In this document: positions 1-64,000 of the stretch, piece by piece
Position numbering within the stretch: the first letter of the stretch is position 1
Layout of the letters: each line of letters opens with the position of its first letter
Source: an uncultured Clostridia bacterium
GTDB lineage: Bacteria; Bacillota; Clostridia; Lachnospirales; CAMZNU01
Length of the DNA: 64,000 bases
Assembly (NCBI GenBank): GCA_947313885.1
Contig: CAMZNU010000002.1
Span: forward strand, 4,321 to 68,320
Direction of reading: 5' to 3'
Translations under genes and position numbers: made by a program
Notes under the pieces: model-generated
Database searches by the model: none
The model's input: only the letters and a program-made list of their open reading frames with translations
What the model was told of the DNA's origin: nothing

Positions 1-1079
1 AATCAGACTTTGGAAATATGGCAATAGCACATAATGGAAATTTAATAAATGCATCAATAATAAAAGAGTTATTAGAAGATGTAGGAGGTAAATTTGAAAC
101 AACGACAGATTCAGAAGTTATAGCTAATATGATATGTAGGAAAAAAAATAAGAAAGATTTAAAAAAGGTGTTAGTAGATACGATATCAGCAATACAAGGT
201 TCATTTGCGTTAGTGATAGTTATAGATAATAAGTTAATAGGTATAAGAGACCCCCTTGGTATAAGACCGTTATGTATGGGTAAGTTAGAAGATGGCGGAA
301 TAATATTAGCATCAGAATCATGTGCAATAGATGCGGTAGGTGGGACGTTAATTAGGAATATAAAAGCAGGAGAAATAATAATAATAGATGAAAATGGTAT
401 AGAAGAAATAAATTATAAAGAAAAATCACATAGGGCGTCATGTTCTTTTGAACATATATATTTTGCTAGAGAAGATTCAATAATAGATGAAATAGATGTA
501 TATAAAACGAGATATGAAACAGGTAAAAAACTATGGGAGCAAAAAAAGGTAGAAGCGGATATAGTTATAGGTGTACCAGATTCTGGTATACCATCAGCAC
601 AAGGATATTCAGTAGCATCAAACATTCCATTTGTAACAGGAATAATAAAAAATAAATATGTAGGAAGAACGTTCATACAGCCATCACAAGAATTAAGGGA
701 AAAGGCGGTAAGTGTGAAGTTAAACCCTATAAAATCTATAATAGAAGGTATGAGAGTTGTAATAGTAGATGATTCGTTAGTAAGAGGGACAACGAGTAAA
801 AAGCTAGTAAAAATGTTAAGAGAAGCAGGAGCAAAAGAAATACATTTTAGATTAGCAAGCCCTACAGTAAAGTACCCATGTTATTTTGGAGTTGATATAG
901 CGTATAGAAAAGAGTTAATAGCATCTAGCAATACGGTAGAGCAGATAAGAGAATATATAGGAGTAGATACATTAGATTTTTTAAGTTTAGAGAATTTAAC
1001 AGAAGTATTAGGAAGTAATGAGTTTTGTTTAGGATGCTTTAATGGTAAATATCCACTATCAACTACATCTACTATGTAA
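1..1079 (+). CDS. purF: Amidophosphoribosyltransferase (PurF), 5' end lies upstream of the window
   Basis: The reading frame is open back to nt 3 (SDFGN precedes the listed Met). It has the class-II amidotransferase core AIAHNGNLIN and the PRTase motif VVIVDDSLVRGTT, and it heads the purM-N-H-D run. Confidence 0.9.
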   Translation, partial: SDFGNMAIAHNGNLINASIIKELLEDVGGKFETTTDSEVIANMICRKKNKKDLKKVLVDTISAIQGSFALVIVIDNKLIGIRDPLGIRPLCMGKLEDGGIILASESCAIDAVGGTLIRNIKAGEIIIIDENGIEEINYKEKSHRASCSFEHIYFAREDSIIDEIDVYKTRYETGKKLWEQKKVEADIVIGVPDSGIPSAQGYSVASNIPFVTGIIKNKYVGRTFIQPSQELREKAVSVKLNPIKSIIEGMRVVIVDDSLVRGTTSKKLVKMLREAGAKEIHFRLASPTVKYPCYFGVDIAYRKELIASSNTVEQIREYIGVDTLDFLSLENLTEVLGSNEFCLGCFNGKYPLSTTSTM

Positions 1080-1092
1080 AAGGAGATTTTAA

Positions 1093-2094
1093 ATGTCGAC
1101 AATTTCGTATAAAGATTCAGGGGTAAATAAGGAAGAAGGATATAAAACAGTAGATTTAATAAAAGACGTAGTAAAAAAAACACACAATAAAAATGTACTT
1201 ACAGGGCTTGGTAGTTTTGGAGCTATGTATGAATTAAGTAAAATGGAAAACCCAGTATTAGTATCAGGAACAGATGGAGTAGGTACAAAATTAGAAGTAG
1301 CATTCAAAACAAAAAAATACGATACAGTGGGAATAGATTGTGTAGCTATGTGTGTAAATGATATATTATGCCACGGTGCAAAACCGTTATTTTTCTTAGA
1401 CTATATAGGTTGTGGAAAATTAGAAAGTGAAGTTGCGTCTAAATTAGTAGAAGGAATTGCTAAAGGTTGTGAGGAGACGGGGACGTCATTAGTCGGCGGT
1501 GAAACGGCAGAAATGCCAGGGTTTTATAAAGATGGAGATTATGACATAGCGGGGTTTGCTGTTGGTGTAGTAGAAAAAGAAAATATTATAAAGGGAGAAA
1601 ACATAGAAGAAGGGGATAGTATAATAGCTATACCGTCATCAGGAGTACATAGCAATGGATTTTCATTAATTAGAAAAGTAGTAAAAGATTATGATGAGAA
1701 GTTTGAAGATTGGAGTATAAGTGATGAGTTATTAATTCCTACAAAATTGTATGTTAACACTATACTTAAAATGTTAGAACAACATAGAGTAAAAGGGTTA
1801 GCACATATAACAGGTGGTGGAATAATAGAAAATTTACCGCGAATAATACCAAAAGGGTTAGAAGCCAATGTGGAAAAAGGAAAAATTAAAGTGTTGCCTA
1901 TATTTAAATATTTAAGTTCAAAAGGGATAGAGGAAGAAGAAATGTGGGGAACGTTTAATATGGGAGTAGGGTTTGTAGTAGTAGTAAGTAATGATAAAAA
2001 GGAAAGTGTAATAGAAACATTAGAAAAATTAGGCGAGAGTCCGTATGAGATAGGAGTTATTACTAGAGGGGTAAATGGAATATGTTTAAAATAG
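1093..2094 (+). CDS. purM: Phosphoribosylformylglycinamidine cyclo-ligase (AIR synthetase)
   Basis: 333 aa with AIR synthase motifs GTDGVGTK and GGETAEMPG. An aaggag RBS lies upstream. Confidence 0.93.
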   Translation: MSTISYKDSGVNKEEGYKTVDLIKDVVKKTHNKNVLTGLGSFGAMYELSKMENPVLVSGTDGVGTKLEVAFKTKKYDTVGIDCVAMCVNDILCHGAKPLFFLDYIGCGKLESEVASKLVEGIAKGCEETGTSLVGGETAEMPGFYKDGDYDIAGFAVGVVEKENIIKGENIEEGDSIIAIPSSGVHSNGFSLIRKVVKDYDEKFEDWSISDELLIPTKLYVNTILKMLEQHRVKGLAHITGGGIIENLPRIIPKGLEANVEKGKIKVLPIFKYLSSKGIEEEEMWGTFNMGVGFVVVVSNDKKESVIETLEKLGESPYEIGVITRGVNGICLK

Positions 2095-2660
2095 CTGTTT
2101 TAATTTCAGGGCAAGGTAGTAACTTAGAAGCGATAATGAACAGAAGTGATAGTAGTAAAATATATGAAGTTAAATATGTAATAGCAGATAGGGAATGTAA
2201 AGGAATTGAGCTAGCAAAAAAAAGGGATATAAAAACAAGAGTATATAATAGGAAGAAACTAGGTAAAAAAATATCAAAAGAGATAGATATGTACTTAAAA
2301 GATGATATAGATTTAATAGTGTTAGCAGGGTACTTATCTATATTGGATGAGGAGTTTATAAATAGAAGGAAAGGAAAAATAATAAATATACATCCAGCTA
2401 TTAGTGAGAAGTATGGCGGTAAAGGTATGTATGGTGACGTTGTACATAAACATGTATTGAAAAATAAAGAAAAACAATCAGGGTGTACGGTACATTTTGT
2501 AGATAGTGGAGTAGATACAGGTGAAATAATAAGTAAAAGCATAGTGAAAGTTATGGAAGATGATACAGTAGAGAGCCTAAAAAAAAGAATATTAATAGAG
2601 GAACATAAGTTGTTACCAGATACTATAGAAAAAATTTTAATTAACCAGTATAGGAGATAA
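2082..2660 (+). CDS. purN: Phosphoribosylglycinamide formyltransferase
   Basis: 192 aa with motifs ISGQGSNL, INIHPA and HFVDSGVDTG. It overlaps purM by 13 nt. Confidence 0.9.
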   Translation: MFKIAVLISGQGSNLEAIMNRSDSSKIYEVKYVIADRECKGIELAKKRDIKTRVYNRKKLGKKISKEIDMYLKDDIDLIVLAGYLSILDEEFINRRKGKIINIHPAISEKYGGKGMYGDVVHKHVLKNKEKQSGCTVHFVDSGVDTGEIISKSIVKVMEDDTVESLKKRILIEEHKLLPDTIEKILINQYRR

Positions 2661-2663
2661 ATT

Positions 2664-4166
2664 ATGAAAAGAGCGTTAATATCTGTATATGACAAAAAAG
2701 GGATTATAGAGTTTACGAAATTTTTAGTTAAAGAAGGTGTAGAAATAATTTCAACAGGTGGTACATATAAACATTTAAAAGATAATGGTATAGCGGTAAC
2801 AAAAGTAAGTGACATAACAAAAGAAGAAGAAATATTAGGTGGTAGAGTAAAAACATTGCACCCTATTATACATGGTGGGATATTAGCAATTAGAAGTGAT
2901 GATGAGCATATGAAAACATTAGAGAAAAAAGAAATTAAGCCTATAGATATAATTGTAGTTAATTTATATCCATTTTTTGAAGAAGTAAATAACGATATAA
3001 CATTTGATAGTAAAGTTGAGTTTATAGATATTGGAGGACCTACAATGTTAAGGTCAGCAGGTAAATCTTTTAAAGATGTTGTAGTTATATCAGACGTTGA
3101 AGATTATAAATTAGTAAAAGATGAAATGGAGTTAGGAGAAGTTAAATTTGAAACTAGAAAAAAATTAGCAGGTAAAGTATTTAATTTAACGGCATCATAT
3201 GATGCATGTATATCAAATTTCTTACTAGAAGGGGAAATGGGTAAATATTTAAATGCGTCGTACGTTAAAAAAATGGATTTAAGGTACGGAGAAAACCCGC
3301 ATCAAAAATCAGCATATTACGTATCAACATCAGAAAAAGGTGCTATGAAAGATTTTGAGCAATTAAACGGTAAGCAATTATCATTTAATAATATTAGAGA
3401 TATGGATGTAGCATGGAAAATAGTAAGTGAGTTTAATGAAAAAGAACAATATGTATGCTGTGGTTTAAAACATTCTACACCGTGTGGTGTAGCAATAGGA
3501 GAGACAGTAGTAGAAAGTTATTTAAAAGCTTACGAATGTGATCCAATGTCAATATTCGGAGGAATAGTTGCATTTAACGGAGAAGTGGATAAAGATACAG
3601 CGTTAGAAGTTGTAAAAATATTTTTGGAAATAGTAATAGCACCATCATTTACAGATGAAGCGATAGAAGTACTAAAAGGTAAGAAAAATTTAAGAATAAT
3701 AAAAACATATGTTAAACCTAATGATAAAGAGGAATATATAAAAGTAGACGGTGGAATATTAGTGCAAGAAAGAGATAATACTTTTTCAAATGAATTTAAT
3801 GTTGTAACAAAAAGAAAACCAACAAAAGAGGAAGAGAAAGACTTAATATTTGGGATGAAAGTAGTAAAATATGTAAAATCAAATGGGATAGTAGTAGTAA
3901 AAGATGGAATGGCAAAAGGTATAGGAACGGGAGAGACAAATAGAATATGGGCAACAGAACAAGCGATTAAAAGAGCAGGTGATGGAGTAGTATTGGCATC
4001 GGATGCATTTTTACCATTTAGAGATGTTGTAGATATGTGTGGAAAAAATAATATCGTATCAATAATACAACCAGGTGGATCGGTAAAAGATGAAGAGTCT
4101 ATAAAAGCTTGTGATGAACAAAATATATCAATGGTATTAACAGGAGTTAGACACTTTAAACATTAG
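2664..4166 (+). CDS. purH: Bifunctional AICAR transformylase / IMP cyclohydrolase
   Basis: 500 aa. The N-terminal MGS-like domain carries ALISVYDK and STGGT. The C-terminal domain carries YGENPHQ and SFNNIRD. Confidence 0.93.
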
Positions 4167-4187
4167 TTAATAATAGGAGAAGTATAT

Positions 4188-5438
4188 ATGAAAATTTTAA
4201 TAATAGGTGAAGGTGGACGTGAACATGCAATAGCATGGAAGTTTTCAAAAAATAAAAAAGTTTCTAAAATATACGTATCAAAAGGTAATGCAGGTATAGA
4301 AAAAATAAAAATATGCGAAAATGTAAAACTAGAATCTATAGAAGAAATAATATTATTTGCAAAAAATAAAAATGTAGATTTAGCAATAGTAGGTTCAGAA
4401 GAAATGTTAGTTAATGGAATAGTAGATGAATTTGAAAAAAATGGTTTGAAAATATTTGGTGCGAATAAAAAAACGGCAAAATTAGAAGGTAGTAAAATAT
4501 ATTCTAAACAGTTTATGAAAAAATATAATATAAAAACAGCTAAATATGAAGAATTTATAAATTGTGAAAAAGCTATAAAATATTTAGAGTTAGAAAAATA
4601 TCCAATAGTAATAAAGGCAGATGGGCTAGCTGGTGGAAAAGGTGTAGTAATAGCTAAAAATAAAGAAGAAGCTGTAATAGAAATAAAAGAGATGTTACTA
4701 AATAATAAATTCAAAGAAGCAGGAAAGAAAATAATTATCGAGGAGTTTATAGAAGGGGTAGAAGTTTCTATATTATCTGTAATAGATGGAAATAATATAA
4801 TCCCTTTTATATCAGCAAAAGACCATAAAAAAATTGGTGAAGGTGAAACGGGATTAAACACAGGAGGTATGGGGGTAATAGTTCCAAACCCATACGTAAC
4901 ACCAACAATAATGGAAGATTTTAAGAAAAATATAATTGATAAAACTTTAGTAGGTTTAAAAAAAGAAGATATGTTATTTAAAGGAGTTGTATTTTTTGGA
5001 GCTATAATAAATGAAAAAGGAATTTATTTATTAGAATATAATGTAAGATTAGGAGATCCAGAAACACAATGTATTTTACCGATAATGGAAAGTGATTTTT
5101 TAGAAATCATTGAAAAAGCTATGGAAGGCAATTTAAAAGAAGAACATATTAAATGGCAGAAAAAACATGCATGTTGCGTTACAGCAGTGAGTAAAGGATA
5201 CCCAGAAAAATATGAAGTAGGGTATGAAATAAAAGGATTAGAAAACATAGACGATGAAAATATATTTTTTGCAGGGTGTACAAAATCAAAAGATGGAAAA
5301 ATAATTACAAATGGTGGACGTGTACTAAATATTATAGGTAAAGGGGACACTAAAGAAGAAGCTATAAAAAATAGTTATGAAATAATAAAGAAGATAGAAT
5401 TTAAAAATATGTATTATAGAAAAGATATAGGTAAGTAA
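4188..5438 (+). CDS. purD: Phosphoribosylamine-glycine ligase
   Basis: 416 aa ATP-grasp GAR synthetase with ILIIGEGGREHA and RLGDPETQ. It is the last gene of the pur run. Confidence 0.93.
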   Translation: MKILIIGEGGREHAIAWKFSKNKKVSKIYVSKGNAGIEKIKICENVKLESIEEIILFAKNKNVDLAIVGSEEMLVNGIVDEFEKNGLKIFGANKKTAKLEGSKIYSKQFMKKYNIKTAKYEEFINCEKAIKYLELEKYPIVIKADGLAGGKGVVIAKNKEEAVIEIKEMLLNNKFKEAGKKIIIEEFIEGVEVSILSVIDGNNIIPFISAKDHKKIGEGETGLNTGGMGVIVPNPYVTPTIMEDFKKNIIDKTLVGLKKEDMLFKGVVFFGAIINEKGIYLLEYNVRLGDPETQCILPIMESDFLEIIEKAMEGNLKEEHIKWQKKHACCVTAVSKGYPEKYEVGYEIKGLENIDDENIFFAGCTKSKDGKIITNGGRVLNIIGKGDTKEEAIKNSYEIIKKIEFKNMYYRKDIGK

Positions 5439-5441
5439 AAT

Positions 5442-5488
5442 AAGCAATAAAAAAACTATGGTTACGAGCCGTAGTTTTTTTATTGCTT
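5442..5488 (+). terminator. Rho-independent terminator after purD
   Basis: aagcaataaaaaaactatgg / ccgtagtttttttattgctt forms a 20-bp stem with one G-U pair and a 7-nt loop, starting 4 nt after the purD stop. Confidence 0.75.
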
Positions 5489-5605
5489 ACTACTATGCAT
5501 TTTAATAAAAGTTATACAAAGGTAAATATAGAAATATACAAATCGTTAAATATCTGCTAAAATAATACAAAAAGGGACACTAAAACATTTAAGGGAGGTG
5601 AACTA

Positions 5606-8116
5606 ATGAGTTATTTCTATGAAACGGTACAAAGTAATGAAAACATACCAATTAAAATATTTACCCACGAATTAGAATATTCACCGTATCATTGGCATAG
5701 AGAAATAGAAATTTTATTTGTTTTAAATGGAGAAGTAGATATAAAAATAGGTAATGACAAATATACTGTATTAGAAAACGAAATATTTATAATAAACCCA
5801 AATGAAATACATTTTATATCATCAAAGGCAACGGATAATAAAGCAAAAATTTTAGTGTTGCAATTTAGTGCAAATGTTTTTAAAAAATATAATTTAGATA
5901 TATCAGACATGTTTTTTAGAATTGAAAGTAAAAAGAATGAAAAAAATAAAGAAATGTTTTATAATATGAAATCTATATTAGCTAACATAATGAATGTCGT
6001 AATAAACAATGAAACTTTGTTACGATTAAAGGTTGAAAAATTATTAATTGAATTGATCATAATAATGATTAATAATTTTAACGTAGAGGGGGCGGGAAAT
6101 AAAGATATAGCATTTCATTATGATGAACGTATTAATAAAATACTAAAATTTATAGATGATAAAAGCAATGAGCAAAGTTTAAGTATAAATAAAATTGCTA
6201 ATGAATTTTATTTAACGCCAGAATACTTATCAAAATATTTCAAAAAAAATGTTGGAATTTCATTAAAGAAGTTTATAAATGTAATTAGATTAAATAAATC
6301 TTTATATGACTTAAAGTTGAATAATGAAAATATATCGGATATAGCATATAAGTTTGGGTTTCCAGATACAAAAGCTTATTATAGAGTGTTTAAGGAGAAT
6401 ATTGGAACAACACCAATACAATATAGAAAAACATATAAAATAGAAGTAGAAAATAAAAATAAATTAAGTTATTTGAATGTGAATAGTGAAACGTCCTTAT
6501 CATCGTTATTTAAATATTTAAAATACAATACAAATGATACAGAAACATATTCACCAATTTACGATACAGTTGTAATAGATGGAAAAGTAAAAGGTGAGTT
6601 TAGAGAAAACAATTATGCAAATTTAACTACTTTTGGATATGCACCACATGGGTTAAGAAGTGATTTTGAAAGCCAGCTAAAGGAAGCACAAAGATGTATA
6701 AAATTTAAACATATACGATTTCATGGTATTTTTTCTGATGAAATACTTATTTATAATGAAGATAATGAAGGGGAAGTGTATTATAACTTTAATCACTTAG
6801 ATGCTCTTTTAGATATAATATTGAAAAATGAATTAACTCCATTTATAGAATTGGGGTTTATGCCAACACAATTAAGATCAAATGAAGAAACGGTTTTTTT
6901 ATGGAAAGCAAATATAAGCCCACCTAAAAAAGTTGAAAAGTGGAAAAATTTAATTGAAGAATTTTTAAAACATCTAATAAATAGGTATGGAATAGATAAC
7001 ATAAGAAAATGGCATTTTGAGTTTTGGAATGAACCAGAGTTTGGTGGGCTTTTTTGGTCATCAGATAAAAAAACTTTTTTTAATTTTTTCTTAGAGACGT
7101 ATAAAAGTGTTAAGAGCATTGATAAGGAAATAAAAATAGGCGGATTTGGAACTGTAAATCTAGAAAATTCTAAATCATGGTTAAATAGTTTTGAAAAGTT
7201 TTGTATTAAGAAAAAAATTAAATTAGATTTTTATAGTTTTCATATATATTTAACGACTATAAGTAACAAAGATGATAATTTATTAGATTCAAAATTAACG
7301 ATAGACAAAATAAGAAAAATGGAATTATCAAAGATAGGTGATATAAAATTAGGTAATAGCGAATATTTAAAAGAGTCCACTAATAAAATTTTAAAAAATG
7401 TAGAAAATGATATATTTAGTTCAAATTATTGGATTACAGAATGGAATGCTAGTACCAATAGTAGAGATCTAACACATGATACATGTTTTATGGCATCGTT
7501 TATAGTAAAAAACACACTTAGCATTAGTGATAAAGTAAGTGGTATGGGGTATTGGAGTTTATCAGACATATTTGAAGAACAAAGATTAGAACAACCGCTA
7601 TTTCATGGTGGATTTGGATTAATTACATATAACGGTTTAAAAAAACCAAGCTTCCATGCGTTTTATTTCATGAAAAAATTATTTGAAGAAATAATATACA
7701 TATCAGATAGTGCGATAGTGACGAAAAACAATGAAGATTATGGAGTAATAATATTTAATTATATACACTACAACGAATTATATAAAAAAAATGATCATTC
7801 ACAAATAAGCCAAAAAATTAGATATAACGTATTTGAAAACAATAATAAAAAAGAAATATCGTTAATATTAGAAAATATAGAAGGAGATTATTTAGTAGAA
7901 GAAGAATGGGTTAACCGTAAAAATGGTTCTGTATATGATGCGTGGTTAGAAATAGGTGCACCAGAAAAACTAACTAAAGAAGCGTATACAAAATTAAAAG
8001 CTAATAGTGAAGTTGGTTACAAAACATATGGCATTAACATTAAAGGTGATTTTAAAATAAATTTACGGTTATTGCCTCATGAGGTTAGGTACATATCAAT
8101 AAAGAAAAAATACTAA
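5606..8116 (+). CDS. AraC-family regulator (cupin + HTH) fused to a GH39 glycoside hydrolase domain
   Basis: 836 aa in a single ORF. Residues 1-~275 are an AraC-type cupin (HWHREIEILFVLNG) plus a dual HTH (LSINKIANEFYLTPEYLSKYF ... DIAYKFGFPDTKAYYRVFKENIGTTPIQYR). The remainder resembles XynB-type GH39, with RFHGIF, the acid/base motif FEFWNEPE and the nucleophile region WITEWN. No signal peptide. Confidence 0.8.
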   Translation: MSYFYETVQSNENIPIKIFTHELEYSPYHWHREIEILFVLNGEVDIKIGNDKYTVLENEIFIINPNEIHFISSKATDNKAKILVLQFSANVFKKYNLDISDMFFRIESKKNEKNKEMFYNMKSILANIMNVVINNETLLRLKVEKLLIELIIIMINNFNVEGAGNKDIAFHYDERINKILKFIDDKSNEQSLSINKIANEFYLTPEYLSKYFKKNVGISLKKFINVIRLNKSLYDLKLNNENISDIAYKFGFPDTKAYYRVFKENIGTTPIQYRKTYKIEVENKNKLSYLNVNSETSLSSLFKYLKYNTNDTETYSPIYDTVVIDGKVKGEFRENNYANLTTFGYAPHGLRSDFESQLKEAQRCIKFKHIRFHGIFSDEILIYNEDNEGEVYYNFNHLDALLDIILKNELTPFIELGFMPTQLRSNEETVFLWKANISPPKKVEKWKNLIEEFLKHLINRYGIDNIRKWHFEFWNEPEFGGLFWSSDKKTFFNFFLETYKSVKSIDKEIKIGGFGTVNLENSKSWLNSFEKFCIKKKIKLDFYSFHIYLTTISNKDDNLLDSKLTIDKIRKMELSKIGDIKLGNSEYLKESTNKILKNVENDIFSSNYWITEWNASTNSRDLTHDTCFMASFIVKNTLSISDKVSGMGYWSLSDIFEEQRLEQPLFHGGFGLITYNGLKKPSFHAFYFMKKLFEEIIYISDSAIVTKNNEDYGVIIFNYIHYNELYKKNDHSQISQKIRYNVFENNNKKEISLILENIEGDYLVEEEWVNRKNGSVYDAWLEIGAPEKLTKEAYTKLKANSEVGYKTYGINIKGDFKINLRLLPHEVRYISIKKKY

Positions 8117-8119
8117 AAC

Positions 8120-8150
8120 AAACCTAATATTATATTGGGTTTATTTTTTT
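8120..8150 (+). terminator. Putative terminator after the AraC::GH39 gene
   Basis: aaacctaata / tattgggttt hairpin followed by attttttt. Confidence 0.55.
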
Positions 8151-8314
8151 GTGCAAAAATCCATACAAAGTACCGAAAATAATAAAGATATAAGAAATGT
8201 GTACCAGAAATAGAAAGAAAAGATAATTTTCGGTATAAATTTAGATGAAAATGGAATGATATTAATAAAAATAGCGTATATAATTACTATACAATGATAT
8301 GAAAGGAGGGAAAT

Positions 8315-8959
8315 ATGAAATTAATAATATTCGATTTAGATGGAGTTATAGTTTCGACAGATAAATATCATTATTTAGCTTGGAAAAAAATTTCTACAAA
8401 TAATGAGATGGAATTTGATGAAAAACTTAACAATGAATTAAGAGGTGTAAGTAGAGTTGAAAGTTTAAAAATAATTTTAAACTTTAATAATAAAGTTATT
8501 GATGACGTTAAGTTTAATGAATTATTAGAAGAAAAAAATGATATCTACAAAAGCTCATTAAGTTCATTAAGTGAAAAAGATATATTAGAAGGAGTAATTC
8601 CATTAATAAAGTCGTTAAAAGATAACGGGATTAAAATTGCAATAGGTTCATCTAGTAAAAATGCTAAGACGATTCTTAAGCAGGTAAAACTTATTGATGA
8701 GTTTGATGCGATAGTAGATGGAAACGACATAAAAAATAGCAAACCAGATCCAGAAGTATTTATTAAATGTTGCGAGAAATTAAGTATAAGTAATTTAGAT
8801 AGTTATGTTTTTGAAGATGCAGAAGCGGGAGTAGAAGCAGGACTAAGAGGAAATATGAAAACTATAGGCGTTGGAAAAGAAAAATTAAAAAAAGCACATA
8901 TACATTTTGAAAGTTTAAATAATATAACATACGACACATTAAAAAATTTAAAAATATAA
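8315..8959 (+). CDS. pgmB: Beta-phosphoglucomutase (HAD superfamily)
   Basis: 214 aa with the FDLDGVI nucleophile motif, LRGVSR, SSSKN, and KPDPEVF...FEDAEAGVEAG. It aligns end to end with my recollection of Lactococcus beta-PGM. Confidence 0.85.
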   Translation: MKLIIFDLDGVIVSTDKYHYLAWKKISTNNEMEFDEKLNNELRGVSRVESLKIILNFNNKVIDDVKFNELLEEKNDIYKSSLSSLSEKDILEGVIPLIKSLKDNGIKIAIGSSSKNAKTILKQVKLIDEFDAIVDGNDIKNSKPDPEVFIKCCEKLSISNLDSYVFEDAEAGVEAGLRGNMKTIGVGKEKLKKAHIHFESLNNITYDTLKNLKI

Positions 8960-8970
8960 AGGAGATAATA

Positions 8971-10692
8971 ATGAATAATATTGATTTAAAAGGAATGCCA
9001 TTTAATTTAAATGATGAGGAAATAAAATGGGTAAATGAAACAAAAAATAATATGAGTATTGAAGAAAAAATAGGACAATTATTTTTCTTAATAGGATTTA
9101 CAACAGAAAAAGAAGTTTTAAAATCAGTAGTGAACAATATTAGACCAGGCGGAATGATGTATAGAAAAACGGGACAAAAAAATGTAGTAGAAGCACATAA
9201 AACTTTACAAAGTGCATCAAAAATTCCGATGCTTTTAGCCGCTAATATAGAGGCAGGAGGTAATGGACTTATAGAAGAAGGAACATTTTATGGTCATCAA
9301 ATGTTAGTAGGAGCTACAAAAGATGAAGAATATGCATATAAGCTAGGGCTAATATCAGGAAGAGAAGCAGGATCTGTAGGTGGTAATATGGCGTTTGCTC
9401 CAATTCTTGATATAAATAAAAACTTTAGAAATCCAATTACAAATGTAAGATCTTTTGGAGATGATAAAGAAACGATAGCAAAAATGAGTTCGGCATATGT
9501 TAGAGGTGCACAAGATGCAGGAATTAGTGTAACTATAAAACATTTCCCAGGTGATGGGATGGACGGTAGAGATCAACATTTAGTAACTACACATAATACA
9601 TGTGAAGTTGATGAATGGAGAGAAAGTTTTGGAATGATATATGAAAAAAGTATAAAAGATGGTGCAAGAGGATTAATGGTAGGACATATATCATTGCCAG
9701 CGTATATGGATAAGTATGCAAGTGATAAACCAGAATTAAAATACTATCCAGCAACATTAAACCCAGTATTATTAAATAAACTTTTAAGAGAAGAGTTAGG
9801 GTATAACGGTTTAACAATGACAGATGCAACATTAATGACAGGATTTGGACAAATGGGTAAAAGAAAAGATTTAGTACCGGAAAGTATAGCGGCAGGTTGT
9901 GATATGTTTTTATTTACAAGAATGCCAGAAGACGATTATAAGTTTATGATGGACGGATATAAAAATGGAGTAATTACAGATGAGAGGTTAGATGAAGCGT
10001 TAACAAGAATATTAGCAATGAAAGCATCGTTAAAAATGAACGGTAAAACAGTAGATGAGTTAGTGCCAGATAACTTTGATAAAATAAATAAAGAAGAACA
10101 TGATAGATGGACAAAAGAATTAGCTTATAAAGGAGTAACATTAGTTAAAAATGATGAAAATTTATTACCACTTGATAATAAAAAATACAAAAAAATAGGA
10201 ATAATGTATAACGGAAATGAATCTTTAGAAAAAGCAGTATTCGGAGAAGAAGAAAAAGGATTAAAAGTATATGAGAAGATGGTAAATGCATTAAACAAGC
10301 AAGGGTTTGAAGCTTTTTACTATGACTTTGGTAACATTATGAACGTGTTACAAGACATGCAAAAACCATTAGACGAGTGGACAAGTCAATTTGATGCAAT
10401 CATATATTTAACAAAAAAAGAAGTTATGTCAAATCAAACTAGCTTACAATTAAATTATAAAGCTATGGGATTTGATGCACCATGGTTTGTAAAAGAAGTA
10501 CCAACAATATTAGTATCTTTAGCAAATCCTTATCAAACTTATGACTTACCTATGATAAATACAGTTATAAATGCATATTCAGCTACAGAACATATTTTTG
10601 ATGCTATAGCAGAAAAAATAGCAGGTAAAAGTAAATTTGAAGGTATATCACCAGTACAATTAGACTTTAAAGAAATACCAATTATTTTATAG
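8971..10692 (+). CDS. Glycoside hydrolase family 3 protein, NagZ/Nag3-like (Asp-His dyad type)
   Basis: 573 aa. The GH3 N-domain carries KHFPGDGMDGRDQH, which fits the pattern KHFPG-x-G-x4-D-x-H. No signal peptide. Confidence 0.8.
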   Translation: MNNIDLKGMPFNLNDEEIKWVNETKNNMSIEEKIGQLFFLIGFTTEKEVLKSVVNNIRPGGMMYRKTGQKNVVEAHKTLQSASKIPMLLAANIEAGGNGLIEEGTFYGHQMLVGATKDEEYAYKLGLISGREAGSVGGNMAFAPILDINKNFRNPITNVRSFGDDKETIAKMSSAYVRGAQDAGISVTIKHFPGDGMDGRDQHLVTTHNTCEVDEWRESFGMIYEKSIKDGARGLMVGHISLPAYMDKYASDKPELKYYPATLNPVLLNKLLREELGYNGLTMTDATLMTGFGQMGKRKDLVPESIAAGCDMFLFTRMPEDDYKFMMDGYKNGVITDERLDEALTRILAMKASLKMNGKTVDELVPDNFDKINKEEHDRWTKELAYKGVTLVKNDENLLPLDNKKYKKIGIMYNGNESLEKAVFGEEEKGLKVYEKMVNALNKQGFEAFYYDFGNIMNVLQDMQKPLDEWTSQFDAIIYLTKKEVMSNQTSLQLNYKAMGFDAPWFVKEVPTILVSLANPYQTYDLPMINTVINAYSATEHIFDAIAEKIAGKSKFEGISPVQLDFKEIPIIL

Positions 10693-10712
10693 AGCTAAAA
10701 TAGGAGAATTTT

Positions 10713-12497
10713 ATGAAAGCTATAATGATTATGTTCGATACACTTAGTAGAAGATATTTACCTAACTATGGAAATGATTGGGTTAAAATGCCAAACTTTG
10801 AGCGTTTAGGTGAAAAAACAGTAACTATGGACAATTTTTATGTAGGAAGTTTACCATGTATGCCAGCTAGACGTGAGTTACATACAGGGCGTGTAAACTT
10901 TTTACATAGAGGTTGGTCGCCTCTTGAACCATTTGACGATTCAATGCCAGAAATATTAAAAAATAATAATGTATATACACACCTTATTACAGACCATCAA
11001 CATTATTGGGAAGATGGGGGAGCTACGTATCATAATAGATATAATTCTTATGAGTTTATAAGAGGGCAAGAAGGTGATTTATGGAAAGGTGTTGTAAAAG
11101 ATCCAGAAGATATGCCAGAGCATATTAATCATATGCTAGGATTTATGAAAGAAATTAGAAGACATGATTTTATAAATCGCAAATATATGATAGAAGATGA
11201 GGATTATCCGCAAGCACAATGTTTTAATAAAGGTCTTGAATTTTTAGAAAAAAATAAAGATGCTGATAATTGGTTTTTACAAATAGAATCTTTTGATCCT
11301 CATGAACCATTTTGTGTACCAGATAGATTTAAGGAAATGTATAAAGATGAATTTGAAGGTGAATTTGATTGGCCAGGGTATGGAAATAGTGGTAGTGATT
11401 CAGAGGAAAAAATAAAACATGGAAGACATATGTATGCAGCACTTATGAGTATGTGCGATGAATATTTAGGTAAAGTTATAGACTTTATGGATGATAATAA
11501 TATGTGGGATGATACTATGCTTATTGTCAATACAGACCATGGTTTTTTAATGGGAGAAAAAGAGTGGTGGGGTAAAAATATTATGCCAAATTACAATGAA
11601 GTAGCGCATACACCATTTTTCATATGGGATCCTAGAACTAAAATTAAAAACGAAAGAAGACAATCGTTAAGCCAAACGATAGATATAGCACCGACTATCC
11701 TTGATTATTTCGAACAAGAAATACCAAAAGATATGGAAGGTAAAACATTAAAAGATGTAGTAAAGACAGATAGTAAAATAAGGGATTACGGATTGTACGG
11801 TATATTTGGTGGACATGTAAATATTACAGATGGAAAATATACGTATATGAGGTCTTGCGACACATTTGGTAATGGTGATATTTTTGAATATACACTAATG
11901 CCTATGGATATGCGAGGAATGAAAAGCACAAAAATATTAGAAAAAGCACAACTTAGCAAACCATTCAATTTCACAAAAGGCGTACCACTGTTAAAAATGA
12001 AACCTAGTATGGCTATGATAAATCCTTATTTAACTGGTCATATGTTATTTGATTTAAAAAATGATCCATATCAACAAAATGCTATAGATAATTTTGAAAT
12101 AGAAAGTGAGATGTGTAAAGCAATAGTTGAATTAATGGTTAAAAATGATGCACCAAAAGAGCAATTTGAAAGAATAGGTTTATCATCAAGTAAAGAAATA
12201 ACAGCAGAACAATTAAAAGAAAATAAAATAAGAAGAGAAGAAGATGAAAATAGATTATTTGAAATGTTAGGAATGGAAATAGAAGATGATGCTAAAAATC
12301 CATTTTTAAGCTTAGCTAGTAACGTGCCAAAAGATTTTTTAGGAAACTTTATAGGTGGATTTAAAAAAATATTAGAACAAAAAAATGTAGATGTTGTAAC
12401 TATTAATGAAGTTGTTGAATTTATGAAACTACAAATGCCACCGCAATTTGCATCATTTGCAGGTATGTTAATTAAATCATCATCAAGACGAAAATAG
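10713..12497 (+). CDS. Cys-type sulfatase (S1 family), cytoplasmic
   Basis: 594 aa. It has the sulfatase signature LPCMPARRELHTGR (C-x-P-x-R), the metal-site motifs MFDT and NTDHGF, and no signal peptide. A maturase gene lies two ORFs downstream. Confidence 0.85.
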   Translation: MKAIMIMFDTLSRRYLPNYGNDWVKMPNFERLGEKTVTMDNFYVGSLPCMPARRELHTGRVNFLHRGWSPLEPFDDSMPEILKNNNVYTHLITDHQHYWEDGGATYHNRYNSYEFIRGQEGDLWKGVVKDPEDMPEHINHMLGFMKEIRRHDFINRKYMIEDEDYPQAQCFNKGLEFLEKNKDADNWFLQIESFDPHEPFCVPDRFKEMYKDEFEGEFDWPGYGNSGSDSEEKIKHGRHMYAALMSMCDEYLGKVIDFMDDNNMWDDTMLIVNTDHGFLMGEKEWWGKNIMPNYNEVAHTPFFIWDPRTKIKNERRQSLSQTIDIAPTILDYFEQEIPKDMEGKTLKDVVKTDSKIRDYGLYGIFGGHVNITDGKYTYMRSCDTFGNGDIFEYTLMPMDMRGMKSTKILEKAQLSKPFNFTKGVPLLKMKPSMAMINPYLTGHMLFDLKNDPYQQNAIDNFEIESEMCKAIVELMVKNDAPKEQFERIGLSSSKEITAEQLKENKIRREEDENRLFEMLGMEIEDDAKNPFLSLASNVPKDFLGNFIGGFKKILEQKNVDVVTINEVVEFMKLQMPPQFASFAGMLIKSSSRRK

Positions 12498-12507
12498 GGG
12501 GATACAT

Positions 12508-13857
12508 ATGGAATCTAATAAAGGCAAAATGCCATTAAAAAACATAATGGGATACGGTGTAGCATCAATAGGATTTAACTTTGTATATTTATTATCAGCA
12601 CAATTTTTAAATATTTATTATACGAATGTTTTAGGAATTTCCCTAGCGAGTGTTGGGGTTATAATGTTAATAGCAAGATTATGGGATGGGGTTAATGATC
12701 CTATAATGGGAAGTATAGTAGATAGAACCAATACAAAACAAGGTAAATATAGACCATATTTAATATGGGGAATACTTCCATTAGCAAGTACTACAGCACT
12801 GTTATATTACTATCCAAGTGCATTAGGTGAAAATAATAAAGTAATATATGCAGGAGTTACGTATATATTATTTGGTATGGCATATACTTTTGCAAACATA
12901 CCATACTTAGCTATGCAATCTACACTTTCTTATGATAGTGACGAGAGAACGAAAATAATAACTATAAAAAATGTATTTACATTAGTGGGAATATTGTTTA
13001 TGACTATAATTATTCCTAAGATAGCATTTGATAGCACAGGACCAACAGCATCAGGTTTTTTAAAAGGTGGTCTTATAGGTGCTGTTATAGTTATAATAAC
13101 AATGCCAATTAGTTATTTATCTACATCTAAATTTAAATTTAATGATGACATTAAAGAAAAAAAAGAGAAAATAACATTTGCAGATATGAAAGAAGCTTTA
13201 TTATCAAATAAACCATTAATGCAAATAGCAGGTACATTATTTATAATATCTATAGGTGGAACGTTAGTGGGAGGTGGTAACTACTACTTTATAAACGTAA
13301 TAGACCGTAGTGATTTAGTGGGGTTATTTGCACTATCAACTATGATGCCTATGATGGTTGGAATGGCTCTTATGCCAATAGCTATGAAGTTTGAGAAAAA
13401 GAATGTAATGGGATATGGAATGATAATGTATGGAGTAGTTTCGTTTATAATGTTTTTTGTACCACAGGAAAACCCAATGTTGTTTATTATATTAAATGGA
13501 GTTAGAGGATTAGGATTTGGAACAGCGATGATATTAATATGGTCAATGATAGCAGATACGGTAGACTATGCGAAATTAAAAACGGGTAAACAACAAGGTG
13601 GTATAGTGTTTTCAACATCAACATTTATGCAAAAGTCAGCAGGTGGGTTAGGTATTGCACTTATGAATTTTTTAATGATTAAAGTAGGTCTTGATGCCAC
13701 ATCTAATGTACAATCAGCTAGTACGGCTAAAGGGTTAATATTTATAATAGCAGTATTACCAGGTATACTATATTTAATTAATGGTATATATCTAATATTA
13801 AAATATCCATTAAATAAATCATACATGAAAGAAATACAAGAAAAATTAGGTAGATAA
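12508..13857 (+). CDS. Glycoside-pentoside-hexuronide (GPH/MelB family) cation symporter
   Basis: 449 aa polytopic membrane protein with the GPH motif WDGVNDPIMGSIVDRTNTKQGKYRPY. Confidence 0.85.
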   Translation: MESNKGKMPLKNIMGYGVASIGFNFVYLLSAQFLNIYYTNVLGISLASVGVIMLIARLWDGVNDPIMGSIVDRTNTKQGKYRPYLIWGILPLASTTALLYYYPSALGENNKVIYAGVTYILFGMAYTFANIPYLAMQSTLSYDSDERTKIITIKNVFTLVGILFMTIIIPKIAFDSTGPTASGFLKGGLIGAVIVIITMPISYLSTSKFKFNDDIKEKKEKITFADMKEALLSNKPLMQIAGTLFIISIGGTLVGGGNYYFINVIDRSDLVGLFALSTMMPMMVGMALMPIAMKFEKKNVMGYGMIMYGVVSFIMFFVPQENPMLFIILNGVRGLGFGTAMILIWSMIADTVDYAKLKTGKQQGGIVFSTSTFMQKSAGGLGIALMNFLMIKVGLDATSNVQSASTAKGLIFIIAVLPGILYLINGIYLILKYPLNKSYMKEIQEKLGR

Positions 13858-13872
13858 TAAGAGGAGAAAAAA

Positions 13873-14985
13873 TTGAAAAATATAAATTTTTTAATAAAAC
13901 CATCATCTAGTAAATGTAACTTAAAATGTAAATATTGTTTTTATAATGACATAGCACAAAATAGAGATGTAGCAGATTACGGATTTATGAAAATTGAAAC
14001 GGCTAAAAATATTATAGAAAAAGCATATAAATTTTCAAATGGCGGTTATGTAACATTTGCATTTCAGGGAGGCGAACCTACATTAATAGGTATCGAGTTT
14101 TATGAAAAATTTGTAGAAATGACAATAAGTAAATTTGGAAGCCTAAAGAATATAGCTTTTGCGTTACAAACAAATGGAATTATTATTAATGATGAATGGG
14201 GAAAATTTTTTAAAGAAAACAATTTCTTAGTAGGAATATCTATAGATGGAACAAAAGATATACATAACTTAAACAGAATTGACTTTAGTAATGAAGGGAC
14301 TTACAAAGAAGCATTAAGAGGTGTTAAAATATTAGAAAAATATGAAGTGGACTTTAATATTTTAACTGTAGTGCATAAAGTTGTGTCAAAGAAAATAAAT
14401 AAAATATATCGAGAATATAGAAAAAATAACTTTACTCATTTGCAGTTTATACCGTGTATAGACATAAATGAAAAAAGTGATCCGAATAATTTTTTATTAA
14501 CAAATGAACAACATTTATTATTTTTAAAATCACTATTTGATTTATGGTATACAGATTATATGAATGGTAATAAAGTTAACATCAGATATTTTGATAATAT
14601 ATTAGGAATATTTTTAGGATATTTACCAGAAAGTTGTACTACAATGGGAATATGCTCTATGCAACATGCAATAGAAGGAGATGGATCAGTATACCCATGT
14701 GATTTTTACGTAACAGATGAATACAAAATAGGGGACATAAATAGAGATGACATAGAAGACATGCAAAAAAATAATATTACTAGTGATTTTATTAAGGAAT
14801 CTTATGTTCTAAATAATGATTGCAAAAGATGTGAATTTTTACAACTGTGCAGAGGTGGCTGTAAAAAGTTCAGAAATGATAAAAAAAATTATTACTGTAA
14901 TACGTATAAAGAATTTTTTAAATATTCGCATGAAAGATTTAATAAGTTAGCTACAAAAATAAAAATGGATACTTTTATAAAATAA
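13873..14985 (+). CDS. Anaerobic sulfatase-maturating enzyme (radical SAM / SPASM)
   Basis: 370 aa with a TTG start. It has the radical-SAM motif CNLKCKYC (Cx3Cx2C), GGEPTL, and C-terminal Cys clusters including CKRCEFLQLCRGGC. It is adjacent to the Cys-type sulfatase. Confidence 0.85.
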   Translation: MKNINFLIKPSSSKCNLKCKYCFYNDIAQNRDVADYGFMKIETAKNIIEKAYKFSNGGYVTFAFQGGEPTLIGIEFYEKFVEMTISKFGSLKNIAFALQTNGIIINDEWGKFFKENNFLVGISIDGTKDIHNLNRIDFSNEGTYKEALRGVKILEKYEVDFNILTVVHKVVSKKINKIYREYRKNNFTHLQFIPCIDINEKSDPNNFLLTNEQHLLFLKSLFDLWYTDYMNGNKVNIRYFDNILGIFLGYLPESCTTMGICSMQHAIEGDGSVYPCDFYVTDEYKIGDINRDDIEDMQKNNITSDFIKESYVLNNDCKRCEFLQLCRGGCKKFRNDKKNYYCNTYKEFFKYSHERFNKLATKIKMDTFIK

Positions 14986-15045
14986 GATAAAAGCTAAATC
15001 GCAGTTTAAACAGGTATTAAGGTCAAGGTAAAAAAATATGAAGAG

Positions 15046-15082
15046 AGAAGCTGATTTCTGTAGTTTACAGGAGTCGGCTTCT
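15046..15082 (+). terminator. Terminator hairpin after the anSME gene; core of repeat copy A
   Basis: agaagctgatttctgta-gtt-tacaggagtcggcttct followed by ttaaatt. The three non-Watson-Crick positions are G-U pairs only in the + strand RNA. Confidence 0.6.
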
Positions 15083-15531
15083 TTAAATTACATTGGTATA
15101 CTTGTGTTCATAATAGCCAACCCCATTTTCCTATATACTTTTTTCCATCGCTATGTATTACTCGCTATTTTCCAAACCCACCGTTTCAATGCGTAACTAT
15201 CTTCAAATATAAGCGTAGATTCCTTTCTATTTTACTATCTGCCATAAAATGTAACTGGATACGTTATTGCGTTAGAGTAATTTTTTTAACGAATTTATTT
15301 GTTCTTAAATTTTCAACTTCATTTTTGGTAAATGATAATTTACTAATGACCTTAACTCCGTATATATTATTGTATAAAGAAAAGTCTATATAATAGGCTT
15401 TTTTAGTGTACATTATGTAGGTTTTAGTTTAAATACAATAGAAGTTTTTTTATTTTACAATCTTCAAAATAAAAATATAGAAATAAAGTATTTAATTGTG
15501 TATAATTAGTAAAAAAAATAAGGAGGAATGC

Positions 15532-16410
15532 ATGAATGACATAAAGAGTTTACTTGAAAAAGCTAAAAAAGTTAGTGGTAATAAAATAGCAGTAGCAGTA
15601 GCAGAAGATAAAGAAGTTTTAAAGAGTGTAGAGATGGGATATTTAGAAGGTATCTCAGAATATATTTTAGTAGGAGATGAAATAAAAATAAGAGATATAG
15701 CAAAAAAAAATAACATAGATATTAAAAATCATAAAATAATTGATTGTAAAGACAATATAGAAGCTTGCGAAATAGCGGTTAAGTTAGTAAAAAATAATGA
15801 AGCTAATGCGTTAATGAAAGGACTAATAGATACAAGTGTAATATTAAAGGCGTCATTGAATAAAGAATGGGGCTTAAGAACAGGTAATTTAATTAGTCAT
15901 TTAGCAGTGTTTGAAATGGACACGTATAAAAAATTATTATTTGTTACAGATTGTGCAATAAATATAAATCCAGATTTAGAGGCTAAAAAAAGTATAGTTA
16001 AAAATTCTTTAAAGGCATTAAACAATTTAGGATTAAAAGAAATAAAAGTTGGAGTAATATGTGCTAAAGAAAAAATGAATCCCAAAATGCAATCTACAGT
16101 AGATGCAGTTGAGTTAGTAAAAGAGTTTTCTGATAAATGCATAATAGAAGGACCCGTTGCAATGGACGGTGCTATAAGTAAAAAAGCATCAGAAATAAAA
16201 GGTATAGATTCAAAAATAGCAGGTGCTGTAGATTTAGTAGTAATGGACAATATAGAGGCAGGAAATGTTTTATATAAAACATTAACATACTTATGTGAGG
16301 CGCAAAATGGCGGTGTAGTTCTTGGAACATTAAAACCAATTATATTAACTAGTAGAGCAGACAGTGCAAAATCAAAATTAATTTCGATGGCACTAGGTGT
16401 ATTATCATAG
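15532..16410 (+). CDS. ptb: Phosphate butyryltransferase
   Basis: PTA/PTB family protein directly upstream of butyrate kinase. I place the start at the in-frame ATG at 15532, which has an aggagg RBS at 15521-15526. The listed start at 15496 has no RBS. Confidence 0.85.
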   Translation: MNDIKSLLEKAKKVSGNKIAVAVAEDKEVLKSVEMGYLEGISEYILVGDEIKIRDIAKKNNIDIKNHKIIDCKDNIEACEIAVKLVKNNEANALMKGLIDTSVILKASLNKEWGLRTGNLISHLAVFEMDTYKKLLFVTDCAININPDLEAKKSIVKNSLKALNNLGLKEIKVGVICAKEKMNPKMQSTVDAVELVKEFSDKCIIEGPVAMDGAISKKASEIKGIDSKIAGAVDLVVMDNIEAGNVLYKTLTYLCEAQNGGVVLGTLKPIILTSRADSAKSKLISMALGVLS

Positions 16411-16418
16411 GAGGAAAG

Positions 16419-17483
16419 ATGAAAATTTTAGCTATCAATCCAGGATCAACGACGACAAAGATATCACTATATGAAAATGAAAAATGTATATTTGTAAAAA
16501 ATATAGAACATTCATCAGAGTATTTAAGTAAATTTGATAAAATAATAGAACAAAAAAACTTTAGAATTGAAGAAGTTAAAAAAGCTATTAAAGAAAATGA
16601 AATTAGTATAGATGAGATAGATGTATTTGTCGGAAGAGGTGGGCTAGTTCGTCCTATAGCAAGTGGAACATATAAAATAAACGATGCATTAATAAAAGAT
16701 TTAGAAGATGGATATATGGGAGAACATGCATCAAACTTAGGTGGGCTAATAGCTTATGAGCTTGGCAGTATAAATAATAAGAATAATTACATTGTAGACC
16801 CTGTAGTAGTAGATGAGTTAGATGACGTTGCTAGAATTACAGGCTTAAAAGGAATTGAGAGAAAATCTATTTTTCATGCATTAAATCAAAAAGCAGTAGC
16901 TAAAAGGTACGCAAAAGAAGTTAATAAACAATATAATGAATTAACATTAATCGTTGCACATATGGGTGGCGGTATATCTGTAGGGTTGCATAAAAATGGT
17001 AGAGTTATAGAAACAAATAATGCATTAGGAGGAGATGGACCGTTTTCACCAGAGAGGGCAGGAGTGCTACCAATGTTTGAATTTCTTAAATATGCAAAGA
17101 ATATGCCAATAGACGAAATAAATAAATCAATTAAAGGTGCAGGAGGGCTAGTAGATTATTTTAAAACTAGTGACGTTAGAGAAGTTGAAAAGTTAAAACT
17201 AAAAGGTAATAAAGAAAGTGATATAGTTCTAGAAGCTATGGCATATAGCATAGCAAAGGAAATAGGAGCATTCGCAACAGTTGCATCAGGAAAAGTAGAG
17301 CAAATAATTTTAACAGGTGGAGTTGCATATAGTGAATATATAACATCATACATTGAAGAAAAAGTTGGATATATATGTGGAGTAACACGTTATCCAGGTG
17401 AGGATGAAATGGAAGCATTAACGTTAGGAGCATTACGAGTAGAGTTAGGAGAGGAAACAGTGAAAGAATATATAGTGAAGTAA
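16419..17483 (+). CDS. buk: Butyrate kinase
   Basis: 354 aa acetate/butyrate kinase family protein with ILAINPGSTTTK and AHMGGGIS. Paired with ptb. Confidence 0.9.
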   Translation: MKILAINPGSTTTKISLYENEKCIFVKNIEHSSEYLSKFDKIIEQKNFRIEEVKKAIKENEISIDEIDVFVGRGGLVRPIASGTYKINDALIKDLEDGYMGEHASNLGGLIAYELGSINNKNNYIVDPVVVDELDDVARITGLKGIERKSIFHALNQKAVAKRYAKEVNKQYNELTLIVAHMGGGISVGLHKNGRVIETNNALGGDGPFSPERAGVLPMFEFLKYAKNMPIDEINKSIKGAGGLVDYFKTSDVREVEKLKLKGNKESDIVLEAMAYSIAKEIGAFATVASGKVEQIILTGGVAYSEYITSYIEEKVGYICGVTRYPGEDEMEALTLGALRVELGEETVKEYIVK

Positions 17484-17523
17484 GTTATATTTAAAAAAAA
17501 TAGTAATACAATATAATAAAAGT

Positions 17524-18408
17524 ATGAAGAGGTATAAGATGAATTTAATTAATTTAGTAAGAGGATTTTTAATGGCAGTAGCTGATAGTATGCCTGGGGT
17601 ATCAGGTGGTACAATTGCGTTTATAATGGGTTTTTATGATAAATTAATTAAAAACATAGATACGATTATATATAGTAAAACTATTAGAGAAAAAAAAGAA
17701 CCTATTACTTTTTTATTACAGCTAGGTGTTGGGTGGATAATAGGGTTAGTGTTATCAGTAAAATTAATAAGTAGTATTTTTGAAAATAATATATATTTAA
17801 TAAGTTCGTTATTTATTGGATTTATAGTATTTTCAATTCCGTATTTAATTTTAGAAGAAGTGGAAGTTTTAAAAAAGAATAAAAAAGGAATTTTATTTAC
17901 AGTAGTAGGGGCGATAGGTGTCTATTTAATATCATCACAAAGTGGTGAAGTAATAAATATTGGTGGTAGTTTAAATGAAACAAATTATATATATTTGTTT
18001 TTTAGTGGAGCGATAGCTATAAGTGCAATGATTCTACCAGGAATATCAGGCTCTACGTTGTTATTAATATTAGGCGTATATTCGCAAATTATATTTACGA
18101 TTGACGAAGTAATAAGTTTTAACTTTGCAAATATAGATATATTAATTATATTTGCAATAGGGATATTTTTTGGAGCATTATTTAGTGTAAAAACGGTATC
18201 GTATTGTTTAAAAAAATATAGGAGCAGTATAATTTATTTAGTAATAGGACTAATGATAGGATCAATATATGCTATTACAGTAGGTCCAGCCACATTAGAT
18301 ACACCTGTGGATAAAATGGATTCAACTACATTTAATTTTATATTTTTTATAATAGGCGGTATGTGTATAACTTTATTGGAAAAAATGAATAGGAGAGAAA
18401 AGAGATGA
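17524..18408 (+). CDS. DUF368 family polytopic membrane protein (polyprenyl-phosphate transporter family)
   Basis: 294 aa with about 8 TM segments and the duplicated motifs MPGVSGGT and LPGISGST. An alternative start at 17539 is preceded by gaagagg. Confidence 0.75.
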   Translation: MKRYKMNLINLVRGFLMAVADSMPGVSGGTIAFIMGFYDKLIKNIDTIIYSKTIREKKEPITFLLQLGVGWIIGLVLSVKLISSIFENNIYLISSLFIGFIVFSIPYLILEEVEVLKKNKKGILFTVVGAIGVYLISSQSGEVINIGGSLNETNYIYLFFSGAIAISAMILPGISGSTLLLILGVYSQIIFTIDEVISFNFANIDILIIFAIGIFFGALFSVKTVSYCLKKYRSSIIYLVIGLMIGSIYAITVGPATLDTPVDKMDSTTFNFIFFIIGGMCITLLEKMNRREKR

Positions 18409-19286
18409 AAAATTTTTTAGGTAGTATACAAGAGTTAGAGGTAGGTAATTTAGATGACGAGTTATTTTTAGAAACAAGTTATGAAATAGAGGATAGATCA
18501 ACGGTACTTAATGGAGCTGAACCAGAAAACATATTATTCGCAAAAAAAGTGGTATGTAGTGTATGTGAGTTTGAATTTGGTAACATAATACAAAAAACAA
18601 AAAAAGCAAAATTAGTAGATATAGATGCAGACTTAAGACCTATATATGATGTAATTGATTCTGTAGCATATGATTTAATATCATGCCCTAAATGTGGTTA
18701 CACGAGTTCATTATCAATGTTTAATAAAATAAGAGAAAAGGAAAAAAATAGATATTTAGAAAATACAGAAGGTAAATATGTACAGCCAGAAGAAGAAATA
18801 GAAGAAGAAATAGATGTTGATGTTGAAGTTGATGTTGATGTTGAAGTTGATGTTGAAGTTGAAGAAGAGAAAAAGCAAGAAAAAAAGTTAGCATACACAT
18901 ATAAGGAAGCTATAGATAGATACAAACTAGCTATATATTCAAATTATGCAAAAGGTGGTACAAGTGGAGAAAGAGCGTTTTATTTTATGAAGTTAGCATG
19001 GTTATATAGAAGTCTAGAGCGTAGAAGTGAAGAATATTTTTTATTAGACCAAGCATATGAAGGATTTTTAATTGCATTTAATGAAGAGAGCTTTCCTATA
19101 ATGGGTAATGATGAACCAACATTTAAATTGGTGTTAGGCGAAATATCGAGAAGATTAAATAGAATAGATGATTCTAAAAGATGGATAGGTAGTTTACTAA
19201 CGGATAGAAGTATAAACGAGAGAGTAAGAAAAAGAGCAGAAGATATAAAAGAAATATTAATGGTAGATGTAAAAAAGAAAAAATAA
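18405..19286 (+). CDS. DUF2225 family protein (zinc ribbon + TPR-like C-terminus)
   Basis: 293 aa with Cys pairs CSVCEF...CPKCGY and the C-terminal LAWLYR helix region. Its ATGA start overlaps the DUF368 stop. Confidence 0.7.
   Translation: MKNFLGSIQELEVGNLDDELFLETSYEIEDRSTVLNGAEPENILFAKKVVCSVCEFEFGNIIQKTKKAKLVDIDADLRPIYDVIDSVAYDLISCPKCGYTSSLSMFNKIREKEKNRYLENTEGKYVQPEEEIEEEIDVDVEVDVDVEVDVEVEEEKKQEKKLAYTYKEAIDRYKLAIYSNYAKGGTSGERAFYFMKLAWLYRSLERRSEEYFLLDQAYEGFLIAFNEESFPIMGNDEPTFKLVLGEISRRLNRIDDSKRWIGSLLTDRSINERVRKRAEDIKEILMVDVKKKK
18813..18860. repeat. In-frame hexamer tandem repeat (gatgtt/gaagtt x8) inside the DUF2225 gene
   Basis: gatgttgatgttgaagtt occurs twice and is followed by gatgttgaagtt. 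It encodes DVDVEVDVDVEVDVEV within an acidic E-rich linker. Confidence 0.9.
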
Positions 19287-19316
19287 AATTAAAAGATAAC
19301 TTATGTATTTAAATTG

Positions 19317-19365
19317 GAACCTATATAATGGACACTAAAAAGTCTATTTGATAGGTTCTTTTTTA
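19317..19365 (+). terminator. Terminator after the DUF2225 gene
   Basis: gaacctat ... ataggttc stem followed by tttttt. Confidence 0.6.
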
Positions 19366-19446
19366 TACAATAGAACATAAGGAATTGAGGCATAAGTAAA
19401 GTATTATTTTAAATTATAGTAACTTTAGACGTTAATGGAATTTAAA

Positions 19447-19480
19447 GAAGCTAACTTCTGTAAATACAGAAATCAGCTTC
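19447..19480 (-). terminator. Terminator hairpin after ung (minus strand); core of repeat copy B
   Basis: The reverse complement reads gaagctgatttctgta-tt-tacagaagttagcttc followed by tttaaatt. Both mismatched positions become G-U pairs only in the minus-strand RNA. Confidence 0.55.
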
Positions 19481-19562
19481 TTATTTACATATTTTTCTCG
19501 TATCTTGATTCGGGAACCAGTTTATGCACATAGGTCGTCTTGCTTTAATTTTATTAATAGTA

Positions 19563-20222
19563 TTACAATTGCCAATCTATTATTTCGGAATCAATAGAAG
19601 TTAAAAAAATATTAGTTAAATTAAAATGATTACAACCAAAAAAACTGTGTCTTGCGGAAAGGGGGCTAGGATGCGATGCAGTTAAAATTTTATGATGATT
19701 ACTTATAAATTTTTCTTTTTTTTTTGCATTATTACCCCAAAGTAAAAAAACTAATGGTTTTTCGCGACAGCTTAGAGTTTTAATAACATGATCGGTAAAA
19801 GTCTCCCAACCAATACGACTATGAGAATTTGGATTACCAGCTTCAACAGTTAAAGATGTGTTCAAAAATAACACACCTTGGCTAGCTATTGGAGTTAAAT
19901 CACCAGTATGAAAATTATCTACACATAAAGAATCTTTCAACTCTTTATAAATATTTCTAAGCGAAGGTGGTATTTTGCAACCATCATTGACAGAAAAAGC
20001 TAATCCATTAGCTTGGTTTTCGTTTATATATGGATCTTGACCTAATATAACGACTTTAACATCTTCAAAATCGGTTAAATTAAAAGCATTAAAAATTAAA
20101 TTTTTAGGTGGATATATTTTTTTTGTATCGTATTGAACGTTTAAAAAAGATGTCATAGCCTTAAAATAATCCTTTGACATTTCAGTTTGCAGTTTATGTT
20201 TCCAAGTATCGTTAATATTCAT
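19563..20222 (-). CDS. ung: Uracil-DNA glycosylase
   Basis: Motifs LGQDPY, GLAFSV and HPSPLSA. I place the start at 20222 (ggaggtattATG on the minus strand). The 25-aa hydrophobic extension in the listed ORF has no RBS. Confidence 0.88.
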   Translation of the reverse strand: MNINDTWKHKLQTEMSKDYFKAMTSFLNVQYDTKKIYPPKNLIFNAFNLTDFEDVKVVILGQDPYINENQANGLAFSVNDGCKIPPSLRNIYKELKDSLCVDNFHTGDLTPIASQGVLFLNTSLTVEAGNPNSHSRIGWETFTDHVIKTLSCREKPLVFLLWGNNAKKKEKFISNHHKILTASHPSPLSARHSFFGCNHFNLTNIFLTSIDSEIIDWQL

Positions 20223-20344
20223 AATACCTCCTATGTAAGTGATAGTAGTAATTATATCATAAAATAATATATATATTATTATTGATAAAATAAACAAAAA
20301 AATATATAATAATTGTAATTAAATTATATAGAAGGAGTTAAGAA

Positions 20345-21139
20345 ATGAAAAAAATAAAATTGTATGGTTTTAACAATTTAACAAAAACCTTAAGCTTTAA
20401 TATTTACGACGTATGCTATGCAAAAACAGAGGTAGAAAAAGAAGAATATATTAAATATATTGATGAACAATATAATTCAAATAGATTAACAAAAATTTTA
20501 TATGATGTAACAGAAATTATAGGTGCATGTGTTTTAAATGTATCAAAACAAGACTATGAGCCACAAGGAGCTAGTGTAAACATATTAATAAGTGAAGAGA
20601 TGATAGAAGAACATTTAATAGATGAGTCTTGCAATTTAGGGAAAAGTATAGAGAAAGATAGTTTAATGGGACACTTAGATAAAAGCCATTTAACAGTACA
20701 TACATATCCAGAGTCGCACCCAGAACATAGCATTTCAACATTTCGAGTAGACATAGATGTATCTACCTGTGGTACTATTTCGCCATTAAAAGCACTTAAC
20801 TATTTAATTAGTAGTTTTGATTCGGACATAATAACATTAGATTATAGAGTGCGAGGGTTTACGAGAGAGTTGGATAGTAAAAAATGTTTTATAGATCATA
20901 AAATAAATTCAATTCAAAATTATATAAATAAAGATAAGTTGTTAGAATACAACTCTATCGATGTAAATATATTTCAATCAAATATTTTCCATACAAAAAT
21001 GATGAAGAGGAATTTAGAATTAGAAGATTATATATTTAACAAAAAGGTAAAAGATATAAATAAAGATAAGCAAAAAATAATATTAAATAAGTTAGAACGA
21101 GAAATGTTGGAGATATTTAATGGTAGCAATATTTATTAG
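20345..21139 (+). CDS. speD: S-adenosylmethionine decarboxylase proenzyme (long, E. coli type)
   Basis: 264 aa with [21 protein letters not shown] and [15 protein letters not shown] (the pyruvoyl-forming Ser region). Confidence 0.88.
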
Positions 21140-21148
21140 AGGTTAATT

Positions 21149-22606
21149 ATGGATATAGAAAGACAAAAGGAAACACCGCTAGTAGAGGCACTAAAAATAT
21201 ATAAGAAAAGCAGAATAGTATCTTTTGATGTTCCAGGTCATAAACAGGGTAAAAGTTTTAAAGGGTTAACAGATTTTTTTGGAGAGGATTGCATTAAAGT
21301 TGATGTTAACTCTATGAAACCTTTAGACAACTTAGCAAATCCTACGTCTGTAATTAAAAAAAGCGAGGAATTAATGGCAGAAGCATTTAATGTAAGTAAA
21401 GCTTTTTTTATGGTAGGTGGAACTACATCGTCAGTACAAGCTATGTTAATGTCAACATTAAAAGAAGGGGACAAAATAATATTACCAAGAAATGTACATA
21501 GATCCGCAATAAATGCCTTAATATTAATAGGTGCAATTCCAATATATATTAATCCAGGCGTAGAAAAAAATATAGGAATAGCATTAGGTATGAAAACAGA
21601 AGATATAATAGATGCTATGGATAATAATGAGGGGGTAAAATGTGTATTTGTAAACAACCCGACTTATTATGGAATATGTTCGGATTTAAAAACGATAATT
21701 GAAGAGGCACATAAAAGGGAAGTATTAGTTTTATGCGATGAAGCACATGGAACTCATTTTTATTTTAATGACAGGTTGCCAAAAGGTGGTATGGAGTTAG
21801 GTGCTGATATGGCTAGTGTTAGCATGCATAAAACAGGTGGGTCATTAACACAAAGCTCAGCATTATTAGTAAATGCTAAGAGGATAAATTCGAATTATGT
21901 AAGAACGGTGATAAATATAACGCAAACGACAAGTGCATCCTATTTATTAATGGCATCATTGGATATAGCAAGAAAAAATTTAAGTTTAGAAGGCGAAAAA
22001 ACTTTTAATAAAGTGTTAGATTTATGCGATTATGCTAGAAAAGAAATAAATAAAATTGAAGGCTATTATGCATTTTCAAAAGAATTAATAAATAATAAAA
22101 ATGTATTCGATTTTGATGAAACAAAGTTGTGTGTCAACACAAAAAATATAGGTCTTGCAGGAATTGAAGTATATGATTGTTTAAGAGATGATTATGAAAT
22201 ACAAATAGAGTTTGGAGATATAAGTAATATACTAGCAATAGTATCGGTAGGAGATAATGAGTTTACTATAGAGAGGTTAGTTGCGTCATTAGGAGAAATC
22301 AAAAGACGTAAAGAAAAAAAAGAACAAGGAGATTTTATTTTTGAGTATATAGAACCCGTTGTAGTAACGACACCTAAATATGCATTCTATGCAGAGCAAA
22401 AAACTGTTGAAATAAAAAAGTCAAAAGGGTTAGTAAGTGGGGAATTTATAATGGCATATCCACCAGGGATACCTATATTAGCACCAGGAGAAAGAATAAC
22501 GGAAGAAGTATTAAACTACGTAGAATATGCAAAGAGAAAAGGAAGTTATTTATTAGGGACAGAAGATATAGAAGTTAATTATATAAAAGTATCGGAGGAA
22601 TTATAA
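21149..22606 (+). CDS. speA: PLP-dependent Orn/Lys/Arg decarboxylase, probably arginine decarboxylase
   Basis: 485 aa with the PLP-lysine motif SMHKTGGSL. The operon context, with agmatinase and spermidine synthase, favours arginine as substrate. Confidence 0.75.
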   Translation: MDIERQKETPLVEALKIYKKSRIVSFDVPGHKQGKSFKGLTDFFGEDCIKVDVNSMKPLDNLANPTSVIKKSEELMAEAFNVSKAFFMVGGTTSSVQAMLMSTLKEGDKIILPRNVHRSAINALILIGAIPIYINPGVEKNIGIALGMKTEDIIDAMDNNEGVKCVFVNNPTYYGICSDLKTIIEEAHKREVLVLCDEAHGTHFYFNDRLPKGGMELGADMASVSMHKTGGSLTQSSALLVNAKRINSNYVRTVINITQTTSASYLLMASLDIARKNLSLEGEKTFNKVLDLCDYARKEINKIEGYYAFSKELINNKNVFDFDETKLCVNTKNIGLAGIEVYDCLRDDYEIQIEFGDISNILAIVSVGDNEFTIERLVASLGEIKRRKEKKEQGDFIFEYIEPVVVTTPKYAFYAEQKTVEIKKSKGLVSGEFIMAYPPGIPILAPGERITEEVLNYVEYAKRKGSYLLGTEDIEVNYIKVSEEL

Positions 22607-23454
22607 TGGAGTTATGGTACACAGAGAATCATACAGACGAAGTAAAATTTTCTATTAAGGTTGAGGAACACTTATATAGCAATCAAAGTAAGTTTCAAAA
22701 AATAGATGTATTTAAATCAAATGAATTTGGAACATTTTTCACGTTAGATGGACTTATGATGGTTACAGAAAAAGATGAGTTTATATATCACGATATGATA
22801 GTACATACAGCGCTTGCAACAAACCCGAATATAAAAAAAGTTTTAGTAATAGGAGCGGGAGATGGAGGAACAATAAGAGAATTAACACGATACAAAACAA
22901 TTGAAAAAATAGATTTAGTAGAAATCGATGAGGAAGTAGTAACAGTGTGCCAAAAGTTTTTACCACAAACATCAGAAAAATTAGAAGATGAAAGAGTTTC
23001 AATGTATTTTGAAGATGGTTTAAAATTTGTAAGAATGACAGAAAAAAAATATGATTTAATAATTGTAGATTCAACAGATCCATTTGGACCAGGTGAGGGG
23101 TTATTTACGGCGGAGTTTTATGGAAATTGTTATAAAGCGTTAAGCGGCGAGGGTATATTAATAAACCAACACGAATCACCGTATTATGATGAATTTGCAA
23201 ATAATATGAAAAGAGCACATAAAAGAATAAAAGAAATATTTCCTATATGCAGTGTATATCAAGCGCATATACCAACGTATCCATCAGGACATTGGTTATT
23301 TGGGTTTGCATCAAAAAAACATGATCCAATTAAAGATTTAAAAAAAGAAGAGTGGAATAAGTTAGGTTTAAAGACAAAATATTATAATACAGATTTACAT
23401 GTAGGATGTTTTGCACTACCAAACTATGTAAAGGAAATGTTAAACAATGTTTAA
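22606..23454 (+). CDS. speE: Spermidine synthase
   Basis: 282 aa with VLVIGAGDGGTIRE and VDSTDPFGPGE. Confidence 0.9.
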   Translation: MELWYTENHTDEVKFSIKVEEHLYSNQSKFQKIDVFKSNEFGTFFTLDGLMMVTEKDEFIYHDMIVHTALATNPNIKKVLVIGAGDGGTIRELTRYKTIEKIDLVEIDEEVVTVCQKFLPQTSEKLEDERVSMYFEDGLKFVRMTEKKYDLIIVDSTDPFGPGEGLFTAEFYGNCYKALSGEGILINQHESPYYDEFANNMKRAHKRIKEIFPICSVYQAHIPTYPSGHWLFGFASKKHDPIKDLKKEEWNKLGLKTKYYNTDLHVGCFALPNYVKEMLNNV

Positions 23455-24292
23455 AAATAATAGATTAAATTTTATAGGATGCGACAATAAATTTGAAGAA
23501 AGTGATATAGTGCTATTTGGTGCGCCGTTTGATGGGACTACATCATTTAGACCAGGGGCAAGATTTGCAAGCAATGCAATACGAGTAGAATCAGAGGGGA
23601 TAGAAACATACAGCCCATATCAAGAAAAAGATATAGAAAATAAAAAAATATATGATAATGGGGATTTAGAATTTCCATTTGGAAACGTACATAAAACGAT
23701 GGATATAATATATAGAAGAACAAAACAAATTTTAGACTATGGTAAAATACCAGTAATGATAGGCGGGGAACATTTAGTATCATACGGTACAGTAAAAGCT
23801 ATAAAAGAAAAATATGAAGACATATATATACTACATTTTGATGCTCATGCAGATTTAAGAGAAAATTATTTAGGTGAAGACTATTCCCATGCAACAGTGA
23901 TGAGAAGAATATTTGACATAGTAGGAAAAAATAAAATATATCAGTTAGGGATAAGATCAGGAACAAAAGATGAATTTGATTTCGCTAAAAAAAATACGAA
24001 TATGTGTAAATTCGATCTAGATAAAATAGATGAATATGTAGATAAATTAAAAGGGAAAAATGTTTATGTGACGATAGATTTAGATGTTTTAGATCCATCA
24101 ATTTTTTCAGGAACAGGAACACCAGAAGCGGGTGGTGTTAATTTTAAAACACTTTTAGATGCGGTATTAAAACTTAAAAATATAAATATTGTTGGTGCGG
24201 ACATAAATGAATTATCACCAATGTATGATAATAGTGGAGTGTCTACAGCAGTAGCTTGTAAAATTTTAAGAGAATTATTGTTAGTAGTCTAA
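23447..24292 (+). CDS. speB: Agmatinase (ureohydrolase family)
   Basis: 281 aa with the Mn-site motifs HFDAHADL, GGEH and DLDVLDP. Confidence 0.88.
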   Translation: MFKNNRLNFIGCDNKFEESDIVLFGAPFDGTTSFRPGARFASNAIRVESEGIETYSPYQEKDIENKKIYDNGDLEFPFGNVHKTMDIIYRRTKQILDYGKIPVMIGGEHLVSYGTVKAIKEKYEDIYILHFDAHADLRENYLGEDYSHATVMRRIFDIVGKNKIYQLGIRSGTKDEFDFAKKNTNMCKFDLDKIDEYVDKLKGKNVYVTIDLDVLDPSIFSGTGTPEAGGVNFKTLLDAVLKLKNINIVGADINELSPMYDNSGVSTAVACKILRELLLVV

Positions 24293-24341
24293 AGACAGCT
24301 TATTGTTGAAAGTAAATAGTTGAAATATTAGACAAAAGTAT

Positions 24342-24372
24342 AATCATAAAAAGATGCCTTAAATCATATATA
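24342..24372 (+). promoter_or_regulatory. Possible sigma-E-type sporulation promoter for spoIIID
   Basis: aatcataaa, then about 16 nt, then catatata. This only loosely resembles the sigma-E -35 (ATA-containing) and -10 (CATACA-T) elements. Called by eye. Confidence 0.2.
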
Positions 24373-24398
24373 TACATATAACGATTTAAGGAGGTTTA

Positions 24399-24662
24399 AT
24401 GTTGAAACCTTATATAGAAAAAAGAGCAGTAGATGTAGCGAAGTTTATTATTTCGGAAAAAGCTACAGTAAGAGAGTCGGCACGAAAATTTGGAATAAGT
24501 AAAAGTACTGTACATAAAGACGTAACAGAACGTTTAATAAAGATAAATCCAAACTTAGCAATGAATGCGAGAAAAGTTTTAGAAGTTAACAAATCAGAAA
24601 GACATATCAGAGGTGGCATAGCAACTAAAGAAAAATATTTAACCAATAAGATTTTAAAATAA
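24399..24662 (+). CDS. spoIIID: Sporulation transcriptional regulator SpoIIID
   Basis: 87 aa with the HTH ESARKFGISKSTVHKDVTERL and the C-terminal basic region NKSERHIRGGIATKEKY. A ggagg RBS is present. Confidence 0.9.
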   Translation: MLKPYIEKRAVDVAKFIISEKATVRESARKFGISKSTVHKDVTERLIKINPNLAMNARKVLEVNKSERHIRGGIATKEKYLTNKILK

Positions 24663-24667
24663 AAAAT

Positions 24668-24718
24668 AAAAACCTGTGGAATAGACTTTAAAGGTCGTCT
24701 AACTATGGGTTTTATTTT
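24668..24718 (+). terminator. Possible terminator after spoIIID
   Basis: An imperfect stem, aaaaacc...gggtttt with an internal agac/gtct pairing, followed by tttatttt. Confidence 0.4.
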
Positions 24719-24966
24719 ATGTATAGACAATAGTCTAAAGGTATATGAAAAATAAATTTGGAAAAGATAATATAAGAGAGAAATTTACATGAGTTATATA
24801 ATTTAAAACTGTTAAAACAGAAACAGAAAAATCAAGCTTTCTATTTATAAAAATTAAACTTTTATAATATTATCACTATAAAAAACAAATAAAGAGTATT
24901 ATAAATTTATTTTTTTTTGTATAATGATAGTTAAAATAAAACAAATACAAAATAAATAGGTGAAAT

Positions 24967-25671
24967 ATGAAAAAAGAAAAAATTAGGCATATAGCGATTA
25001 TAATGGATGGTAATGGTAGGTGGGCGAAAAAAAGATTGTTGCCAAATAAGTTAGGTCATCGTGAGGGAGCAAAAGTTTTAAAAAAAATAACAGAGTATTG
25101 TGATGAAATAGGGTTACAATATTTAACAGTGTATGCATTTTCAACGGAAAATTGGAATAGAAGCGAAAAAGAGGTAGATGATTTAATGGCACTTCTAAGT
25201 GAATTTTTAGATGAGTACATAAGTAATAATGATAAAAATAACATTGTTATAAAAGTAATAGGCGATAAAAATAGATTAGAAAAAAGTATTGTAGAAAAAA
25301 TATGTACTATCGAGAAGTTGAGTGAAAATAAAAAAGGGGTACAACTAAATCTGGCTATAAATTATGGAGGAAGGGATGAAATTGTAAGAAGTGTGAAAAA
25401 AATTTGCGAAGATGTATCGAGAGGCAAAGTAAGGGAACGGGAAATAACAGAAAAATTATTTAGTAGTTATTTAGATACAAAAGAAATAATAGATCCAGAA
25501 ATTTTAATAAGAACTAGTGGAGAGAGTAGAGTTAGTAATTTTTTATTGTGGCAAATAGCATATACAGAAATATTTAATATTAAAAAACTATGGCCAGACT
25601 TTAACAAAAAGGATATAGATGAAGTGATAAAAGAGTTTAAAAATAGAAATCGAACATTCGGAGAGAGGTAA
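24967..25671 (+). CDS. uppS: Undecaprenyl diphosphate synthase
   Basis: 234 aa with IIMDGNGRWA and RTSGESRVSNFLLWQ. Confidence 0.92.
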   Translation: MKKEKIRHIAIIMDGNGRWAKKRLLPNKLGHREGAKVLKKITEYCDEIGLQYLTVYAFSTENWNRSEKEVDDLMALLSEFLDEYISNNDKNNIVIKVIGDKNRLEKSIVEKICTIEKLSENKKGVQLNLAINYGGRDEIVRSVKKICEDVSRGKVREREITEKLFSSYLDTKEIIDPEILIRTSGESRVSNFLLWQIAYTEIFNIKKLWPDFNKKDIDEVIKEFKNRNRTFGER

Positions 25672-25673
25672 CT

Positions 25674-26495
25674 ATGAAAACAAGAATAGCAACAGGCATA
25701 ATAGGTGTTCCAATTGTAATAGCATTATTATATTTAGGTGGTAATATATTGCTACTTTCCACATATGTAATATCAATAATTGGTCTTAATGAATTTTTTA
25801 ACGCAACGTCTATAACGAATAGAAGAGGACCAATAATAATATATTTAGGGACTACGGTATATTATTTAAGCCTTTTTACATTAGAAAAAGAGATGATAAC
25901 CCATACTAATTATAATTTATTTATGATAACGCTATTTATAATAATGTTAATTTATTTCGTAGCAAATCATGAGAAAATGAAACTATCTGATTTAGCAATT
26001 AGTATGTTTTCATTTATATATATACCGTTGGTATTTAGCTTAATATATTTAATTAGTGAAATAGATGTGCACAAAGAGTATATATGGTTAATATTTATAC
26101 TAGCATTTGTTAGTGACACAGGTGCATATTTTACAGGTAAAGCTATAGGTAAGCGAAAATTATCACCTAAGTTGAGTCCAAACAAAACGATAGAAGGATC
26201 TATAGGTGGCATAGTAGCAACAGTAGTGAGTGTATATATATATATATTAATATTAAGTGGAGGCGGGATTACTCCAATGGCGTATAGCTTTCGTAAAAAT
26301 ATACTTATAATTTTAATAGGTAGTATAGGTGCAATAATATCACAATTAGGGGATCTAAGTTCATCAGCAATTAAAAGAGAGTACAATATAAAAGATTATG
26401 GAAAAATAATACCAGGACACGGTGGGATTTTAGATAGATTCGATAGTGTATTATTTACGACAATATATATATATATATTAGTGAACATTGTTTAA
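25674..26495 (+). CDS. cdsA: Phosphatidate cytidylyltransferase
   Basis: 273 aa membrane protein with the signature SQLGDLSSSAIKREYNIKDYGKIIPGHGGILDRFDS. Confidence 0.9.
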   Translation: MKTRIATGIIGVPIVIALLYLGGNILLLSTYVISIIGLNEFFNATSITNRRGPIIIYLGTTVYYLSLFTLEKEMITHTNYNLFMITLFIIMLIYFVANHEKMKLSDLAISMFSFIYIPLVFSLIYLISEIDVHKEYIWLIFILAFVSDTGAYFTGKAIGKRKLSPKLSPNKTIEGSIGGIVATVVSVYIYILILSGGGITPMAYSFRKNILIILIGSIGAIISQLGDLSSSAIKREYNIKDYGKIIPGHGGILDRFDSVLFTTIYIYILVNIV

Positions 26496-26521
26496 ATAAG
26501 TATTTATAAAAGGTGTGTGTA

Positions 26522-27685
26522 ATGTTAAAAATAACAATATTAGGATCAACAGGATCAATAGGACGACAAACATTGGAAGTAATAGATGGTCTAAAGAATA
26601 TAGAAGTTGAAAGTTTAACAACAAATGTAAATATTGAGATTATGTTTAATCAAATAAAAAAATATAAACCATCAATAGTATGTGTAGTTAATGAAAAAAA
26701 GGGAGAAGAATTAAAAACCGAACTAAAGGAAAAAGGAATTGACGTAGAAGTTATAGTTGGAGTGAATGGGTTAGTGAAAGTAGCCACACTAGATAAAATA
26801 ACATTAGTTGTAAATGCAGTAGTTGGTAATGTTGGATTGATACCGACGTTAGAAGGTATTAGAAATAAAAAAAATATTGCATTAGCAAATAAAGAAACTT
26901 TGGTGACGGCAGGAAAAATAGTAATGGAAGAGGCTAAAAAAAATAAAGTATCAATTATGCCAATAGATAGTGAGCATTGTGCTATATATCAATGTTTAGA
27001 AGGTAATAAAAAAAGAGAAGTAGAAAAAATAATATTAACAGCGTCGGGTGGAGCATTTAGAGATAAAACTATAAAAGAGTTAGAAGATGTTACATTAGAT
27101 GAGGCGTTAACACATCCGAATTGGTCGATGGGTAAAAAAATAACTATTGATTCAGCAACTTTGGTGAATAAAGGGTTAGAAGTTATAGAAGCGAAATGGT
27201 TGTTTGATATAGATTTTAAAAATATAGAAGTAGTAATCCATAGACAAAGTATAATACATTCTATGGTTGAGTATGTAGATGGAAGTATAATAGCACAATT
27301 AGGAACATCAGATATGAGAACACCGATACAATATTGTTTAACGTATCCTAAAAGAGTTAAAAACAAGTTTAAAAAATTTAATTTTTGGGAAAATGGGGAA
27401 TTGACGTTTAGTAAACCAGACACAATAAAATTTCCAGGGTTAAAATATGCATTTGATGCTCTAGAAGAAGGTGGACTAATGCCAACGGTATATAATAGTG
27501 CAAATGAGAAAGCTGTTGAATTATTTTTGAGTAATGAGATAAAATTTTTAGATATATATATAATAATATTAGATGCTATGAAAACATATAAAGTTAGAAA
27601 TATTCAAGATTATAAATTAGAAGACATAATAGAAATAGATAATAGTGTTAAAAAGTACGTAGAAAATAAATGGAGGAAAAAATAA
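26522..27685 (+). CDS. dxr: 1-deoxy-D-xylulose 5-phosphate reductoisomerase
   Basis: Motifs ILGSTGSIG, LANKE, DSEHCAI and HPNWSMG. I prefer the start at the in-frame ATG at 26522 (MLKITILG), 9 nt inside the listed ORF. Confidence 0.9.
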   Translation: MLKITILGSTGSIGRQTLEVIDGLKNIEVESLTTNVNIEIMFNQIKKYKPSIVCVVNEKKGEELKTELKEKGIDVEVIVGVNGLVKVATLDKITLVVNAVVGNVGLIPTLEGIRNKKNIALANKETLVTAGKIVMEEAKKNKVSIMPIDSEHCAIYQCLEGNKKREVEKIILTASGGAFRDKTIKELEDVTLDEALTHPNWSMGKKITIDSATLVNKGLEVIEAKWLFDIDFKNIEVVIHRQSIIHSMVEYVDGSIIAQLGTSDMRTPIQYCLTYPKRVKNKFKKFNFWENGELTFSKPDTIKFPGLKYAFDALEEGGLMPTVYNSANEKAVELFLSNEIKFLDIYIIILDAMKTYKVRNIQDYKLEDIIEIDNSVKKYVENKWRKK

Positions 27686-28759
27686 ATGATAGTATCGATA
27701 ATTATATTTTCGCTAGTAATATTAGTTCATGAGTTTGGTCATTTTTATGTAGCGAAAAAGTGTGGCGTGCATGTTGAAGAGTTTGCGATGGGAATGGGAC
27801 GTATAATATTTAAAAAGCAAGGTAAAGAAACTTTATATACTTTGAGAATGTTTCCAATAGGTGGATTTTGTAGAATGCGAGGAGAAGATGAAAATGAGAC
27901 AGAAATAGTAGACGGATCGTTTAATTCAGCAAATGTGTATAGAAGGATAATGATAATAGTTGCTGGGGTTATAAGTAATGTATTACTTGCGATAGTTGGA
28001 TTTACGATAGTTACATTTTATATGGGAACGACTACACTAAAAATTGATAAAACTATAGATGGTTTTCCGATAGAAATGGCGGGACTAAAAAAAGGCGATG
28101 AAATTAAAACATTAAATGGTAAAAAGCTATTAAATTTTAACGATTTAAACTTGAGAATATCAAAGTTAGGCAATAGTGGTGAAAGAAGTGTAAAAATAAA
28201 ATATATAGAAAACGAATCCAAAACAAAAAAAGAGACTACTTTAAATTTGAAATTAGATAAAGAAAGTAATAGATACATTATGGGATTCATACCAGAGTAT
28301 TTAAATGGCAATCTTAATAAGATAGAAGATAATAATATAGGAATGATTAAAAGTATTGACGAAGGATTTAAGTCATCAGCTTTTTACACCAAATATACGA
28401 TATTAGGGTTTAAAGATTTAGTAACCATGAATTTAAAAAAAGATGATTTAGCAGGACCGATAGGCATAGTTAGTGAAATAAGCAATGTATATGATGAAAG
28501 TGTTAAAGTTGGTGGGTTATCATTAGGGGTATTAAGTACAATAAGCTTTGTAGCAATAATAAGTATAAATATAGCGGTATTTAATTTATTACCAATGCCA
28601 GCGTTAGATGGCGGTAGATTAGTATTTTTAATTATAGAGTTAATAGCAGGAAAACAAGTTCCACAAGATAAAGAAGGGCTTATACATTTTATAGGATTTG
28701 TATTTTTGATTTTGTTGGCAGTATATGTTGCATTTAATGACATAATAAAATTATTTTAA
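27686..28759 (+). CDS. rseP: Site-2 (RIP) zinc metalloprotease RseP/RasP
   Basis: 357 aa with HEFGHF, a central PDZ-like region and NLLPMPALDGG. Confidence 0.9.
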   Translation: MIVSIIIFSLVILVHEFGHFYVAKKCGVHVEEFAMGMGRIIFKKQGKETLYTLRMFPIGGFCRMRGEDENETEIVDGSFNSANVYRRIMIIVAGVISNVLLAIVGFTIVTFYMGTTTLKIDKTIDGFPIEMAGLKKGDEIKTLNGKKLLNFNDLNLRISKLGNSGERSVKIKYIENESKTKKETTLNLKLDKESNRYIMGFIPEYLNGNLNKIEDNNIGMIKSIDEGFKSSAFYTKYTILGFKDLVTMNLKKDDLAGPIGIVSEISNVYDESVKVGGLSLGVLSTISFVAIISINIAVFNLLPMPALDGGRLVFLIIELIAGKQVPQDKEGLIHFIGFVFLILLAVYVAFNDIIKLF

Positions 28760-28829
28760 TTAAAACTGTGATCAATGTGTGAGATGAAATAGAAACAAAG
28801 AAGTAACTTTGAAAAAACAGGAGAAAAAA

Positions 28830-30926
28830 ATGGAAGAAGAAATATTAAAAATTTTTAGAGAAGATGAAACATTGAAATTAATGCCATCACAGTTAGCAAC
28901 TAAATTAAATGTAAAAACAAATGAGGAATTCAACAAAGTTATAAAAGAGCTAGGGGCAATGGGAAAAATAGTAATAAGCAAAAAAGGTAAAATAATTTTA
29001 GCGTCTACGGTAGGAATATATCAAGGTGTGCTACAAAGCAACAGCAATGGGTTCGGATTTGTAATAATCGAAGATGAGGAAAATGATATTTTTGTACCAG
29101 CTAGACACTTAAAAGGAGCTATGCACAAAGATGTAGTAATATGCAAAGTTACAAAGGTTAGAAAAAACGGCAAAAAAAGAGAAGGAGAAATAGTTAAAGT
29201 ATTAGAGCAAGGAAAGAAAATATTAGTGGGTACTTTTCAAAAAAATAAAAGTTTTGGATTTGTAATACCAGATGACAGTAAATTTTCAAAAGATATATTT
29301 GTAGCTAAAAAGCATTGTAAAGGTGCGATAACAGGTCATAAGGTGGTAGTAGAAATTGTAAAATCACCAGAAAAAGGTAGCAAACCAGAAGGAATAATTA
29401 AAAGTATATTAGGACACTTAAATGATCCAGGGGTAGATATATTATCTATTGTGCATGATTTAGAAATACCTATAGATTTCCCAAAAGAAGTGTTAGAGGA
29501 AGTAGAGAAAATTGATGATGTAGTAGATAGTAGTAAATATTTAGATAGAACAGACATGCGTGATGTTAAGATGGTTACAATAGATGGCGAAGATGCGAAG
29601 GATTTAGATGATGCAATACATATCAAAAAATTAGAAAATGGTAACTATGAGCTAGGAGTTCACATTGCAGATGTAACTAACTATGTAACAGAAGGTAGCC
29701 ATTTAGATAAAGAGGCAATAAGAAGAGGAACAAGTGTATATTTAGTAGATAGAGTTATACCGATGTTACCACATAAATTATCAAATGGAGTATGTTCATT
29801 AAATGCAGGAGTGGATAGGTTAGCACTTAGCTGTAACATGACAATAGATAAAACAGGTAAAGTAACATCGCACAAAATATATAAATCATTAATAAAAATT
29901 GATAAAAGAATGAGTTATACAGAAGTTAGCGATATATTAACTAACGATAAGTCGGAAATTTTAGAAGAAAATAAAGAATTTGTAAATATGTTTAAAGATA
30001 TGGAACATTTACGAAATATATTAAAAATAAAAAGAGATGATAGAGGTTCAATAGATTTTGATTTTCCAGAAGCTAAAATTATAGTTGATGAAAAAGGTAA
30101 ACCGATAGATATAAAAATTTATGAGAGAAACATAGCAACTAGTATAATAGAAGAATTTATGTTGCTTTGTAACGAAACAGTAGCAGAGGAATTTTATTGG
30201 TTAGGTGTGCCGTTTGTATTTAGAACACATAGCGAACCAGATTCAGAAAATATTGAAAGGTTAAAAGAATTTGTACAAGGTTTTGGATATTACATAAAAG
30301 GTAAAAGTAAACATTCTAAGTCATTACAAACATTGTTAAAAGAAATAAAGGGTAAAGAAGAGGAAAGCGTCATAAGTAGAATAACGTTGAGGAGTATGAA
30401 GCAGGCAAGATATACACCATCTAACGATGGTCATTTTGGACTAGCATCAAAATATTATACACATTTCACGTCACCGATAAGAAGATATCCAGATTTACAA
30501 ATTCATAGAATTATAAAATACGTAATAGAGAAAAAATTTAGCGATGAGAAAAAAGAGAAACTAGACAATGTTATAAGCGATATATGTTTAAGTTGTTCAA
30601 CTAGAGAGAGACGTGCGGAGCAAGCGGAAAGAGAAACGAACAAATTAAAAAAAGTTGAATACATGGTAGACAAAATAGGAGAAAAATTTGAAGGTGTAGT
30701 AAGTTCTATTACATCATGGGGAATATATGTAGAGTTAGAAAACACAGTAGAGGGTATGGTTAGTATAAACTCTATGATAGATGACACCTATGTATATGAT
30801 AGTGATAATATGAAATATTTTGGAACAGAAACAAATAGGGAATATACACTAGGTAAAAAGGTAACTATTAGAGTTGCTAAAGCAAATATAAAAGAAAGAA
30901 CGTTGGATTTTGATTTTGTATTATAA
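28830..30926 (+). CDS. rnr: Ribonuclease R
   Basis: N-terminal HTH/OB domains, an RNB catalytic domain (DGEDAKDLDDAIH) and a C-terminal S1 domain. I place the start at ATG 28830, after an aggag RBS. The listed TTG at 28809 has no RBS. Confidence 0.9.
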   Translation: MEEEILKIFREDETLKLMPSQLATKLNVKTNEEFNKVIKELGAMGKIVISKKGKIILASTVGIYQGVLQSNSNGFGFVIIEDEENDIFVPARHLKGAMHKDVVICKVTKVRKNGKKREGEIVKVLEQGKKILVGTFQKNKSFGFVIPDDSKFSKDIFVAKKHCKGAITGHKVVVEIVKSPEKGSKPEGIIKSILGHLNDPGVDILSIVHDLEIPIDFPKEVLEEVEKIDDVVDSSKYLDRTDMRDVKMVTIDGEDAKDLDDAIHIKKLENGNYELGVHIADVTNYVTEGSHLDKEAIRRGTSVYLVDRVIPMLPHKLSNGVCSLNAGVDRLALSCNMTIDKTGKVTSHKIYKSLIKIDKRMSYTEVSDILTNDKSEILEENKEFVNMFKDMEHLRNILKIKRDDRGSIDFDFPEAKIIVDEKGKPIDIKIYERNIATSIIEEFMLLCNETVAEEFYWLGVPFVFRTHSEPDSENIERLKEFVQGFGYYIKGKSKHSKSLQTLLKEIKGKEEESVISRITLRSMKQARYTPSNDGHFGLASKYYTHFTSPIRRYPDLQIHRIIKYVIEKKFSDEKKEKLDNVISDICLSCSTRERRAEQAERETNKLKKVEYMVDKIGEKFEGVVSSITSWGIYVELENTVEGMVSINSMIDDTYVYDSDNMKYFGTETNREYTLGKKVTIRVAKANIKERTLDFDFVL

Positions 30927-30979
30927 TGGTGAATAAGTTATTAAAGTATATAAATATTATTTAATGAGAGGGAAAATAT

Positions 30980-32968
30980 ATGAAAAACATAAATGAATTA
31001 ACAACAGATACGTTAAGATTTTTAAGTATAGAGGCTATACAAAAAGCAAACTCTGGGCATCCAGGATTACCATTAGGAGCAGCACCTACGACTTGTACTT
31101 TATGGAGTAAACATTTAAAACACAATCCGAAAAACCCTAATTGGGAAAATAGAGATAGATTTATATTATCAGCAGGTCATGGATCAGCTTTATTATATTC
31201 AATGTTGCATGTATTTGGATATGACTTATCTATTGAAGATTTAAAAAACTTTAGACAAATAGATAGTAAAACGGCAGGACATCCAGAATATAAACATACG
31301 GTAGGCGTAGAAGTTACTACAGGTCCATTAGGGCAAGGGATAGCAAATGCGGTAGGTATGGCAATAGCAGAAAAACATTTAGGAGCAAAATTTAATAAAG
31401 ATGGATATGACATAGTAGATCATAATACTTATGTATTATGTGGCGATGGTTGTTTAATGGAAGGAATTTCAGGAGAAGCTAGTTCATTAGCAGGAACATT
31501 AGGTTTAGGTAAATTAATATTGCTGTATGATTCAAATAAAATAACTATAGAGGGAAGTACAGATATAGCATTTAGAGAAGATGTGAAAAAACGCTATAAA
31601 GCATATAATTGGGAAGTTATAACTGTTGACGATGGAAATGATATTGAGGAAATAAATAAAGCTATCACAGAAGCAAAATCAAATTTAAATCAGCCGACAT
31701 TAATAGAAATAAAAACAGAAATAGGATTTGGGTCACCAAAAGTAGGTACAGCTGGAGCGCATGGTTCGCCTTTAAATTTAGAAGATATACAACTTACAAA
31801 AGATAAATTAGGATGGGAAAGTAAGGAGTCATTTCATGTACCCAATGAAGTAAAGTCACATGTAGAAAAATTATTAATAGAGCAAAATAAAGAAGAACAA
31901 AAATGGAATGAATTAATGGAATCATATAAAAAGAACCATAAAGAAACGTATGATGAACTAGTTAAATGGTATGCAAATGAACCATGTAAGACTATGTTAG
32001 ATAGCGATGAGTTTTGGAATTTCAAAGAAACATTAGCTACAAGAATAGCATCAGAAAAAGTATTAAATAGGATTTGTAGTTTTGTACCAAACTTAATAGG
32101 TGGGTCGGCCGATTTAGCGCCTAGTACAAAATCGGAAATGGCGGGAAAGGAATATTTTTCAAAAGAGGATAGTAGAGGAAGTAATATACATTTTGGAATT
32201 CGTGAACATGCTATGGGTGCAATTTCAAATGGTATAGCATTACACGGAGGATTAAGAACATACAATGCAGGATTTTTTGTGTTTGCCGATTATATGAAAC
32301 CAGCTATGCGATTATCAGCATTAATGGATTTACCAGTGATAAATATATTAACTCATGACAGTATAGGAGTTGGTGAGGATGGACCTACTCACCAACCAGT
32401 TGAGCAATTAACGATGTTAAGAAGCATGCCAAATTATACAGTAGTAAGACCGTGTGATAGTACAGAGACGGTAGCTAGTTGGTATTTAGCATTAACAAGA
32501 AAGTCGCCAACAGGGATAGTATTATCAAGACAAAATTTAACGTCATTAAAAGAAACATCAAAAGAAGCTATAAAAGGTGGATACGTATTAAAGGATTGTA
32601 ATGGAACACCAGATTTAATATTAATTGCATCAGGATCAGAAGTAGAACTAATATATAATGTAGCAACTAAATTAAATGATGAAGGTATAAAAACAAGAGT
32701 TGTAAGTATGCTTTCAATGGAAGTATATGAAGAACAAGATGAGCAATATAAGGAAAGCGTATTACCAAAATCAGTTATAAATAGAGTCGCTGTCGAGGCA
32801 GGTGCTACGTTACCATGGTATAAATATGTTGGTTTATCAGGAAAAGTTATAGGCATAGACACATTTGGAGCATCAGCACCAGCAAATGAATTATTTAAGA
32901 AATTTGAAATTACAGAAGAAAATATAATAGAAGTAAGTAGAAAGATAATAAAAAATAATAAAAAATAA
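30980..32968 (+). CDS. tkt: Transketolase
   Basis: 662 aa with GHPG, the TPP motif GDGCLMEG, and THDSIGVGEDGPTHQP. Confidence 0.93.
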   Translation: MKNINELTTDTLRFLSIEAIQKANSGHPGLPLGAAPTTCTLWSKHLKHNPKNPNWENRDRFILSAGHGSALLYSMLHVFGYDLSIEDLKNFRQIDSKTAGHPEYKHTVGVEVTTGPLGQGIANAVGMAIAEKHLGAKFNKDGYDIVDHNTYVLCGDGCLMEGISGEASSLAGTLGLGKLILLYDSNKITIEGSTDIAFREDVKKRYKAYNWEVITVDDGNDIEEINKAITEAKSNLNQPTLIEIKTEIGFGSPKVGTAGAHGSPLNLEDIQLTKDKLGWESKESFHVPNEVKSHVEKLLIEQNKEEQKWNELMESYKKNHKETYDELVKWYANEPCKTMLDSDEFWNFKETLATRIASEKVLNRICSFVPNLIGGSADLAPSTKSEMAGKEYFSKEDSRGSNIHFGIREHAMGAISNGIALHGGLRTYNAGFFVFADYMKPAMRLSALMDLPVINILTHDSIGVGEDGPTHQPVEQLTMLRSMPNYTVVRPCDSTETVASWYLALTRKSPTGIVLSRQNLTSLKETSKEAIKGGYVLKDCNGTPDLILIASGSEVELIYNVATKLNDEGIKTRVVSMLSMEVYEEQDEQYKESVLPKSVINRVAVEAGATLPWYKYVGLSGKVIGIDTFGASAPANELFKKFEITEENIIEVSRKIIKNNKK

Positions 32969-32969
32969 T

Positions 32970-33011
32970 ATGTAAAAACCCACTTTTATTAAAAAAAGTG
33001 GGTTTTTACAT
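32970..33011. terminator. Bidirectional terminator between the convergent tkt gene and the 33020-33445(-) gene
   Basis: atgtaaaaacccactttt / aaaagtgggtttttacat gives an 18-bp perfect stem with A/T runs on both sides. Confidence 0.8.
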
Positions 33012-33019
33012 ATGTATAA

Positions 33020-33445
33020 TTATTTAATTATTATTGCTTTACTCAATGCATCATCAACAGCCGTTAATAATATTTTAGTAGTTTCAATAGAAATTGCCGA
33101 AGTTTCAACAGAAGTACTTTGGTTTCTAATAATACTTTCAGAAAGTGCAACCATAGTAGGCTTTAACAATGGGTAGAAAACTTCTTGGGTTTCGTTTAGA
33201 TCTAGTAATAGCACATCTAATATTTCATATTCATCAACTACAACTACTACATTAATTTTAGAGTCGTTTAAAATGATTTCCGAAGTATATTCTCCTGGTA
33301 TGTATTTTGAGCTTTGTACTTCTTGATCATTTTTTGGTAAAAACATAAAAATGATAAATAATAATATTATAAGTCCTGTCACAAATAAAACAGTTGATCT
33401 AATAATATCCTTTAATGAGAAAACCATTATTTTAGTGTTTTTCAT
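33020..33445 (-). CDS. Membrane-anchored hypothetical protein with a distant FMN_bind-like ectodomain
   Basis: 141 aa with one N-terminal TM segment (VLFVTGLIILLFIIFMF). The ectodomain layout (Y.PGEY...INVVVVVD...ILDV...NET...II..QS..V...) resembles FMN_bind domains. The [ST]GA[ST] flavinylation motif is absent; the equivalent region reads ETSAISIETT. Confidence 0.35.
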   Translation of the reverse strand: MKNTKIMVFSLKDIIRSTVLFVTGLIILLFIIFMFLPKNDQEVQSSKYIPGEYTSEIILNDSKINVVVVVDEYEILDVLLLDLNETQEVFYPLLKPTMVALSESIIRNQSTSVETSAISIETTKILLTAVDDALSKAIIIK

Positions 33446-33551
33446 TTGTTACCTCCTTTTGTATATATGTTAATATAATATTACTTATAAATAAAAATTA
33501 TGATACAATTAAAAATAAAAATAAAAATAAAATTATTTTAGAATAAAAGAG

Positions 33552-36500
33552 GTGACCGTTATTTTACAATTTATATTAGGAAGTATTGGAAATGGCAAAA
33601 CAACATATTGTATAGAAGAAGCATATAAACGTAAAAACAAAAAGTTAAAAAGTTTAATAATAACACCAGATCAATTTGTGTTAGAAAGTGAAAAAAAAAT
33701 AATTAAATACACAAAGGAAAGAGGCATATTAGATATTGAAGTATTAGGGTTTAATAGGCTAGCACAAAGAATAATAGCTACCAGTAGCTTATCCAATAAA
33801 ACAATTTTAGATAGTACTACTAAAATAATGTTAATAAAAAAGATAATCATTGAAAATGAAAATAGATTACAATATTATTCTAATTCAGCAGATAAACAAG
33901 GATTTATTGAAAAAATAAGTAACATAATAAAAGAGTTTTATGAAAATGACGTAACAGAAAAAAAAATAGCACGTACAATAAAAGAATTGGTTAAGGAAAA
34001 AAATAATAACGTACTGTTAAAAAAAATAGAAGATATAAATTTAATTATAAGATGTTATAAAGAGTTTCTAGAAGAAAATTATATTGATGAAGATAATTTA
34101 TTAAATGTTTTGAATAAAATAATAAAAGAAGATGAAACGTTAAAAAACACAAGAGTATTTATAGATGGGTTTATTAATTGCAATAGATCACAAATAAAAA
34201 TAATAGGAAATCTTTTAAATATATGTGAAAAAGTAGTTATTACATTGCCTCTTAGTAAAGTACAAATAGAAAATACAATAACTAAACTTGATCCATATTA
34301 CGAACCCAAAAAAATGTATATGGAAATAATGAAGCTAGCCCATGAAAATGAAGTAAATATTGATACGGAAATAGTATTAGAAAACAAAACTAAATATAGT
34401 AAAGAAATAGATCATATTAGAGCAAATTACTTAAAAGTAAATCACATAGAAGAATTTAATTTTAATGAAAACATTAAGATAATTGAAGAAGAAGATAAGT
34501 TTGAAGAGGCAAAAGCTATAGGAAGAGAAGTAATATATTTAGTGAAAAATGAAGGATATAGATTTAAAGATATTGTAATTATAACAGGCGAAATAACAGA
34601 ATATGAAACAGTTATTAAAAGTGTATTTAAAAATTATAATATTCCAATTTTTGTAGATACTAAAAAACCGTTACACGTACATCCGTCTGTAGAAATTATT
34701 TTAGGAATATTAGATGTATGCATATCTAATTATTCATATGAAAGTATTTTTAGAATATTGAAGACGGGAATACTAGATTTTACAGAAGAGGAAGTTAATA
34801 TATTAGAGACATATGTATTAGCGACAGGTATGACAGGATATAAATGGGGGTTCGATGAATGGACTTTTGAATTAAAAAATGAACGTTTTGATTTAGAGGT
34901 TATTAACGATCTAAAAAATAGGTTTAGAAATGGCATTGTACCATTTACAAGCAAGTTCACATATAAAACAAAAAGCACAGTAAAAGAATTTTCAACGTAC
35001 ATAATTGAAGTTTTAAAAAATTTAAAAGTAGGAGAAAGGGTTTTAGCATTAAGCAATGAAGAAAACAATTATGATAAAATTTGGAAACAATTAATGGAAG
35101 TATTAAATAAAACAGTAGAGGTACTAGGAGGATCAGAAGTAACAACAATAGAATATAAAAAGCTATTAGAGTCAGGATTTTTAAGTGCAAATGTAGGGAT
35201 AATACCAGCAGGTCAAGATGAAATTATTTTAGGAAATATATCACGCACACAAATAGACGTTAAAAAGTGCTTAATCGTATTGGGATGTAACTTCGGAAAT
35301 ATTCCATTAGTAAATAAAGATGATACCTTATTAATAGATAGAGATATAGATACTATAAATAAAACAGGATATGAAATTTTAAATAATTCTAAGACAAAAG
35401 TGTTGGGGCAGAACTTATTACTTTATAGGATGCTATTAAAAAGTAGTAAAAATATAATTTTAACGTATTCAAGAAATACAGTTGCAGGTAAGGAGCTTTT
35501 AGCATCAGAACTTGTATTAAAAATACAAAAGATGTTTAACATAAAAATAAATGAGAATAAAGTATTGGCTAACGATGAAAATTTAGACTTGTTAAATATA
35601 ATTATTAAACTTAAAGATAATATAGAATTGAGTACTAAGGAAAAAAATTTAATAAATTATTATGAAAGAAATGAGCATAATAAAAACCTGTTAAATATAA
35701 TAAAAAAATCTTCGGCGCTACATAAAAAAAGAGAGGTTCTAAGCCCCGAGATAGTAAATAAAATATATAGTGATGAAATAGCGTCTAGCGTAACTAAATT
35801 AGAAAAATATGCTTTATGCCCATTTGCATATTTCATGAAATATAATTTAAATGTAGATGAACGTAAAATATATGAAGTGAGACATTTAGAATTTGGAAAT
35901 GTTTTGCATAATATATTAGACGACTTTATAACACAAATGAATGTACTAGGCAATGTATACGGAGATGTTACAAAAGAATATATAAGTGAATTTACAAAAG
36001 ATCATATGGAAAAAATAATCAAAGAGAATAAACATAATGTTTTTAATGATAATGAAAAAAATAAATATTTATTAAGTAGGATAAGTAGAATTGCAAAAAG
36101 ATCAATATGGGCATTAGTTGCGCATATAAATAGCGGGGAGTTTATACCATATAAATCAGAATTTTCTTTTTCGCGGAATCAAAGTCTAAAGGGTATAGAA
36201 TTTGATCTAGGAGATAATAAAAAAATTATCATTTCGGGTAAAGTTGATAGAATTGATATTTTGAAAACTGATGGCGAAAAATATTTCAAAATAATAGATT
36301 ATAAACTATCGGCTAAAAAAATAGATTTAAAAGATGTCTACAAAGGTGTAGAGTTACAACTTATAACATATTTAAATATTTTAATAGAGAACGTGGAAGG
36401 AATTAACGTAGATATTAAGAACCAAAATAAAGCAGGTGGAGTTTTTTACTTCACATTACAAGATCCATTATTAAGTAGTGATAAATTAGGGAGTGAAATT

Positions 36501-36953
36501 ATTAACGCTTTAAAATCAGAGGATGCGGGCATTGTAGAAGGTGAGGTTGACAAAGAAATATTGAAAGAGTTCAAAATGACAGGGCTTGTAAATGAAGATA
36601 AGGAAATTATAAAACATATAGATAATAGTGGAAATAAAAAATCTGATATTATACCGATAGCATTTAAAAAAGATGGTGAAATAAGTGCAGTTAGTCGCAG
36701 AAATGCGTTAAGTAATGAAGAATTTGATTTATTAAGAAATCATTGTACAAAAAAAATAGTTGAGATAGGCAAAAAAATGACAAATGGTGATATTTCAATA
36801 TCACCGTTAAAGAGAGATACAAAAACGTCATGTGATTTTTGTTTATATAAAGGAATATGCTTGATAGACATAGTAGACGAAAATAAAAGATATACGTCAA
36901 TAGAGAAACTAAGTAAAGAAGAAATATTTAAAAGAATTTTGGAGGAACAATAG
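33552..36953 (+). CDS. addB: Helicase-nuclease AddAB subunit B (AddB/RexB)
   Basis: 1133 aa with a GTG start. It has the N-terminal Walker A GSIGNGKTT, the C-terminal PD-(D/E)xK nuclease region (GKVDRIDIL...IIDYK), and Fe-S cysteines (LCPFAYF ... SCDFCLYKGIC). Confidence 0.85.
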   Translation: MTVILQFILGSIGNGKTTYCIEEAYKRKNKKLKSLIITPDQFVLESEKKIIKYTKERGILDIEVLGFNRLAQRIIATSSLSNKTILDSTTKIMLIKKIIIENENRLQYYSNSADKQGFIEKISNIIKEFYENDVTEKKIARTIKELVKEKNNNVLLKKIEDINLIIRCYKEFLEENYIDEDNLLNVLNKIIKEDETLKNTRVFIDGFINCNRSQIKIIGNLLNICEKVVITLPLSKVQIENTITKLDPYYEPKKMYMEIMKLAHENEVNIDTEIVLENKTKYSKEIDHIRANYLKVNHIEEFNFNENIKIIEEEDKFEEAKAIGREVIYLVKNEGYRFKDIVIITGEITEYETVIKSVFKNYNIPIFVDTKKPLHVHPSVEIILGILDVCISNYSYESIFRILKTGILDFTEEEVNILETYVLATGMTGYKWGFDEWTFELKNERFDLEVINDLKNRFRNGIVPFTSKFTYKTKSTVKEFSTYIIEVLKNLKVGERVLALSNEENNYDKIWKQLMEVLNKTVEVLGGSEVTTIEYKKLLESGFLSANVGIIPAGQDEIILGNISRTQIDVKKCLIVLGCNFGNIPLVNKDDTLLIDRDIDTINKTGYEILNNSKTKVLGQNLLLYRMLLKSSKNIILTYSRNTVAGKELLASELVLKIQKMFNIKINENKVLANDENLDLLNIIIKLKDNIELSTKEKNLINYYERNEHNKNLLNIIKKSSALHKKREVLSPEIVNKIYSDEIASSVTKLEKYALCPFAYFMKYNLNVDERKIYEVRHLEFGNVLHNILDDFITQMNVLGNVYGDVTKEYISEFTKDHMEKIIKENKHNVFNDNEKNKYLLSRISRIAKRSIWALVAHINSGEFIPYKSEFSFSRNQSLKGIEFDLGDNKKIIISGKVDRIDILKTDGEKYFKIIDYKLSAKKIDLKDVYKGVELQLITYLNILIENVEGINVDIKNQNKAGGVFYFTLQDPLLSSDKLGSEIINALKSEDAGIVEGEVDKEILKEFKMTGLVNEDKEIIKHIDNSGNKKSDIIPIAFKKDGEISAVSRRNALSNEEFDLLRNHCTKKIVEIGKKMTNGDISISPLKRDTKTSCDFCLYKGICLIDIVDENKRYTSIEKLSKEEIFKRILEEQ

Positions 36954-36954
36954 T

Positions 36955-38490
36955 ATGGTAGAACTAATAAAAAATGAAGTTAGTAAAATATTAAAAGTAA
37001 AAGAAGAAGATGTAAATATTTTAGAAAAATTAAAAGGTGGGATGAGTAACCATATGTATGTTATAGAAGTTAATGGTCTAAAATATACATTTAGAATACC
37101 TGGGAAAAAGGCTAATAATTTTGTAGATAGAGAAAAAGAGTTAGAAAATATTAAATTAGTTGAAAAATTAGAAGTTAACAATGAAATGTACTATTTCGAT
37201 GAGGTAGTAGGGTATAAGCTGTCAAAATATGTTGAGGGAGAATGTTTGATAGAAAAGAAAGTGGAAGACTATCTTGTAGATGTATCAGAAATTTTAAGAA
37301 AAGTGCATAATTCAGAATTAAGATCTAAATATGACTATGATTGTATGGGAAGATTATCAAAGTATGAGAAATTAGTAACAGATAAAGGTTATATAGGAAA
37401 AAGAGAAAAATATTATGAATTAAAGAAAAAACTGGAATCAGATTTCTCTTTTTTACAAAATGGTAATTTAGTTTTATGTCATGGAGATAGTCAGGTATCA
37501 AATTTTGTAGTGGGGGAAGATAAGTTATATTTATTAGACTGGGAATTTTGTGGAAATAATGACCCTATTTATGACATAGCTTGCTTTGGAAATGTTGATT
37601 TTGAAGATGCACTTAAATTATTGCCAATATATTTAGGACGTGAACCAAATGCTATTGAAATAAGTAAGTTAAATTATTTTAGAGGATTTCAATGTTTGCA
37701 ATGGCATAATGTTGCACTTTATAAGGATTTAATCGGTTTAAGCGAGGAACTTTCTGTTCCATTTTTAGAAATATCTGAAGGTTATTTAGTTAAGGCTGAG
37801 AAATTTTTAGAAGATGCGAGAATTAAAATGAATATAGAAAATGAAAAAGATTTATTAGAATTTGAAATATTTAAGGTTTTAGGGCCAGACATGTTAGAAA
37901 AAATGTCAAATGTAGTATACACCCAAACTATAGAAGCAGAAGAATTAATATATTCATCAAATGTATGTAAGGGTATATTAATAATTAAAGAAGGTAAATT
38001 TAGAGTATATATGGTTTCCGAAACAGGACGTGAAATAACTTTATTTTATGCAGAGAAAGGCGATACTTTGGCGCTTGCAATGAATTGTATGAGTGGTAGC
38101 ATGCCGATTAGTGTGCACGTTAAAGCTATTCAAGATAGTATTATTTATAAAATTGATAATGATGAATTTTTAAGATTTCATAGAAGTTCATTCGAGTTAC
38201 AAAAATTTATAATTGAGAACATGACGAAAAATATGAATGAAGTAATGTGGGTAATTGAACAAGTAGCGTTTAATAGTATAGACAAAAGAGTTGCAGGATA
38301 TTTATTAGACTTAGATCAAAATATTATTTATAAGACGCATAAAGAAATAGGCAATGAATTAGGAACGGCTAGGGAAGTCGTTAGTAGGATGTTAAAATAT
38401 TTCGAGCAACTAGGTCATATAGAAATTACACGAGGGAAAATTTATATTAAAGAAAAAGAAGAACTAGAAAAAATAGTTAGGCATATGTAA
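36955..38490 (+). CDS. Choline/ethanolamine-kinase-like phosphotransferase fused to a CRP/FNR-family transcription factor
   Basis: 511 aa in a single ORF. Residues 1-~290 form an APH/ChoK fold with GGMSNHMY, FRIPG, the Brenner motif HGDSQVSN and LLDWEF...NDPIYDIACF. Residues ~295-511 form a cNMP-binding beta-barrel plus the HTH GNELGTAREVVSRMLKYFEQLGHIEITRGKIYI. The ATG lies 1 nt after the addB stop. Confidence 0.8.
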   Translation: MVELIKNEVSKILKVKEEDVNILEKLKGGMSNHMYVIEVNGLKYTFRIPGKKANNFVDREKELENIKLVEKLEVNNEMYYFDEVVGYKLSKYVEGECLIEKKVEDYLVDVSEILRKVHNSELRSKYDYDCMGRLSKYEKLVTDKGYIGKREKYYELKKKLESDFSFLQNGNLVLCHGDSQVSNFVVGEDKLYLLDWEFCGNNDPIYDIACFGNVDFEDALKLLPIYLGREPNAIEISKLNYFRGFQCLQWHNVALYKDLIGLSEELSVPFLEISEGYLVKAEKFLEDARIKMNIENEKDLLEFEIFKVLGPDMLEKMSNVVYTQTIEAEELIYSSNVCKGILIIKEGKFRVYMVSETGREITLFYAEKGDTLALAMNCMSGSMPISVHVKAIQDSIIYKIDNDEFLRFHRSSFELQKFIIENMTKNMNEVMWVIEQVAFNSIDKRVAGYLLDLDQNIIYKTHKEIGNELGTAREVVSRMLKYFEQLGHIEITRGKIYIKEKEELEKIVRHM

Positions 38491-39161
38491 TGGAATATAT
38501 ATTAACCTTTTTTGCAGGAGTAATAACGTTTATATCACCGTGTTTATTACCTATTATCCCCATTTATATTAGCTACATCTCATTAGAAAATACGGCAAGT
38601 AGTAAGGTAAAGCTAATTAATTCAATTGGATTTTCTTTAGGATTTTCTATAGTGTTTTCAATGTTGGGAGCTATATTTTCAACGTTTTCGTTGTATGTAA
38701 ATGAATATAATAAAATTATTTCTATAGTTTCAGGAATTATAGTTATAACATTTGGATTAAGTGTATTAGGTGTAGTGCAATTGAAGATGCCGTATATTAA
38801 AAACAGAAGTAATTTAAACATGGAAAAACTAACATTTTTTAAATCTCTAATATTTGGAATTATTTTTGCTATTACAATGTCGCCGTGTTTAAATACATTT
38901 TTAGGAAGTGCATTATTACTATCAGCTAGTAGTGATAATTTAGACGTTATAAAAGGGGTAGCATTAATGTTAACATTTTCATTGGGGCTAGCAATACCGT
39001 TTATAATAACAGCGATGTTTATTGAGGAGATGGAAAAGATATTTTCAATGTTAAATAAAAATAGAAACAAAATACAAAAAATATCAGGAATATTTATGAT
39101 ATTTTTGGGTGTATTAATATTTATGGGAAAAATAAATTTAATTACCCAGATTTTTGATTAG
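38490..39161 (+). CDS. ccdA: CcdA/DsbD-family thiol-disulfide electron transporter
   Basis: 223 aa with 6 TM segments and the paired motifs FISPCLLPIIPIY and MSPCLNTF. A TAATG junction overlaps the upstream gene. Confidence 0.85.
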   Translation: MEYILTFFAGVITFISPCLLPIIPIYISYISLENTASSKVKLINSIGFSLGFSIVFSMLGAIFSTFSLYVNEYNKIISIVSGIIVITFGLSVLGVVQLKMPYIKNRSNLNMEKLTFFKSLIFGIIFAITMSPCLNTFLGSALLLSASSDNLDVIKGVALMLTFSLGLAIPFIITAMFIEEMEKIFSMLNKNRNKIQKISGIFMIFLGVLIFMGKINLITQIFD

Positions 39162-39768
39162 GAGGATTATGAATAAAAGAAGAATAATATTAATAATATC
39201 AACAGTATTGCTACTACTAGGAACATTAGTGACATCATATTTAACAAAGAATATATATGATACAAAAAATTATATTACAGATAACGTGGCAAGAGAAAAA
39301 AGTAAAGAAAAAAATGCGAAAGAAGGAGGCGTAGAAAAAGAAAACGAATCCGTTATAAATAGTTTAGATTTCACATTAAAAAACATAACAGGCAGTACTA
39401 CATCATTAAGTTCATTTAAAGATAAAAAAGTTGTTGTAATAAATTTCTGGGCAACATGGTGTAGTAATTGTAAAAAAGGGTTTCCAGATAAAATGAAATT
39501 AGAAGAACAATATAAAGAAAAAGTAGACTTTATTTTTATAAATGTTCAAGAAAGTAAAGAAAAAGTAGACGAGTATATGCGTGAAAATGGCTTTACATTT
39601 AAAAATAATTTATTAGATCTTGATGGTGAGGTCAGTCAATTATATGGAATTTCTGGAATACCAACAACAGTAATTATAAATAAAGAATTTACAGAAATTA
39701 TGGGATTTGTCGGAGATGTTGAAATAGGTATTTTTGAAAAAGAGATAATTAAGATGATTAGTAAATAA
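39154..39768 (+). CDS. Membrane-anchored TlpA/ResA-like thioredoxin-fold thiol-disulfide oxidoreductase
   Basis: 204 aa with an N-terminal TM anchor and FWATWCSNCK (WCxxC). It overlaps ccdA by 8 nt. Confidence 0.85.
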   Translation: MIRRIMNKRRIILIISTVLLLLGTLVTSYLTKNIYDTKNYITDNVAREKSKEKNAKEGGVEKENESVINSLDFTLKNITGSTTSLSSFKDKKVVVINFWATWCSNCKKGFPDKMKLEEQYKEKVDFIFINVQESKEKVDEYMRENGFTFKNNLLDLDGEVSQLYGISGIPTTVIINKEFTEIMGFVGDVEIGIFEKEIIKMISK

Positions 39769-39896
39769 TAAAACAAATGAAATTATGCAAGTTATTTACT
39801 CTAAAAGTATTATGTAAATAATATTGATTTTCATTAAAAAAAAAATATAGAATTAAAAACAGTTAGATTTACATTTATATTAGAAAAGGAGAACAA

Positions 39897-41084
39897 ATGG
39901 ATTTAGTAATGTTAAGTAGGATACAGTTTGCATTTACTGTAGGGTTTCATTTTTTATTTGTACCAATTAGTATTGGCGTGATTTTACATATGGCAATATT
40001 TGAATTTTTGCATTTAAAAACAGGGAAAGACGACTACAGAAAATTGACAGATTTTTTTGGAAATATATTTATTGTAAACTATGCAGTAGGTATAGTTACA
40101 GGAATTGGGATGAGTATACAGTTTGGAACTAATTGGGGAGAATATTCGACGTTTATGGGAGATTTATTTGGAGCTCCTTTAGCGATCGAGGCGTTACTAG
40201 CGTTTTTTCTAGAGTCTACATTTACGGGGATATATATTTTTAGAAGAAGTATTATGTCACCTAAATTTAGATTTGTAACAATTTTACTAATGACTTTAGG
40301 AACAAGTTTATCAGCATTATGGATTATAACGGCAAATGGGTTTATGCAAAACCCACTAGGTTACGAATTAAGTAGCGATGGGAGTAGAATAATATTAGTT
40401 GATTTTATGGCTATACTTTTAAACCCGTATGCGTGGTATATATTAGTACATACGTTACTAGCATCATATTTATTAGGTGCTATGTTCATAATGTCAGTGT
40501 CGGCAATGAAATTATTGCAACCTAATGTTTCAAAAGAAGAAAGTGAAATAATAGGCATGGCAACAAAAATTAGTAGTAAGACATTACTGTTGTTTAGTGT
40601 ATTAATATCAAGCCTAGGAGGTAGTTACACTATGTTCATAGGATTAATGCAAGAAACAAAAATGGATATGATTACGGGAATAGATAAATCTACAACAGGT
40701 CAAATAGTAGGTGCAAGCTTTTTAATAATGGTTACTCTTGGAACGATTTTTGTAATTATTGCGTTATACACGATTATCTTTTATAAACATTATGAAAAAT
40801 CTACAACTATGAAAAAAATATATGTTTATATATTTACATTGCCCTTTATAGCTATTCTTACGGGATGGATAGTAACAGAAGTAGGAAGACAGCCATGGGT
40901 AGTGTATGGGCTAATGAAAACTTCAGATGGTGTATCCTTAGTTCCTACAAGTCAAGTATGGTTTTCTCTAATTAGTGTGTTTTTAGTAAATGGAGTTCTG
41001 TTTGTTTTAGTAATGCATTTAAGTAAAACACAAATTAGAAAAAGTATATTTGACAATAAATACAACTATAAAGGAGGAAATTAA
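39897..41084 (+). CDS. cydA: Cytochrome bd oxidase subunit I (short Q-loop form)
   Basis: 395 aa with LSRIQFAFTVGFHFLFVP (N-terminal heme-ligand His), IEALLAFFLESTF, WYILVHTLLA and GWIVTEVGRQPWVVYG. Confidence 0.88.
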   Translation: MDLVMLSRIQFAFTVGFHFLFVPISIGVILHMAIFEFLHLKTGKDDYRKLTDFFGNIFIVNYAVGIVTGIGMSIQFGTNWGEYSTFMGDLFGAPLAIEALLAFFLESTFTGIYIFRRSIMSPKFRFVTILLMTLGTSLSALWIITANGFMQNPLGYELSSDGSRIILVDFMAILLNPYAWYILVHTLLASYLLGAMFIMSVSAMKLLQPNVSKEESEIIGMATKISSKTLLLFSVLISSLGGSYTMFIGLMQETKMDMITGIDKSTTGQIVGASFLIMVTLGTIFVIIALYTIIFYKHYEKSTTMKKIYVYIFTLPFIAILTGWIVTEVGRQPWVVYGLMKTSDGVSLVPTSQVWFSLISVFLVNGVLFVLVMHLSKTQIRKSIFDNKYNYKGGN

Positions 41085-42101
41085 ATGTCACATGAATTAT
41101 TAGCAAATATTTGGTTTCTTATTTTAGCATTAGTATGGTCATTATATGTAATTCAAGAAGCATTCGTAGTAGGTCTTAGTGTTATGTCGGCAAAATATAA
41201 GGAAGAAAAAGATGTTAGAAAAATAAATACGTTAGTAGGAACACATTGGGATGGTATAGAGGTATGGTTAGTTTTAGCAGTAGCAGGTCAATTTGCGGCT
41301 TTTCCAGTTATTTTTGCAGAAACATTAACTAACTTATACGTAGTATTCTTTCTACTGTTATATATTATAGTAGCGAGAGGGATGGCTATTGAAACATTAT
41401 ATAAAACAGACAATAAAAAAGTTCAAAAAGCATTAAAAGTTACATGGCAAGTGTCATCACCACTTTTAATATTAGTTATAGGCGTGTATCTTACAAATTT
41501 ATTTATGGGGCTTCAATTGTTAGAAAATTATATTGAAGGCGGATTTTTTCATTTCCTATATATATTTAATTTTACGGCAATATTAGGCGGTGTAATGTTT
41601 GTAACGTATAGCTTAACATCAGGATATAACTTTTTAGTTTTAAATTATAAAAATGATTTAAAGGAAAATATAGAACATATAGGTAAATATGCATCAGTAA
41701 TAACAGTTGTAACACTTATTTTTATATTAATGTCATTAAATAATGAATATTCAGTTTTTAATAGTGGAGTGTATGAGACGTATCAAATTTTGATATTACT
41801 ACCAGCACTATCGGCAATAATGATGATTGCATCAATGATTTTTGTGTGGTTAAATAAAAATTTATTTTCATTTATTACGCAGTCGTTAGGTATGACTTTA
41901 TTTATTTTTACAGGATTTGTTGGATCAATGCCATATGCGTTAAAAAGTATTAATAAAACTCAAGGAGCAGGAAGTATTTTAATGGTAGATGGTGCAGCCG
42001 GACCTAAAACCCTAGAATTAATGTTATATTTGACAATAGCATTTTTACCTATAGTTTTAGGATATATAATATTTAAGTATATTAAATTTTGGGGGAAATA
42101 A
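41085..42101 (+). CDS. cydB: Cytochrome bd oxidase subunit II
   Basis: 338 aa polytopic protein. It starts immediately after the cydA stop (TAAATG), and its size and topology are typical of CydB. Confidence 0.8.
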   Translation: MSHELLANIWFLILALVWSLYVIQEAFVVGLSVMSAKYKEEKDVRKINTLVGTHWDGIEVWLVLAVAGQFAAFPVIFAETLTNLYVVFFLLLYIIVARGMAIETLYKTDNKKVQKALKVTWQVSSPLLILVIGVYLTNLFMGLQLLENYIEGGFFHFLYIFNFTAILGGVMFVTYSLTSGYNFLVLNYKNDLKENIEHIGKYASVITVVTLIFILMSLNNEYSVFNSGVYETYQILILLPALSAIMMIASMIFVWLNKNLFSFITQSLGMTLFIFTGFVGSMPYALKSINKTQGAGSILMVDGAAGPKTLELMLYLTIAFLPIVLGYIIFKYIKFWGK

Positions 42102-42102
42102 T

Positions 42103-43140
42103 ATGACGATAAACCAAAAAAAGCAAAGTTTAGATAAATTAAAGATAGATTTAGTCAGTTATCAAAAACTGGTATATAATACATTGGTTATATTAGTAGC
42201 TATAAAGTTAGCTTTGTATATAGATATAGGTATTTTATATGTGTTAAAACATTTAGCATTAACGGGTATCGCTGTTGTAGTGTCACGCGAAGTGGAAATT
42301 TTATATTATTTTCACTATTATGAAAAATCTAGGGAAGAATCATTAAAAATAATAGAAACAACAAGACCAGAAATAGTAGCTTTGTTAATCGTTTTAATTT
42401 TTAATTACAATGTACCACCAGAAGGTGTAATTATAGCAGTATCACTTAGTATATTATTAAGTAGAATAGCATTTGGTGGTTTTTCGTATAATATATTTAA
42501 TACAGCAGCATTAGGTGTTGTCATTTTAAATGAAAGCTATAGAATGTCTATAGAAACGTTTGCACTAGACGATATAATCGATAAAGTGTTAGGTATTTTT
42601 TTTGTTGAATCCTTTGCACATAAACCGATACCTGTAGCTAATTTGGCAATAAGCATACCGGACGTATCATCTGTAGATTTAACTTCAGTTGCTATATTAG
42701 TAATAGCGATAATATTTTTTATGTCTTTAGTTATCAACAAGGTAGGGCGAATATTGCTACCAATAGCAACAGTATTTTTTATTTCCGTATTAGTGGCATT
42801 AGTAGGTGGGCGATATATTCCGATTTTAATAGAAGTAATTGGTCGCTACACAATAATAGGAATTTTATTTTTCACCTTAGACTTTCCTACAACTCCAAGG
42901 TTTAAAAATTCTACTATTGTAACAGCGTTAATAATTGCAATAGTTACTGTTTATATTAAATTTTTTACAGACAATGGATACGGAGTATTTTATGGTATTT
43001 TAATAGCAAATATGTGTACACCAATTCTTGATGCTAAATTTGCCAAGTATAAGGATAACGCATCGTCAATATCAATAGTAGTAGTAATTTCGTTTATAAT
43101 AAGTGTGTTAATTAGCTATCTTATTAAAGTAAATGTGTAG
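42103..43140 (+). CDS. RnfD/NqrB-family membrane protein, divergent, with no flavinylation motif
   Basis: 345 aa. FGGFSYNIFNTAALGV matches the FGGLG-N-FNPA block, and C-terminal DFPTTP...GYGVFYGILIANMCTPILD matches ATDPVT-P...G-FAIL--N---P-ID. No [ST]GA[ST] occurs anywhere in the protein. The ATG lies 1 nt after the cydB stop. Confidence 0.65.
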   Translation: MTINQKKQSLDKLKIDLVSYQKLVYNTLVILVAIKLALYIDIGILYVLKHLALTGIAVVVSREVEILYYFHYYEKSREESLKIIETTRPEIVALLIVLIFNYNVPPEGVIIAVSLSILLSRIAFGGFSYNIFNTAALGVVILNESYRMSIETFALDDIIDKVLGIFFVESFAHKPIPVANLAISIPDVSSVDLTSVAILVIAIIFFMSLVINKVGRILLPIATVFFISVLVALVGGRYIPILIEVIGRYTIIGILFFTLDFPTTPRFKNSTIVTALIIAIVTVYIKFFTDNGYGVFYGILIANMCTPILDAKFAKYKDNASSISIVVVISFIISVLISYLIKVNV

Positions 43141-43154
43141 TATGGAGGGTAAAT

Positions 43155-43706
43155 ATGAAAAATAAAATATTGCAATATTCAATAGTCCTTTTTGTTATTA
43201 CATTTATATCAGCTACGTCTATAACATTCATGAAAAATATAACAGAACCAATACTTACGTTACGTGCAAAGGAAAAGTTAGATTATGCTATAAATAATAA
43301 TTTGAAGATTTTATATCCATCAATGAGTGATGACTATGAAGTTTTAGATGATACGATAAGAAATAAGTCACTTATTACTAATATATTCAAAATTACATTT
43401 AAAAATAATGACAATACATACTATACATACAATGTTAGTAGTCCAGGGAAAAATGGAAATATAAATTTTTTAGTTGTTTATAATGAAATGAATAAAATAG
43501 ATAACATCATTTATATTTCACACAAGGAAACAAGAGGCAGAGGAGACAAAATAGAAAGTGAAGATTTTTTAAGCAAAATCGTAGGTCAACATATAGGGGG
43601 TTTTAATGCACCGAATATTACAGGAGCTACATACAGTTCATTAGGGGTTAAAAATGGAATAGAGGAAGCTAACAAACATTTACAGGAGGTGATATTAGGT
43701 GAATAA
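43155..43706 (+). CDS. rnfG: RnfG/NqrC-type FMN-binding subunit
   Basis: 183 aa with an N-terminal TM anchor and an FMN_bind domain carrying HKETRGRGDK and the flavinylation motif ITGATYSS. Confidence 0.78.
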   Translation: MKNKILQYSIVLFVITFISATSITFMKNITEPILTLRAKEKLDYAINNNLKILYPSMSDDYEVLDDTIRNKSLITNIFKITFKNNDNTYYTYNVSSPGKNGNINFLVVYNEMNKIDNIIYISHKETRGRGDKIESEDFLSKIVGQHIGGFNAPNITGATYSSLGVKNGIEEANKHLQEVILGE

Positions 43707-44322
43707 GTTATATACAAATTTAAAAGATTCTCTCATAAAAGATAACCCAATATTTGTCTCGTATTTAGCGTTATGCCCAACATTAGGAACGACATCTACA
43801 TTTAACAATGCGATAGGAATGGGCTTAAGTGTTTTATTTGTTCTTATTTTTTCAAATCTTTTAATATCATCAGTGAGGAATTTTGTACCCAGTGAAATAA
43901 GAATTCCTGTTTTTATTACAATAATAGCTTCACTAGTTACATTATTAGAAATGATCTTAGAGGCTGTAACGCCAACATTATACGAAACGTTAGGTATGTT
44001 TTTACCTCTTATAGTAGTAAATTGTATTATACTAGGTCGTGCCGAATCGTTTGCATCAAAAAATAATGTTAAAAAATCAATAATAGATGGACTTATTACA
44101 GGATTAGCATTTGCTATAACAATAAGTATTATAGGAGCATTTAGAGAATTTTTTGGAACAGGTTCAATAAGTATATTTTCATTAAGATTACAAATGTTCA
44201 CGCAAGAAATCATGCCATCATTTTTAACTAAAAACACAGGTGCATTTATATCGTTAGGGTTAATGGGCTGGGTATTTAATGAGATTAAAATAAACAATAT
44301 GAAGAAAGGAAAGGTGAATTAA
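43699..44322 (+). CDS. rnfE: RnfE/NqrD-type membrane subunit
   Basis: 207 aa with a GTG start after aggagg. It has NPIFVSYLALCPTLGTT and VVNCIILGRAE, so both conserved Cys are present. It overlaps rnfG by 8 nt. Confidence 0.85.
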   Translation: MNKLYTNLKDSLIKDNPIFVSYLALCPTLGTTSTFNNAIGMGLSVLFVLIFSNLLISSVRNFVPSEIRIPVFITIIASLVTLLEMILEAVTPTLYETLGMFLPLIVVNCIILGRAESFASKNNVKKSIIDGLITGLAFAITISIIGAFREFFGTGSISIFSLRLQMFTQEIMPSFLTKNTGAFISLGLMGWVFNEIKINNMKKGKVN

Positions 44323-44895
44323 ATGACTATGAATGAAATAATTATTTTCGCAGTTTCAGCTTTCTTAGTTCAAAATATAGTGTTAACTCAATTTTTAGGA
44401 CTATGTTCATTTTTTGGAGTTTCAAATAAAAGAACATCAGCGGTAGGCATGGGACTAAGTGTTTTAGCTGTAATTACATTATCATCAATAGTAACATATA
44501 CTATTTATTATAAAATTTTAGTGCCGTACGACTTATTACATTTAAGAACGATAGTATTCATTTTAGTAGTTAGTGGATTTGTGCAAATTGTAGAAATGAT
44601 AATTAAAAAAATATCAAAACCGTTATATGATATTTTAGGTATTTATTTACCATTAATAACTACAAATTGTGCTGTGCTAGGAGTTGCATTGATAAATATA
44701 GATAGGCAATTTACATTTACGCAAATGATAATATTTTCAATATCAACAGCATTAGGTTACACAGTTGTAGTATACATGTTTTCATTTTTAAGAGATGAAA
44801 TAAATAAATCACCAGTACCTAGAGCATTAAGAAATAATCCAATAGCTTTACTAACAGCAGGAATTATGGCGTTAGCCATGAGTGGCTTAGTATAG
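44323..44895 (+). CDS. rnfA: RnfA/NqrE-type membrane subunit
   Basis: 190 aa with VQNIVLTQFLGLCSFFGVS and LPLITTNCAVLGVAL, so both conserved Cys are present. It starts directly after the rnfE stop. Confidence 0.85.
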   Translation: MTMNEIIIFAVSAFLVQNIVLTQFLGLCSFFGVSNKRTSAVGMGLSVLAVITLSSIVTYTIYYKILVPYDLLHLRTIVFILVVSGFVQIVEMIIKKISKPLYDILGIYLPLITTNCAVLGVALINIDRQFTFTQMIIFSISTALGYTVVVYMFSFLRDEINKSPVPRALRNNPIALLTAGIMALAMSGLV

Positions 44896-44904
44896 GAGGA
44901 ATAT

Positions 44905-45066
44905 ATGAGTTTTATTGTAGGCGTTCTTTTAATAGCAACATTGGCAACTTTTTTTATAGTAACGTATTATCTAAATAAAAAAATGGATACTAATAGCAAT
45001 TATAGATTAAATGAATGTAAGACTTGCACATATAAAAATGGTAGTTGTAAAAATAGAGGAGTTTAA
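44905..45066 (+). CDS. Unlisted 53-aa membrane peptide with a C-terminal Cys-rich tail
   Basis: My own translation is MSFIVGVLLIATLATFFIVTYYLNKKMDTNSNYRLNECKTCTYKNGSCKNRGV. An aggagga RBS sits at 44894-44900. There is one TM helix, then C-x2-C-x6-C. It fills the gap between rnfA and the rnfB-like gene exactly. It is below the 60-aa cutoff of the ORF track. Confidence 0.5.
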   Translation: MSFIVGVLLIATLATFFIVTYYLNKKMDTNSNYRLNECKTCTYKNGSCKNRGV

Positions 45067-45067
45067 T

Positions 45068-45352
45068 ATGATAGTTGAAATATTAACAGCGGGAATAGTA
45101 GTTGGTATTATGGGATTACTAATAGGTGTTGTAATAGCTGTAAGTAGCAAAATTTTCAAGGTGGAAGTTGATGATAGGATAGATATTATTTATAAAATGT
45201 TACCATCATTTAATTGTGGATCTTGTGGAACGGCTGGATGCATGGCATTTGCAGAAACTTTAATCAAAGGAGAAAACACTATTGATAAATGTAGACCGTG
45301 TAAACCAGAAGCAGAAGAAAAAATAATAAAAAAATTGAACGAGCTGATATAA
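45068..45352 (+). CDS. RnfB-like protein consisting only of the N-terminal TM anchor and 4Fe-4S domain
   Basis: 94 aa counted from the in-frame ATG at 45068 (agaggag RBS). It has a TM helix and then LPSFNCGSCGTAGCMAFAETLIKGENTIDKC (Cx2Cx4Cx16C). The ferredoxin-like 2x[4Fe-4S] domains of full-length RnfB are absent. The listed start at 45011 would overlap the 53-aa ORF. Confidence 0.7.
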   Translation: MIVEILTAGIVVGIMGLLIGVVIAVSSKIFKVEVDDRIDIIYKMLPSFNCGSCGTAGCMAFAETLIKGENTIDKCRPCKPEAEEKIIKKLNELI

Positions 45353-45353
45353 A

Positions 45354-45401
45354 TTGTTAACTAAAAAAACACACTGCAAAGTGTGTTTTTTTAGTTAACA
45401 A
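45354..45401 (+). terminator. Strong terminator closing the cyd-rnf operon
   Basis: ttgttaactaaaaaaacacact-gcaa-agtgtgtttttttagttaacaa forms a 22-bp perfect stem with a GCAA loop, starting 2 nt after the stop codon. Confidence 0.8.
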
Positions 45402-45434
45402 TATTATATAATATTATATGAAAAGAGGTGTATT

Positions 45435-46487
45435 ATGATTAAACGAATATATAAAAAAGAAATACAAATAGGAGATGTAAAAATAGGCGGGGACAATAAA
45501 ATATTAATTCAGTCTATGACAAATACGGATACAAAAAATGTTAGTGATACAGTAAAACAAATAAAAAAATTAGAAAATGAAGGATGTGAAATTATAAGAG
45601 TAGCTGTAAAAGATGAGGGTGATGCGAAAGCTATAAAAAAGATAAAAGAAAATATTAAAATACCAATAGTTGCCGATATACATTTCAATTACAAATTAGC
45701 AATATTAGCTATGGAGAATGGCATAGATAAAATAAGAATTAACCCAGGAAATATATCAAACATAGAAAATTTAAAAAAAATTGTGGATGTAGCTATAAAA
45801 TTAGATATACCAATAAGAGTAGGAGTAAATTCAGGTTCTTTAGAACAAGAATTTATAGATAAATATAATGGGGTAACACCTATGGGATTGGTGGATAGTG
45901 GGTTGAAAAATATAGCAATTTTAGAGAATATGGGGTTGAAAAATATAGTGTTATCATTAAAAGCTTCGAATGTTAGGTTTGCAATTGAAGCATATACATT
46001 AATAAATGAAAGGATACAATACCCGCTACATCTAGGGATTACCGAAGCTGGTACAAAATTTACGGGTTCAATAAAGTCAGCGGTAGGAATAGGTCACTTA
46101 CTTTATAATGGAATAGGTGATACATTTAGAGTTTCAATAACGGATGACCCAGTAGAAGAAATAGAAATAGCAAAAGAAATACTACAATCATTAGATATTA
46201 GAAAATTCAGAACAGAAGTTATTTCATGTCCTACTTGTGGAAGGACAGAAATAGATCTAATTGCTTTGACAAATAAAGTTGAAAAATATTGTAAAAGGAT
46301 AAATAAAAACATTACAGTGGCAGTTATGGGGTGCGTGGTGAATGGACCAGGAGAAGCTAAGGAAGCAGACGTAGGGCTAGCGGGTGGAAAAGGCGTAGGT
46401 TTAATATTTAAAAAAGGTGAAATACATAAAAAAGTTGAAGAAAATGAAATGTTCGACGAACTAATAAAAGTTATAAATTCAATGTAG
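45435..46487 (+). CDS. ispG: 4-hydroxy-3-methylbut-2-enyl diphosphate synthase
   Basis: 350 aa with IQSMTNT, RINPGN and the C-terminal Fe-S cysteines SCPTCGR...GCVVNGPGE. Confidence 0.92.
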   Translation: MIKRIYKKEIQIGDVKIGGDNKILIQSMTNTDTKNVSDTVKQIKKLENEGCEIIRVAVKDEGDAKAIKKIKENIKIPIVADIHFNYKLAILAMENGIDKIRINPGNISNIENLKKIVDVAIKLDIPIRVGVNSGSLEQEFIDKYNGVTPMGLVDSGLKNIAILENMGLKNIVLSLKASNVRFAIEAYTLINERIQYPLHLGITEAGTKFTGSIKSAVGIGHLLYNGIGDTFRVSITDDPVEEIEIAKEILQSLDIRKFRTEVISCPTCGRTEIDLIALTNKVEKYCKRINKNITVAVMGCVVNGPGEAKEADVGLAGGKGVGLIFKKGEIHKKVEENEMFDELIKVINSM

Positions 46488-46502
46488 ACAGAAGGTGCGT
46501 AT

Positions 46503-49500
46503 ATGAGAAATAAAACTTTATTCGAGGTGTTTCCTAATGTTCAATTTAGTGAAAAATATAAAGAAATAAAAGTTTCTAAAGTTAATTTTGATGAAAAAAA
46601 TAAAGCGATAACAATTAAATGTAATAGTTCTATTAAAATGGAAGAAAAGGATAGACAACATTTAGAAAAAAAAATATTAGAAAAATTAGATTATTTAAAA
46701 GAAGTTAATGTAGAATCTACTTTTATAAGTAACGATAGCCCAGAAGAAGTAATAGACAAGTATTTTAGAAATGTGATAGATATGTTTAAAGATGCATCTA
46801 CTTTTACATATACGATACTTAAAAAAAGTAAATATTACATAAGAGGAAATAGCTTACTAATAGAAGTAAATGAAGACTTGTACTTTTATGTTATAGGAAA
46901 AGAAATAGACAAAAGTATAAATAGTATTTTAAAAAGAGAGTATAATTTAGATATAAATGTAAGTTTTGAAATAGTAAAAGAAGGAATGACTACAGAGAAT
47001 TATAAGAAAAACAAAGATGAAGAATTAAAAAGTATGATATCAAGTTTAGCTTTAAACGATAGAGATAAGCCTAAAAAAGAGGAGAATAATAAAGAAAGAA
47101 AGAAAAGCAAAAAAAATAGAAAGTATAAAACAAGAAGAAAAAATGGTGTAAATTATGTTGAAAAAATATCTGGTGAAATATGTGCGATATTAGATGGAAT
47201 AGTACAAGACGATGAAACTATTATAAAGGGAGAAATTTTCGAGCTAGAAGTTAAAGAGATAAAAAATGATAAACTTCTAATTTCTTTTGATATGTTTGAT
47301 GAAAGTAGTGCGGTTACAGTTAAATTTTTCATTACAAAAGAAATATATGAAGAAGAATTCAAAGAAAAACTGTATAATGGCGATGAAGTGATAGTTAAAG
47401 GGTATGTAAGATATGATAATTATGATAAAGAATTAAATATTATGGCAAATGAAATATGCCATGGGGAAAACAAAATAAAAGAAGAAAAAGACGAGGAAGA
47501 AATTAAGCGTGTAGAGTTACATTTACATACTAACATGAGTTCTATGGATGGTATAAATAGTATAAAAGATTATATAAAAAAAGCAAAAAAATATGGTCAT
47601 AAATCATTAGCAATAACAGATCATGGGGTAGTACAAGCATTTCCAGAAGCAATGAATGAAGTTCGTGATATAGATTTTAAGTTAATATATGGAGTGGAGG
47701 CTTATTTAATAAATGATATAGAACTTGTAGTAGGAAATGTAAGGAATCAAAATATAGAAGATGAGTTTGTAGTATTTGATGTAGAAACTACAGGGTTATA
47801 TAGTAATACAAATAAAATTATAGAGATAGGTGCAGTAAAAATTAAAAACATGGAAATTATAGAAACATTTTCAGTGTTAATAAACCCGAATGAAATGTTA
47901 AGTGATAAAATTATAAAGTTAACAGGAATTACAGATAACATGTTAGAAGATAAAGGTGATGTAGAAAGTGAGATAGATAAATTTATTGATTTTATAGGTA
48001 AAAGTATTTTAGTTGGGCATAACGTTAAATTTGACATTGGTTTTTTAAATAAAGCGGTAAAGGATGTAAAAGGAGAAGAGTTAGAAAATACGTTTATAGA
48101 TACGGTAACTTTATGTCAAGGTATTTTTAATGGCAATGATAAGTTTAAAAACTTCAAACTAGATACGATAGCTAGAAACTTAGGGATCAGTCTAGAAACT
48201 CACCATAGAGCATTAGAAGATGCGAAAGCTACGGGTAAAATTTTAATACACTGTTTAAAAGTATTAGAAAAAGATGGAATAACAAAGATAGAACATATAA
48301 ATGAATATATTGCAAAAAAAATAGATTATAAAAAAATCAGACCAAATCACTGTATTATATTGGTAAAAAACTTAAAAGGGCTTAAAAACTTGTATAAATT
48401 AATATCAGAATCCCACATAAATAATTATTATAGAAACCCGCGAATTCCTAAAAGTTTATTAGTGGAAAATAAGGAAGGATTAATAATAGGAAGTGCATGT
48501 GAGGCAGGTGAATTATATAAAAACATAATAGGCAACATGCCAAAATCATATATAAAAAAAATAAGTCAATTGTATAATTATTTTGAGATACAGCCATTAG
48601 AAAATAACAAATATTTAATTAAAAATGGTGCGGTAACAGATACAAGACTTATTGAAATCAACAGGGAGATAGTTAAGCTAGGAGATGTAGAAAATAAAAT
48701 AGTAGTGGGAACGGGAGACGTTCATTTTTTAAATAAGGTCGATAAAGTGTATAGAGAAATATTAATGAGTAGTAAGGGATTTAAAGATGCGGAAGATCAA
48801 CCACCTTTATACTATAAAAGTACAAAGGAGATGTTAAATAATTTTTCATATTTAGGTAAAAAGAAAGCATACGAGATTGTAGTTACAAATACGAATAAAA
48901 TAAGTGATTTAGTAGATAAGATAAACCCAATACCAGATGGAACGTTCCCGCCTAAAATTGAAGGAGCAGATAAAGAATTAGAAAAAATAGCATATGAAAA
49001 AGCAAGGAGTTTATATGGTGACGATCTACCGAAAGTGGTAGAACAAAGATTGAATAGAGAGTTAACATCTATAATAAGTAATGGGTTTGCTGTTATGTAT
49101 ATAATAGCGCAGAAGCTAGTAAAAGATTCAGAAAAAGCGGGTTACTTAGTAGGATCTAGAGGATCTGTAGGTTCATCATTTGCGGCAACGATGGGTGGGA
49201 TAACAGAAGTGAACCCATTACCACCACATTATTATTGTAAGAAATGTCAGTATAATGATTTTGATTCAGAACTTGTATTAAGTTTTGCAGGTGGAACAGG
49301 ATATGACATGCCAGATAAAAATTGTCCTAACTGTGCCACTAAGTTAACTAAAGAGGGTCACGACATACCTTTCGAAACATTTTTAGGTTTTGATGGAGAT
49401 AAGGAACCAGATATAGATTTAAATTTTTCAGGAGACTATCAAGGCAAAGCCCATGAGTATACAGAAAAATTGTTCGGGGAGGGATATGTATATAAAGCTG

Positions 49501-50834
49501 GGACAATCGGGACTCTTGCAAACAAAACAGCATTTGGCATAGTATCAGGGTACTATAATGATAGAGGTGAGAAAAAAAGAAAAGCGGAAATAAACAAATT
49601 GAAAAATGGATGTATAGGAGTAAAAAGAACAACAGGACAACATCCAGGTGGATTAATGGTAGTGCCTAATGACTATTCGATATACGATTTTTGTCCTATA
49701 CAACGTCCAGCTAATGATCAAAGTAGTGGTACAATTACAACGCATTTTGATTATAATGCGATAAGTGGTAGATTGCTAAAGCTTGATATACTAGGTCATG
49801 ATAATCCAACTATAGTTAAAATGTTGTTAGATAATACGGGGTTAGATTGTAGAGATATAGACTTAGGCGATAAAGATGTTATATCACTATTTAGGTCACC
49901 AGAAGCATTAGGAGTAACAAAAGAAGAGATAGACTGTAACACAGGAAGTTTAGGGTTACCAGAGTTTGGGACATCTTTTGTTAGACAAATGCTAGAAGAG
50001 ACGAAACCAAATTCATTTTCAGAGCTTGTTAGGATTTCAGGATTATCACATGGTACAGATGTGTGGACTAATAATGGGCAAGAATTAGTAAAAAGTGGAG
50101 TTGCGACTCTAAAAGAAATAATACCTACAAGAGATGATATTATGGTTTATTTAATACAAAAAGGTTTAGATGAATTAAAAGCATTTAAAATAATGGAGAA
50201 TGTGCGAAAAGGTAAAGGGTTAACAGAAGAAGAGGAAAAACTTATGGTAGATAAAGATGTACCGACGTGGTATATCGAATCATGTAAAAAAATCAAATAT
50301 ATGTTTCCAAAAGGACATGCTGTTGCATATGTAATGATGACAGTTAGAATTGCATATTATAAAATGCATTACCCATATGCATTTTATCAAGCTATTTTCA
50401 CAGTTAAAGGTAACGACTTTGATTATAAAATGATGTGTGAAGGAATAGAAAAAGTCAAATTATTGGCAAAAGAAATAAATGATAAAGGATATAATAAGAC
50501 GACAAAGGATGGGGGAACGTTAGTTTTATTAGAATTATGCCAAGAATTTTATTCTAGAGGGTTAAAGTTTAAAAAAGTAGATATTTATAAGTCTAGTAAT
50601 AAGAAATTTATAATTACTAAAGAAGGTTTATTACCACCGCTATCGTCAATACAAGGATTAGGCGGTAATGCAGGAGAAAATGTAGTGAATGCGAGAAAAG
50701 ACGGAAAGTTTACTACTATTGAAGATTTCGCACAGAGAACGAAAGTAAATAAAACAGTTATAGAAATTTTAAAAACCATAAATGTTTTCGATGGATTAGC
50801 GGAAAAAAACCAATTAAGTTTATTGGATATTTAA
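46503..50834 (+). CDS. polC: DNA polymerase III alpha subunit, PolC type
   Basis: 1443 aa with a PHP domain (ELHLHTNMS), an inserted DEDDh exonuclease (FVVFDVETTG...HRALEDA), a Zn-finger region (CKKCQY...CPNC) and a polymerase core. Confidence 0.95.
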   Translation: MRNKTLFEVFPNVQFSEKYKEIKVSKVNFDEKNKAITIKCNSSIKMEEKDRQHLEKKILEKLDYLKEVNVESTFISNDSPEEVIDKYFRNVIDMFKDASTFTYTILKKSKYYIRGNSLLIEVNEDLYFYVIGKEIDKSINSILKREYNLDINVSFEIVKEGMTTENYKKNKDEELKSMISSLALNDRDKPKKEENNKERKKSKKNRKYKTRRKNGVNYVEKISGEICAILDGIVQDDETIIKGEIFELEVKEIKNDKLLISFDMFDESSAVTVKFFITKEIYEEEFKEKLYNGDEVIVKGYVRYDNYDKELNIMANEICHGENKIKEEKDEEEIKRVELHLHTNMSSMDGINSIKDYIKKAKKYGHKSLAITDHGVVQAFPEAMNEVRDIDFKLIYGVEAYLINDIELVVGNVRNQNIEDEFVVFDVETTGLYSNTNKIIEIGAVKIKNMEIIETFSVLINPNEMLSDKIIKLTGITDNMLEDKGDVESEIDKFIDFIGKSILVGHNVKFDIGFLNKAVKDVKGEELENTFIDTVTLCQGIFNGNDKFKNFKLDTIARNLGISLETHHRALEDAKATGKILIHCLKVLEKDGITKIEHINEYIAKKIDYKKIRPNHCIILVKNLKGLKNLYKLISESHINNYYRNPRIPKSLLVENKEGLIIGSACEAGELYKNIIGNMPKSYIKKISQLYNYFEIQPLENNKYLIKNGAVTDTRLIEINREIVKLGDVENKIVVGTGDVHFLNKVDKVYREILMSSKGFKDAEDQPPLYYKSTKEMLNNFSYLGKKKAYEIVVTNTNKISDLVDKINPIPDGTFPPKIEGADKELEKIAYEKARSLYGDDLPKVVEQRLNRELTSIISNGFAVMYIIAQKLVKDSEKAGYLVGSRGSVGSSFAATMGGITEVNPLPPHYYCKKCQYNDFDSELVLSFAGGTGYDMPDKNCPNCATKLTKEGHDIPFETFLGFDGDKEPDIDLNFSGDYQGKAHEYTEKLFGEGYVYKAGTIGTLANKTAFGIVSGYYNDRGEKKRKAEINKLKNGCIGVKRTTGQHPGGLMVVPNDYSIYDFCPIQRPANDQSSGTITTHFDYNAISGRLLKLDILGHDNPTIVKMLLDNTGLDCRDIDLGDKDVISLFRSPEALGVTKEEIDCNTGSLGLPEFGTSFVRQMLEETKPNSFSELVRISGLSHGTDVWTNNGQELVKSGVATLKEIIPTRDDIMVYLIQKGLDELKAFKIMENVRKGKGLTEEEEKLMVDKDVPTWYIESCKKIKYMFPKGHAVAYVMMTVRIAYYKMHYPYAFYQAIFTVKGNDFDYKMMCEGIEKVKLLAKEINDKGYNKTTKDGGTLVLLELCQEFYSRGLKFKKVDIYKSSNKKFIITKEGLLPPLSSIQGLGGNAGENVVNARKDGKFTTIEDFAQRTKVNKTVIEILKTINVFDGLAEKNQLSLLDI

Positions 50835-51135
50835 TATCATTTAAAATATATAAAGGGCTTTGTACAAAAACAAAGATAATAAAACAGTTATAGAAATTTT
50901 AAAAACCACAAATGTTTTCGATGGATTAGCGGAAAAAAACCAATTAAGTTTATTGGATATTTAATATCATTTAAAATATATTAAGGATTTTGTACAAAAA
51001 CAAAGGTAATAAAACAGTTATAGAAATTTTAAAAACCATAAATGGTTTTGATGGATTAGCGGAAAAAACAATTAAGTTTATTGAATATTTAATATTGTTT
51101 AAAAAATATATAGGCGTAAAGACATTTATATAGAC
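50751..51135. repeat. Tandem triplication (130-bp period) of the polC 3' end plus its downstream flank
   Basis: aaaacagttatagaaattttaaaaacca... restarts at 50751, 50881 and 51011. By hand count, copy 2 differs from copy 1 at 5 positions. Copy 3 is more diverged and carries a small deletion. Confidence 0.9.
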
Positions 51136-51149
51136 ATTTATATAAAAAA

Positions 51150-51177
51150 TTGTTACAATAATAACATGCAATACAAT
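51150..51177 (+). promoter_or_regulatory. Candidate sigma-A promoter for the PFOR gene
   Basis: ttgtta, then 16 nt, then tacaat, with the -10 element ending about 30 nt upstream of the ATG at 51208. Confidence 0.35.
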
Positions 51178-51207
51178 AATTATTTTAATATATAGGAGGA
51201 TAGCTTT

Positions 51208-54200
51208 ATGGCAAAAATTATAAAAACAATGGATGGAAATGCAGCGGCAACGTATACGTCATATGCATTTACAGAAGTTGCGGGTATTTTCCCGATTACG
51301 CCATCGTCTCAAATGGCAGAGTTAGCAGATGAAATGTCGGCTAACGGAGTAAAAAATATGTTTGGGCAAACAGTAGAAGTTATAGAAATGCAATCAGAAG
51401 CAGGTGCAGCGGGCACGGTTCATGGTTCATTACAAGCAGGAGCTTTAACAACTACGTTTACAGCATCACAAGGTTTATTACTTAAAATACCAAATATGTA
51501 TAAAATAGCAGGGGAATTATTACCATGTGTTATACATGTTAGTGCGAGAGCAATAGCAGGACATGCACTGTCGATATTTGGAGATCATTCAGATGTTATG
51601 GCGGCAAGACAAACAGGATTTGCTATGTTAGCGTCTAATAGTGTACAAGAAGTTGCTGACTTATCAGCTGTAGCACATTTATCTACATTAAAAGGTAAAG
51701 TTCCTTTTATTCATTTTTTTGATGGATTTCGTACGTCACATGAAATTCAAAAAGTGGAGTGCTTAGAATATAGTGACTTTGCAGACTTGGTAGATATGAA
51801 TGCTGTTGAAGAATTTAGAAAAAGTGGTTTAAATCCAGAAAGTCCAGTAACAAGAGGTTCAGCACAAAATCCTGATATATTCTTCCAAGGTAAAGAGGCA
51901 TCAAATAAATATTATAATGAATTACCAGCTATAGTTGAAGACTATATGGATAAAATAAATAAATTAACAGGTAGAGATTATCAGTTATTTAATTACTATG
52001 GTGCTAAAGATGCAGATAGAGTTATTATAGCTATGGGTTCTGGTGTTGAGGCTATAGAGGAAACAGTAGATTATTTAAATAGCATTGGCGAAAAAGTAGG
52101 AGTTATTAAAGTAAGATTATTTAGACCATTCTCTTTAGATCACTTCGTAAAATCAATACCAGCATCAGCTACTAAAATAGCTGTTTTAGATAGAACAAAA
52201 GAACCAGGATCATTAGGAGAGCCATTATACCAAGACGTATGTACAGCATTAGTTGAGAAAGATTTAAAATTAACAGTAGTAGGTGGACGTTATGCATTAG
52301 GCTCTAAAGATTTCACACCAGCACAAGTTGTTTCAGTGTTTAACAACTTAAAAGAAGAAAAACCAAAAAATCACTTTACAGTAGGTATAGTTGATGACGT
52401 TACACATACATCTTTAGAAGTAGGAGATGAATTAGATCTTGCAGATGCAGATACAAAAAGTTGTAAATTCTGGGGATTAGGTTCAGATGGTACAATTGGA
52501 GCTAATAAAAACTCAATTAAAATAATTGGTGATAATACAGATTTATATGCACAAGCATATTTCTCATATGATTCAAAAAAATCAGGCGGTATTACACAAT
52601 CACATTTACGTTTTGGTAAAAAACCAATTCGCTCAACTTATTTAGTAAATAAAGCAGATTTCGTTGCTTGTCATAAACCATCGTATTTAGAAAAATATGA
52701 TATGTTAAAAGATATTAAAGAAAACGGTACATTTTTATTAAACTGTTCTTGGTCAGTTGAGGAATTAGAAAGTAATTTACCAGCTAACGTTAAAAGACAA
52801 ATAGCTAATAAAAACATTAAATTTTATACTTTAGATGCTACTAGTATTGCTAAGGAAATAGGATTAGGAAATAGAGTTAACACTATACTTCAAGCAGGAT
52901 TTTTCAATTTAACGAAAATCATCCCAACAGAAGATGCTGTTAAATATATGAAAAATGCAATTCAAAAATCATATGGTAACAAAGGTGAAAAAATCGTTAA
53001 CATGAATAATCAAGCTGTAGATAAAGGAATAACAGCAGCAGTTCAAGTTACAATACCTAGTGCATGGGCTACAGCAGAAGATGTTAAAAAAGAAGCGAGC
53101 AAAGAAGAAAAACCAGTATACGTATCAACAATAGTAGATCCGATAAATGCTTTAAAAGGTGATGACTTACCTGTAAGTACATTTATGGACTTCGTTGATG
53201 GAACTATGCCAAATGGTACAGCGGCATATGAAAAACGTGGAATAGCAGTAGATGTTCCAGAATGGATTGCAGATAAATGTATACAATGTAATCAATGTGC
53301 ATACGTATGCCCTCATTCATGTATTAGACCATTCATAGCAACAGATGAAAGCTTAGCGAATAAACCAAAAGGTTATGAAACTATTAAAGGTCGTGGAAAA
53401 GGTTTAGAAAACTATAATTATAGAATGCAAGTAGATACATTAGATTGTACAGGTTGCGGAAACTGTGTTCAAATATGTCCAGCTAAAGAGAAAGCTCTAG
53501 TTATGGAACCTATGGAAACACAAATGAAAGAAATGGAAAATTGGTATTATAGCTTAAACCTACCAGTAGTAGAAAATCCAATAAATAAAGAAACAGTTAA
53601 AGGTTCACAATTTGAAACGCCATTATTTGAGTTCTCGGGAGCTTGTGCAGGTTGTGGAGAAACACCATATGCAAAATTATTAACACAATTATTTGGTGAT
53701 AGAATGTATATTGCTAATGCAACAGGATGTTCATCAATTTGGGGAGCATCATCACCAGCTACGCCATATACTACTAATCATAAAGGTCAAGGACCAGCAT
53801 GGGCAAACTCATTATTTGAAGATAATGCAGAGTTTGGATTAGGTATGTTAGCAGGACAAGAAAAAATTAGAGAAGGTGTTAAAGCTAAAGTGGAAGAACT
53901 ATCAACTAGCACATCAGACTCTAACGTGAAAAATGCAATTACTAATTGGATTGACACATATAATGATGGTGAAGCTTCTAAATTAAGTTCACTTACATTA
54001 GTTGACACATTAGCAAAAGCTAAATTATCAGGAGCGGAAAAAGTATTAGCAGAAAAAGTATTAAAAGATAAAAACTTCCTAAACAAAAAATCACAATGGA
54101 TTTTAGGAGGAGATGGATGGGCGTATGACATTGGTTATGGTGGATTAGATCACGTATTAGCTAGTGGAAGAAATGTAAATGTTTTAGTATTTGATACAGA

Positions 54201-54741
54201 AGTGTACTCAAATACAGGCGGACAATCTTCAAAATCATCACCACGTGCATCAGTTGCAAAATTTGCAGCATCAGGTAAGAGACTTAGAAAGAAAGATTTA
54301 GGACTAATATGTATGAGTTATGGTTATGTATACGTTGCACAAGTTGCAATGGGAGCTAATCAAAATCAATTAATTAAAGCTATGGTTGAAGCGGAAAAAT
54401 ATGATGGACCATCTTTAATAATCGCGTACTCACCTTGTATTGCACACGGAATAAAAGGTGGATTATTTAACACGCAAGCACAAACTAAAAAAGCTGTTGA
54501 ATGTGGATACTGGCATTTATATAGATACAACCCATTATTAGAAGAACAAGGCAAAAATCCATTTATATTAGACTCAAAAGAGCCAAACGGAAAAATACAA
54601 GAGTTTATTAATAGTGAAGTAAGATACACATCTTTAAGATTAGCATTCCCAGATGTAGCCGAAGAGCTATTTACGGAAATGGAAAAAGATTGTAATAGAA
54701 GATATGAAAGCTATAAAAGATTGGAACAAGCAAAATGGTAA
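51208..54741 (+). CDS. nifJ: Pyruvate:ferredoxin (flavodoxin) oxidoreductase, single-polypeptide type
   Basis: 1177 aa with two ferredoxin-type motifs (CIQCNQCAYVCP, CTGCGNCVQICP) and the TPP region GGDGWAYDIGYGGLDH. Confidence 0.93.
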   Translation: MAKIIKTMDGNAAATYTSYAFTEVAGIFPITPSSQMAELADEMSANGVKNMFGQTVEVIEMQSEAGAAGTVHGSLQAGALTTTFTASQGLLLKIPNMYKIAGELLPCVIHVSARAIAGHALSIFGDHSDVMAARQTGFAMLASNSVQEVADLSAVAHLSTLKGKVPFIHFFDGFRTSHEIQKVECLEYSDFADLVDMNAVEEFRKSGLNPESPVTRGSAQNPDIFFQGKEASNKYYNELPAIVEDYMDKINKLTGRDYQLFNYYGAKDADRVIIAMGSGVEAIEETVDYLNSIGEKVGVIKVRLFRPFSLDHFVKSIPASATKIAVLDRTKEPGSLGEPLYQDVCTALVEKDLKLTVVGGRYALGSKDFTPAQVVSVFNNLKEEKPKNHFTVGIVDDVTHTSLEVGDELDLADADTKSCKFWGLGSDGTIGANKNSIKIIGDNTDLYAQAYFSYDSKKSGGITQSHLRFGKKPIRSTYLVNKADFVACHKPSYLEKYDMLKDIKENGTFLLNCSWSVEELESNLPANVKRQIANKNIKFYTLDATSIAKEIGLGNRVNTILQAGFFNLTKIIPTEDAVKYMKNAIQKSYGNKGEKIVNMNNQAVDKGITAAVQVTIPSAWATAEDVKKEASKEEKPVYVSTIVDPINALKGDDLPVSTFMDFVDGTMPNGTAAYEKRGIAVDVPEWIADKCIQCNQCAYVCPHSCIRPFIATDESLANKPKGYETIKGRGKGLENYNYRMQVDTLDCTGCGNCVQICPAKEKALVMEPMETQMKEMENWYYSLNLPVVENPINKETVKGSQFETPLFEFSGACAGCGETPYAKLLTQLFGDRMYIANATGCSSIWGASSPATPYTTNHKGQGPAWANSLFEDNAEFGLGMLAGQEKIREGVKAKVEELSTSTSDSNVKNAITNWIDTYNDGEASKLSSLTLVDTLAKAKLSGAEKVLAEKVLKDKNFLNKKSQWILGGDGWAYDIGYGGLDHVLASGRNVNVLVFDTEVYSNTGGQSSKSSPRASVAKFAASGKRLRKKDLGLICMSYGYVYVAQVAMGANQNQLIKAMVEAEKYDGPSLIIAYSPCIAHGIKGGLFNTQAQTKKAVECGYWHLYRYNPLLEEQGKNPFILDSKEPNGKIQEFINSEVRYTSLRLAFPDVAEELFTEMEKDCNRRYESYKRLEQAKW

Positions 54742-54790
54742 CAATACTACTTGTTAAGACATATTCTTAGTTAGGTAGTTATTATAACTA

Positions 54791-54826
54791 AGATAAAGCT
54801 ACGGTAGTTATTCTGTAGCTTTATCT
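54791..54826 (+). terminator. Terminator hairpin after nifJ
   Basis: agataaagctac-ggtagttattct-gtagctttatct followed by a T-rich tract. A second hairpin, cttagtta...taactaag, lies at 54766-54790. Confidence 0.65.
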
Positions 54827-54862
54827 TTATCTTTATATTTATATTTAAAGGAGGATTTAAAC

Positions 54863-56320
54863 ATGGAGCAATTAACGAACATAGTAAATTCGATTAATGG
54901 TATTGTGTGGAGTGATGCTTTAGTAGCATTATGTCTTATAACAGGACTGTACTTTTCTTTTAAGACTAATTTCTTGCAAGTTAGACACTGGAAAGAAATG
55001 TTAAGGTTGTTATTAGACAAAGAAAGTTCAAAAGAAGGTATATCATCATTTCAAGCATTATCTGTATCATTATCTGGACGTGTAGGTACAGGTAATATAG
55101 TAGGGGTTGCAGCAGCAATAGCATTTGGAGGACCAGGAGCAGTTTTTTGGATGTGGATGATAGCATTTTTAGGAGCAGGTTCAGCGTTTGTAGAATCTAC
55201 ATTAGGGCAAATTTATAAAGTTGAGCAAGATGGAGAGTATCGTGGAGGACCAGCATACTACATAGAAAAAGGTTTAAAAATGAAGTGGTATGGATTATTT
55301 TTCGCAATGTTCACTTTAATGGCGATGACATTATTTTTACCAGGGACACAAGCTAACAGTATAGCAGAAAGTTTAAATAATGCCTTTAATATACCTAAAT
55401 TATATTCTGGTATATTTTTAGTTGTATTATTAGGGTTCATAATATTTGGTGGAGTTAAGAAAATAGGTAAAACAGCAGAAATAATTGTACCTTTTATGGG
55501 GATTGCATATATTTTAGTTGCTTTAATTATTATCGTAATTAATTATAAACAAATACCAACAACATTTAGTTTAATATTCACATCAGCATTTGGAGTGAAC
55601 GAGGCACTAGGTGGTATATTAGGTTATACAATTGCATGGGGAGTTAAAAGAGGAATTTATTCTAATGAAGCAGGTCAAGGTACAGGACCACATGCAGCAG
55701 CAGCAGCAGAAGTTAGTCATCCTGTAAAACAAGGATTAGTTCAAGCGTTTTCAGTATACATAGACACTTTATTTGTTTGTACAGCTACAGCACTTATGAT
55801 TTTAACAACTAATTCATATAGCGTTTATCAAGGTGGAACTCTTGAAAGTGGATCTATATCAGGATTCGGATTTATGAACGGTGTAGGAGCAGGTACAGAA
55901 TATACTCAAGCGGCAGTAGAATCAGTATTTCCAGGATTCGGAGCAGGATTTATAGCTATATCATTATTTTTCTTTGCATTTACTACAATAATGGCATATT
56001 ACTATATGGCAGAAACTAACGTTGCATATATAACTAAAAATTCTAATATGAGTAAAAAAACATTATACTTAGTTCTTAGAGTTACATTATTAACTAGTGT
56101 GTTGATTTTTGCAGTTAACACATCAGATTTAGCATGGGGGCTAGGTGATATCGGTGTTGGAATTATGGCATGGTTAAACATAGTTGCTATTTTATTATTA
56201 TCAAAACCAGCACTTATAGCTTTAAAAGATTATGAAAAACAGAAAAAAGAAGGTAAAGACCCAACATTTGATCCTAAAGCGTTAGGAATTGAAAATGCAG
56301 ATTTTTGGGAAAATAAATAA
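54863..56320 (+). CDS. Alanine/glycine:cation symporter (AGCS family), paralog 1
   Basis: 485 aa polytopic protein with AGCS motifs SSFQALSVSLSGRVGTGNIVGVA, GGPGAVFWMW and SNEAGQGTGP. Confidence 0.88.
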   Translation: MEQLTNIVNSINGIVWSDALVALCLITGLYFSFKTNFLQVRHWKEMLRLLLDKESSKEGISSFQALSVSLSGRVGTGNIVGVAAAIAFGGPGAVFWMWMIAFLGAGSAFVESTLGQIYKVEQDGEYRGGPAYYIEKGLKMKWYGLFFAMFTLMAMTLFLPGTQANSIAESLNNAFNIPKLYSGIFLVVLLGFIIFGGVKKIGKTAEIIVPFMGIAYILVALIIIVINYKQIPTTFSLIFTSAFGVNEALGGILGYTIAWGVKRGIYSNEAGQGTGPHAAAAAEVSHPVKQGLVQAFSVYIDTLFVCTATALMILTTNSYSVYQGGTLESGSISGFGFMNGVGAGTEYTQAAVESVFPGFGAGFIAISLFFFAFTTIMAYYYMAETNVAYITKNSNMSKKTLYLVLRVTLLTSVLIFAVNTSDLAWGLGDIGVGIMAWLNIVAILLLSKPALIALKDYEKQKKEGKDPTFDPKALGIENADFWENK

Positions 56321-56340
56321 GAGAAGTTTATAGAATCATA

Positions 56341-56390
56341 AAAAGTGTATGAATAAAAAACTCAACGTGAGTTTTAATTCATACACTTTT
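56341..56390 (+). terminator. Terminator after AGCS paralog 1
   Basis: aaaagtgtatgaat...attcatacactttt with an inner aaaactca/tgagtttt extension, followed by ttt. Confidence 0.75.
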
Positions 56391-56762
56391 TTTAAAAAAA
56401 TAATTTAGATTAAAAAGCAAAGTATTTTAGTTAAAAGAGAAGATGAAATATATTTTATAATGAATTATACACTAATAAAATATAGTGTGTATTGCAATTA
56501 TCCATAAAATAAGTTAAACTATTAGCAATATGATATAAGTATTTAAAATAAAAACTGTTTAATTTAAATAATTAAGCAAAAAATAATTGTGTTATTAAGA
56601 TGTTTAAGTTAAAAAAATTAAAATGTGAAATATGGATATAATATTTATAGTGTATTTAATAATATAAAATAACAAAAATCATGCAAGAAAAAAGAAGAGT
56701 GTTATAAAGTGTGGACCTATGTAAAATAGTTTCATAATCTATATTTTTTTAAGGAGGATAAA

Positions 56763-58223
56763 GTGGAACAACTAACGAACATTGTAAATTCAATAAATGC
56801 TGTTGTATGGAGTAATATATTTGTAGGGGCTTGCCTTTTATTAGGGTTAATGTTTTCTTTTAAAACTAATTTTGTGCAAGTTCGACAATTAAAAGAAATG
56901 ATAAGGTTATTATTCGATACAAAAAGTTCTGAACAAGGCATATCATCATTTCAAGCTTTAACAGTGTCTTTATCAGGCAGGATAGGTACAAGTAACATAG
57001 TAGGCGTTGCTATAGCAATAGCCTTTGGAGGACCAGGGGCTATTTTTTGGATGTGGATGATAGCGTTTTTAGGTGCAAGCTCAACATTTATAGAGTCTAC
57101 ATTAGGTCAAATTTATAAAGTTGAGCAAAATGGACAGTATCGTGGTGGACCAGCATATTATATTGAAAAAGGTTTAAAAATGAAGTGGTATGGTTTAGTA
57201 TTTTCTATATTTACTTTAGTTGCTATGACATTGTTTTTACCAGGAATTCAGGCAAATAGTATAGTAGAAGGTTTAAACAATGCATTTAATATACCTAAGT
57301 TATATTCAGCTATAGGATTAGTTATGCTATTATCAGCGATAATATTTGGTGGAGTTAAAAAAATAGGTAGAGTCGCAGAAATAATAGTACCTTTTATGGG
57401 CATCGCATACATAATAGTAGCGTTAATTGTAATTGGCGTAAATTACAAAGAAATACCTACAACATTTAACTTAATCTTTACATCAGCATTTGGTATAAAT
57501 GAAGCATTAAGCGGGATCTTAGGCTATACAATTACATTAGGAGTTAGAAGAGGATTATACTCTAATGAAGTAGGACAAGGTTCAGTATCACACCCAGCGG
57601 CAGCGGCAGAAGTTAGTCATCCAGCTAAGCAAGGTTTAGTTCAAGCATTTTCAGTATATATAGATACTTTATTTGTTTGTACAGCGACGGCATTTATGAT
57701 TTTAACGACTAAGTCATATAGTGTTTATCAAAATGGAAATATTGACAATGGATCAATATCAGGCTTTGGTCTCATGGACGGAATAGAAGTAGGAACAAAA
57801 TATACTCAAAGTGCTGTAGAAACAGTGTTCCCAAATTTGGGTGCTGGGTTTGTAGCTGTAGCATTATTTTTCTTTGCATTTACTACAATAATGGCGTATT
57901 ACTACATGGCAGAGACCAACGTTGCATATATAAGTAAAAATTCTAATGTAAATAAAAAAATATTATATTTTACTCTTAGAATATCATTATTAGTTAGTGT
58001 TTTAATTTTCGCCATCAATGGATCAGATTTAGCATGGGGATTAGGAGATATCGGCGTTGGAGTTATGGCGTGGTTAAATACAGTAGCAATTATATTGTTA
58101 GCAAAGCCCGCGCTATTAGCACTAAAAGATTACGAGACACAAAGAAAAGAAGACAAAGAACCAACATTTGACCCGAAAGCACTAGGAATTGAAAATGCAG
58201 ATTTTTGGGAAAATAAATTATAG
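56763..58223 (+). CDS. Alanine/glycine:cation symporter (AGCS family), paralog 2
   Basis: 486 aa with a GTG start after aaggagga. It is collinear with paralog 1 over the full length, with high identity by eye. Confidence 0.88.
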   Translation: MEQLTNIVNSINAVVWSNIFVGACLLLGLMFSFKTNFVQVRQLKEMIRLLFDTKSSEQGISSFQALTVSLSGRIGTSNIVGVAIAIAFGGPGAIFWMWMIAFLGASSTFIESTLGQIYKVEQNGQYRGGPAYYIEKGLKMKWYGLVFSIFTLVAMTLFLPGIQANSIVEGLNNAFNIPKLYSAIGLVMLLSAIIFGGVKKIGRVAEIIVPFMGIAYIIVALIVIGVNYKEIPTTFNLIFTSAFGINEALSGILGYTITLGVRRGLYSNEVGQGSVSHPAAAAEVSHPAKQGLVQAFSVYIDTLFVCTATAFMILTTKSYSVYQNGNIDNGSISGFGLMDGIEVGTKYTQSAVETVFPNLGAGFVAVALFFFAFTTIMAYYYMAETNVAYISKNSNVNKKILYFTLRISLLVSVLIFAINGSDLAWGLGDIGVGVMAWLNTVAIILLAKPALLALKDYETQRKEDKEPTFDPKALGIENADFWENKL

Positions 58224-58237
58224 AAAGCAGTAACGAT

Positions 58238-58273
58238 AAAAAACCAAACTTGTATTTTAAAGTTTGGTTTTTT
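58238..58273 (+). terminator. Terminator after AGCS paralog 2
   Basis: aaaaaaccaaactt-gtatttta-aagtttggtttttt. Confidence 0.8.
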
Positions 58274-58450
58274 ATTTAGGGGAATATTTTTATTAATGAA
58301 TATGTTTATATAATAATTATAGAATATAGAAGAAAAAATAAAGCAAAATATAATAATATATCTTTGCAATTTATAGTTATATACGTTAAAATGATACTAG
58401 TGTAAATAAATAGCATACACTAGTTAACTTATAATATGCAGAGGTAATCA

Positions 58451-59893
58451 ATGAAAGAACTTTTTATAGAGACACGTGGTAATATTAGTAAATATATTTT
58501 GTTAGAAGATAAAAAGATACAAAACTTAATAGTAGAAAGTAAAGAGTTTGAGTCTTTAGTAGGAAATATATATGTAGGACGTGTTACGAACATAGTAAAT
58601 AAAAATTTTGCTTTCATAAATATCGGGTTAGATAAAAATGCTTTTTTAGATTTAAATGATAATAAAGAAAGTTTGTTGCTAAGTTATGCAGGTGATAAAA
58701 GAAAAATTTTAATAAAACAAGGCGATGCTATTTTAGTACAAGTAACAAAAGATTCATCAGGAGAAAAAGGTGTAGCTGTTACTAGTCAGTTTAATTTAAA
58801 CAGTGAAAATTTAGTAATGTACGTAAGTGAAAAAAATAATATAGGTGTTTCGAAAAAAATACACGAGGAAAGCAAACGTACTAGCTTAAGAGAGTTAGGT
58901 GAGAAATTAACTGATAATGAGTATAGTCTAGTATTTCGAACTAATAGTAAAAATTTATTAGAAAGGGATATAGTAGAGGAATATAATTCGTTAGTTAAAA
59001 AATTTAATACTATAAAAGAAAAAGGCAACTATGCTAAACCACCGTTTTTATTAATGAAAGAAGACAACAAAGTATTAAAAGTAGTAAATGAGATAATAGA
59101 AAAAAATACAGAAATAGTAGTGTTTAACGATAATGAAACATATAACAAATTAAAAGATATATTAGAGAAAAAAGATATTAAAACAAGATTGCTAAGTCTA
59201 GAAGAAAATGTAGAATATACAAACACCTTTAATAATACGTTAGAAAAATTGTTCCATAAAAAGATATGGTTAAAATCGGGCGGGCATTTAATTATAGAGG
59301 AGACGGAGGCGTGTGTTGTTATAGATGTTAATTCATCAAAAGCAGTTAACAGTAGAAATAACAACAAAACAGTTTTGAAAGTAAATATAGAAGCGTTACA
59401 AGTTGCTAGCCAGCAAATAAAACTAAGAAATTTAAGCGGTATAATTATAATAGATTTAATAGACATGAGGTATGATAGCGATAAAAAGAAGGTTTTAAAA
59501 ATGGCCAATACTATATTTAGAGAGGATAAAATTAAAACATTTGTAGTTAGTATGACAGAGCTTGGGTTATTACAGTTAACAAGAAAGAAAAAAAGAGAAT
59601 CAATAAGTAAAACTCTTAAAAAGAAATGTGTTTATTGTGATGGAGTAGGTACAAGTTTAAGTGTGGAATATGTGTGCGATAATGTTTTGCGTGAACTATT
59701 TTCATTAATAGTAAATACAACTTGTAACACGTTTGAAATTAGATGTAATGAAAAAGTAATGAAATATATAAAAAATAACAAAAAAAATTTCAATGATCTT
59801 GAAAAAAATTACGAAGTGAAAATAGATTATAAATGTATAACAACAGCAAAAATAGAATATTTTGAAATCGATAAAAATATTAAGAGGTGTTAA
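58451..59893 (+). CDS. rng: Ribonuclease E/G family protein (RNase G-like)
   Basis: 480 aa with an S1 domain (VGNIYVGRVTNIVNKNFAFINIG) and a catalytic region (VIDVNSSK ... LRNLSGIIIIDLIDM). Confidence 0.82.
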   Translation: MKELFIETRGNISKYILLEDKKIQNLIVESKEFESLVGNIYVGRVTNIVNKNFAFINIGLDKNAFLDLNDNKESLLLSYAGDKRKILIKQGDAILVQVTKDSSGEKGVAVTSQFNLNSENLVMYVSEKNNIGVSKKIHEESKRTSLRELGEKLTDNEYSLVFRTNSKNLLERDIVEEYNSLVKKFNTIKEKGNYAKPPFLLMKEDNKVLKVVNEIIEKNTEIVVFNDNETYNKLKDILEKKDIKTRLLSLEENVEYTNTFNNTLEKLFHKKIWLKSGGHLIIEETEACVVIDVNSSKAVNSRNNNKTVLKVNIEALQVASQQIKLRNLSGIIIIDLIDMRYDSDKKKVLKMANTIFREDKIKTFVVSMTELGLLQLTRKKKRESISKTLKKKCVYCDGVGTSLSVEYVCDNVLRELFSLIVNTTCNTFEIRCNEKVMKYIKNNKKNFNDLEKNYEVKIDYKCITTAKIEYFEIDKNIKRC

Positions 59894-61258
59894 ATGGCAA
59901 AGGTAAGATTTGTATATGTATGTCGAGAATGTGGATATGAAACACCAAAATGGATGGGCAAATGTCTAGATTGTGGTTCATTTAATAGTTTTACAGAAGA
60001 TGCTATAGAAGAAAAAAAAAAGGTTACAGCGCACACATTAACAAGTACAAAACCTATGCGGTTATCGGAAATAGAGATTTTAAAAAGTAATAGACTAAAA
60101 ACGGAGTTTGAGGAATTAAATAGAGTTTTAAGTGGTGGTTTAGTAGATGGATCTCTTACGTTAGTAGGTGGTGACCCAGGGATTGGAAAGTCTACATTGC
60201 TGTTACAAATATGCCAAGGTATATGTGAGGACAAAAAAGAAGTAATATATATATCAGGTGAGGAATCAGTACAGCAAATAAAACTTAGAGCGAATAGGTT
60301 AAATATAACTAGTGAAAATTTATTATTGATGGCAGAGACAGACATGAATAATATAGAAAGTGTTATAAAACGAAACAAGCCAACATTAGTAATAATAGAT
60401 TCTATACAGACTATGTATAGGGAAGATATTAATTCATCGGCGGGAAGTGTAACCCAAACAAGAGAATGTGTAACTACATTTATGAAATTAGCAAAAGGTT
60501 TAAATGTATCAATAATATTAGTAGGACACGTTACTAAAGAAGGAAATTTAGCAGGACCTAAAATGCTAGAACATATGGTAGACACAGTTATATACTTCGA
60601 AGGTGATAAAAATGCAAGTTATAGGTTAATAAGAGCGGTGAAAAACAGGTTTGGTTCTACAAATGAGATAGGAATATTTGAGATGAGAGCAGAAGGTTTA
60701 GTAGAGATTACAAACCCGTCAGAATATATGTTATCGGGAAGACCAATAGATATGCCAGGGTCAGTAATTACGTGTAGCGTAGAAGGTACAAGACCAATAT
60801 TAACGGAGGTTCAAGCGTTAGTAAGTATAACAAATTTTGGAATGCCAAGACGTACAGCAAACGGGATAGACTATAATAAAGTAGTTATGTTAATGGCAGT
60901 ATTAGAAAAAAGGGCGAGTATGCAACTTAGTAACTATGATGCATATGTAAATTTAGCAGGTGGCATGAAAATAGTAGAGCCGTCGTTAGATGTAGCGATA
61001 ATATCGGCAATAGCATCAAGTTATAAAAATATAGCAATAGATCCGTATACGATGGTATTAGGAGAAGTTGGTTTAACAGGAGAAATAAGAGCCGTAACAA
61101 ATGTAGAAAAAAGAGTTAAGGAAGGAAAAAAATTGGGATTTAAGCAATGTATAATTCCACAAGCAAATTTAAAAGGGTTAGAAAATCTAGGTAGTATGAA
61201 AGTGTACGGAGTTAGTAATATAGGAGAATTAATACAACTATTATTTAAAGGAAAGTGA
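59894..61258 (+). CDS. radA: DNA repair protein RadA/Sms
   Basis: 454 aa with a Zn ribbon (CRECGYETPKWMGKCLDCGSFNSF), Walker A GDPGIGKST, KNRFG and a Lon-like C-domain. Confidence 0.93.
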   Translation: MAKVRFVYVCRECGYETPKWMGKCLDCGSFNSFTEDAIEEKKKVTAHTLTSTKPMRLSEIEILKSNRLKTEFEELNRVLSGGLVDGSLTLVGGDPGIGKSTLLLQICQGICEDKKEVIYISGEESVQQIKLRANRLNITSENLLLMAETDMNNIESVIKRNKPTLVIIDSIQTMYREDINSSAGSVTQTRECVTTFMKLAKGLNVSIILVGHVTKEGNLAGPKMLEHMVDTVIYFEGDKNASYRLIRAVKNRFGSTNEIGIFEMRAEGLVEITNPSEYMLSGRPIDMPGSVITCSVEGTRPILTEVQALVSITNFGMPRRTANGIDYNKVVMLMAVLEKRASMQLSNYDAYVNLAGGMKIVEPSLDVAIISAIASSYKNIAIDPYTMVLGEVGLTGEIRAVTNVEKRVKEGKKLGFKQCIIPQANLKGLENLGSMKVYGVSNIGELIQLLFKGK

Positions 61259-61268
61259 TGGTGAAAAT

Positions 61269-62582
61269 ATGAATAGTTTAAAAATTATAAGAAATTATCT
61301 AGCAATAGTTATGGGATTTGTAATAGTATCATCGGGAGGAATGTTTTTAGGGATTAGAGCTTATGAAATGTTGTACGTTGAGGAAAGTACAGGACCATCA
61401 AATAATTTTTATGAAAAAGAAGATGACGATAAAAAAATTGAAGATGAAGATGAAGAAAAAAGCGGATTTTTAAAAGCACCGAAGAAAACAAACTTTGTAC
61501 TATTAGGAGTAGATGAAAATGAATATTTAACAGATGTAATAATGGTAGGTAGTTTTGATAGGGATTCGCAAGTAATAGATATAATATCAATACCGCGTGA
61601 TACATATACAGAGTTTAGTAGTGAAGAAAAAGCAAAGTTAAACAAAATAGGTATTTATCCGCCAGACATGATGAAATATAATGCAGTACATAGTTATACA
61701 AAAGATGCATTAGGTACAGAGTTTATGATTGAGCATATAACAGATAACTTTGGTATTAAAATTGATTACTATGCAAAAGTTAATTTAAAAGGATTTAGAG
61801 ATATAGTAGATGCTATAGGCGGAGTGGAGTTTGACGTACCAGTGGACATGGTATATAGTGATCCTTTGCAAAATTTATATATAAATGTGCCAAAAGGCAA
61901 ACGAGTGTTAACAGGGAAAGAGGCAGAGGGAGTAGTGAGATATAGATCGGGGTATGTAGGTGGAGATTTAAAGAGGTTAGAAGTGCAACAAGATTTTATG
62001 GTAGCAATGTTTAAAAAACTTTTATCTTTTGAAACTATAATAACAAAACCTATGGAAATATTAAGAATAATTATATCTAATGTAGAAACTAACTTTAAGT
62101 TAACAGATGCACCTAAGTATGTGGAGTATTTACCAAAGTTAAGTTTAGATAAATTTAATACCCATACGATGCCAATAGATGAAGATAAATTAACACAGTC
62201 AACATATGTTATACCTGATAAGGATAAGTTAACAAAATTAGTTAATGAAATATTTTATGGTGACAGACTTTTTACAATTGAAGGCAAGGATGCGGTGTAT
62301 AATAAAGAGATAGAAGTCTTAAACGGTTCAAAGATAAACGGCTTAGCAGGTAAAACGAAAGAAAAATTAACAGAGTTAGGGTTTAATGTAACTAGTTATG
62401 GGACGTACCAAGATGATGGTGAAGGATTTATGAATGAGACGAGAATAAAAGTAAAAGCAGGAATAAATATAGAGGAGTTAGAGAAACATTTTGAAAATCC
62501 GAGTGTTGAATATACGTTAAAGAAAAGTGATTTATATGATATACAAATAATAATAGGTTTAGATGGTAAAGTTATAGAATAA
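61269..62582 (+). CDS. LytR-CpsA-Psr (LCP) family cell-envelope phosphotransferase
   Basis: 437 aa with an N-terminal TM segment, an acidic linker, the LCP core (NFVLLGVD...TDVIMVGSFD...IISIPRDTY...VNLKGFRDIVDAIGGV) and a LytR_C-like tail. Confidence 0.82.
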   Translation: MNSLKIIRNYLAIVMGFVIVSSGGMFLGIRAYEMLYVEESTGPSNNFYEKEDDDKKIEDEDEEKSGFLKAPKKTNFVLLGVDENEYLTDVIMVGSFDRDSQVIDIISIPRDTYTEFSSEEKAKLNKIGIYPPDMMKYNAVHSYTKDALGTEFMIEHITDNFGIKIDYYAKVNLKGFRDIVDAIGGVEFDVPVDMVYSDPLQNLYINVPKGKRVLTGKEAEGVVRYRSGYVGGDLKRLEVQQDFMVAMFKKLLSFETIITKPMEILRIIISNVETNFKLTDAPKYVEYLPKLSLDKFNTHTMPIDEDKLTQSTYVIPDKDKLTKLVNEIFYGDRLFTIEGKDAVYNKEIEVLNGSKINGLAGKTKEKLTELGFNVTSYGTYQDDGEGFMNETRIKVKAGINIEELEKHFENPSVEYTLKKSDLYDIQIIIGLDGKVIE

Positions 62583-62587
62583 AATAC

Positions 62588-62616
62588 TTGTAATTATATA
62601 AAAAAGAATGTATAAT
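62588..62616 (+). promoter_or_regulatory. Candidate sigma-A promoter for rplS
   Basis: ttgtaa (62588-62593), a 17-nt spacer, then tataat (62611-62616). It would produce a leader of about 75 nt. Confidence 0.5.
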
Positions 62617-62696
62617 ACTGTGTGTATAAGAAATGTTCCGCTGTTATTACATAGTGTATTGGATAAGAACATTTTATAGATAAAAAGGAGAAAGAT

Positions 62697-63053
62697 ATGA
62701 ACGCAACAATAATAAGAGAAATTGAGAAAGAACAATTAAGAAGTGATATTACAGATTTCAACGTAGGTGATACAGTACGTGTATATGCTAAAATCGTTGA
62801 AGGAACAAGAGAAAGAGTTCAAATGTTTGAAGGTGTAGTACTTAAGAAACAAAACGGAAGCTTAAGAGAAAACTTTACAGTTAGAAAAATCGCAAGTGGT
62901 GTAGGGGTTGAAAAAACTTGGTTAATGCATTCACCAAGATTAGAAAAAATTGAAGTTGTACGACGCGGTATAGTAAGAAGGGCAAAATTATACTACTTAA
63001 GAGATAGAGTAGGAAAAGCGGCTAAAGTTAAAGAAGATATAAGAAATAGATAA
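62697..63053 (+). CDS. rplS: 50S ribosomal protein L19
   Basis: 118 aa with [18 protein letters not shown] and RRAKLYYLR. Confidence 0.95.
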
Positions 63054-63063
63054 TAAAAAAATA

Positions 63064-63093
63064 AAAAAAAAAACCACTTAGGTGGTTTTTTTT
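63064..63093 (+). terminator. Terminator after rplS
   Basis: aaaaaaaaccac-ttag-gtggtttttttt. Confidence 0.8.
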
Positions 63094-63129
63094 ATATTAT
63101 AAAAATATGAGAAAAATTAGGAGGGAAAA

Positions 63130-64000
63130 ATGAAAAATAGAAAACCAGAGAAAAAAATAGACGAGAGAGATACGATGTTTGCGAGAATGAAATATGTAGA
63201 AGGAAGTAAAGAATATAAAGATTATTATTTAAGAAATAAACATTTAAAAGAAATAGATGATAATTTAAGAAGTAAGGGAGGGATTGGAGCTGATGATACG
63301 GTATTTTATAATGAAGGTGTATCAGAAGCTATTAATAGTAATTTTAAGTTACTAAATGATATAAAACATTTATCAAAAATAGAAAGAGGTAGCGAGAAAA
63401 TAGAGATAAATGAAAAAAGGGTTACAAATATAATAAAAGGGTTGTGTAAAACCTATGGTGCATTAGACGTTAGTGTAGTAGAGCTTAAAGATGAGCATTA
63501 TTATTCACATAGAGGTAGAGATGAATTTTATGGTGATGAAATAACAGAAAATATGAAACATAAGTATGGAATTGTATTTACTGTACAGATGGAAAAGGAA
63601 ATGATAAATACAGCACCACGAACGCCTGCAACGTTACAGTCATCAAAAAGTTATGTAGACTTAAGTATAATAGGATTACAAATAGGATATTATATATCAA
63701 GTTTAGGGTATGATAGTTTTGTAAATATGGATGCTAATTATTTGTTAAACGTAGTGCGGGTAGCAAATGATAGCCCATTAGGAGAAGTTGGTAGAAACAA
63801 TTTATTAATAACACCTAAAAATGGTGCAAGTGTAAGAATTGGAGTAGTAGCTACAAACATTCCGTTAGTCATTGATAAAAATAAAACCTATGGAATAAAA
63901 GAACATATGTGTTCTATATGTAATTTGTGCGGTGTTACGTGTCCGTCAAAGTCAATAGATTTAAGTGATGATGAAAATAAGTGGTCAATAAATCAAGAAA
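63130..64000 (+). CDS. RdhA/QueG-superfamily Fe-S protein (reductive-dehalogenase-like), 3' end beyond the window
   Basis: My own translation from ATG 63130 (ggaggg RBS) runs with no stop to nt 64000. It reads MKNRKPEKKIDERDTMFARMKY... and ends with CSICNLCGVTCPSKSI, a Cx2Cx2Cx3CP ferredoxin motif. It is missing from the ORF track because it has no stop in the window. Confidence 0.45.
   Translation, partial: MKNRKPEKKIDERDTMFARMKYVEGSKEYKDYYLRNKHLKEIDDNLRSKGGIGADDTVFYNEGVSEAINSNFKLLNDIKHLSKIERGSEKIEINEKRVTNIIKGLCKTYGALDVSVVELKDEHYYSHRGRDEFYGDEITENMKHKYGIVFTVQMEKEMINTAPRTPATLQSSKSYVDLSIIGLQIGYYISSLGYDSFVNMDANYLLNVVRVANDSPLGEVGRNNLLITPKNGASVRIGVVATNIPLVIDKNKTYGIKEHMCSICNLCGVTCPSKSIDLSDDENKWSINQE

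What the first reader, a model, noticed from the sequence alone, without database searches (positions are those of the whole stretch)
8315..10692. Beta-phosphoglucomutase paired with an Asp-His-dyad GH3 and no GH65/GH94 phosphorylase: a possible GH3 phosphorylase pathway
Seen directly: pgmB ends 11 nt before a GH3 gene whose catalytic loop reads KHFPGDGMDGRDQH, the NagZ-type D-x-H pattern rather than the Glu acid/base of classical GH3 beta-glucosidases. Established knowledge: beta-PGM consumes beta-glucose-1-phosphate, which is normally produced by inverting GH65-type phosphorylases, and none is present here. Published work on Cellulomonas fimi Nag3 showed that GH3 enzymes with the Asp-His dyad can act as phosphorylases yielding beta-glycosyl phosphates. 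Inference: this GH3 may phosphorolyse the imported, desulfated beta-glucoside, and PgmB may channel the product into glycolysis.
Basis: partly seen in the sequence, partly recalled or inferred. Interest (0 to 1): 0.55.

Follow-up and report, generated by a model that had tools for sequence, protein, structure and literature searches.

The report
Beta-glucoside phosphorylase operon with beta-phosphoglucomutase

Summary
pgmB (8315-8959) ends 11 nt before a 573-aa GH3 gene (8971-10692) whose loop reads KHFPGDGMDGRDQH. The window and its 95.8%-complete genome hold no GH65, no GH94 and no second pgmB.

The best solved-structure match is BglP (PDB 5VQD/5VQE), the characterised GH3 retaining beta-glucoside phosphorylase:
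- sequence match E 1e-113 over the full length;
- predicted-model TM-score 0.90/0.93 at 38% identity;
- the same RDQH loop.

Comparative genomics ties this GH3 clade to pgmB:
- Of 80 species with a BglP-like GH3, 49 have pgmB within 10 kb (32 directly adjacent) and 74 have it somewhere in the genome.
- Only 3 of the 80 loci contain GH65.
- In 200 genomes of the same class, all 32 with pgmB carry GH65 or a BglP-like GH3. The four without GH65 all carry the GH3.

So GH3 + Pi gives beta-Glc1P, which PgmB converts to Glc6P, is the likely route. The substrate is probably a sulfated beta-glucoside, because a cytoplasmic Cys-type sulfatase, its anSME maturase and a GPH symporter share the operon. That part is inference.

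This scan has found BglP-pgmB operons before on other DNA. The verdict is a new member of a known kind. Only the sulfatase-coupled variant is uncommon (2 of 80 loci).

The parts
5606..8116 (+). AraC-family regulator with a C-terminal GH39-like domain, the probable regulator of the operon
   Evidence: Pfam AraC_binding, HTH_18 and Glyco_hydro_39. Homologues lie within 10 kb of BglP-like GH3 genes in 34 of 80 loci and in L014, L017, L101 and L102.
8315..8959 (+). pgmB, beta-phosphoglucomutase (214 aa)
   Evidence: TIGR01990 226.5 bits against a cut-off of 189.4. N-terminal FDLDG motif. Best PDB matches are beta-PGMs 4GIB, 3NAS and 1LVH at E 1e-38 to 1e-43. It is the only pgmB in the genome.
8971..10692 (+). 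BglP-type GH3, a probable retaining beta-glucoside phosphorylase (573 aa, no signal peptide)
   Evidence: PF00933 E 6e-60. 5VQD BglP E 1e-113 over residues 9-563. AF2 model pLDDT 88.7. Foldseek TM 0.90/0.93 and 38% identity to 5VQD/5VQE.
9538..9579 (+). Catalytic loop KHFPGDGMDGRDQH (K190-H203), with the Asp201-His203 dyad and Gln202
   Evidence: Read directly. It aligns with BglP KHFPGDGVDYRDQH. K190-G196, D198, R200, D201 and H203 are invariant in 24 homologues. The loop ends D-Q-H in 76 of 80 related loci.
9823..9825 (+). Codon of Asp285, the predicted catalytic nucleophile (GLTMTDAT)
   Evidence: Invariant in alignment A1. It aligns with the TDA of BglP and of the NagZ structures, where YbbD D318 is the nucleophile mutated in 4GYJ.
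10713..12497 (+). Cytoplasmic Cys-type (formylglycine) sulfatase (594 aa)
   Evidence: PF00884 and SGSH_C. C49-M-P-A-R motif and no signal peptide. Orthologues at 49% identity lie next to BglP-like GH3, pgmB and anSME in Neobacillus rhizosphaerae (L035) and Sphaerochaeta (L083).
12508..13857 (+). GPH-family glycoside:cation symporter, the probable importer
   Evidence: PF13347 MFS_2 E 2e-85 and TIGR00792 295.8 bits. MFS_2 genes recur in related loci.
13873..14985 (+). Anaerobic sulfatase-maturating enzyme (radical SAM/SPASM)
   Evidence: TIGR03942 374.5 bits against a cut-off of 349.45.

Best explanation
Genes 8315-14985 form one cytoplasmic catabolic operon with intergenic gaps of 10-20 nt. 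It lies downstream of an AraC/GH39-like regulator. The proposed steps are as follows. A GPH symporter imports a small beta-glucoside, probably a sulfated one. An anSME-matured Cys-sulfatase removes the sulfate. The GH3, a member of the BglP clade, cleaves the beta-glucosidic bond by double displacement: Asp285 is the nucleophile, His203/Asp201 the acid/base, and phosphate replaces water as the acceptor, giving beta-glucose 1-phosphate with retention. PgmB isomerises that product to glucose 6-phosphate, which saves the ATP that a kinase would spend.

Shown here: the homology, the catalytic residues, the fold, the absence of GH65, and the conserved gene pairing. Inferred: phosphate dependence of this particular protein, the identity of the substrate, and the order of desulfation and phosphorolysis.
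For: (1) The best solved-structure match is the characterised phosphorylase BglP, E 1e-113 over the full length, with the loop KHFPGDG..RDQH shared. The best hydrolase reaches only 8.5e-44.
(2) The AF2 model (pLDDT 88.7) superposes on 5VQD/5VQE at TM 0.90/0.93, rmsd 2.2 A and 38% identity. NagZ gives TM 0.80/0.74 at 24%.
(3) D201, H203, D285 and the KHFPGDG block are invariant in 24 homologues. The loop is D-Q-H in 76 of 80 related loci.
(4) pgmB is a bona fide beta-PGM, the only one in the genome. The genome has no GH65.
(5) Among 80 species-representative loci with a BglP-like GH3, pgmB is directly adjacent in 32 and within 10 kb in 17 more. GH65 is present in only 3 loci. Of the 31 loci without a nearby pgmB, 25 have it elsewhere in the genome. 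That makes 74 of 80, against 32 of 200 in a class-level sample.
(6) In that sample of 200 genomes, every pgmB-positive genome has GH65 (28) or, failing that, a BglP-like GH3 (4: G000, G065, G086, G232). pgmB lies 32-69 bp from the GH3 in the last three.
(7) C. hydrogeniformans, Bacillus sp. MRMR6 and Vibrio sp. HA2012 carry the GH3-pgmB pair and no GH65.
(8) A review (PMC8950772) lists BglP and Nag3 as retaining GH3 phosphorylases that yield beta-sugar 1-phosphates. [quoted passage not shown]
(9) None of the GH3, pgmB or sulfatase proteins has a signal peptide, and the operon encodes an importer.
Against: Identity to BglP is only 38%, and no member of the window's own subclade (57-70% identity) has been characterised. 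By my recollection, BglP was characterised mainly on activated aryl glucosides, and its natural substrate and in vivo flux are unknown. The three phosphate-recognition positions reported by Franceus et al. 2021 could not be checked because the paper is not held. Six of the 80 genomes with a BglP-like GH3 show no pgmB, though several of these are incomplete MAGs. The sulfated-substrate part rests on gene neighbourhood alone. Sulfatase genes accompany the GH3 in only 2 of 80 species loci. Related genomes are not independent, so the co-occurrence counts overstate the statistical weight.
Confidence: 0.77

Rival explanations
1. The GH3 is an ordinary hydrolase, either a beta-glucosidase or a NagZ-like beta-N-acetylglucosaminidase. 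The HAD protein next to it serves an unrelated role, for example as a sugar-phosphate phosphatase.
For: Most GH3 enzymes are hydrolases. NCBIfam gives only sub-threshold matches to NagZ and BglX models. Databases name homologues 'beta-N-acetylhexosaminidase' or 'glycoside hydrolase family 3 protein'. The literature notes that GH3 holds both hydrolases and phosphorylases for related substrates (PMC11442529).
Against: The HAD protein exceeds the equivalog cut-off for beta-PGM. Hydrolysis would leave it with no substrate source in a genome without GH65. The pairing recurs in 49 of 80 loci, and pgmB-positive genomes without GH65 always carry this GH3. The loop matches BglP, not NagZ.
Confidence: 0.12
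2. The GH3 is a phosphorylase for another sugar, such as beta-GlcNAc as in Nag3, or a sulfated glucose. The HAD enzyme then isomerises that sugar phosphate rather than beta-Glc1P.
For: Nag3 acts on GlcNAc-containing substrates (PMC8950772). The adjacent sulfatase would allow for a sulfated sugar. Four of the 80 relatives have D-H-H instead of D-Q-H, which shows that this position varies.
Against: The window has Gln202, as in BglP, and not the Ser/Thr of GlcNAc-specific NagZ enzymes. By my recollection of the abstract of Macdonald et al. 2018 (not verified here), Gln-to-Ser swaps BglP from Glc to GlcNAc specificity. pgmB matches the beta-PGM equivalog at full length.
Confidence: 0.07
3. The pair works in the synthetic direction. 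PgmB makes beta-Glc1P from Glc6P, and the GH3 uses it to glucosylate an acceptor by reverse phosphorolysis.
For: Phosphorolysis is reversible. BglP and Nag3 use beta-Glc1P as donor in vitro (PMC8950772 Table 1; PMC11442529).
Against: The operon carries an importer, a sulfatase and an AraC-type sugar regulator, which is a catabolic layout. It has no exporter or acceptor-biosynthesis genes. Related loci add esterases, phosphatases and further glycosidases.
Confidence: 0.03

Closest known systems
BglP, a GH3 retaining beta-glucoside phosphorylase from a mine-tailings bioreactor metagenome (PDB 5VQD/5VQE; Macdonald et al. 2018 J Biol Chem, PMID 29317495)
   Same: Same length class (573 aa against about 560-573), the same two-domain fold (TM 0.90/0.93) and the same KHFPGDG-x4-RDQH loop and TDA nucleophile motif. 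It is by far the best match among all solved structures.
   Different: Identity is only 38%. The window protein belongs to an uncharacterised subclade whose members share 57-70% identity with it. It sits in an operon with a sulfatase and anSME. The gene context of BglP itself could not be examined here.
Cellulomonas fimi Nag3, a GH3 beta-N-acetylglucosaminide/beta-glucoside phosphorylase (Macdonald et al. 2015 J Biol Chem, PMID 25533455)
   Same: A retaining GH3 that uses a His/Asp dyad as acid/base and phosphate as acceptor, producing beta-sugar 1-phosphate (PMC8950772).
   Different: Nag3's preferred reaction is on GlcNAc-anhydroMurNAc in peptidoglycan recycling.
NagZ/YbbD-type GH3 beta-N-acetylglucosaminidases (for example B. 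subtilis YbbD, 3BMX/4GYJ; Paenibacillus 6K5J)
   Same: The GH3 fold, the Asp nucleophile and the Asp-x-His dyad loop.
   Different: These have KHFPGHG and D-[ST]-H, and identity is 23-24%. The genome has its own canonical NagZ on contig C5 (KHFPGHGDTNVDSH). They are hydrolases for GlcNAc, not linked to pgmB.
GH65 phosphorylase + PgmB operons (maltose, trehalose and kojibiose phosphorylases; Lactococcus lactis beta-PGM)
   Same: The same logic: a phosphorylase yields beta-Glc1P, which PgmB converts to Glc6P. In 28 of 32 pgmB-positive genomes of the class sample the partner is GH65.
   Different: GH65 enzymes invert alpha-glucosides. Here a retaining GH3 acts on beta-glucosides, and GH65 is absent from the genome.
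BglP-pgmB operons reported earlier in this scan on other genomes (e1-3888329, e1-2681517, e1-5113853, e1-5113849)
   Same: The same GH3 clade next to pgmB, without GH65, often with enzymes that strip decorations.
   Different: Those carry rhamnosidase, esterases or a second GH3. This one carries a formylglycine sulfatase with its anaerobic maturase.

Membership tests
BglP-type GH3 beta-glucoside phosphorylase | GH3 catalytic domain and two-domain architecture | tested here: met
   PF00933 E 6e-60. PF01915 is weak (25.9 bits, below the cut-off of 31). The model aligns with 5VQD over 574 columns.
BglP-type GH3 beta-glucoside phosphorylase | Closer to BglP than to any characterised GH3 hydrolase | tested here: met
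   phmmer gives E 1e-113 for 5VQD against 8.5e-44 for the best NagZ. Foldseek gives TM 0.90 at 38% identity against 0.80 at 24%.
BglP-type GH3 beta-glucoside phosphorylase | Catalytic nucleophile Asp in the (S/T)-D-A motif | tested here: met
   D285 in GLTMTDAT, invariant in A1 and aligned to the BglP TDA.
BglP-type GH3 beta-glucoside phosphorylase | Asp-His dyad as acid/base instead of Glu | tested here: met
   D201 and H203 are invariant in 24 homologues and present in all 80 related loci.
BglP-type GH3 beta-glucoside phosphorylase | Gln between the dyad residues (glucoside rather than GlcNAc specificity) and Asp in KHFPG-D-G | tested here: met
   Q202 and D195 are identical to BglP. The loop is D-Q-H in 76 of 80 loci. 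The functional meaning of the Gln is recalled from the abstract of Macdonald 2018, which is not held here.
BglP-type GH3 beta-glucoside phosphorylase | Three active-site positions for phosphate recognition (Franceus et al. 2021, ACS Catal 11:6225) | not testable with these tools
   The paper is not held. Only its summary in PMC10913872 was read, and the positions are not named there.
BglP-type GH3 beta-glucoside phosphorylase | Phosphate-dependent cleavage giving beta-Glc1P | not testable with these tools
   This needs an enzyme assay.
Beta-phosphoglucomutase (TIGR01990, EC 5.4.2.6) | Score above the equivalog cut-off over the full model | tested here: met
   226.5 bits against 189.4, model positions 1-187 of 187.
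Beta-phosphoglucomutase (TIGR01990, EC 5.4.2.6) | HAD DxDG nucleophile motif and closest solved relatives being beta-PGMs | tested here: met
   FDLDGV at residues 6-11. 4GIB, 3NAS and 1LVH at E 3e-43 to 4e-38.
NagZ-type GH3 beta-N-acetylglucosaminidase | KHFPGHG-x4-D-[ST]-H motif | tested here: not met
   The window has KHFPGDG-x4-D-Q-H. The genome's C5 GH3 has the canonical motif. The NF003740 score is 107.8 against a cut-off of 207.
Classical GH3 beta-glucosidase (BglX/ExoI type) | Full-length similarity with a Glu acid/base in the C-terminal domain | tested here: not met
   BglX NF011678 scores 89.6 bits against a cut-off of 666. PDB beta-glucosidases reach only E 1e-12 to 1e-17 and 16-21% identity. 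The position of the Glu itself was not aligned.
Type I (formylglycine) sulfatase with anaerobic maturase | C/S-x-P-x-R motif and a cognate anSME | tested here: met
   C49-M-P-A-R. PF00884. The anSME scores 374.5 bits on TIGR03942 against 349.45, two genes downstream.

The most novel reading that the evidence does not exclude
The BglP family has no established natural substrate. This operon and its relatives suggest that the family's physiological role is ATP-saving cytoplasmic catabolism of decorated small beta-glucosides. In this reading the window is a dedicated route for a sulfated beta-glucoside: import by a GPH symporter, desulfation by an anSME-matured cytoplasmic sulfatase of an uncharacterised family, phosphorolysis, then PgmB. 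Sulfated beta-glucosides are a substrate class for which no bacterial pathway is described. The variable accessory genes in related loci (sulfatase, PAP2 and Tyr-type phosphatases, GDSL, patatin and carboxyl esterases) would then mark the decoration handled by each operon.
Probability: 0.4. Interest if true: 0.55.

Novelty: new member of a known kind. Interest (0 to 1): 0.3.

Why it matters
GH3 phosphorylases are rare. A 2022 review lists only two characterised ones (PMC8950772), and what they degrade in nature is not known. This locus adds a well-supported genomic case that the BglP clade works with beta-phosphoglucomutase in vivo. In the genomes sampled, pgmB is explained either by GH65 or by this GH3. 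The locus also points to sulfated beta-glucosides as a testable natural substrate. Practically, these genes should not be annotated as beta-N-acetylhexosaminidase, which is what public sources call several homologues.

Tried and rejected
- The primary papers (PMC5836126, PMC4335228, doi 10.1021/acscatal.1c00761) are not held. The Gln-to-Ser specificity swap, the phosphate-binding residues, and whether those authors already noted a neighbouring pgmB therefore could not be verified. Full-text searches found no open paper that describes the GH3-pgmB gene pairing.
No phylogeny that includes the characterised enzymes was built, and their own gene neighbourhoods were not checked.
- The promoter and terminator scans gave no more sites than shuffled sequence in this 29% GC DNA. 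Promoter-like sites numbered 72 against 76.6 expected, and terminator-like sites 2 against 1.9. The single-operon reading therefore rests on the 10-20 nt gaps only.
- In the sequencing-run search, no RNA holder is listed. The only holders are three runs of one study labelled epibiont metagenome, one of which may be the source sample. This was not used as evidence.
- The regex for the catalytic loop at first missed the two C35 paralogues. An alignment showed that their loops are degenerate rather than absent.
- The idea that the sulfatase family is specific to BglP operons was rejected. Its relatives at 52-63% identity sit with MFS_2 transporters, a second sulfatase, or GH31 plus anSME, and without a GH3.
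Full report
**Observation.** The window carries, on the + strand, the following genes:
- an AraC-family regulator with a GH39-like C-terminal domain (5606-8116);
- pgmB (8315-8959);
- a GH3 gene (8971-10692);
- a sulfatase (10713-12497);
- a GPH/MFS_2 symporter (12508-13857);
- an anaerobic sulfatase-maturating enzyme (13873-14985).

The gaps between the last five genes are 11, 20, 10 and 15 nt. About 200 nt precede pgmB and about 510 nt follow the maturase, so one operon is the natural reading. The promoter and terminator scans were no better than shuffled sequence in this 29% GC DNA and add nothing.

pgmB scores 226.5 bits on the beta-phosphoglucomutase equivalog TIGR01990, whose cut-off is 189.4. 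It starts with the HAD motif FDLDG. Its nearest solved structures are all beta-PGMs. The GH3 reads KHFPGDGMDGRDQH at residues 190-203 (nt 9538-9579) and GLTMTDAT around Asp285.

**What the GH3 is.** Its best match among all solved structures is 5VQD/5VQE, deposited as 'Beta-glucoside phosphorylase'. This is BglP, the retaining GH3 phosphorylase found by functional metagenomics. The match has E 1e-113 over residues 9-563, and the BglP loop is KHFPGDGVDYRDQH. The best hydrolases (Paenibacillus GH3 NagZ, B. subtilis YbbD) reach only E 1e-43 to 1e-44 and carry D-S-H.

An AlphaFold2 model built on 24 homologues has mean pLDDT 88.7 and pTM 0.90. It superposes on 5VQD at TM 0.90/0.93, rmsd 2.2 A and 38% identity. 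YbbD gives TM 0.80/0.74 at 24% identity, and classical beta-glucosidases give 16-21% identity.

In the 24-sequence alignment, K190-G196, D198, R200, D201, H203 and D285 are invariant. In 80 related loci the loop ends D-Q-H in 76 and D-H-H in 4. The genome's true NagZ, on contig C5, has the canonical KHFPGHGDTNVDSH. The window gene is therefore not a NagZ.

A review lists BglP and C. fimi Nag3 as the only two characterised GH3 phosphorylases, both giving beta-sugar 1-phosphates (PMC8950772). [quoted passage not shown] 2021). I could not read the primary papers. The statement that the Gln between the dyad residues sets glucoside rather than GlcNAc specificity comes from my recollection of the abstract of Macdonald et al. 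2018.

**Is pgmB really tied to this GH3?** I ran three independent tests.

*Own genome.* The assembly is 1.55 Mb in 49 contigs and 95.8% complete. It has no GH65, no GH94 and only this one pgmB.

*Gene neighbourhood.* A scan of one genome per species returned 80 loci that encode a BglP-like GH3 at 41-64% identity. They come from Clostridia, Bacilli, Erysipelotrichales, Spirochaetota, Vibrio, Bacteroidota-labelled MAGs and Anaerolineae.
- A pgmB homologue (at least 35% identity and 70% coverage) lies within 300 bp of the GH3 in 32 loci, on either side.
- It lies within 10 kb in 17 more loci.
- Probing the same loci with two GH65 proteins found GH65 in only three, L057, L069 and L093. The pgmB genes are therefore not there because of a GH65.
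- In the window's own subclade (57-68% identity), five of six metagenomic or genomic neighbourhoods show a HAD_2 gene touching the GH3. A more distant homologue, Clostridium gasigenes at 49%, shows the same.

*Phyletic pattern.* Of the 31 loci with no pgmB nearby, 25 lie in genomes that have a pgmB above the cut-off elsewhere. In total, 74 of 80 carriers of the GH3 have pgmB. In an evenly drawn sample of 200 genomes of the window's class:
- pgmB is above the cut-off in 32;
- GH65 is present in 29;
- a BglP-like GH3 is present in 5.

Twenty-eight of the pgmB genomes have GH65. The other four (G000, G065, G086, G232) are exactly GH3 carriers, and pgmB lies 32-69 bp from the GH3 in the last three. 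The fifth carrier, G062, has pgmB 2.5 kb from the GH3. C. hydrogeniformans, Bacillus sp. MRMR6 and Vibrio sp. HA2012 likewise have the pair and no GH65. Related genomes are not independent, so I attach no p-value. The pattern is nonetheless clean: in the genomes sampled, pgmB is accounted for by GH65 or by this GH3 clade.

**Mechanism proposed.**
- *Shown:* homology to a characterised phosphorylase, the catalytic residues, the fold, the lack of any other beta-Glc1P source, and the conserved pairing.
- *From established knowledge:* a retaining GH3 acting on a beta-glucoside with phosphate as acceptor gives beta-Glc1P. Beta-PGM converts beta-Glc1P to Glc6P. This saves one ATP per glucose compared with hydrolysis plus a kinase.
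- *Inferred:* this particular protein prefers phosphate over water, and its substrate is a sulfated beta-glucoside.

The sulfated-substrate inference rests on the following. The sulfatase has a C49-M-P-A-R formylglycine motif and no signal peptide. Its maturase is two genes downstream. The GH3 and PgmB also lack signal peptides, and the operon encodes a GPH importer.

The same module (sulfatase at 49% identity, anSME, GH3, pgmB) occurs in Neobacillus rhizosphaerae (L035) and a Sphaerochaeta (L083). Different sulfatases sit beside the GH3 in L014 and L104. The variant is therefore real but uncommon, at 2 of 80 species loci.

Other relatives replace the sulfatase with PAP2 or Tyr-type phosphatases, or with GDSL, patatin or carboxyl esterases. 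This fits the idea that these operons deal with decorated glucosides. The sulfatase family itself is widespread and not restricted to BglP operons. It also pairs with MFS_2 transporters and with GH31 plus anSME.

**Rivals.**
- *A plain hydrolase with an unrelated HAD neighbour (about 0.12).* This is hard to square with the phyletic complementarity and with the equivalog-level pgmB.
- *A phosphorylase for another sugar (about 0.07).* This is disfavoured by Gln202.
- *A biosynthetic direction (about 0.03).* This does not fit an importer, sulfatase and regulator operon.

**Comparison with what is known, and novelty.** The enzyme class has been known since 2015 and 2018. This scan has already reported BglP-pgmB operons on other genomes (e1-3888329, e1-2681517, e1-5113853, e1-5113849). 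Those are AI notes, and I re-derived the core claim independently here. I found no open paper that describes the gene pairing, but the primary papers were not readable, so prior mention cannot be excluded.

I file the finding as a new member of a known kind. The sulfatase and anSME coupling is the only uncommon feature. Interest is modest (0.3). The boldest reading still open is a dedicated cytoplasmic pathway for sulfated beta-glucosides, together with a natural role for the BglP family. I rate that at about 0.4 probability and 0.55 interest if true.

Noticed in passing
own genome contig C35 (loci L012:1471-3285 and L013:1489-3207); not in the window: Two tandem GH3 paralogues (572 and 604 aa, 36% identical to the window GH3, E 1e-107 and 1e-115) have degenerate catalytic loops, KQFPGDGIDERDYR and RGFPGNGVDGRNSN. 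Both lack the dyad His, and one also lacks the KH and the dyad Asp. They may be inactive, or may use another acid/base.
   Followed up: partly
window 5606-8116, and 34 of 80 related loci (for example L019:5516-8050, L043:7312-9786): AraC regulators fused to a GH39-like domain recur next to BglP-like GH3 genes, in 34 of 80 loci at 25-44% identity. This suggests that the GH39-like domain is the glycoside sensor for this operon family.
   Followed up: partly
L036:5843-7546, L055:12457-14154, L058:10172-11872: In GH3-pgmB-GH3 loci the second GH3 (36-37% identity) carries KHFPGDGWDELDPH, that is D-P-H instead of D-Q-H. This is a distinct subclade that also flanks pgmB.
   Followed up: no
L022, L034, L061, L092: Four BglP-like GH3 genes have D-H-H instead of D-Q-H. 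The genomes of two of them (Gottfriedia endophytica L061, Paenibacillus sp. 1_12 L092) showed no pgmB at all, which hints at a different specificity.
   Followed up: no
L099 (G045:C4, 964-aa ORF) and G070:C169 (994-aa ORF): Natural GH65-pgmB fusion proteins: a GH65 phosphorylase with a C-terminal beta-PGM domain in one reading frame.
   Followed up: no
L015:10498-11352, L017:13879-14700, L101:11091-11945, L102:6518-7360: A PAP2-family membrane phosphatase gene recurs inside BglP-like GH3 operons, with a Y_phosphatase3 gene as well in L015. Its role is unexplained. It may act on phosphorylated glucosides, or on the sugar phosphate where pgmB is missing.
   Followed up: no
L110-L113 (relatives of the window sulfatase 10713-12497): The 590-aa cytoplasmic sulfatase family is large and uncharacterised, occurring in Bacilli, Clostridia, Pseudomonadota and Asgard archaea MAGs. 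It typically sits beside an MFS_2 transporter. In one widespread cluster it sits beside anSME and a GH31 glycosidase.
   Followed up: partly
window 8971-10692 homologues: Several public sources name members of this clade 'beta-N-acetylhexosaminidase'. This is probably a systematic mis-annotation of BglP-type enzymes.
   Followed up: no

Follow-up and report, generated by a model that had tools for sequence, protein, structure and literature searches.

Few one-component sensors have been studied as well as the CRP/FNR regulators, which with rare exceptions consist of a single sensor barrel and an HTH. Bifunctional enzyme/transcription factors, such as NadR, RbkR and BirA, constitute a functional class and not a homologous family. 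For instance, NadR contains an HTH, an NMN adenylyltransferase and a ribosylnicotinamide kinase. RbkR is an archaeal riboflavin kinase with a wHTH, of which the operator binding is modulated by the nucleotide substrate and product of the kinase (PMC5397151). CcrZ/YtmP is a kinase of the choline-kinase fold for ribose and 2-deoxyribose and has been linked to the initiation of replication and to sensitivity to DNA damage (PMC9135335). For the protein described here, the nearest solved structure to the N-terminal half is the LicA choline kinase of Streptococcus pneumoniae (PDB 4R77/4R7B; PF01633; profile E 1e-34), and the closest PDB structure to the C-terminal half is 3DV8 (EUBREC_1222), a putative Crp/Fnr-family regulator of Eubacterium rectale (E 1.4e-32, 32% identity).

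The window analyzed in this study, a 64-kb stretch of DNA, is from an uncultured gut-type Clostridia bacterium. A fused gene at 36955..38490 (+) of this window encodes 511 amino acid residues, starts with ATG and has an uninterrupted frame. Its ribosome-binding site GGAGG (36941-36945, +) was read directly in the 3' end of addB. An earlier note on this DNA had described the gene as one 511-codon frame with a kinase and a CRP/FNR regulator in a single polypeptide, which the profile and fold searches bore out. The motifs quoted there were all found, including GGMSNHMY (residues 28-35), HGDSQVSN (176-183), DWEF (195-198) and TAREVVSRMLKYFEQLGHIEITRGKIYI (471-498). The Pfam matches, all above the curated cut-offs, were Choline_kinase (E 3.6e-20), APH (4.7e-11), cNMP_binding (2.7e-9), HTH_Crp_2 (3.7e-13) and Crp (8.2e-6). 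The mean pLDDT of the AlphaFold (AF2) model of the 511-aa protein was 87.4, and the C-terminal half of the model resembled the CRP/FNR structure 3dv8. Residues 1-289 form a complete LicA/choline-kinase-fold domain and residues from about 292 to 511 a complete CRP/FNR regulator. With a catalytic and a DNA-binding domain in one polypeptide, the protein has the domain composition of the bifunctional enzyme/transcription factors of the NadR, RbkR and BirA type.

The open frame was found in several data sets. An independent Logan assembly (L004) contained an identical stretch of 6461 nt with 0 mismatches. In the strain L020/L021, whose nucleotide identity to the window was 98.8%, the junction sequence was identical. 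Altogether, the same open frame and the identical junction were recovered from the assemblies of two sequencing runs and from two NCBI MAGs. Moreover, the frame of an orthologue from a third data set (protein P0002 of L001) was open throughout, with a linker of equal length. As L004, L020/L021 and L001 were all uninterrupted, an assembly or frameshift artefact was rejected.

In the split relatives L005, L007 and L009, addB is followed by a kinase gene (289 aa), a TAA with a ribosome-binding site and the start of a CRP gene (217 aa), in which the kinase and CRP genes are 15-20 nt apart. This adjacency was kept in at least four split genomes, and the closest standalone CRPs (P0121-P0124, 50-52% identity) are exactly the neighbours of the split-form kinases. 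Given these sister lineages with split genes, the fusion arose when the stop codon between two adjoining operon genes was lost, an origin that the earlier note had overlooked. In the ancestor, tightly spaced but separate genes for a LicA-fold small-molecule kinase (~289 aa) and a regulator of the CRP/FNR type (~217 aa) came after addB. When the kinase gene lost its stop codon, the spacer became a short in-frame linker and the two products became one polypeptide. At the junction (37822..37884, +), Ile290-Lys291 occupies the position where the stop codon and spacer used to be and is followed by Met292 (37828-37830), probably the ancestral CRP start, and then by what was once the N-terminus of the CRP protein. 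The model was of low confidence at this place (linker pLDDT about 61), and its interdomain geometry was not confident (pTM 0.63). In P0002, Met292 is replaced by Ile, and this lack of conservation of the internal Met makes it less likely that the CRP half is translated on its own. The strong ribosome-binding site of the split forms is also missing ahead of Met292 in the fused gene, and separate CRP translation from Met292 is thus unlikely.

Whichever half the tree was built from, the fused proteins were sisters; in both of them, the anchor motifs flanking the junction were 20 residues apart. Independent fusions in the two species were rejected, given the sister placement in both trees, the equal linker length and the common synteny, and the comparison points to a single fusion event. 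The identities between the window and L001 were 57.3% for the fusion, 43.5% for AddB and 42.2% for TlpA. At 57% amino-acid identity, the synonymous sites between the window and L001 were saturated. Between strains, dN/dS was 0.23, based on only 18 substitutions, and the changes were spread over both halves. All family-invariant residues were kept in the fusion. The gene fusion is genuine and evolutionarily fixed, and purifying selection has maintained it in at least two species that diverged deeply. When 1.84 billion representative proteins were scanned exhaustively with phmmer, the fusion turned up in one cluster only, a word-indexed search of 5.8 billion clusters yielded no other fusions, and no fused locus was found in a scan of the GTDB species representatives. 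As the sequence scans returned this cluster alone, a wider distribution was rejected. These searches limit the fusion to one small clade, and a kinase extension on a CRP/FNR protein is as unusual as the note had supposed, with one cluster per 1.84 billion representatives. A literature search on the kinase-CRP/FNR architecture returned nothing relevant.

The kinase domain (residues 1-289; 36955..37821, +) is collinear end to end with standalone members of 289-293 aa and has the same terminus (FLEDAR). Its score against Choline_kinase (PF01633) was 72.9 bits vs. a cut-off of 29. Compared with LicA (4r7b_B), the kinase half had a Foldseek TM of 0.82, normalised to the target, and an rmsd of 3.0 A. 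A bilobal eukaryotic-protein-kinase-like fold was present in the AF2 model, and pLDDT was at least 90 across most of residues 1-289. Profile and fold searches both support the kinase fold, on which the earlier reading of this gene depended. The P-loop GGMSNHMY (37036..37059, +), which includes the GGM[TS]N motif as G28-G-M-S-N32, contains M30 and S31, corresponding to LicA M28 and T29. The Brenner phosphotransferase motif HGDSQVSN (H-x-D-x4-N; H176-G-D178-S-Q-V-S-N183; 37480..37503, +) contains the catalytic D178 and N183, with Q180 in place of LicA V178. Overall, the catalytic residues align with LicA T29, D176, N181, D194 and E196. In the choline-kinase motif LLDWEFCGNNDPIYDIACFGN (37531..37593, +), D195, E197 and F198 are kept and only the last position differs, where LicA E213 is replaced by Asn213, which is invariant in the kinase family. 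In the family-invariant FQCLQWHNVALYK (37687..37725, +), W250 corresponds to LicA W251 and V253 to the lost W254. Of the LicA choline cage (M28, Y197, W251, W254 and Y268), M30, F198 and W250 are kept, W254 is changed to V253 and Y268 is outside the alignable stretch. That the choline pocket had been partly dismantled was not mentioned in the earlier note.

Judged from the alignments and the model, the kinase half retains all residues for ATP, Mg and catalysis and looks functional. Choline is doubtful as its substrate, because the choline pocket is partly lost (E213 to N, W254 to V). The pocket changes are invariant in hundreds of standalone members and therefore mark the substrate of the family, not decay. 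The family comprises ~290-aa LicA-like proteins of Bacillota and Izemoplasmatales. Its identification as CcrZ (NF046102) was rejected, as the score was 19.4 bits vs. a cut-off of 400, and identification as ThiK or GntI was also rejected, with scores far under the curated cut-offs. Elsewhere, the kinase gene adjoins other genes, such as those for desulfoferrodoxin, an ABC importer or an MBL hydrolase. The family keeps company with DNA/nucleotide genes, including addB, Ham1 fusions and dUTPase-like and MBL phosphodiesterase-like neighbours. A literature search on ChoK-Ham1 fusions returned nothing relevant.

The C-terminal half matched PF00027, PF13545 and PF00325 above the cut-offs, and the barrel, the long helix and HTH_Crp_2 were seen in the model. 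Its cNMP-binding-like beta-barrel sensor domain (about residues 311-411; 37885..38187, +) is without cAMP contacts. E72, R82, S83, T127 and S128 of E. coli CRP correspond to A375, I385, S386, V430 and M431, and the [4Fe-4S] ligands C20, C23, C29 and C122 of E. coli FNR, an oxygen sensor, to N, K, E and Y. In addition, the NCBIfam scores were 40.5 bits vs. a cut-off of 266 for CRP and 28.8 bits vs. 228 for Fnr. Identity with the cAMP-dependent CRP or the Fe-S-containing FNR was rejected, as the cAMP contacts and the FNR cluster cysteines are both absent. The replacement of C20, C23 and C29 by N, K and E agrees with the earlier note, in which no FNR-type N-terminal Cys cluster was seen. The half instead belongs to the 3DV8-like subfamily, whose signature consists of two invariant barrel cysteines (C-x-G and [SN]-C) and the recognition helix G[TS]AREVVSRMLKYFE. 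Cys338 (codon 37966..37968, +) and Cys378 (codon 38086..38088, +), the latter aligned with the phosphate-binding-cassette region of E. coli CRP, as well as residues 470-484 matched 22 of 22 aligned members, down to ~30% identity. The invariant Cys pair in the sensor pocket and the loss of the cAMP contacts had both been overlooked in the earlier note. A long C-helix (residues 413-438; 38191..38268, +) was found in the AF2 model and is probably the dimerisation helix of CRP/FNR proteins. The recognition helix GTAREVVSRMLKYFE (38362..38406, +), with R473, E474, S477 and R478, is nearly invariant across the subfamily, and the DNA-contact residues equivalent to E. coli CRP R180/E181/R185 and FNR E209/S212/R213 are kept. 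With its beta-barrel, dimerisation helix and R-E-x-x-S-R DNA contacts, the regulator half likewise looks functional as far as alignment and model can tell. Outside the fused/split clade, members of this CRP subfamily stand alone. A literature search on the 3DV8 subfamily returned nothing relevant.

In fused and split lineages alike, addB (33552..36953, +) is conserved in the operon ahead of the genes for the kinase and the CRP. In the window, its stop codon (36951-36953) is one base ahead of the ATG of the fusion. The stop codon TAA of the fusion overlaps the ATG of ccdA (DsbD_TM; 38490..39161, +) at 38490, and ccdA is a downstream partner in the fused clade only. Next is a gene for a TlpA-like membrane-anchored thioredoxin-fold protein (39169..39768, +), which most likely starts at ATG 39169, with an AGGAGG overlapping the ccdA stop, and not at TTG 39154. 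The spacing of these genes is as the earlier note had described it when coupling the fusion to addB, ccdA and the tlpA-like gene. Further downstream are cydA, cydB and RnfD/G/E/A-like genes. The order addB-fusion-ccdA-tlpA was also found in L001, where cydAB-rnf do not follow. In the split lineages, the kinase-CRP pair is followed by dUTPase-like and unrelated genes, without ccdA, tlpA, cyd or rnf. No terminator was predicted between addB and 45354, and an Rfam scan of the window identified no RNA elements. A probable promoter region of the operon is at 33446..33551 (+), where TATAATATTA is 17 nt ahead of an extended -10 (TGATACAAT). The spacing between the two was equal in L005 and L009. Rather than as a regulator binding motif, the conserved TATAATATTA upstream of addB can more simply be taken as a promoter -10 type sequence. 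FNR-type palindromes were not enriched in the window (10 vs. 7.0 expected), CRP-type palindromes were depleted (11 vs. 24 expected), and the upstream regions of the window, L001, L005, L009, L015 and L020 had no palindrome in common. A weak FNR-like TTGATTTTCATTAA with one mismatch upstream of cydA (39824..39837, +), which has no statistical support, overlaps the predicted -35 hexamer TTGATT and was kept in strain L020.

The joining of the two halves can be read in several ways. That an assembly, frameshift or gene-calling error wrongly joined two genes is exceedingly improbable: the DNA comes from a metagenome-assembled genome whose relatives carry split forms, but the independent assemblies (two runs and two NCBI MAGs) agree on frame and junction and the 57%-identical orthologue is uninterrupted with an equal linker, by which the artefact reading is largely refuted. 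It is also highly improbable that the kinase half has degenerated into a pseudokinase and now only binds a ligand as the sensor of the regulator. The changes in the choline pocket (LicA E213, W254 and V178 replaced by N, V and Q) might suggest so; however, the alterations are invariant in hundreds of standalone members, and both fused proteins retain an intact P-loop and Brenner motif as well as D195 and E197. The earlier note considered the fusion the obvious regulator of a redox island, dedicated to ccdA-tlpA-cydAB-rnf, with the kinase-like domain as a sensor or modifier. The overlap of the fusion stop with the ccdA start, the terminator-free prediction from addB to 45354, the presence of ccdA-tlpA downstream in both fused species, the FNR-like site before cydA and an invariant Cys pair that would suit thiol/redox sensing are all consistent with this proposal. 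However, the neighbourhood is not conserved, as L001 lacks cyd and rnf after tlpA and the split-form pair lacks all four nearby; CRP/FNR sites are not enriched, and the single FNR-like site coincides with the predicted -35. In addition, the Cys pair is subfamily-wide and occurs in unrelated contexts, and a catalytically complete kinase does not fit a mere sensor. The proposal is thus not supported and is unlikely; control of cyd-rnf by the fusion is not indicated.

The best explanation overall, on which we are evenly divided, is a fixed fusion that is a bifunctional enzyme-regulator with halves forming one functional module. The C-terminal half would dimerise, bind a CRP/FNR-type inverted repeat and sense via its own pocket. 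The absence of cAMP contacts from this pocket and its two invariant cysteines point to a thiol, a metal or another non-nucleotide effector. The N-terminal half would phosphorylate a small alcohol, probably not choline. As one module, the regulator would respond to or control the kinase pathway, with a logic similar to that of NadR and RbkR. The addB operon to which it belongs is most likely among its targets, as are ccdA-tlpA in the fused clade. The ligands of the kinase may also gate DNA binding by direct allostery. A tolerated accidental fusion, in which the kinase and the regulator work independently and the tether has no regulatory meaning, is nevertheless a sizeable possibility. A same-strand spacer of 15-20 nt in the split forms eases accidental fusion, and fusion alone is therefore no proof of coupling. 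Both families are overwhelmingly unlinked, the fusion occurs in one clade only, and the model has no confident interdomain contact. Moreover, the CRP half has its full sensor with both invariant cysteines and therefore would not need the kinase. However, the adjacency was kept in at least four split genomes, the fusion was maintained across species with AddB merely 43.5% identical, one lineage has lost the internal start codon, and known enzyme/transcription-factor fusions, such as NadR and BirA, generally show feedback. RbkR is one such case (PMC5397151). The restriction of the kinase-CRP linkage to one small clade, the other gene contexts of the kinase elsewhere, the standalone members of the CRP subfamily and the failure of the motif searches to yield a binding motif speak against the module.

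If an intact kinase is permanently joined to a CRP/FNR regulator, this would be a new input mode for the family. The fusion provides a concrete, testable link between two widespread families, the ~290-aa LicA-like kinases and the 3DV8-like CRP subfamily, because both genes adjoin in sister lineages. Speculatively, and with a rather low probability, this protein may be the first CRP/FNR regulator with DNA binding gated by an attached active kinase. Occupancy by ATP, substrate or product would then affect dimerisation or the sensor pocket, with the kinase placed like the cluster-binding extension of FNR, and an operon for DNA repair and thiol redox would be transcribed according to a metabolite pool, possibly nucleoside/ribose-related. 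If this gating were true, the fusion would be a Rosetta stone that ties two large uncharacterised Bacillota families together functionally. Limited as it is to two uncultured Lachnospirales-related species, the fusion is of modest practical value.

Similar to LicA, the kinase half has the bilobal fold, the P-loop, the Brenner motif, the Mg-binding Asp and the catalytic Asp. Different from LicA, to which it is ~23% identical, it has Asn for E213 (the acidic partner of the quaternary amine), Val for W254 and Gln for V178, all three invariant in its family, and the fused gene has no lic genes nearby and is joined to a transcription factor. CcrZ demonstrates that substrates other than choline can be phosphorylated by a LicA fold once its pocket is rebuilt (PMC9135335), and the kinase family of the fused gene is likewise found among DNA/nucleotide genes; the kinase here, however, is not a CcrZ orthologue and its pocket is only partly rebuilt. 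The regulator half shares both pocket cysteines and the recognition helix AREV(V/I)(S/T)RML(K/R)YF with 3DV8, whereas 3DV8 and all other subfamily members found stand alone with about 215-240 aa. With E. coli CRP and FNR it shares the architecture of beta-barrel, C-helix and HTH, from which the fused protein differs by a 290-aa enzymatic N-terminal extension. The proteins P0332, P0337 and P0288 combine a wHTH (HTH_24), a nucleotidyltransferase and a choline kinase, of which the kinase is distantly related (33-37% identity). Their N-terminal HTH is of another class without a sensor barrel, a LicC-like transferase is included, and their origin is independent. Finally, similar to RbkR and NadR, the fused protein carries a small-molecule kinase and a DNA-binding domain in one polypeptide; different from them, its kinase and DNA-binding folds are unrelated to theirs, and its DNA-binding module has its own complete sensor.

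The fused gene was a single open frame of 511 codons at 36955..38490 (+), which started with an ATG one base beyond the addB stop codon and had a GGAGG ribosome-binding site at 36941-36945, 5' of the ATG. The uninterrupted ORF described in the earlier note was therefore recovered, and all sequence motifs quoted for its protein were present where that note had placed them. Four Pfam domain models exceeded their curated cut-offs in the fused protein. Choline_kinase (E 3.6e-20) and APH matched residues 24-216, cNMP_binding matched residues 329-410, and HTH_Crp_2 and Crp matched residues 444-507. Foldseek searches against PDB related the N-terminal half to the pneumococcal LicA choline kinase (4r7b_B, target-normalised TM 0.82, rmsd 3.0 A) and the C-terminal half to the Crp/Fnr-family protein 3DV8, and sequence searches gave the same answers for both halves. 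Profile, structure and sequence searches agreed on a kinase fold and a CRP/FNR half in one polypeptide. The AlphaFold2 model built from a 40-sequence alignment had a mean pLDDT of 87.4, mostly >90 in the kinase half and 70-90 in the CRP half, falling to ~61 at residues 290-300. At a pTM of 0.63, the model does not fix how the two halves are oriented to each other.

This domain combination, which had been called unusual, was without counterpart in the databases searched, although each half belongs to a known superfamily. In a word-indexed search of 5.8 billion protein clusters, both halves occurred together only in the cluster of the window protein (P0001 and P0241) and in P0002, the protein of a distant second species (locus L001). 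When 1.84 billion representatives at 50% identity were scanned exhaustively with phmmer, the one full-length match was P0002 (658 bits); among the matches listed, the other 149, down to 108 bits, covered residues 1-296 or 294-509, never both. No fused locus was found among 185,579 GTDB species representatives. By PolC, the host belongs to a deep Lachnospirales lineage, with only 50-54% identity to its nearest named relatives Tyzzerella, [Clostridium] colinum, Anaerotignum and Epulopiscium. The GC content of the window was 28.8%.

That two separate genes were wrongly joined is extremely improbable. A window stretch of 6461 nt recurred without mismatch in an independent Logan assembly (L004, run ERR7998035). 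In a second strain (GCA_947313815.1 and Logan ERR7998036; L020, L021), the fused gene was 98.8% identical, differing at 9 synonymous and 9 non-synonymous positions, and its junction sequence was exactly the same. Moreover, P0002 (Logan SRR23346875), from a much more distant organism, was 510 aa long and uninterrupted, with 57% identity across 99% of its length. The same open frame in all three effectively rules out an assembly artefact. The identities between the window and L001 were 57.3% for the fusion, 60.5% for CcdA, 43.5% for AddB and 42.2% for the TlpA-like protein; the excess over AddB and the TlpA-like protein shows that the fused gene was maintained over a long divergence. This long-term conservation, together with a dN/dS of 0.23 between the strains (only 18 substitutions), points to purifying selection.

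The other close relatives of the kinase half were stand-alone proteins of 289-293 aa (50-63% identity) that terminate at FLxxA[KR], exactly where the fusion reads on. The closest relatives of the CRP half were four stand-alone 217-aa CRP/FNR proteins (P0121-P0124, 50-52% identity), whose genes lie directly downstream of the closest stand-alone kinase genes. The genes of these split-form loci (L005, L007 and L009) run in this order: a divergent 141-aa ORF, addB, a kinase gene (289 aa), a spacer of 15-20 nt, a CRP gene (217 aa) and a dUTPase-like gene. Within the spacers are a stop codon (TAA), a ribosome-binding site (AGGAGG or GAAGGAAA) and a start codon (ATG or GTG); the fused genes read through the corresponding stretch in frame, as coding sequence. 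At the window junction, Ile290-Lys291 is followed by Met292 (37828-37830), probably the former CRP start; P0002 has Ile at this position, which shows that an internal start has not been conserved. The flanking anchor motifs are 20 residues apart in both fused proteins. In neighbor-joining trees of either half, the fused proteins were sisters adjoining the split-pair clade, and both fused species share ccdA-tlpA downstream. The simplest account is one ancestral loss of a stop codon between two adjacent operon genes. Our results demonstrate that the fusion is real, that it derives from adjacent genes and that purifying selection acts on it, both halves being intact.

Several features around these loci were also observed. 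In the classical addBA operon of Firmicutes, addA follows addB. Kinase and CRP genes take the place of addA 3' of addB (window 33552..36953) here and in L001, L005, L009 and L020, and no AddA-like gene was found throughout the 64-kb window. The divergent 141-aa ORF (33020..33445, -), which has an N-terminal membrane helix and no Pfam match, is kept upstream of addB in L001, L005, L009 and L020 (57-64% identity). A conserved element, TATAATATTA, lies exactly 17 nt 5' of a TG in the window (33446..33551), L005 (6341..6508), L009 (6411..6508) and L001 (6450..6549). The TG opens an extended -10 (TGnTAnAAT) in the first three, and L001 has no good -10; these elements are probably tandem or divergent promoter elements. 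L009 also carries a polyamine-synthesis cluster (1975..5947; AdoMet decarboxylase, Orn/Lys/Arg decarboxylase, spermidine synthase and agmatinase), which by ORF lengths only appears to be present upstream in the window at 20345..24292. Elsewhere in the window, a pyruvate:ferredoxin oxidoreductase gene (51208..54741) is followed downstream by two tandem sodium:alanine symporter paralogues (54863..56320, 485 aa; 56763..58223, 486 aa).

The kinase half keeps all residues invariant in the stand-alone family. A LicA profile alignment (E 1e-34) was mapped to residues defined in structural studies of LicA and CcrZ (PMC4364537; PMC9135335). LicA M28 and T29 align with M30 and S31 of the fusion, and the LicA T29S mutant is fully active (PMC4364537). 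LicA D176, N181, D194 and E196 correspond to D178, N183, D195 and E197, so the ATP, Mg and catalytic apparatus is intact; that this half is a pseudokinase sensor is very unlikely. The substrate pocket is partly LicA-like, with Y197 (F198) and W251 (W250) counted as retained. At the position of LicA E213, the partner of the quaternary amine and final residue of the choline-kinase motif (PMC4364537), the fusion has Asn213; W254 is replaced by Val253 and V178 by Gln180. Because of these replacements, choline is a doubtful substrate. All three are invariant in the kinase family; they represent a specialisation of the family as a whole and not decay of the fused copies. The N-terminal half thus fails one defining choline-kinase feature, with the ChoK/APH fold itself present. 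CcrZ, a LicA fold with a rebuilt pocket, phosphorylates ribose and deoxyribose instead (PMC9135335); the fused protein was rejected as a CcrZ, ThiK or GntI equivalog, with scores far under all cut-offs. Fusions of a Ham1/ITPase N-terminal domain to this kinase recur (P0244, P0261, P0274 and others of 470-500 aa). Among Izemoplasmatales (L022 and L023, 3203..4876), an MBL-fold (PhnP/Apyc1-like) phosphodiesterase-like gene lies directly 5' of the kinase gene, and an MBL-fold hydrolase and the kinase form one protein in P0094. These partners, like the dUTPase-like gene 3' of the split pair, handle nucleotides or ribose phosphates, which is suggestive, not proof, of a related substrate for this widespread kinase family. 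Contexts with desulfoferrodoxin or an ABC importer are off this pattern. The closest stand-alone kinase (P0003, 63% identical; L002 7595..8873, Lachnospirales MAG GCA_047973385.1) is encoded directly 3' of a desulfoferrodoxin gene. Genes for ferritin and flavin oxidoreductase are close by, and this oxidative-stress setting has no relation to CRP.

The CRP half was aligned with E. coli CRP and FNR; in this alignment, the cAMP contacts E72, R82, T127 and S128 are replaced by A375, I385, V430 and M431, and the FNR cluster ligands C20, C23, C29 and C122 by N, K, E and Y. The earlier note was thus right that an FNR-type N-terminal Cys cluster is missing. The CRP half was rejected as a cAMP receptor or Fe-S FNR on these residues, and its membership of the CRP/FNR superfamily stands. 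In the same alignment, the DNA contacts are kept: R473, E474 and R478 equal CRP R180, E181 and R185, and E474, S477 and R478 equal FNR E209, S212 and R213. Two sensor-barrel cysteines are invariant among 22 relatives, down to ~30% identity: C338 (codon 37966-37968) in C-x-G and C378 (38086-38088) in the region of the CRP phosphate-binding cassette. The recognition helix G[TS]AREVVSRMLKYFE (GTAREVVSRMLKYFE) is almost unchanged across the clostridial 3DV8-like subfamily, and 3DV8 itself shows the helix and both cysteines. As judged from these residues, the subfamily probably recognises a conserved CRP/FNR-like inverted repeat and would probably sense, for example, a thiol oxidant, metal or haem through a cysteine-containing pocket. 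Literature searches on this subfamily found nothing.

The downstream order of ccdA (DsbD_TM), a TlpA-like redoxin gene, cydA, cydB and Rnf-like genes was as first described, and the first predicted terminator 3' of the fused gene, strong and bidirectional, is at 45354..45401. It had been proposed that the fusion regulates this ccdA-tlpA-cyd-rnf island. Just one FNR-like match occupies a regulatory position (39824-39837, 5' of cydA), and it falls on the -35 hexamer of a predicted promoter; conservation of its half-sites in L020 has little weight at such overall identity. In the split-form loci, ccdA, tlpA, cyd and rnf are all absent from the surroundings of the kinase and CRP pair, and ccdA-tlpA in L001 is followed by unrelated genes. 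Neither FNR-type sites (TTGAT-N4-ATCAA, ≤1 mismatch; 10 vs. 7.0 expected by chance) nor CRP-type sites (≤2 mismatches; 11 vs. 24 expected) were enriched in the window. The comparative evidence gives no tie between the regulator and this island, and the proposal is improbable. The sole partner conserved in every lineage, fused or split, is the upstream addB. Palindrome scans of the regions upstream of orthologous loci found nothing shared. Our default guess is autoregulation of the addB operon, with control of ccdA-tlpA in the fused clade. Upstream of cydA (39769..39896; L020 12782..12913), an inverted repeat of 8 nt, TTATTTAC...GTAAATAA, occurs together with repeats of the unit ATTTAC, of which L020 has three in tandem. 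At 39897..45352, cydA and cydB run straight into a partial Rnf set, an unusual gene string kept in L020: RnfD-like (42103), FMN_bind/RnfG-like (43155), RnfE- and RnfA-like Rnf-Nqr membrane subunits (43699, 44323) and a small RnfB-N-like FeS ORF (45011..45352, PF04060), with no RnfC or full-length RnfB.

There is about an even chance that the fusion is a bifunctional enzyme-regulator whose halves form one functional module; that the kinase half directly gates DNA binding by allostery is rather unlikely. The main rival, a tolerated accidental fusion whose neighbors work independently, is a tentative but serious possibility. In its favour are the very short spacer between the split genes, a sensor domain that lets the CRP half work by itself and the usual lack of linkage between the two families. 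The fusion, limited to two uncultured species, is a neat Rosetta-stone case that points to two uncharacterised families, without being a major surprise. It fits among the enzyme-regulator fusions of one-component regulators. Similar to the fusion, proteins with HTH_24, nucleotidyltransferase and ChoK domains combine a DNA-binding domain with ChoK, but with domains other than those found here, and NadR and RbkR are likewise fusions of kinase and transcription factor, built from unrelated domains.

What the first reader, a model, noticed from the sequence alone, without database searches (positions are those of the whole stretch)
39897..45352. Cytochrome bd oxidase genes share one tight operon with an RnfC-less Rnf-type membrane core
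Seen directly: cydA, cydB, an RnfD-like gene, rnfG, rnfE, rnfA, a 53-aa Cys-rich ORF and a 94-aa RnfB N-domain gene follow one another with spacings of -8 to +14 nt. Examples are TAAATG at the cydA/cydB junction, 1 nt between cydB and the rnfD-like gene, and the rnfE GTG start overlapping rnfG. The run is preceded by a 128-nt intergenic region and closed by a 22-bp-stem hairpin. Established knowledge: clostridial Rnf clusters are rnfCDGEAB, and cyd operons are cydAB, often with cydCD or cydX. I do not recall any described system in which bd oxidase is co-operonic with an Rnf/Nqr D-G-E-A core. Inference: the core may act as a transmembrane electron conduit dedicated to the oxidase. The proposed path is cytoplasmic low-potential donor, then the RnfB' 4Fe-4S cluster, then the RnfA/E Fe-S site, then the extracytoplasmic FMN on RnfG, then bd. 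That would permit O2 reduction without a quinone pool, which many Clostridia lack.
Basis: partly seen in the sequence, partly recalled or inferred. Interest (0 to 1): 0.85.

Follow-up and report, generated by a model that had tools for sequence, protein, structure and literature searches.

The report
Quinone-independent bd oxidase wired to Rnf
An eight-gene operon joins a cytochrome bd oxygen reductase that has lost its quinol-binding loop to a cut-down Rnf membrane module, with the oxidase genes sitting exactly where rnfC normally sits, which suggests that some anaerobes reduce oxygen directly with ferredoxin electrons and no quinone pool.

Summary
At 39897-45352 the genes cydA, cydB, a degenerate rnfD, rnfG, rnfE, rnfA, a 53-aa Cys-rich membrane ORF and a 94-aa rnfB N-domain gene lie 8 nt overlapping to 14 nt apart. 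Each has a Shine-Dalgarno site, and one hairpin terminator closes the run.

The arrangement is not a chance juxtaposition. The same operon occurs in Candidatus Izimaplasma-like genomes, Thiospirochaeta perfilievii, an Erysipelotrichia MAG and many metagenome contigs.

Three changes travel together:
- **Q-loop loss.** CydA keeps all haem ligands but its Q-loop shrinks to 17-28 residues (72-85 in ordinary relatives, 140 in E. coli). Glu257 and Arg391 are lost.
- **rnfC replaced.** cydAB occupies the position that rnfC holds in the closest ordinary rnfCDGEA-x-B operons.
- **RnfD flavin site lost.** RnfD has lost its covalent-FMN threonine in all 13 linked loci. RnfG keeps its flavin motif, RnfA/E keep their cysteines, and RnfB' keeps its four cysteines.

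Best reading: a ferredoxin-to-oxygen oxidoreductase in which electrons leave through the outward-facing RnfG flavin to haem b558. I found no description of this in the literature I could search. It rests on comparative evidence only; whether the hosts lack quinones was not tested.

The parts
39769..39896 (+). 128-nt intergenic region upstream of cydA; presumed promoter and regulatory region
   Evidence: Gap measured. The promoter scan is uninformative in this AT-rich DNA (50 sites found against 57.7 expected). The promoter role is inferred only.
39897..41084 (+). cydA: cytochrome bd subunit I with a near-deleted Q-loop
   Evidence: PF01654, 362 bits. The equivalents of E. coli H19, H186, M393, E99, E107 and E445 are all kept. 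E. coli residues 255-388 correspond to only 16 residues here. Lys252 is kept; Glu257 and Arg391 are replaced. There is no Cys, so no haem c motif.
41085..42101 (+). cydB: cytochrome bd subunit II
   Evidence: PF02322, 173 bits. TIGR00203 scores 132 bits, above its cut-off of 117.3.
42103..43140 (+). rnfD': degenerate RnfD/NqrB-family membrane subunit without the covalent-FMN threonine
   Evidence: PF03116, 86 bits, against 228 bits for a canonical NqrB in L091. TIGR01946 scores 49 against a cut-off of 207. Only 252 cluster hits among 1.8 billion representatives, the nearest at 39% identity. The S-x-A-T-P site aligned to RsxD T187 is absent. It is the fastest-evolving subunit of the operon.
43155..43706 (+). 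rnfG: membrane-anchored FMN-binding subunit with its flavinylation motif intact (ITGATYSS)
   Evidence: PF04205, 44 bits. The TGAT motif at residue 156 is conserved across the linked loci.
43699..44322 (+). rnfE
   Evidence: PF02508, 191 bits. TIGR01948 scores 219.8, above its cut-off of 213.4. Cys26 and Cys109 are conserved.
44323..44895 (+). rnfA
   Evidence: PF02508, 163 bits. TIGR01943 scores 212.8, just under its cut-off of 229.3. Cys28 and Cys116 are conserved.
44905..45066 (+). 53-aa single-helix protein with a Cys-rich tail (CxxCx6C); conserved small subunit of this Rnf lineage
   Evidence: No Pfam or NCBIfam hit. An equivalent TM plus C..CxxC..C ORF lies between rnfA and the short rnfB in 51 of 65 loci, both CydAB-linked and RnfC-linked.
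45068..45352 (+). rnfB': membrane anchor plus the single N-terminal Fe-S domain of RnfB; no ferredoxin-like domains
   Evidence: PF04060, 51 bits. The Cys pattern CxxCx4C..C is conserved. Homologues in the other loci are 95-100 aa, which supports the ATG at 45068.
45354..45401 (+). intrinsic-terminator-like hairpin closing the operon
   Evidence: The only terminator-like site in 38300-46600. Stem of at least 20 bp.

Best explanation
The operon most likely encodes one membrane assembly that works as a quinone-independent ferredoxin (or flavodoxin):O2 oxidoreductase.

It derives from an rnfC-D-G-E-A-x-B operon of the type found in Erysipelotrichia and Mollicutes-like Bacilli, which has a short RnfB and a small Cys-rich subunit. 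In the derived form the NAD+-reducing output subunit RnfC has been replaced by cytochrome bd.

Inferred electron path: the cytoplasmic low-potential donor passes electrons to the single [4Fe-4S] cluster of RnfB', possibly with help from the small Cys-rich subunit. They cross the membrane through the RnfA/RnfE iron-sulfur site to the covalently bound FMN of RnfG on the outer face. In ordinary Rnf they would return inward through the FMN of RnfD to RnfC. Here they pass instead to haem b558 of CydA, which is uncovered by deletion of the Q-loop lid, and then to haems b595 and d, where O2 is reduced to water.

RnfD' has lost its flavin site. It probably persists as a structural core, a possible ion path, and the contact to CydB.

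Shown here: gene content, conservation of the linkage, and the retained and lost cofactor residues.

Inferred: physical association, the identity of the donor, the RnfG-to-b558 step, and any Na+/H+ pumping.
For: 1. **Conserved operon.** It occurs in the window, L085 (76% CydA identity), L168, L169, L002 (Erysipelotrichia MAG), L082/L083 (identical to Izimaplasma HR1 CydA), L084 (T. perfilievii complete genome) and metagenome loci L087, L088, L090, L091, L093 and L099. cydB and rnfD' are always abutting or overlapping.
2. **Bimodal Q-loop length.** It is 17-28 residues in all Rnf-linked CydA and 72-85 in 67 ordinary relatives, none of which has rnf genes next to cydB. Among loci with enough downstream sequence the counts are 11 of 12 against 0 of 51 (Fisher p = 2e-11, not corrected for phylogeny).
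3. **Quinol-site residues.** Glu257 and Arg391 are at least 96% conserved in ordinary relatives and replaced throughout the clade. The cryo-EM study PMC13189123 places the quinol oxidation site beneath the Q-loop lid next to haem b558, lined by Glu257, Phe269, Ile295-Phe298, Phe390 and Arg391 among others.
4. **Catalytic core intact.** The haem ligands and Glu99/Glu107 are kept.
5. **rnfC position.** Of the 80 nearest RnfD loci, 70 have RnfC directly upstream; 6 of the other 10 are Nqr, identified by NqrF in the one tested; and only L002 has CydAB. No RnfC lies in the window or in any linked flank.
6. **RnfD flavin site.** The RnfD FMN threonine is kept in RnfC- and Nqr-linked homologues and lost in 13 of 13 linked RnfD'.
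7. **Other cofactor sites kept.** These are the RnfG flavin motif, the RnfA/E Cys pairs and the four Cys of RnfB'.
8. **Single origin.** The ultra-short CydA proteins form one clade.
9. **Donor source nearby.** A pyruvate:ferredoxin oxidoreductase lies 6 kb downstream.
10. **Natural fusions.** L090 and L091 fuse RnfD' to one or four outward-facing FMN domains.
Against: - There is no biochemical or structural evidence of contact between RnfG and CydA.
- The Lys252 equivalent is invariant in the clade, so a remodelled quinol site is not excluded.
- Quinone biosynthesis genes, apbE and haem synthesis could not be surveyed genome-wide. No ApbE lies in the window or in the linked flanks.
- L170 carries an ultra-short-Q-loop cydAB without adjacent rnf genes.
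- In L090 and L091 the operon continues into nqrBCDEF, an enzyme class that normally reduces quinone.
- The association statistics reflect essentially one evolutionary origin.
- Published genome papers assume that the Izemoplasma bd enzyme uses a quinone pool, although they do not test it.
Confidence: 0.6

Rival explanations
1. This is a minimal quinone-based chain encoded in one operon. RnfD'GEA-x-B' would be a ferredoxin:quinone oxidoreductase, with RnfD' acting like NqrB as the quinone-reducing subunit. The bd enzyme would still oxidise quinol, at a remodelled site that needs no Q-loop.
For: - NqrB, the RnfD homologue, carries the quinone-reducing end of Na+-NQR (established knowledge; review PMC12174285).
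- The Lys252 equivalent is invariant.
- In L090 and L091 the operon runs on into nqrBCDEF.
- Genome papers assume a quinone pool for the Izemoplasma bd enzyme.
Against: - RnfD' lacks the covalent FMN that NqrB needs to pass electrons from the NqrC/RnfG flavin to riboflavin and quinone.
- RnfD' is the least conserved subunit.
- The whole lid of the quinol site, together with Glu257 and Arg391, is gone exactly and only in the linked clade.
- cydAB replaces rnfC rather than being added to a complete enzyme.
Confidence: 0.2
2. The Rnf' module is an assembly or maintenance factor for bd rather than its electron donor. For example, it could export reducing power to keep haem or thiols reduced during bd maturation, in the place of CydDC.
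For: - No cydDC genes are present in the operon.
- A ccdA/resA-like thiol-reducing pair lies immediately upstream in the window.
- Flavinylated outward-facing modules serve many extracytosolic redox tasks (PMC8238504).
Against: - It does not explain why the quinol site of CydA is lost in step with the linkage.
- It does not explain why cydAB takes the rnfC slot.
- Six or seven stoichiometric, translationally coupled membrane subunits is a lot for a maturation factor.
- The ccdA/resA pair is not conserved next to the operon elsewhere.
Confidence: 0.08
3. The two units function independently. The Rnf' genes would be a decaying remnant, or would serve another outward acceptor, and merely share a transcript with an oxygen-scavenging bd oxidase.
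For: - RnfD' is degenerate.
- L170 shows that this type of bd can exist without adjacent rnf genes.
Against: - RnfE, RnfA, RnfG and RnfB' keep all their cofactor ligands.
- RnfE and RnfA stay 47-75% identical across three phyla.
- Linkage and gene order are conserved over CydA divergence down to 47% identity.
- No RnfC-less rnfDGEAB was found without cydAB among the 80 nearest loci.
Confidence: 0.04

Closest known systems
Rnf complex (RnfCDGEAB, ferredoxin:NAD+ oxidoreductase), especially the Erysipelotrichia/Acholeplasmatales-type operon rnfC-D-G-E-A-(small Cys ORF)-short rnfB
   Same: Same gene order for D-G-E-A-x-B. RnfE and RnfA are true family members with the Fe-S cysteines. RnfG carries the flavinylation motif. 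The short RnfB and the small Cys-rich subunit are shared with the parent lineage.
   Different: RnfC is absent and cydAB sits in its place. RnfD has lost the covalent-FMN threonine and scores far below the family cut-off. The terminal acceptor would be O2 through haems rather than NAD+.
Quinol-oxidising cytochrome bd (qOR family; E. coli bd-I/bd-II, Geobacillus bd)
   Same: CydA/CydB fold families, all three haem ligand sets, the Glu99/Glu107 proton-channel residues with the E. coli-type spacing, and the GRQPW motif.
   Different: The Q-loop is cut to 17-28 residues. Glu257, Arg391, Glu74 and Trp55 are replaced. No CydX- or CydS-like gene is present. The genes are co-operonic and translationally coupled with Rnf-type genes.
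bd-superfamily enzymes predicted to use non-quinol donors (OR-C with haem c, OR-N; Murali et al., bioRxiv 10.1101/2021.01.16.426971)
   Same: A bd-type oxygen-reduction core whose quinol site is missing, encoded next to a candidate alternative electron donor.
   Different: Those families branch apart from qOR, have 8-14 helices or CydA paralogue pairs, and use haem c or other partners. That paper does not mention Rnf or Nqr at all. The present CydA sits inside the qOR radiation beside ordinary short-Q-loop enzymes.
Methanosarcina acetivorans Rnf with the multihaem cytochrome MmcA
   Same: An Rnf machine that hands electrons to a haem protein on the membrane or outer side instead of (only) NAD+ (PMC12174285).
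   Different: It keeps RnfC and a flavinylated RnfD. The partner is a c-type multihaem protein that reduces methanophenazine, not an oxygen reductase.
NQR/RNF-like two-subunit systems of Meheust et al. 2021 and Huang et al. 2024
   Same: A one-way cytosol-to-outside electron path ending on an NqrC/RnfG-type flavin. The NqrB/RnfD-like subunit has lost its flavinylation site.
   Different: Those systems consist of an NqrB-like protein fused to an NAD-binding domain plus one FMN protein. They have no RnfA, RnfE or RnfB, no oxidase, and are mostly from Actinobacteria and CPR.

Membership tests
Cytochrome bd superfamily (CydAB) | Subunit I and II sequence families | tested here: met
   PF01654 at 362 bits and PF02322 at 173 bits, both far above gathering scores. 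TIGR00203 is above its cut-off. Best solved relatives are E. coli bd-II and bd-I, E = 2e-68 and 2e-67.
Cytochrome bd superfamily (CydAB) | Ligands of haems b558, b595 and d (E. coli H186, M393, H19, E445, E99) and proton-channel Glu107 | tested here: met
   All are aligned and conserved: window H185, M278, H18, E328, E98 and E106.
Quinol-oxidising bd (qOR as defined by Murali et al.) | Quinol-binding site: a Q-loop lid with Lys252, Glu257 and Arg391 | tested here: not met
   The Q-loop is 22 residues, against 72-85 in ordinary relatives and 140 in E. coli. Lys252 is present, Glu257 is Thr, and Arg391 is Leu. The same losses occur across the whole clade.
Quinol-oxidising bd (qOR) | Quinol oxidase activity | not testable with these tools
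   Needs enzyme assays.
OR-C bd family | CxxCH haem c motifs in subunit I | tested here: not met
   The window CydA contains no cysteine (sequence).
Rnf complex (ferredoxin:NAD+ oxidoreductase) | RnfA and RnfE with paired Fe-S cysteines | tested here: met
   PF02508 at 191 and 163 bits. TIGR01948 scores 219.8, above 213.4. RnfA TIGR01943 scores 212.8, slightly under 229.3. The Cys pairs are conserved.
Rnf complex (ferredoxin:NAD+ oxidoreductase) | RnfG with the [S/T]GA[S/T] flavinylation site | tested here: met
   PF04205 at 44 bits; motif ITGATYSS at residue 156. TIGR01947 scores only 54 against a cut-off of 102. Actual flavinylation was not tested.
Rnf complex (ferredoxin:NAD+ oxidoreductase) | RnfD with covalently bound FMN (Thr in S-x-A-T-P, RsxD T187) | tested here: not met
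   The site is absent in the window and in all 13 CydAB-linked loci. It is present in essentially all RnfC- and Nqr-linked homologues. TIGR01946 scores 49 against a cut-off of 207.
Rnf complex (ferredoxin:NAD+ oxidoreductase) | RnfC (NADH/FMN/Fe-S output subunit) | tested here: not met
   phmmer with RnfC of L011 and E. coli RsxC gave no hit in the 64-kb window or in any linked locus flank. The same search hit 70 of the 80 ordinary loci. The rest of the genome was not searchable.
Rnf complex (ferredoxin:NAD+ oxidoreductase) | RnfB with an N-terminal Fe-S domain plus ferredoxin-like 4Fe-4S domains | tested here: inconclusive
   Only the membrane anchor and PF04060 are present (94 aa), with no Fer4 domain. 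TIGR01944 scores 60.6 against a cut-off of 68.7. The RnfC-containing parent operons carry the same short RnfB, so the short form does not by itself exclude membership.
Na+-NQR | NqrF (2Fe-2S/FAD/NADH) and NqrA | tested here: not met
   No such ORF is in the operon. An NqrF-type protein is found only in other loci (L006 and L091).
NQR/RNF-like system (Meheust 2021) | NqrB/RnfD-like domain fused to an NAD-binding domain (PF00175) | tested here: not met
   RnfD' matches PF03116 only. The definition is quoted.

The most novel reading that the evidence does not exclude
This would be a previously unrecognised respiratory enzyme class: a ferredoxin-driven, quinone-free terminal oxidase supercomplex (Rnf'-bd). 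An Rnf-type transmembrane wire delivers electrons from the cytoplasm to the outer-face haem b558 through a covalently bound flavin. The complex may still pump Na+ or H+. It has spread by horizontal transfer among fermentative anaerobes of at least three phyla: Clostridia, Bacilli/Mollicutes-like lineages and Spirochaetota.
Probability: 0.5. Interest if true: 0.9.

Novelty: new variant of a known kind. Interest (0 to 1): 0.82.

Why it matters
Cytochrome bd is textbook-defined as a quinol oxidase, and Rnf as a ferredoxin:NAD+ pump. A natural hybrid in which bd replaces RnfC would show that both machines are modular. It would add a direct ferredoxin-to-oxygen route to the list of respiratory chains.

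It would also explain how fermentative organisms generally regarded as lacking respiratory quinones can carry cyd genes and consume oxygen. Examples are Izemoplasma-like wall-less bacteria, free-living spirochaetes and some Clostridia. This bears on oxygen tolerance in guts, sediments and seeps.

It gives a concrete test system, because T. perfilievii is cultured and has a closed genome.

It also matters for drug work on bd oxidases, where the Q-loop site is the target, and for engineering oxygen-tolerant anaerobes.

Tried and rejected
1. **Word-indexed homologue search with RnfD'.** It returned only the query itself. I replaced it with the exhaustive HMMER search.
2. **First locus scan.** A 16-sequence RnfD' alignment had no stretch conserved enough to search with. 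I narrowed it to 6 sequences.
3. **"Widespread RnfC-less module" reading.** After I thought the RnfD'-G-E-A-B' module was widespread in Erysipelotrichaceae without RnfC. I rejected this when the upstream ORF in 70 of 80 loci proved to be RnfC. The RnfC-less state is specific to the cydAB-linked form.
4. **Known non-quinol bd families and NQR/RNF-like systems.** I considered OR-C/OR-N membership and the Meheust NQR/RNF-like system, and rejected both on their defining features.
5. **Organism identity.** The window genome was not recovered in the genome-contig scan (best match to its RnfD' 27% identity). Cluster look-ups gave no names. PolC relatives place it near Lachnospirales only approximately.
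6. **Promoter scan.** No better than shuffled sequence.
7. **Rfam.** No hits in the window.
8. **Skennerton et al. 2016 (Izimaplasma).** The paper could not be read.
9. **Structure prediction.** Not run. Only single chains can be modelled and no coordinates are returned, so it could not test the RnfG-CydA contact.
10. **The 677-aa gene after cydB in L170.** I checked it as a possible alternative donor. It is a secreted repeat/C39-peptidase-like protein.

Full report
**Observation.** Spacings are 0, 1, 14, -8, 0, 9 and 1 nt. A GGAGG-like ribosome-binding site precedes every start. A 128-nt gap lies upstream. A single hairpin of about 21 bp at 45354-45401 is the only terminator-like site between 38300 and 46600. 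Homologues elsewhere are 95-100 aa.

**Family assignments.** Pfam places the proteins in Cyt_bd_oxida_I (362 bits), Cyt_bd_oxida_II (173), NQR2_RnfD_RnfE (86), FMN_bind (44), Rnf-Nqr (191 and 163) and FeS (51). The 53-aa ORF matches nothing. Against NCBIfam, RnfE passes the equivalog-level cut-off and RnfA nearly does. The RnfD-like protein scores 49 against a cut-off of 207, RnfG 54 against 102, and RnfB 61 against 69. So RnfE and RnfA are orthodox, while RnfD is strongly divergent. An exhaustive HMMER search of 1.8 billion cluster representatives found only 252 relatives of the RnfD-like protein at E <= 1e-3. The nearest has 39% identity.

**The oxidase.** Aligned to solved E. coli bd-I and bd-II, the window CydA keeps His19, His186, Met393, Glu99, Glu107 and Glu445 and the GRQPW motif. 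E. coli residues 255-388 correspond to only 16 residues here. The Lys252 equivalent is kept, Glu257 is Thr, and Arg391 is Leu.
[quoted passage not shown] The site is lined by Gly242, Tyr243, Leu253, Glu257, Phe269, Ile295, Ala296, Phe298, Phe390, Arg391 and others. That study finds that ordering of the Q-loop completes the site (PMC13189123). Most of that lid does not exist in this protein.
- From my own knowledge of the mutagenesis literature (Mogi 2006; Zhang 2004; not re-read here), Glu257 and Arg391 are needed for quinol oxidase activity.

**Conservation of the linkage.** A search with CydA returned more than 115 clusters of CydA proteins 380-406 aa long at 46-76% identity. Some are named as coming from Izimaplasma HR1, Thiospirochaeta perfilievii, and Spirochaetaceae, Mycoplasmatales and Bacilli MAGs.
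- Every context I could retrieve, except one, shows cydA-cydB-rnfD'-rnfG-rnfE-rnfA-(small ORF)-rnfB'. These are L085, L168, L169, L082/L083, L084 (a closed spirochaete genome) and L002 (Erysipelotrichia MAG).
- A scan of JGI metagenomes gave 80 CydA loci. The residue count between the Lys252 and Met393 equivalents is sharply bimodal. It is 17-28 in the loci with rnf genes right after cydB. It is 72-85 in all the others, which keep Glu257 (or Asp) and Arg391 and have no adjacent rnf genes.
- Counting only loci with at least 1.2 kb after cydB gives 11 of 12 against 0 of 51 (Fisher p = 2e-11).
- A neighbour-joining tree puts all ultra-short forms in one clade beside ordinary short-Q-loop enzymes. 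The statistic therefore reflects one origin followed by faithful retention across three phyla, not many independent events.
- Other residues at least 91% conserved in ordinary relatives are also replaced clade-wide, among them Glu74 of the proton channel and Trp55.

**The Rnf side.** A scan of 185,579 species genomes with an RnfD' alignment gave 80 loci, mostly Erysipelotrichaceae, other Bacilli, Acholeplasmatales, Mycoplasma and Proteiniclasticum. Nearly all have the order D-G-E-A-short B.
- I first read these as RnfC-less. That was wrong. In 70 of the 80, the ORF directly upstream is RnfC (RnfC_N, Complex1_51K, SLBB and Fer4 domains). Of the other ten, six are Nqr; the one downstream ORF tested (L006) is NqrF-like. 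Three are cut by contig ends. Only L002 has cydAB there.
- So cydAB occupies the slot of rnfC in an operon type that already had a 94-100-aa RnfB and a small single-helix, Cys-rich subunit. That small subunit is present in 51 of 65 loci.
- Aligned to E. coli RsxD, the covalent-FMN threonine (T187, S-x-A-T-P) is conserved in essentially all RnfC- or Nqr-linked homologues. It is absent in all 13 cydAB-linked RnfD'.
- In the linked loci, RnfG keeps its flavinylation motif (AGAS in L093), RnfA and RnfE keep their cysteine pairs, and RnfB' keeps four cysteines.
- RnfD' is also the fastest-evolving subunit, at 23-38% identity where CydA is 47-76% and RnfA 56-75%.

**Variants.**
- In L090 and L091, RnfD' is fused to four or one outward-facing FMN-binding domains. 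It is followed by divergent E'/A' genes and then nqrBCDEF, without nqrA and without rnfB'.
- L170 (Bacilli MAG) has an ultra-short-Q-loop cydAB with no rnf genes after it. It lies next to a flavodiiron protein and other oxygen-defence genes.

**Mechanism.**
- In ordinary Rnf (established from the structures cited in PMC12174285 and PMC9588780), electrons run ferredoxin, RnfB, RnfA/E, RnfG-FMN (outer face), RnfD-FMN, RnfC, NAD+.
- Here the inward return branch is dismantled: RnfC is absent and the RnfD flavin site is gone. Everything up to the outward-facing RnfG flavin is preserved.
- At the same time, the oxidase encoded immediately upstream has lost the lid that covers the outer-face haem b558 and forms the quinol site.
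- The simplest reading is that the RnfG flavin reduces haem b558 directly. That would make a ferredoxin (or flavodoxin):O2 oxidoreductase that needs no quinone.
- NADH cannot be the donor in this form, because its binding subunit is missing. A pyruvate:ferredoxin oxidoreductase lies 6 kb downstream in the window.
- By inference only: an electron and a proton that both come from the cytoplasm give no net charge separation at the oxidase. Any energy conservation would therefore have to come from ion pumping by the Rnf part. That may be why RnfD' is retained.

**Rivals.**
- *Ferredoxin:quinone reductase plus a remodelled quinol oxidase.* This is the serious alternative. The retained lysine, the nqr genes in L090 and L091, and the NqrB precedent favour it. 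The loss of the RnfD flavin site and of the quinol pocket count against it.
- *Maturation role for Rnf'.* This does not explain the correlated losses.
- *Mere co-transcription.* This does not explain them either.

**Literature.** Searches of the held library found no paper linking bd oxidase to Rnf-type genes.
- Izimaplasma and Izemoplasma genome papers list a bd oxidase and Rnf complexes as separate items and assume a quinone pool.
- The survey of the bd superfamily does not mention Rnf or Nqr.
- The flavinylation surveys describe a different NQR/RNF-like system.
- The 2025 RNF/NQR review does not mention it.
- Skennerton et al. 2016 could not be read. Subscription-only papers are not covered.

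**Host.** PolC relatives at 50-54% identity (Lachnospirales, Tyzzerella, Anaerotignum, Defluviitaleaceae) place the window in a deep Clostridia lineage. The operon therefore occurs in Clostridia, Bacilli/Mollicutes-like lineages and Spirochaetota, which implies horizontal transfer as a unit.

**Limits.** There is no transcript, protein or activity evidence. There is no genome-wide check for quinone, haem or ApbE genes. There is no multimer model.

Noticed in passing
window 36955-39768: A single 511-aa ORF fuses a choline/ethanolamine-kinase-like domain to a cNMP-binding plus Crp-type HTH domain. Its stop overlaps the start of a ccdA (DsbD_TM) gene, which in turn overlaps a ResA-like thioredoxin gene. 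This three-gene unit ends 128 nt before cydA. It may regulate, or keep reduced, something on the outer face, but it is not conserved next to the operon in other genomes.
   Followed up: partly
window 44905-45066, and between rnfA and rnfB in L002-L087: A small protein with one transmembrane helix and a C..CxxC..C tail is conserved in 51 of 65 Rnf loci of the Erysipelotrichia/Bacilli type, both RnfC-linked and CydAB-linked. It has no Pfam or NCBIfam family. It looks like an unannotated Rnf subunit that accompanies the very short RnfB.
   Followed up: partly
L090 10170-17008; L091 4514-11111: This is a variant operon. After cydAB comes RnfD' fused to four (L090) or one (L091) FMN-binding domains, then divergent RnfE'/RnfA' genes, then nqrB-C-D-E-F without nqrA and without rnfB'. 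The input here may be NADH through NqrF.
   Followed up: partly
L170 8001-12348: A Bacilli MAG carries an ultra-short-Q-loop cydAB (Glu257 equivalent kept) with no rnf genes downstream. The next gene encodes a secreted repeat protein with a C39-like peptidase domain. A flavodiiron protein, a rubredoxin-fused acyl-CoA dehydrogenase/ETF and an Rrf2 regulator lie upstream.
   Followed up: partly
L003-L081 (for example L004 9821-11641, L074 7900-10017): Ordinary rnfC-containing operons of Erysipelotrichaceae and related Bacilli often encode RnfD fused to one or two C-terminal FMN-binding domains (470-700 aa). ApbE is often encoded divergently upstream (25 loci).
   Followed up: partly
window 51208-54741: A pyruvate:ferredoxin oxidoreductase (1177 aa) lies 6 kb downstream of the operon. 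It shows that the organism makes reduced ferredoxin.
   Followed up: partly
window 5606-8116: One ORF combines AraC-type ligand-binding and HTH domains with a glycoside hydrolase family 39 domain, an unusual regulator-enzyme fusion. It sits in a cluster with GH3, sulfatase, an MFS sugar transporter and a radical-SAM/SPASM (sulfatase-maturase-like) gene.
   Followed up: no
window 54863-58223: Two tandem paralogous sodium:alanine symporter genes. The 76%-identical relative L085 has one such gene directly upstream of its cydA.
   Followed up: no
window 1-64000: No Rfam family reaches its gathering score anywhere in the 64 kb: no tRNA, and no riboswitch ahead of the purine genes at 18-5438. All large genes but one or two are on the + strand, with strongly positive GC skew throughout.
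   Followed up: no
L169 1082-2647 (P0270): This Rnf-linked CydA carries an acidic insertion of about 130 aa in the loop after the conserved FMQNP(I/L)GY motif, on top of the Q-loop deletion.
   Followed up: no
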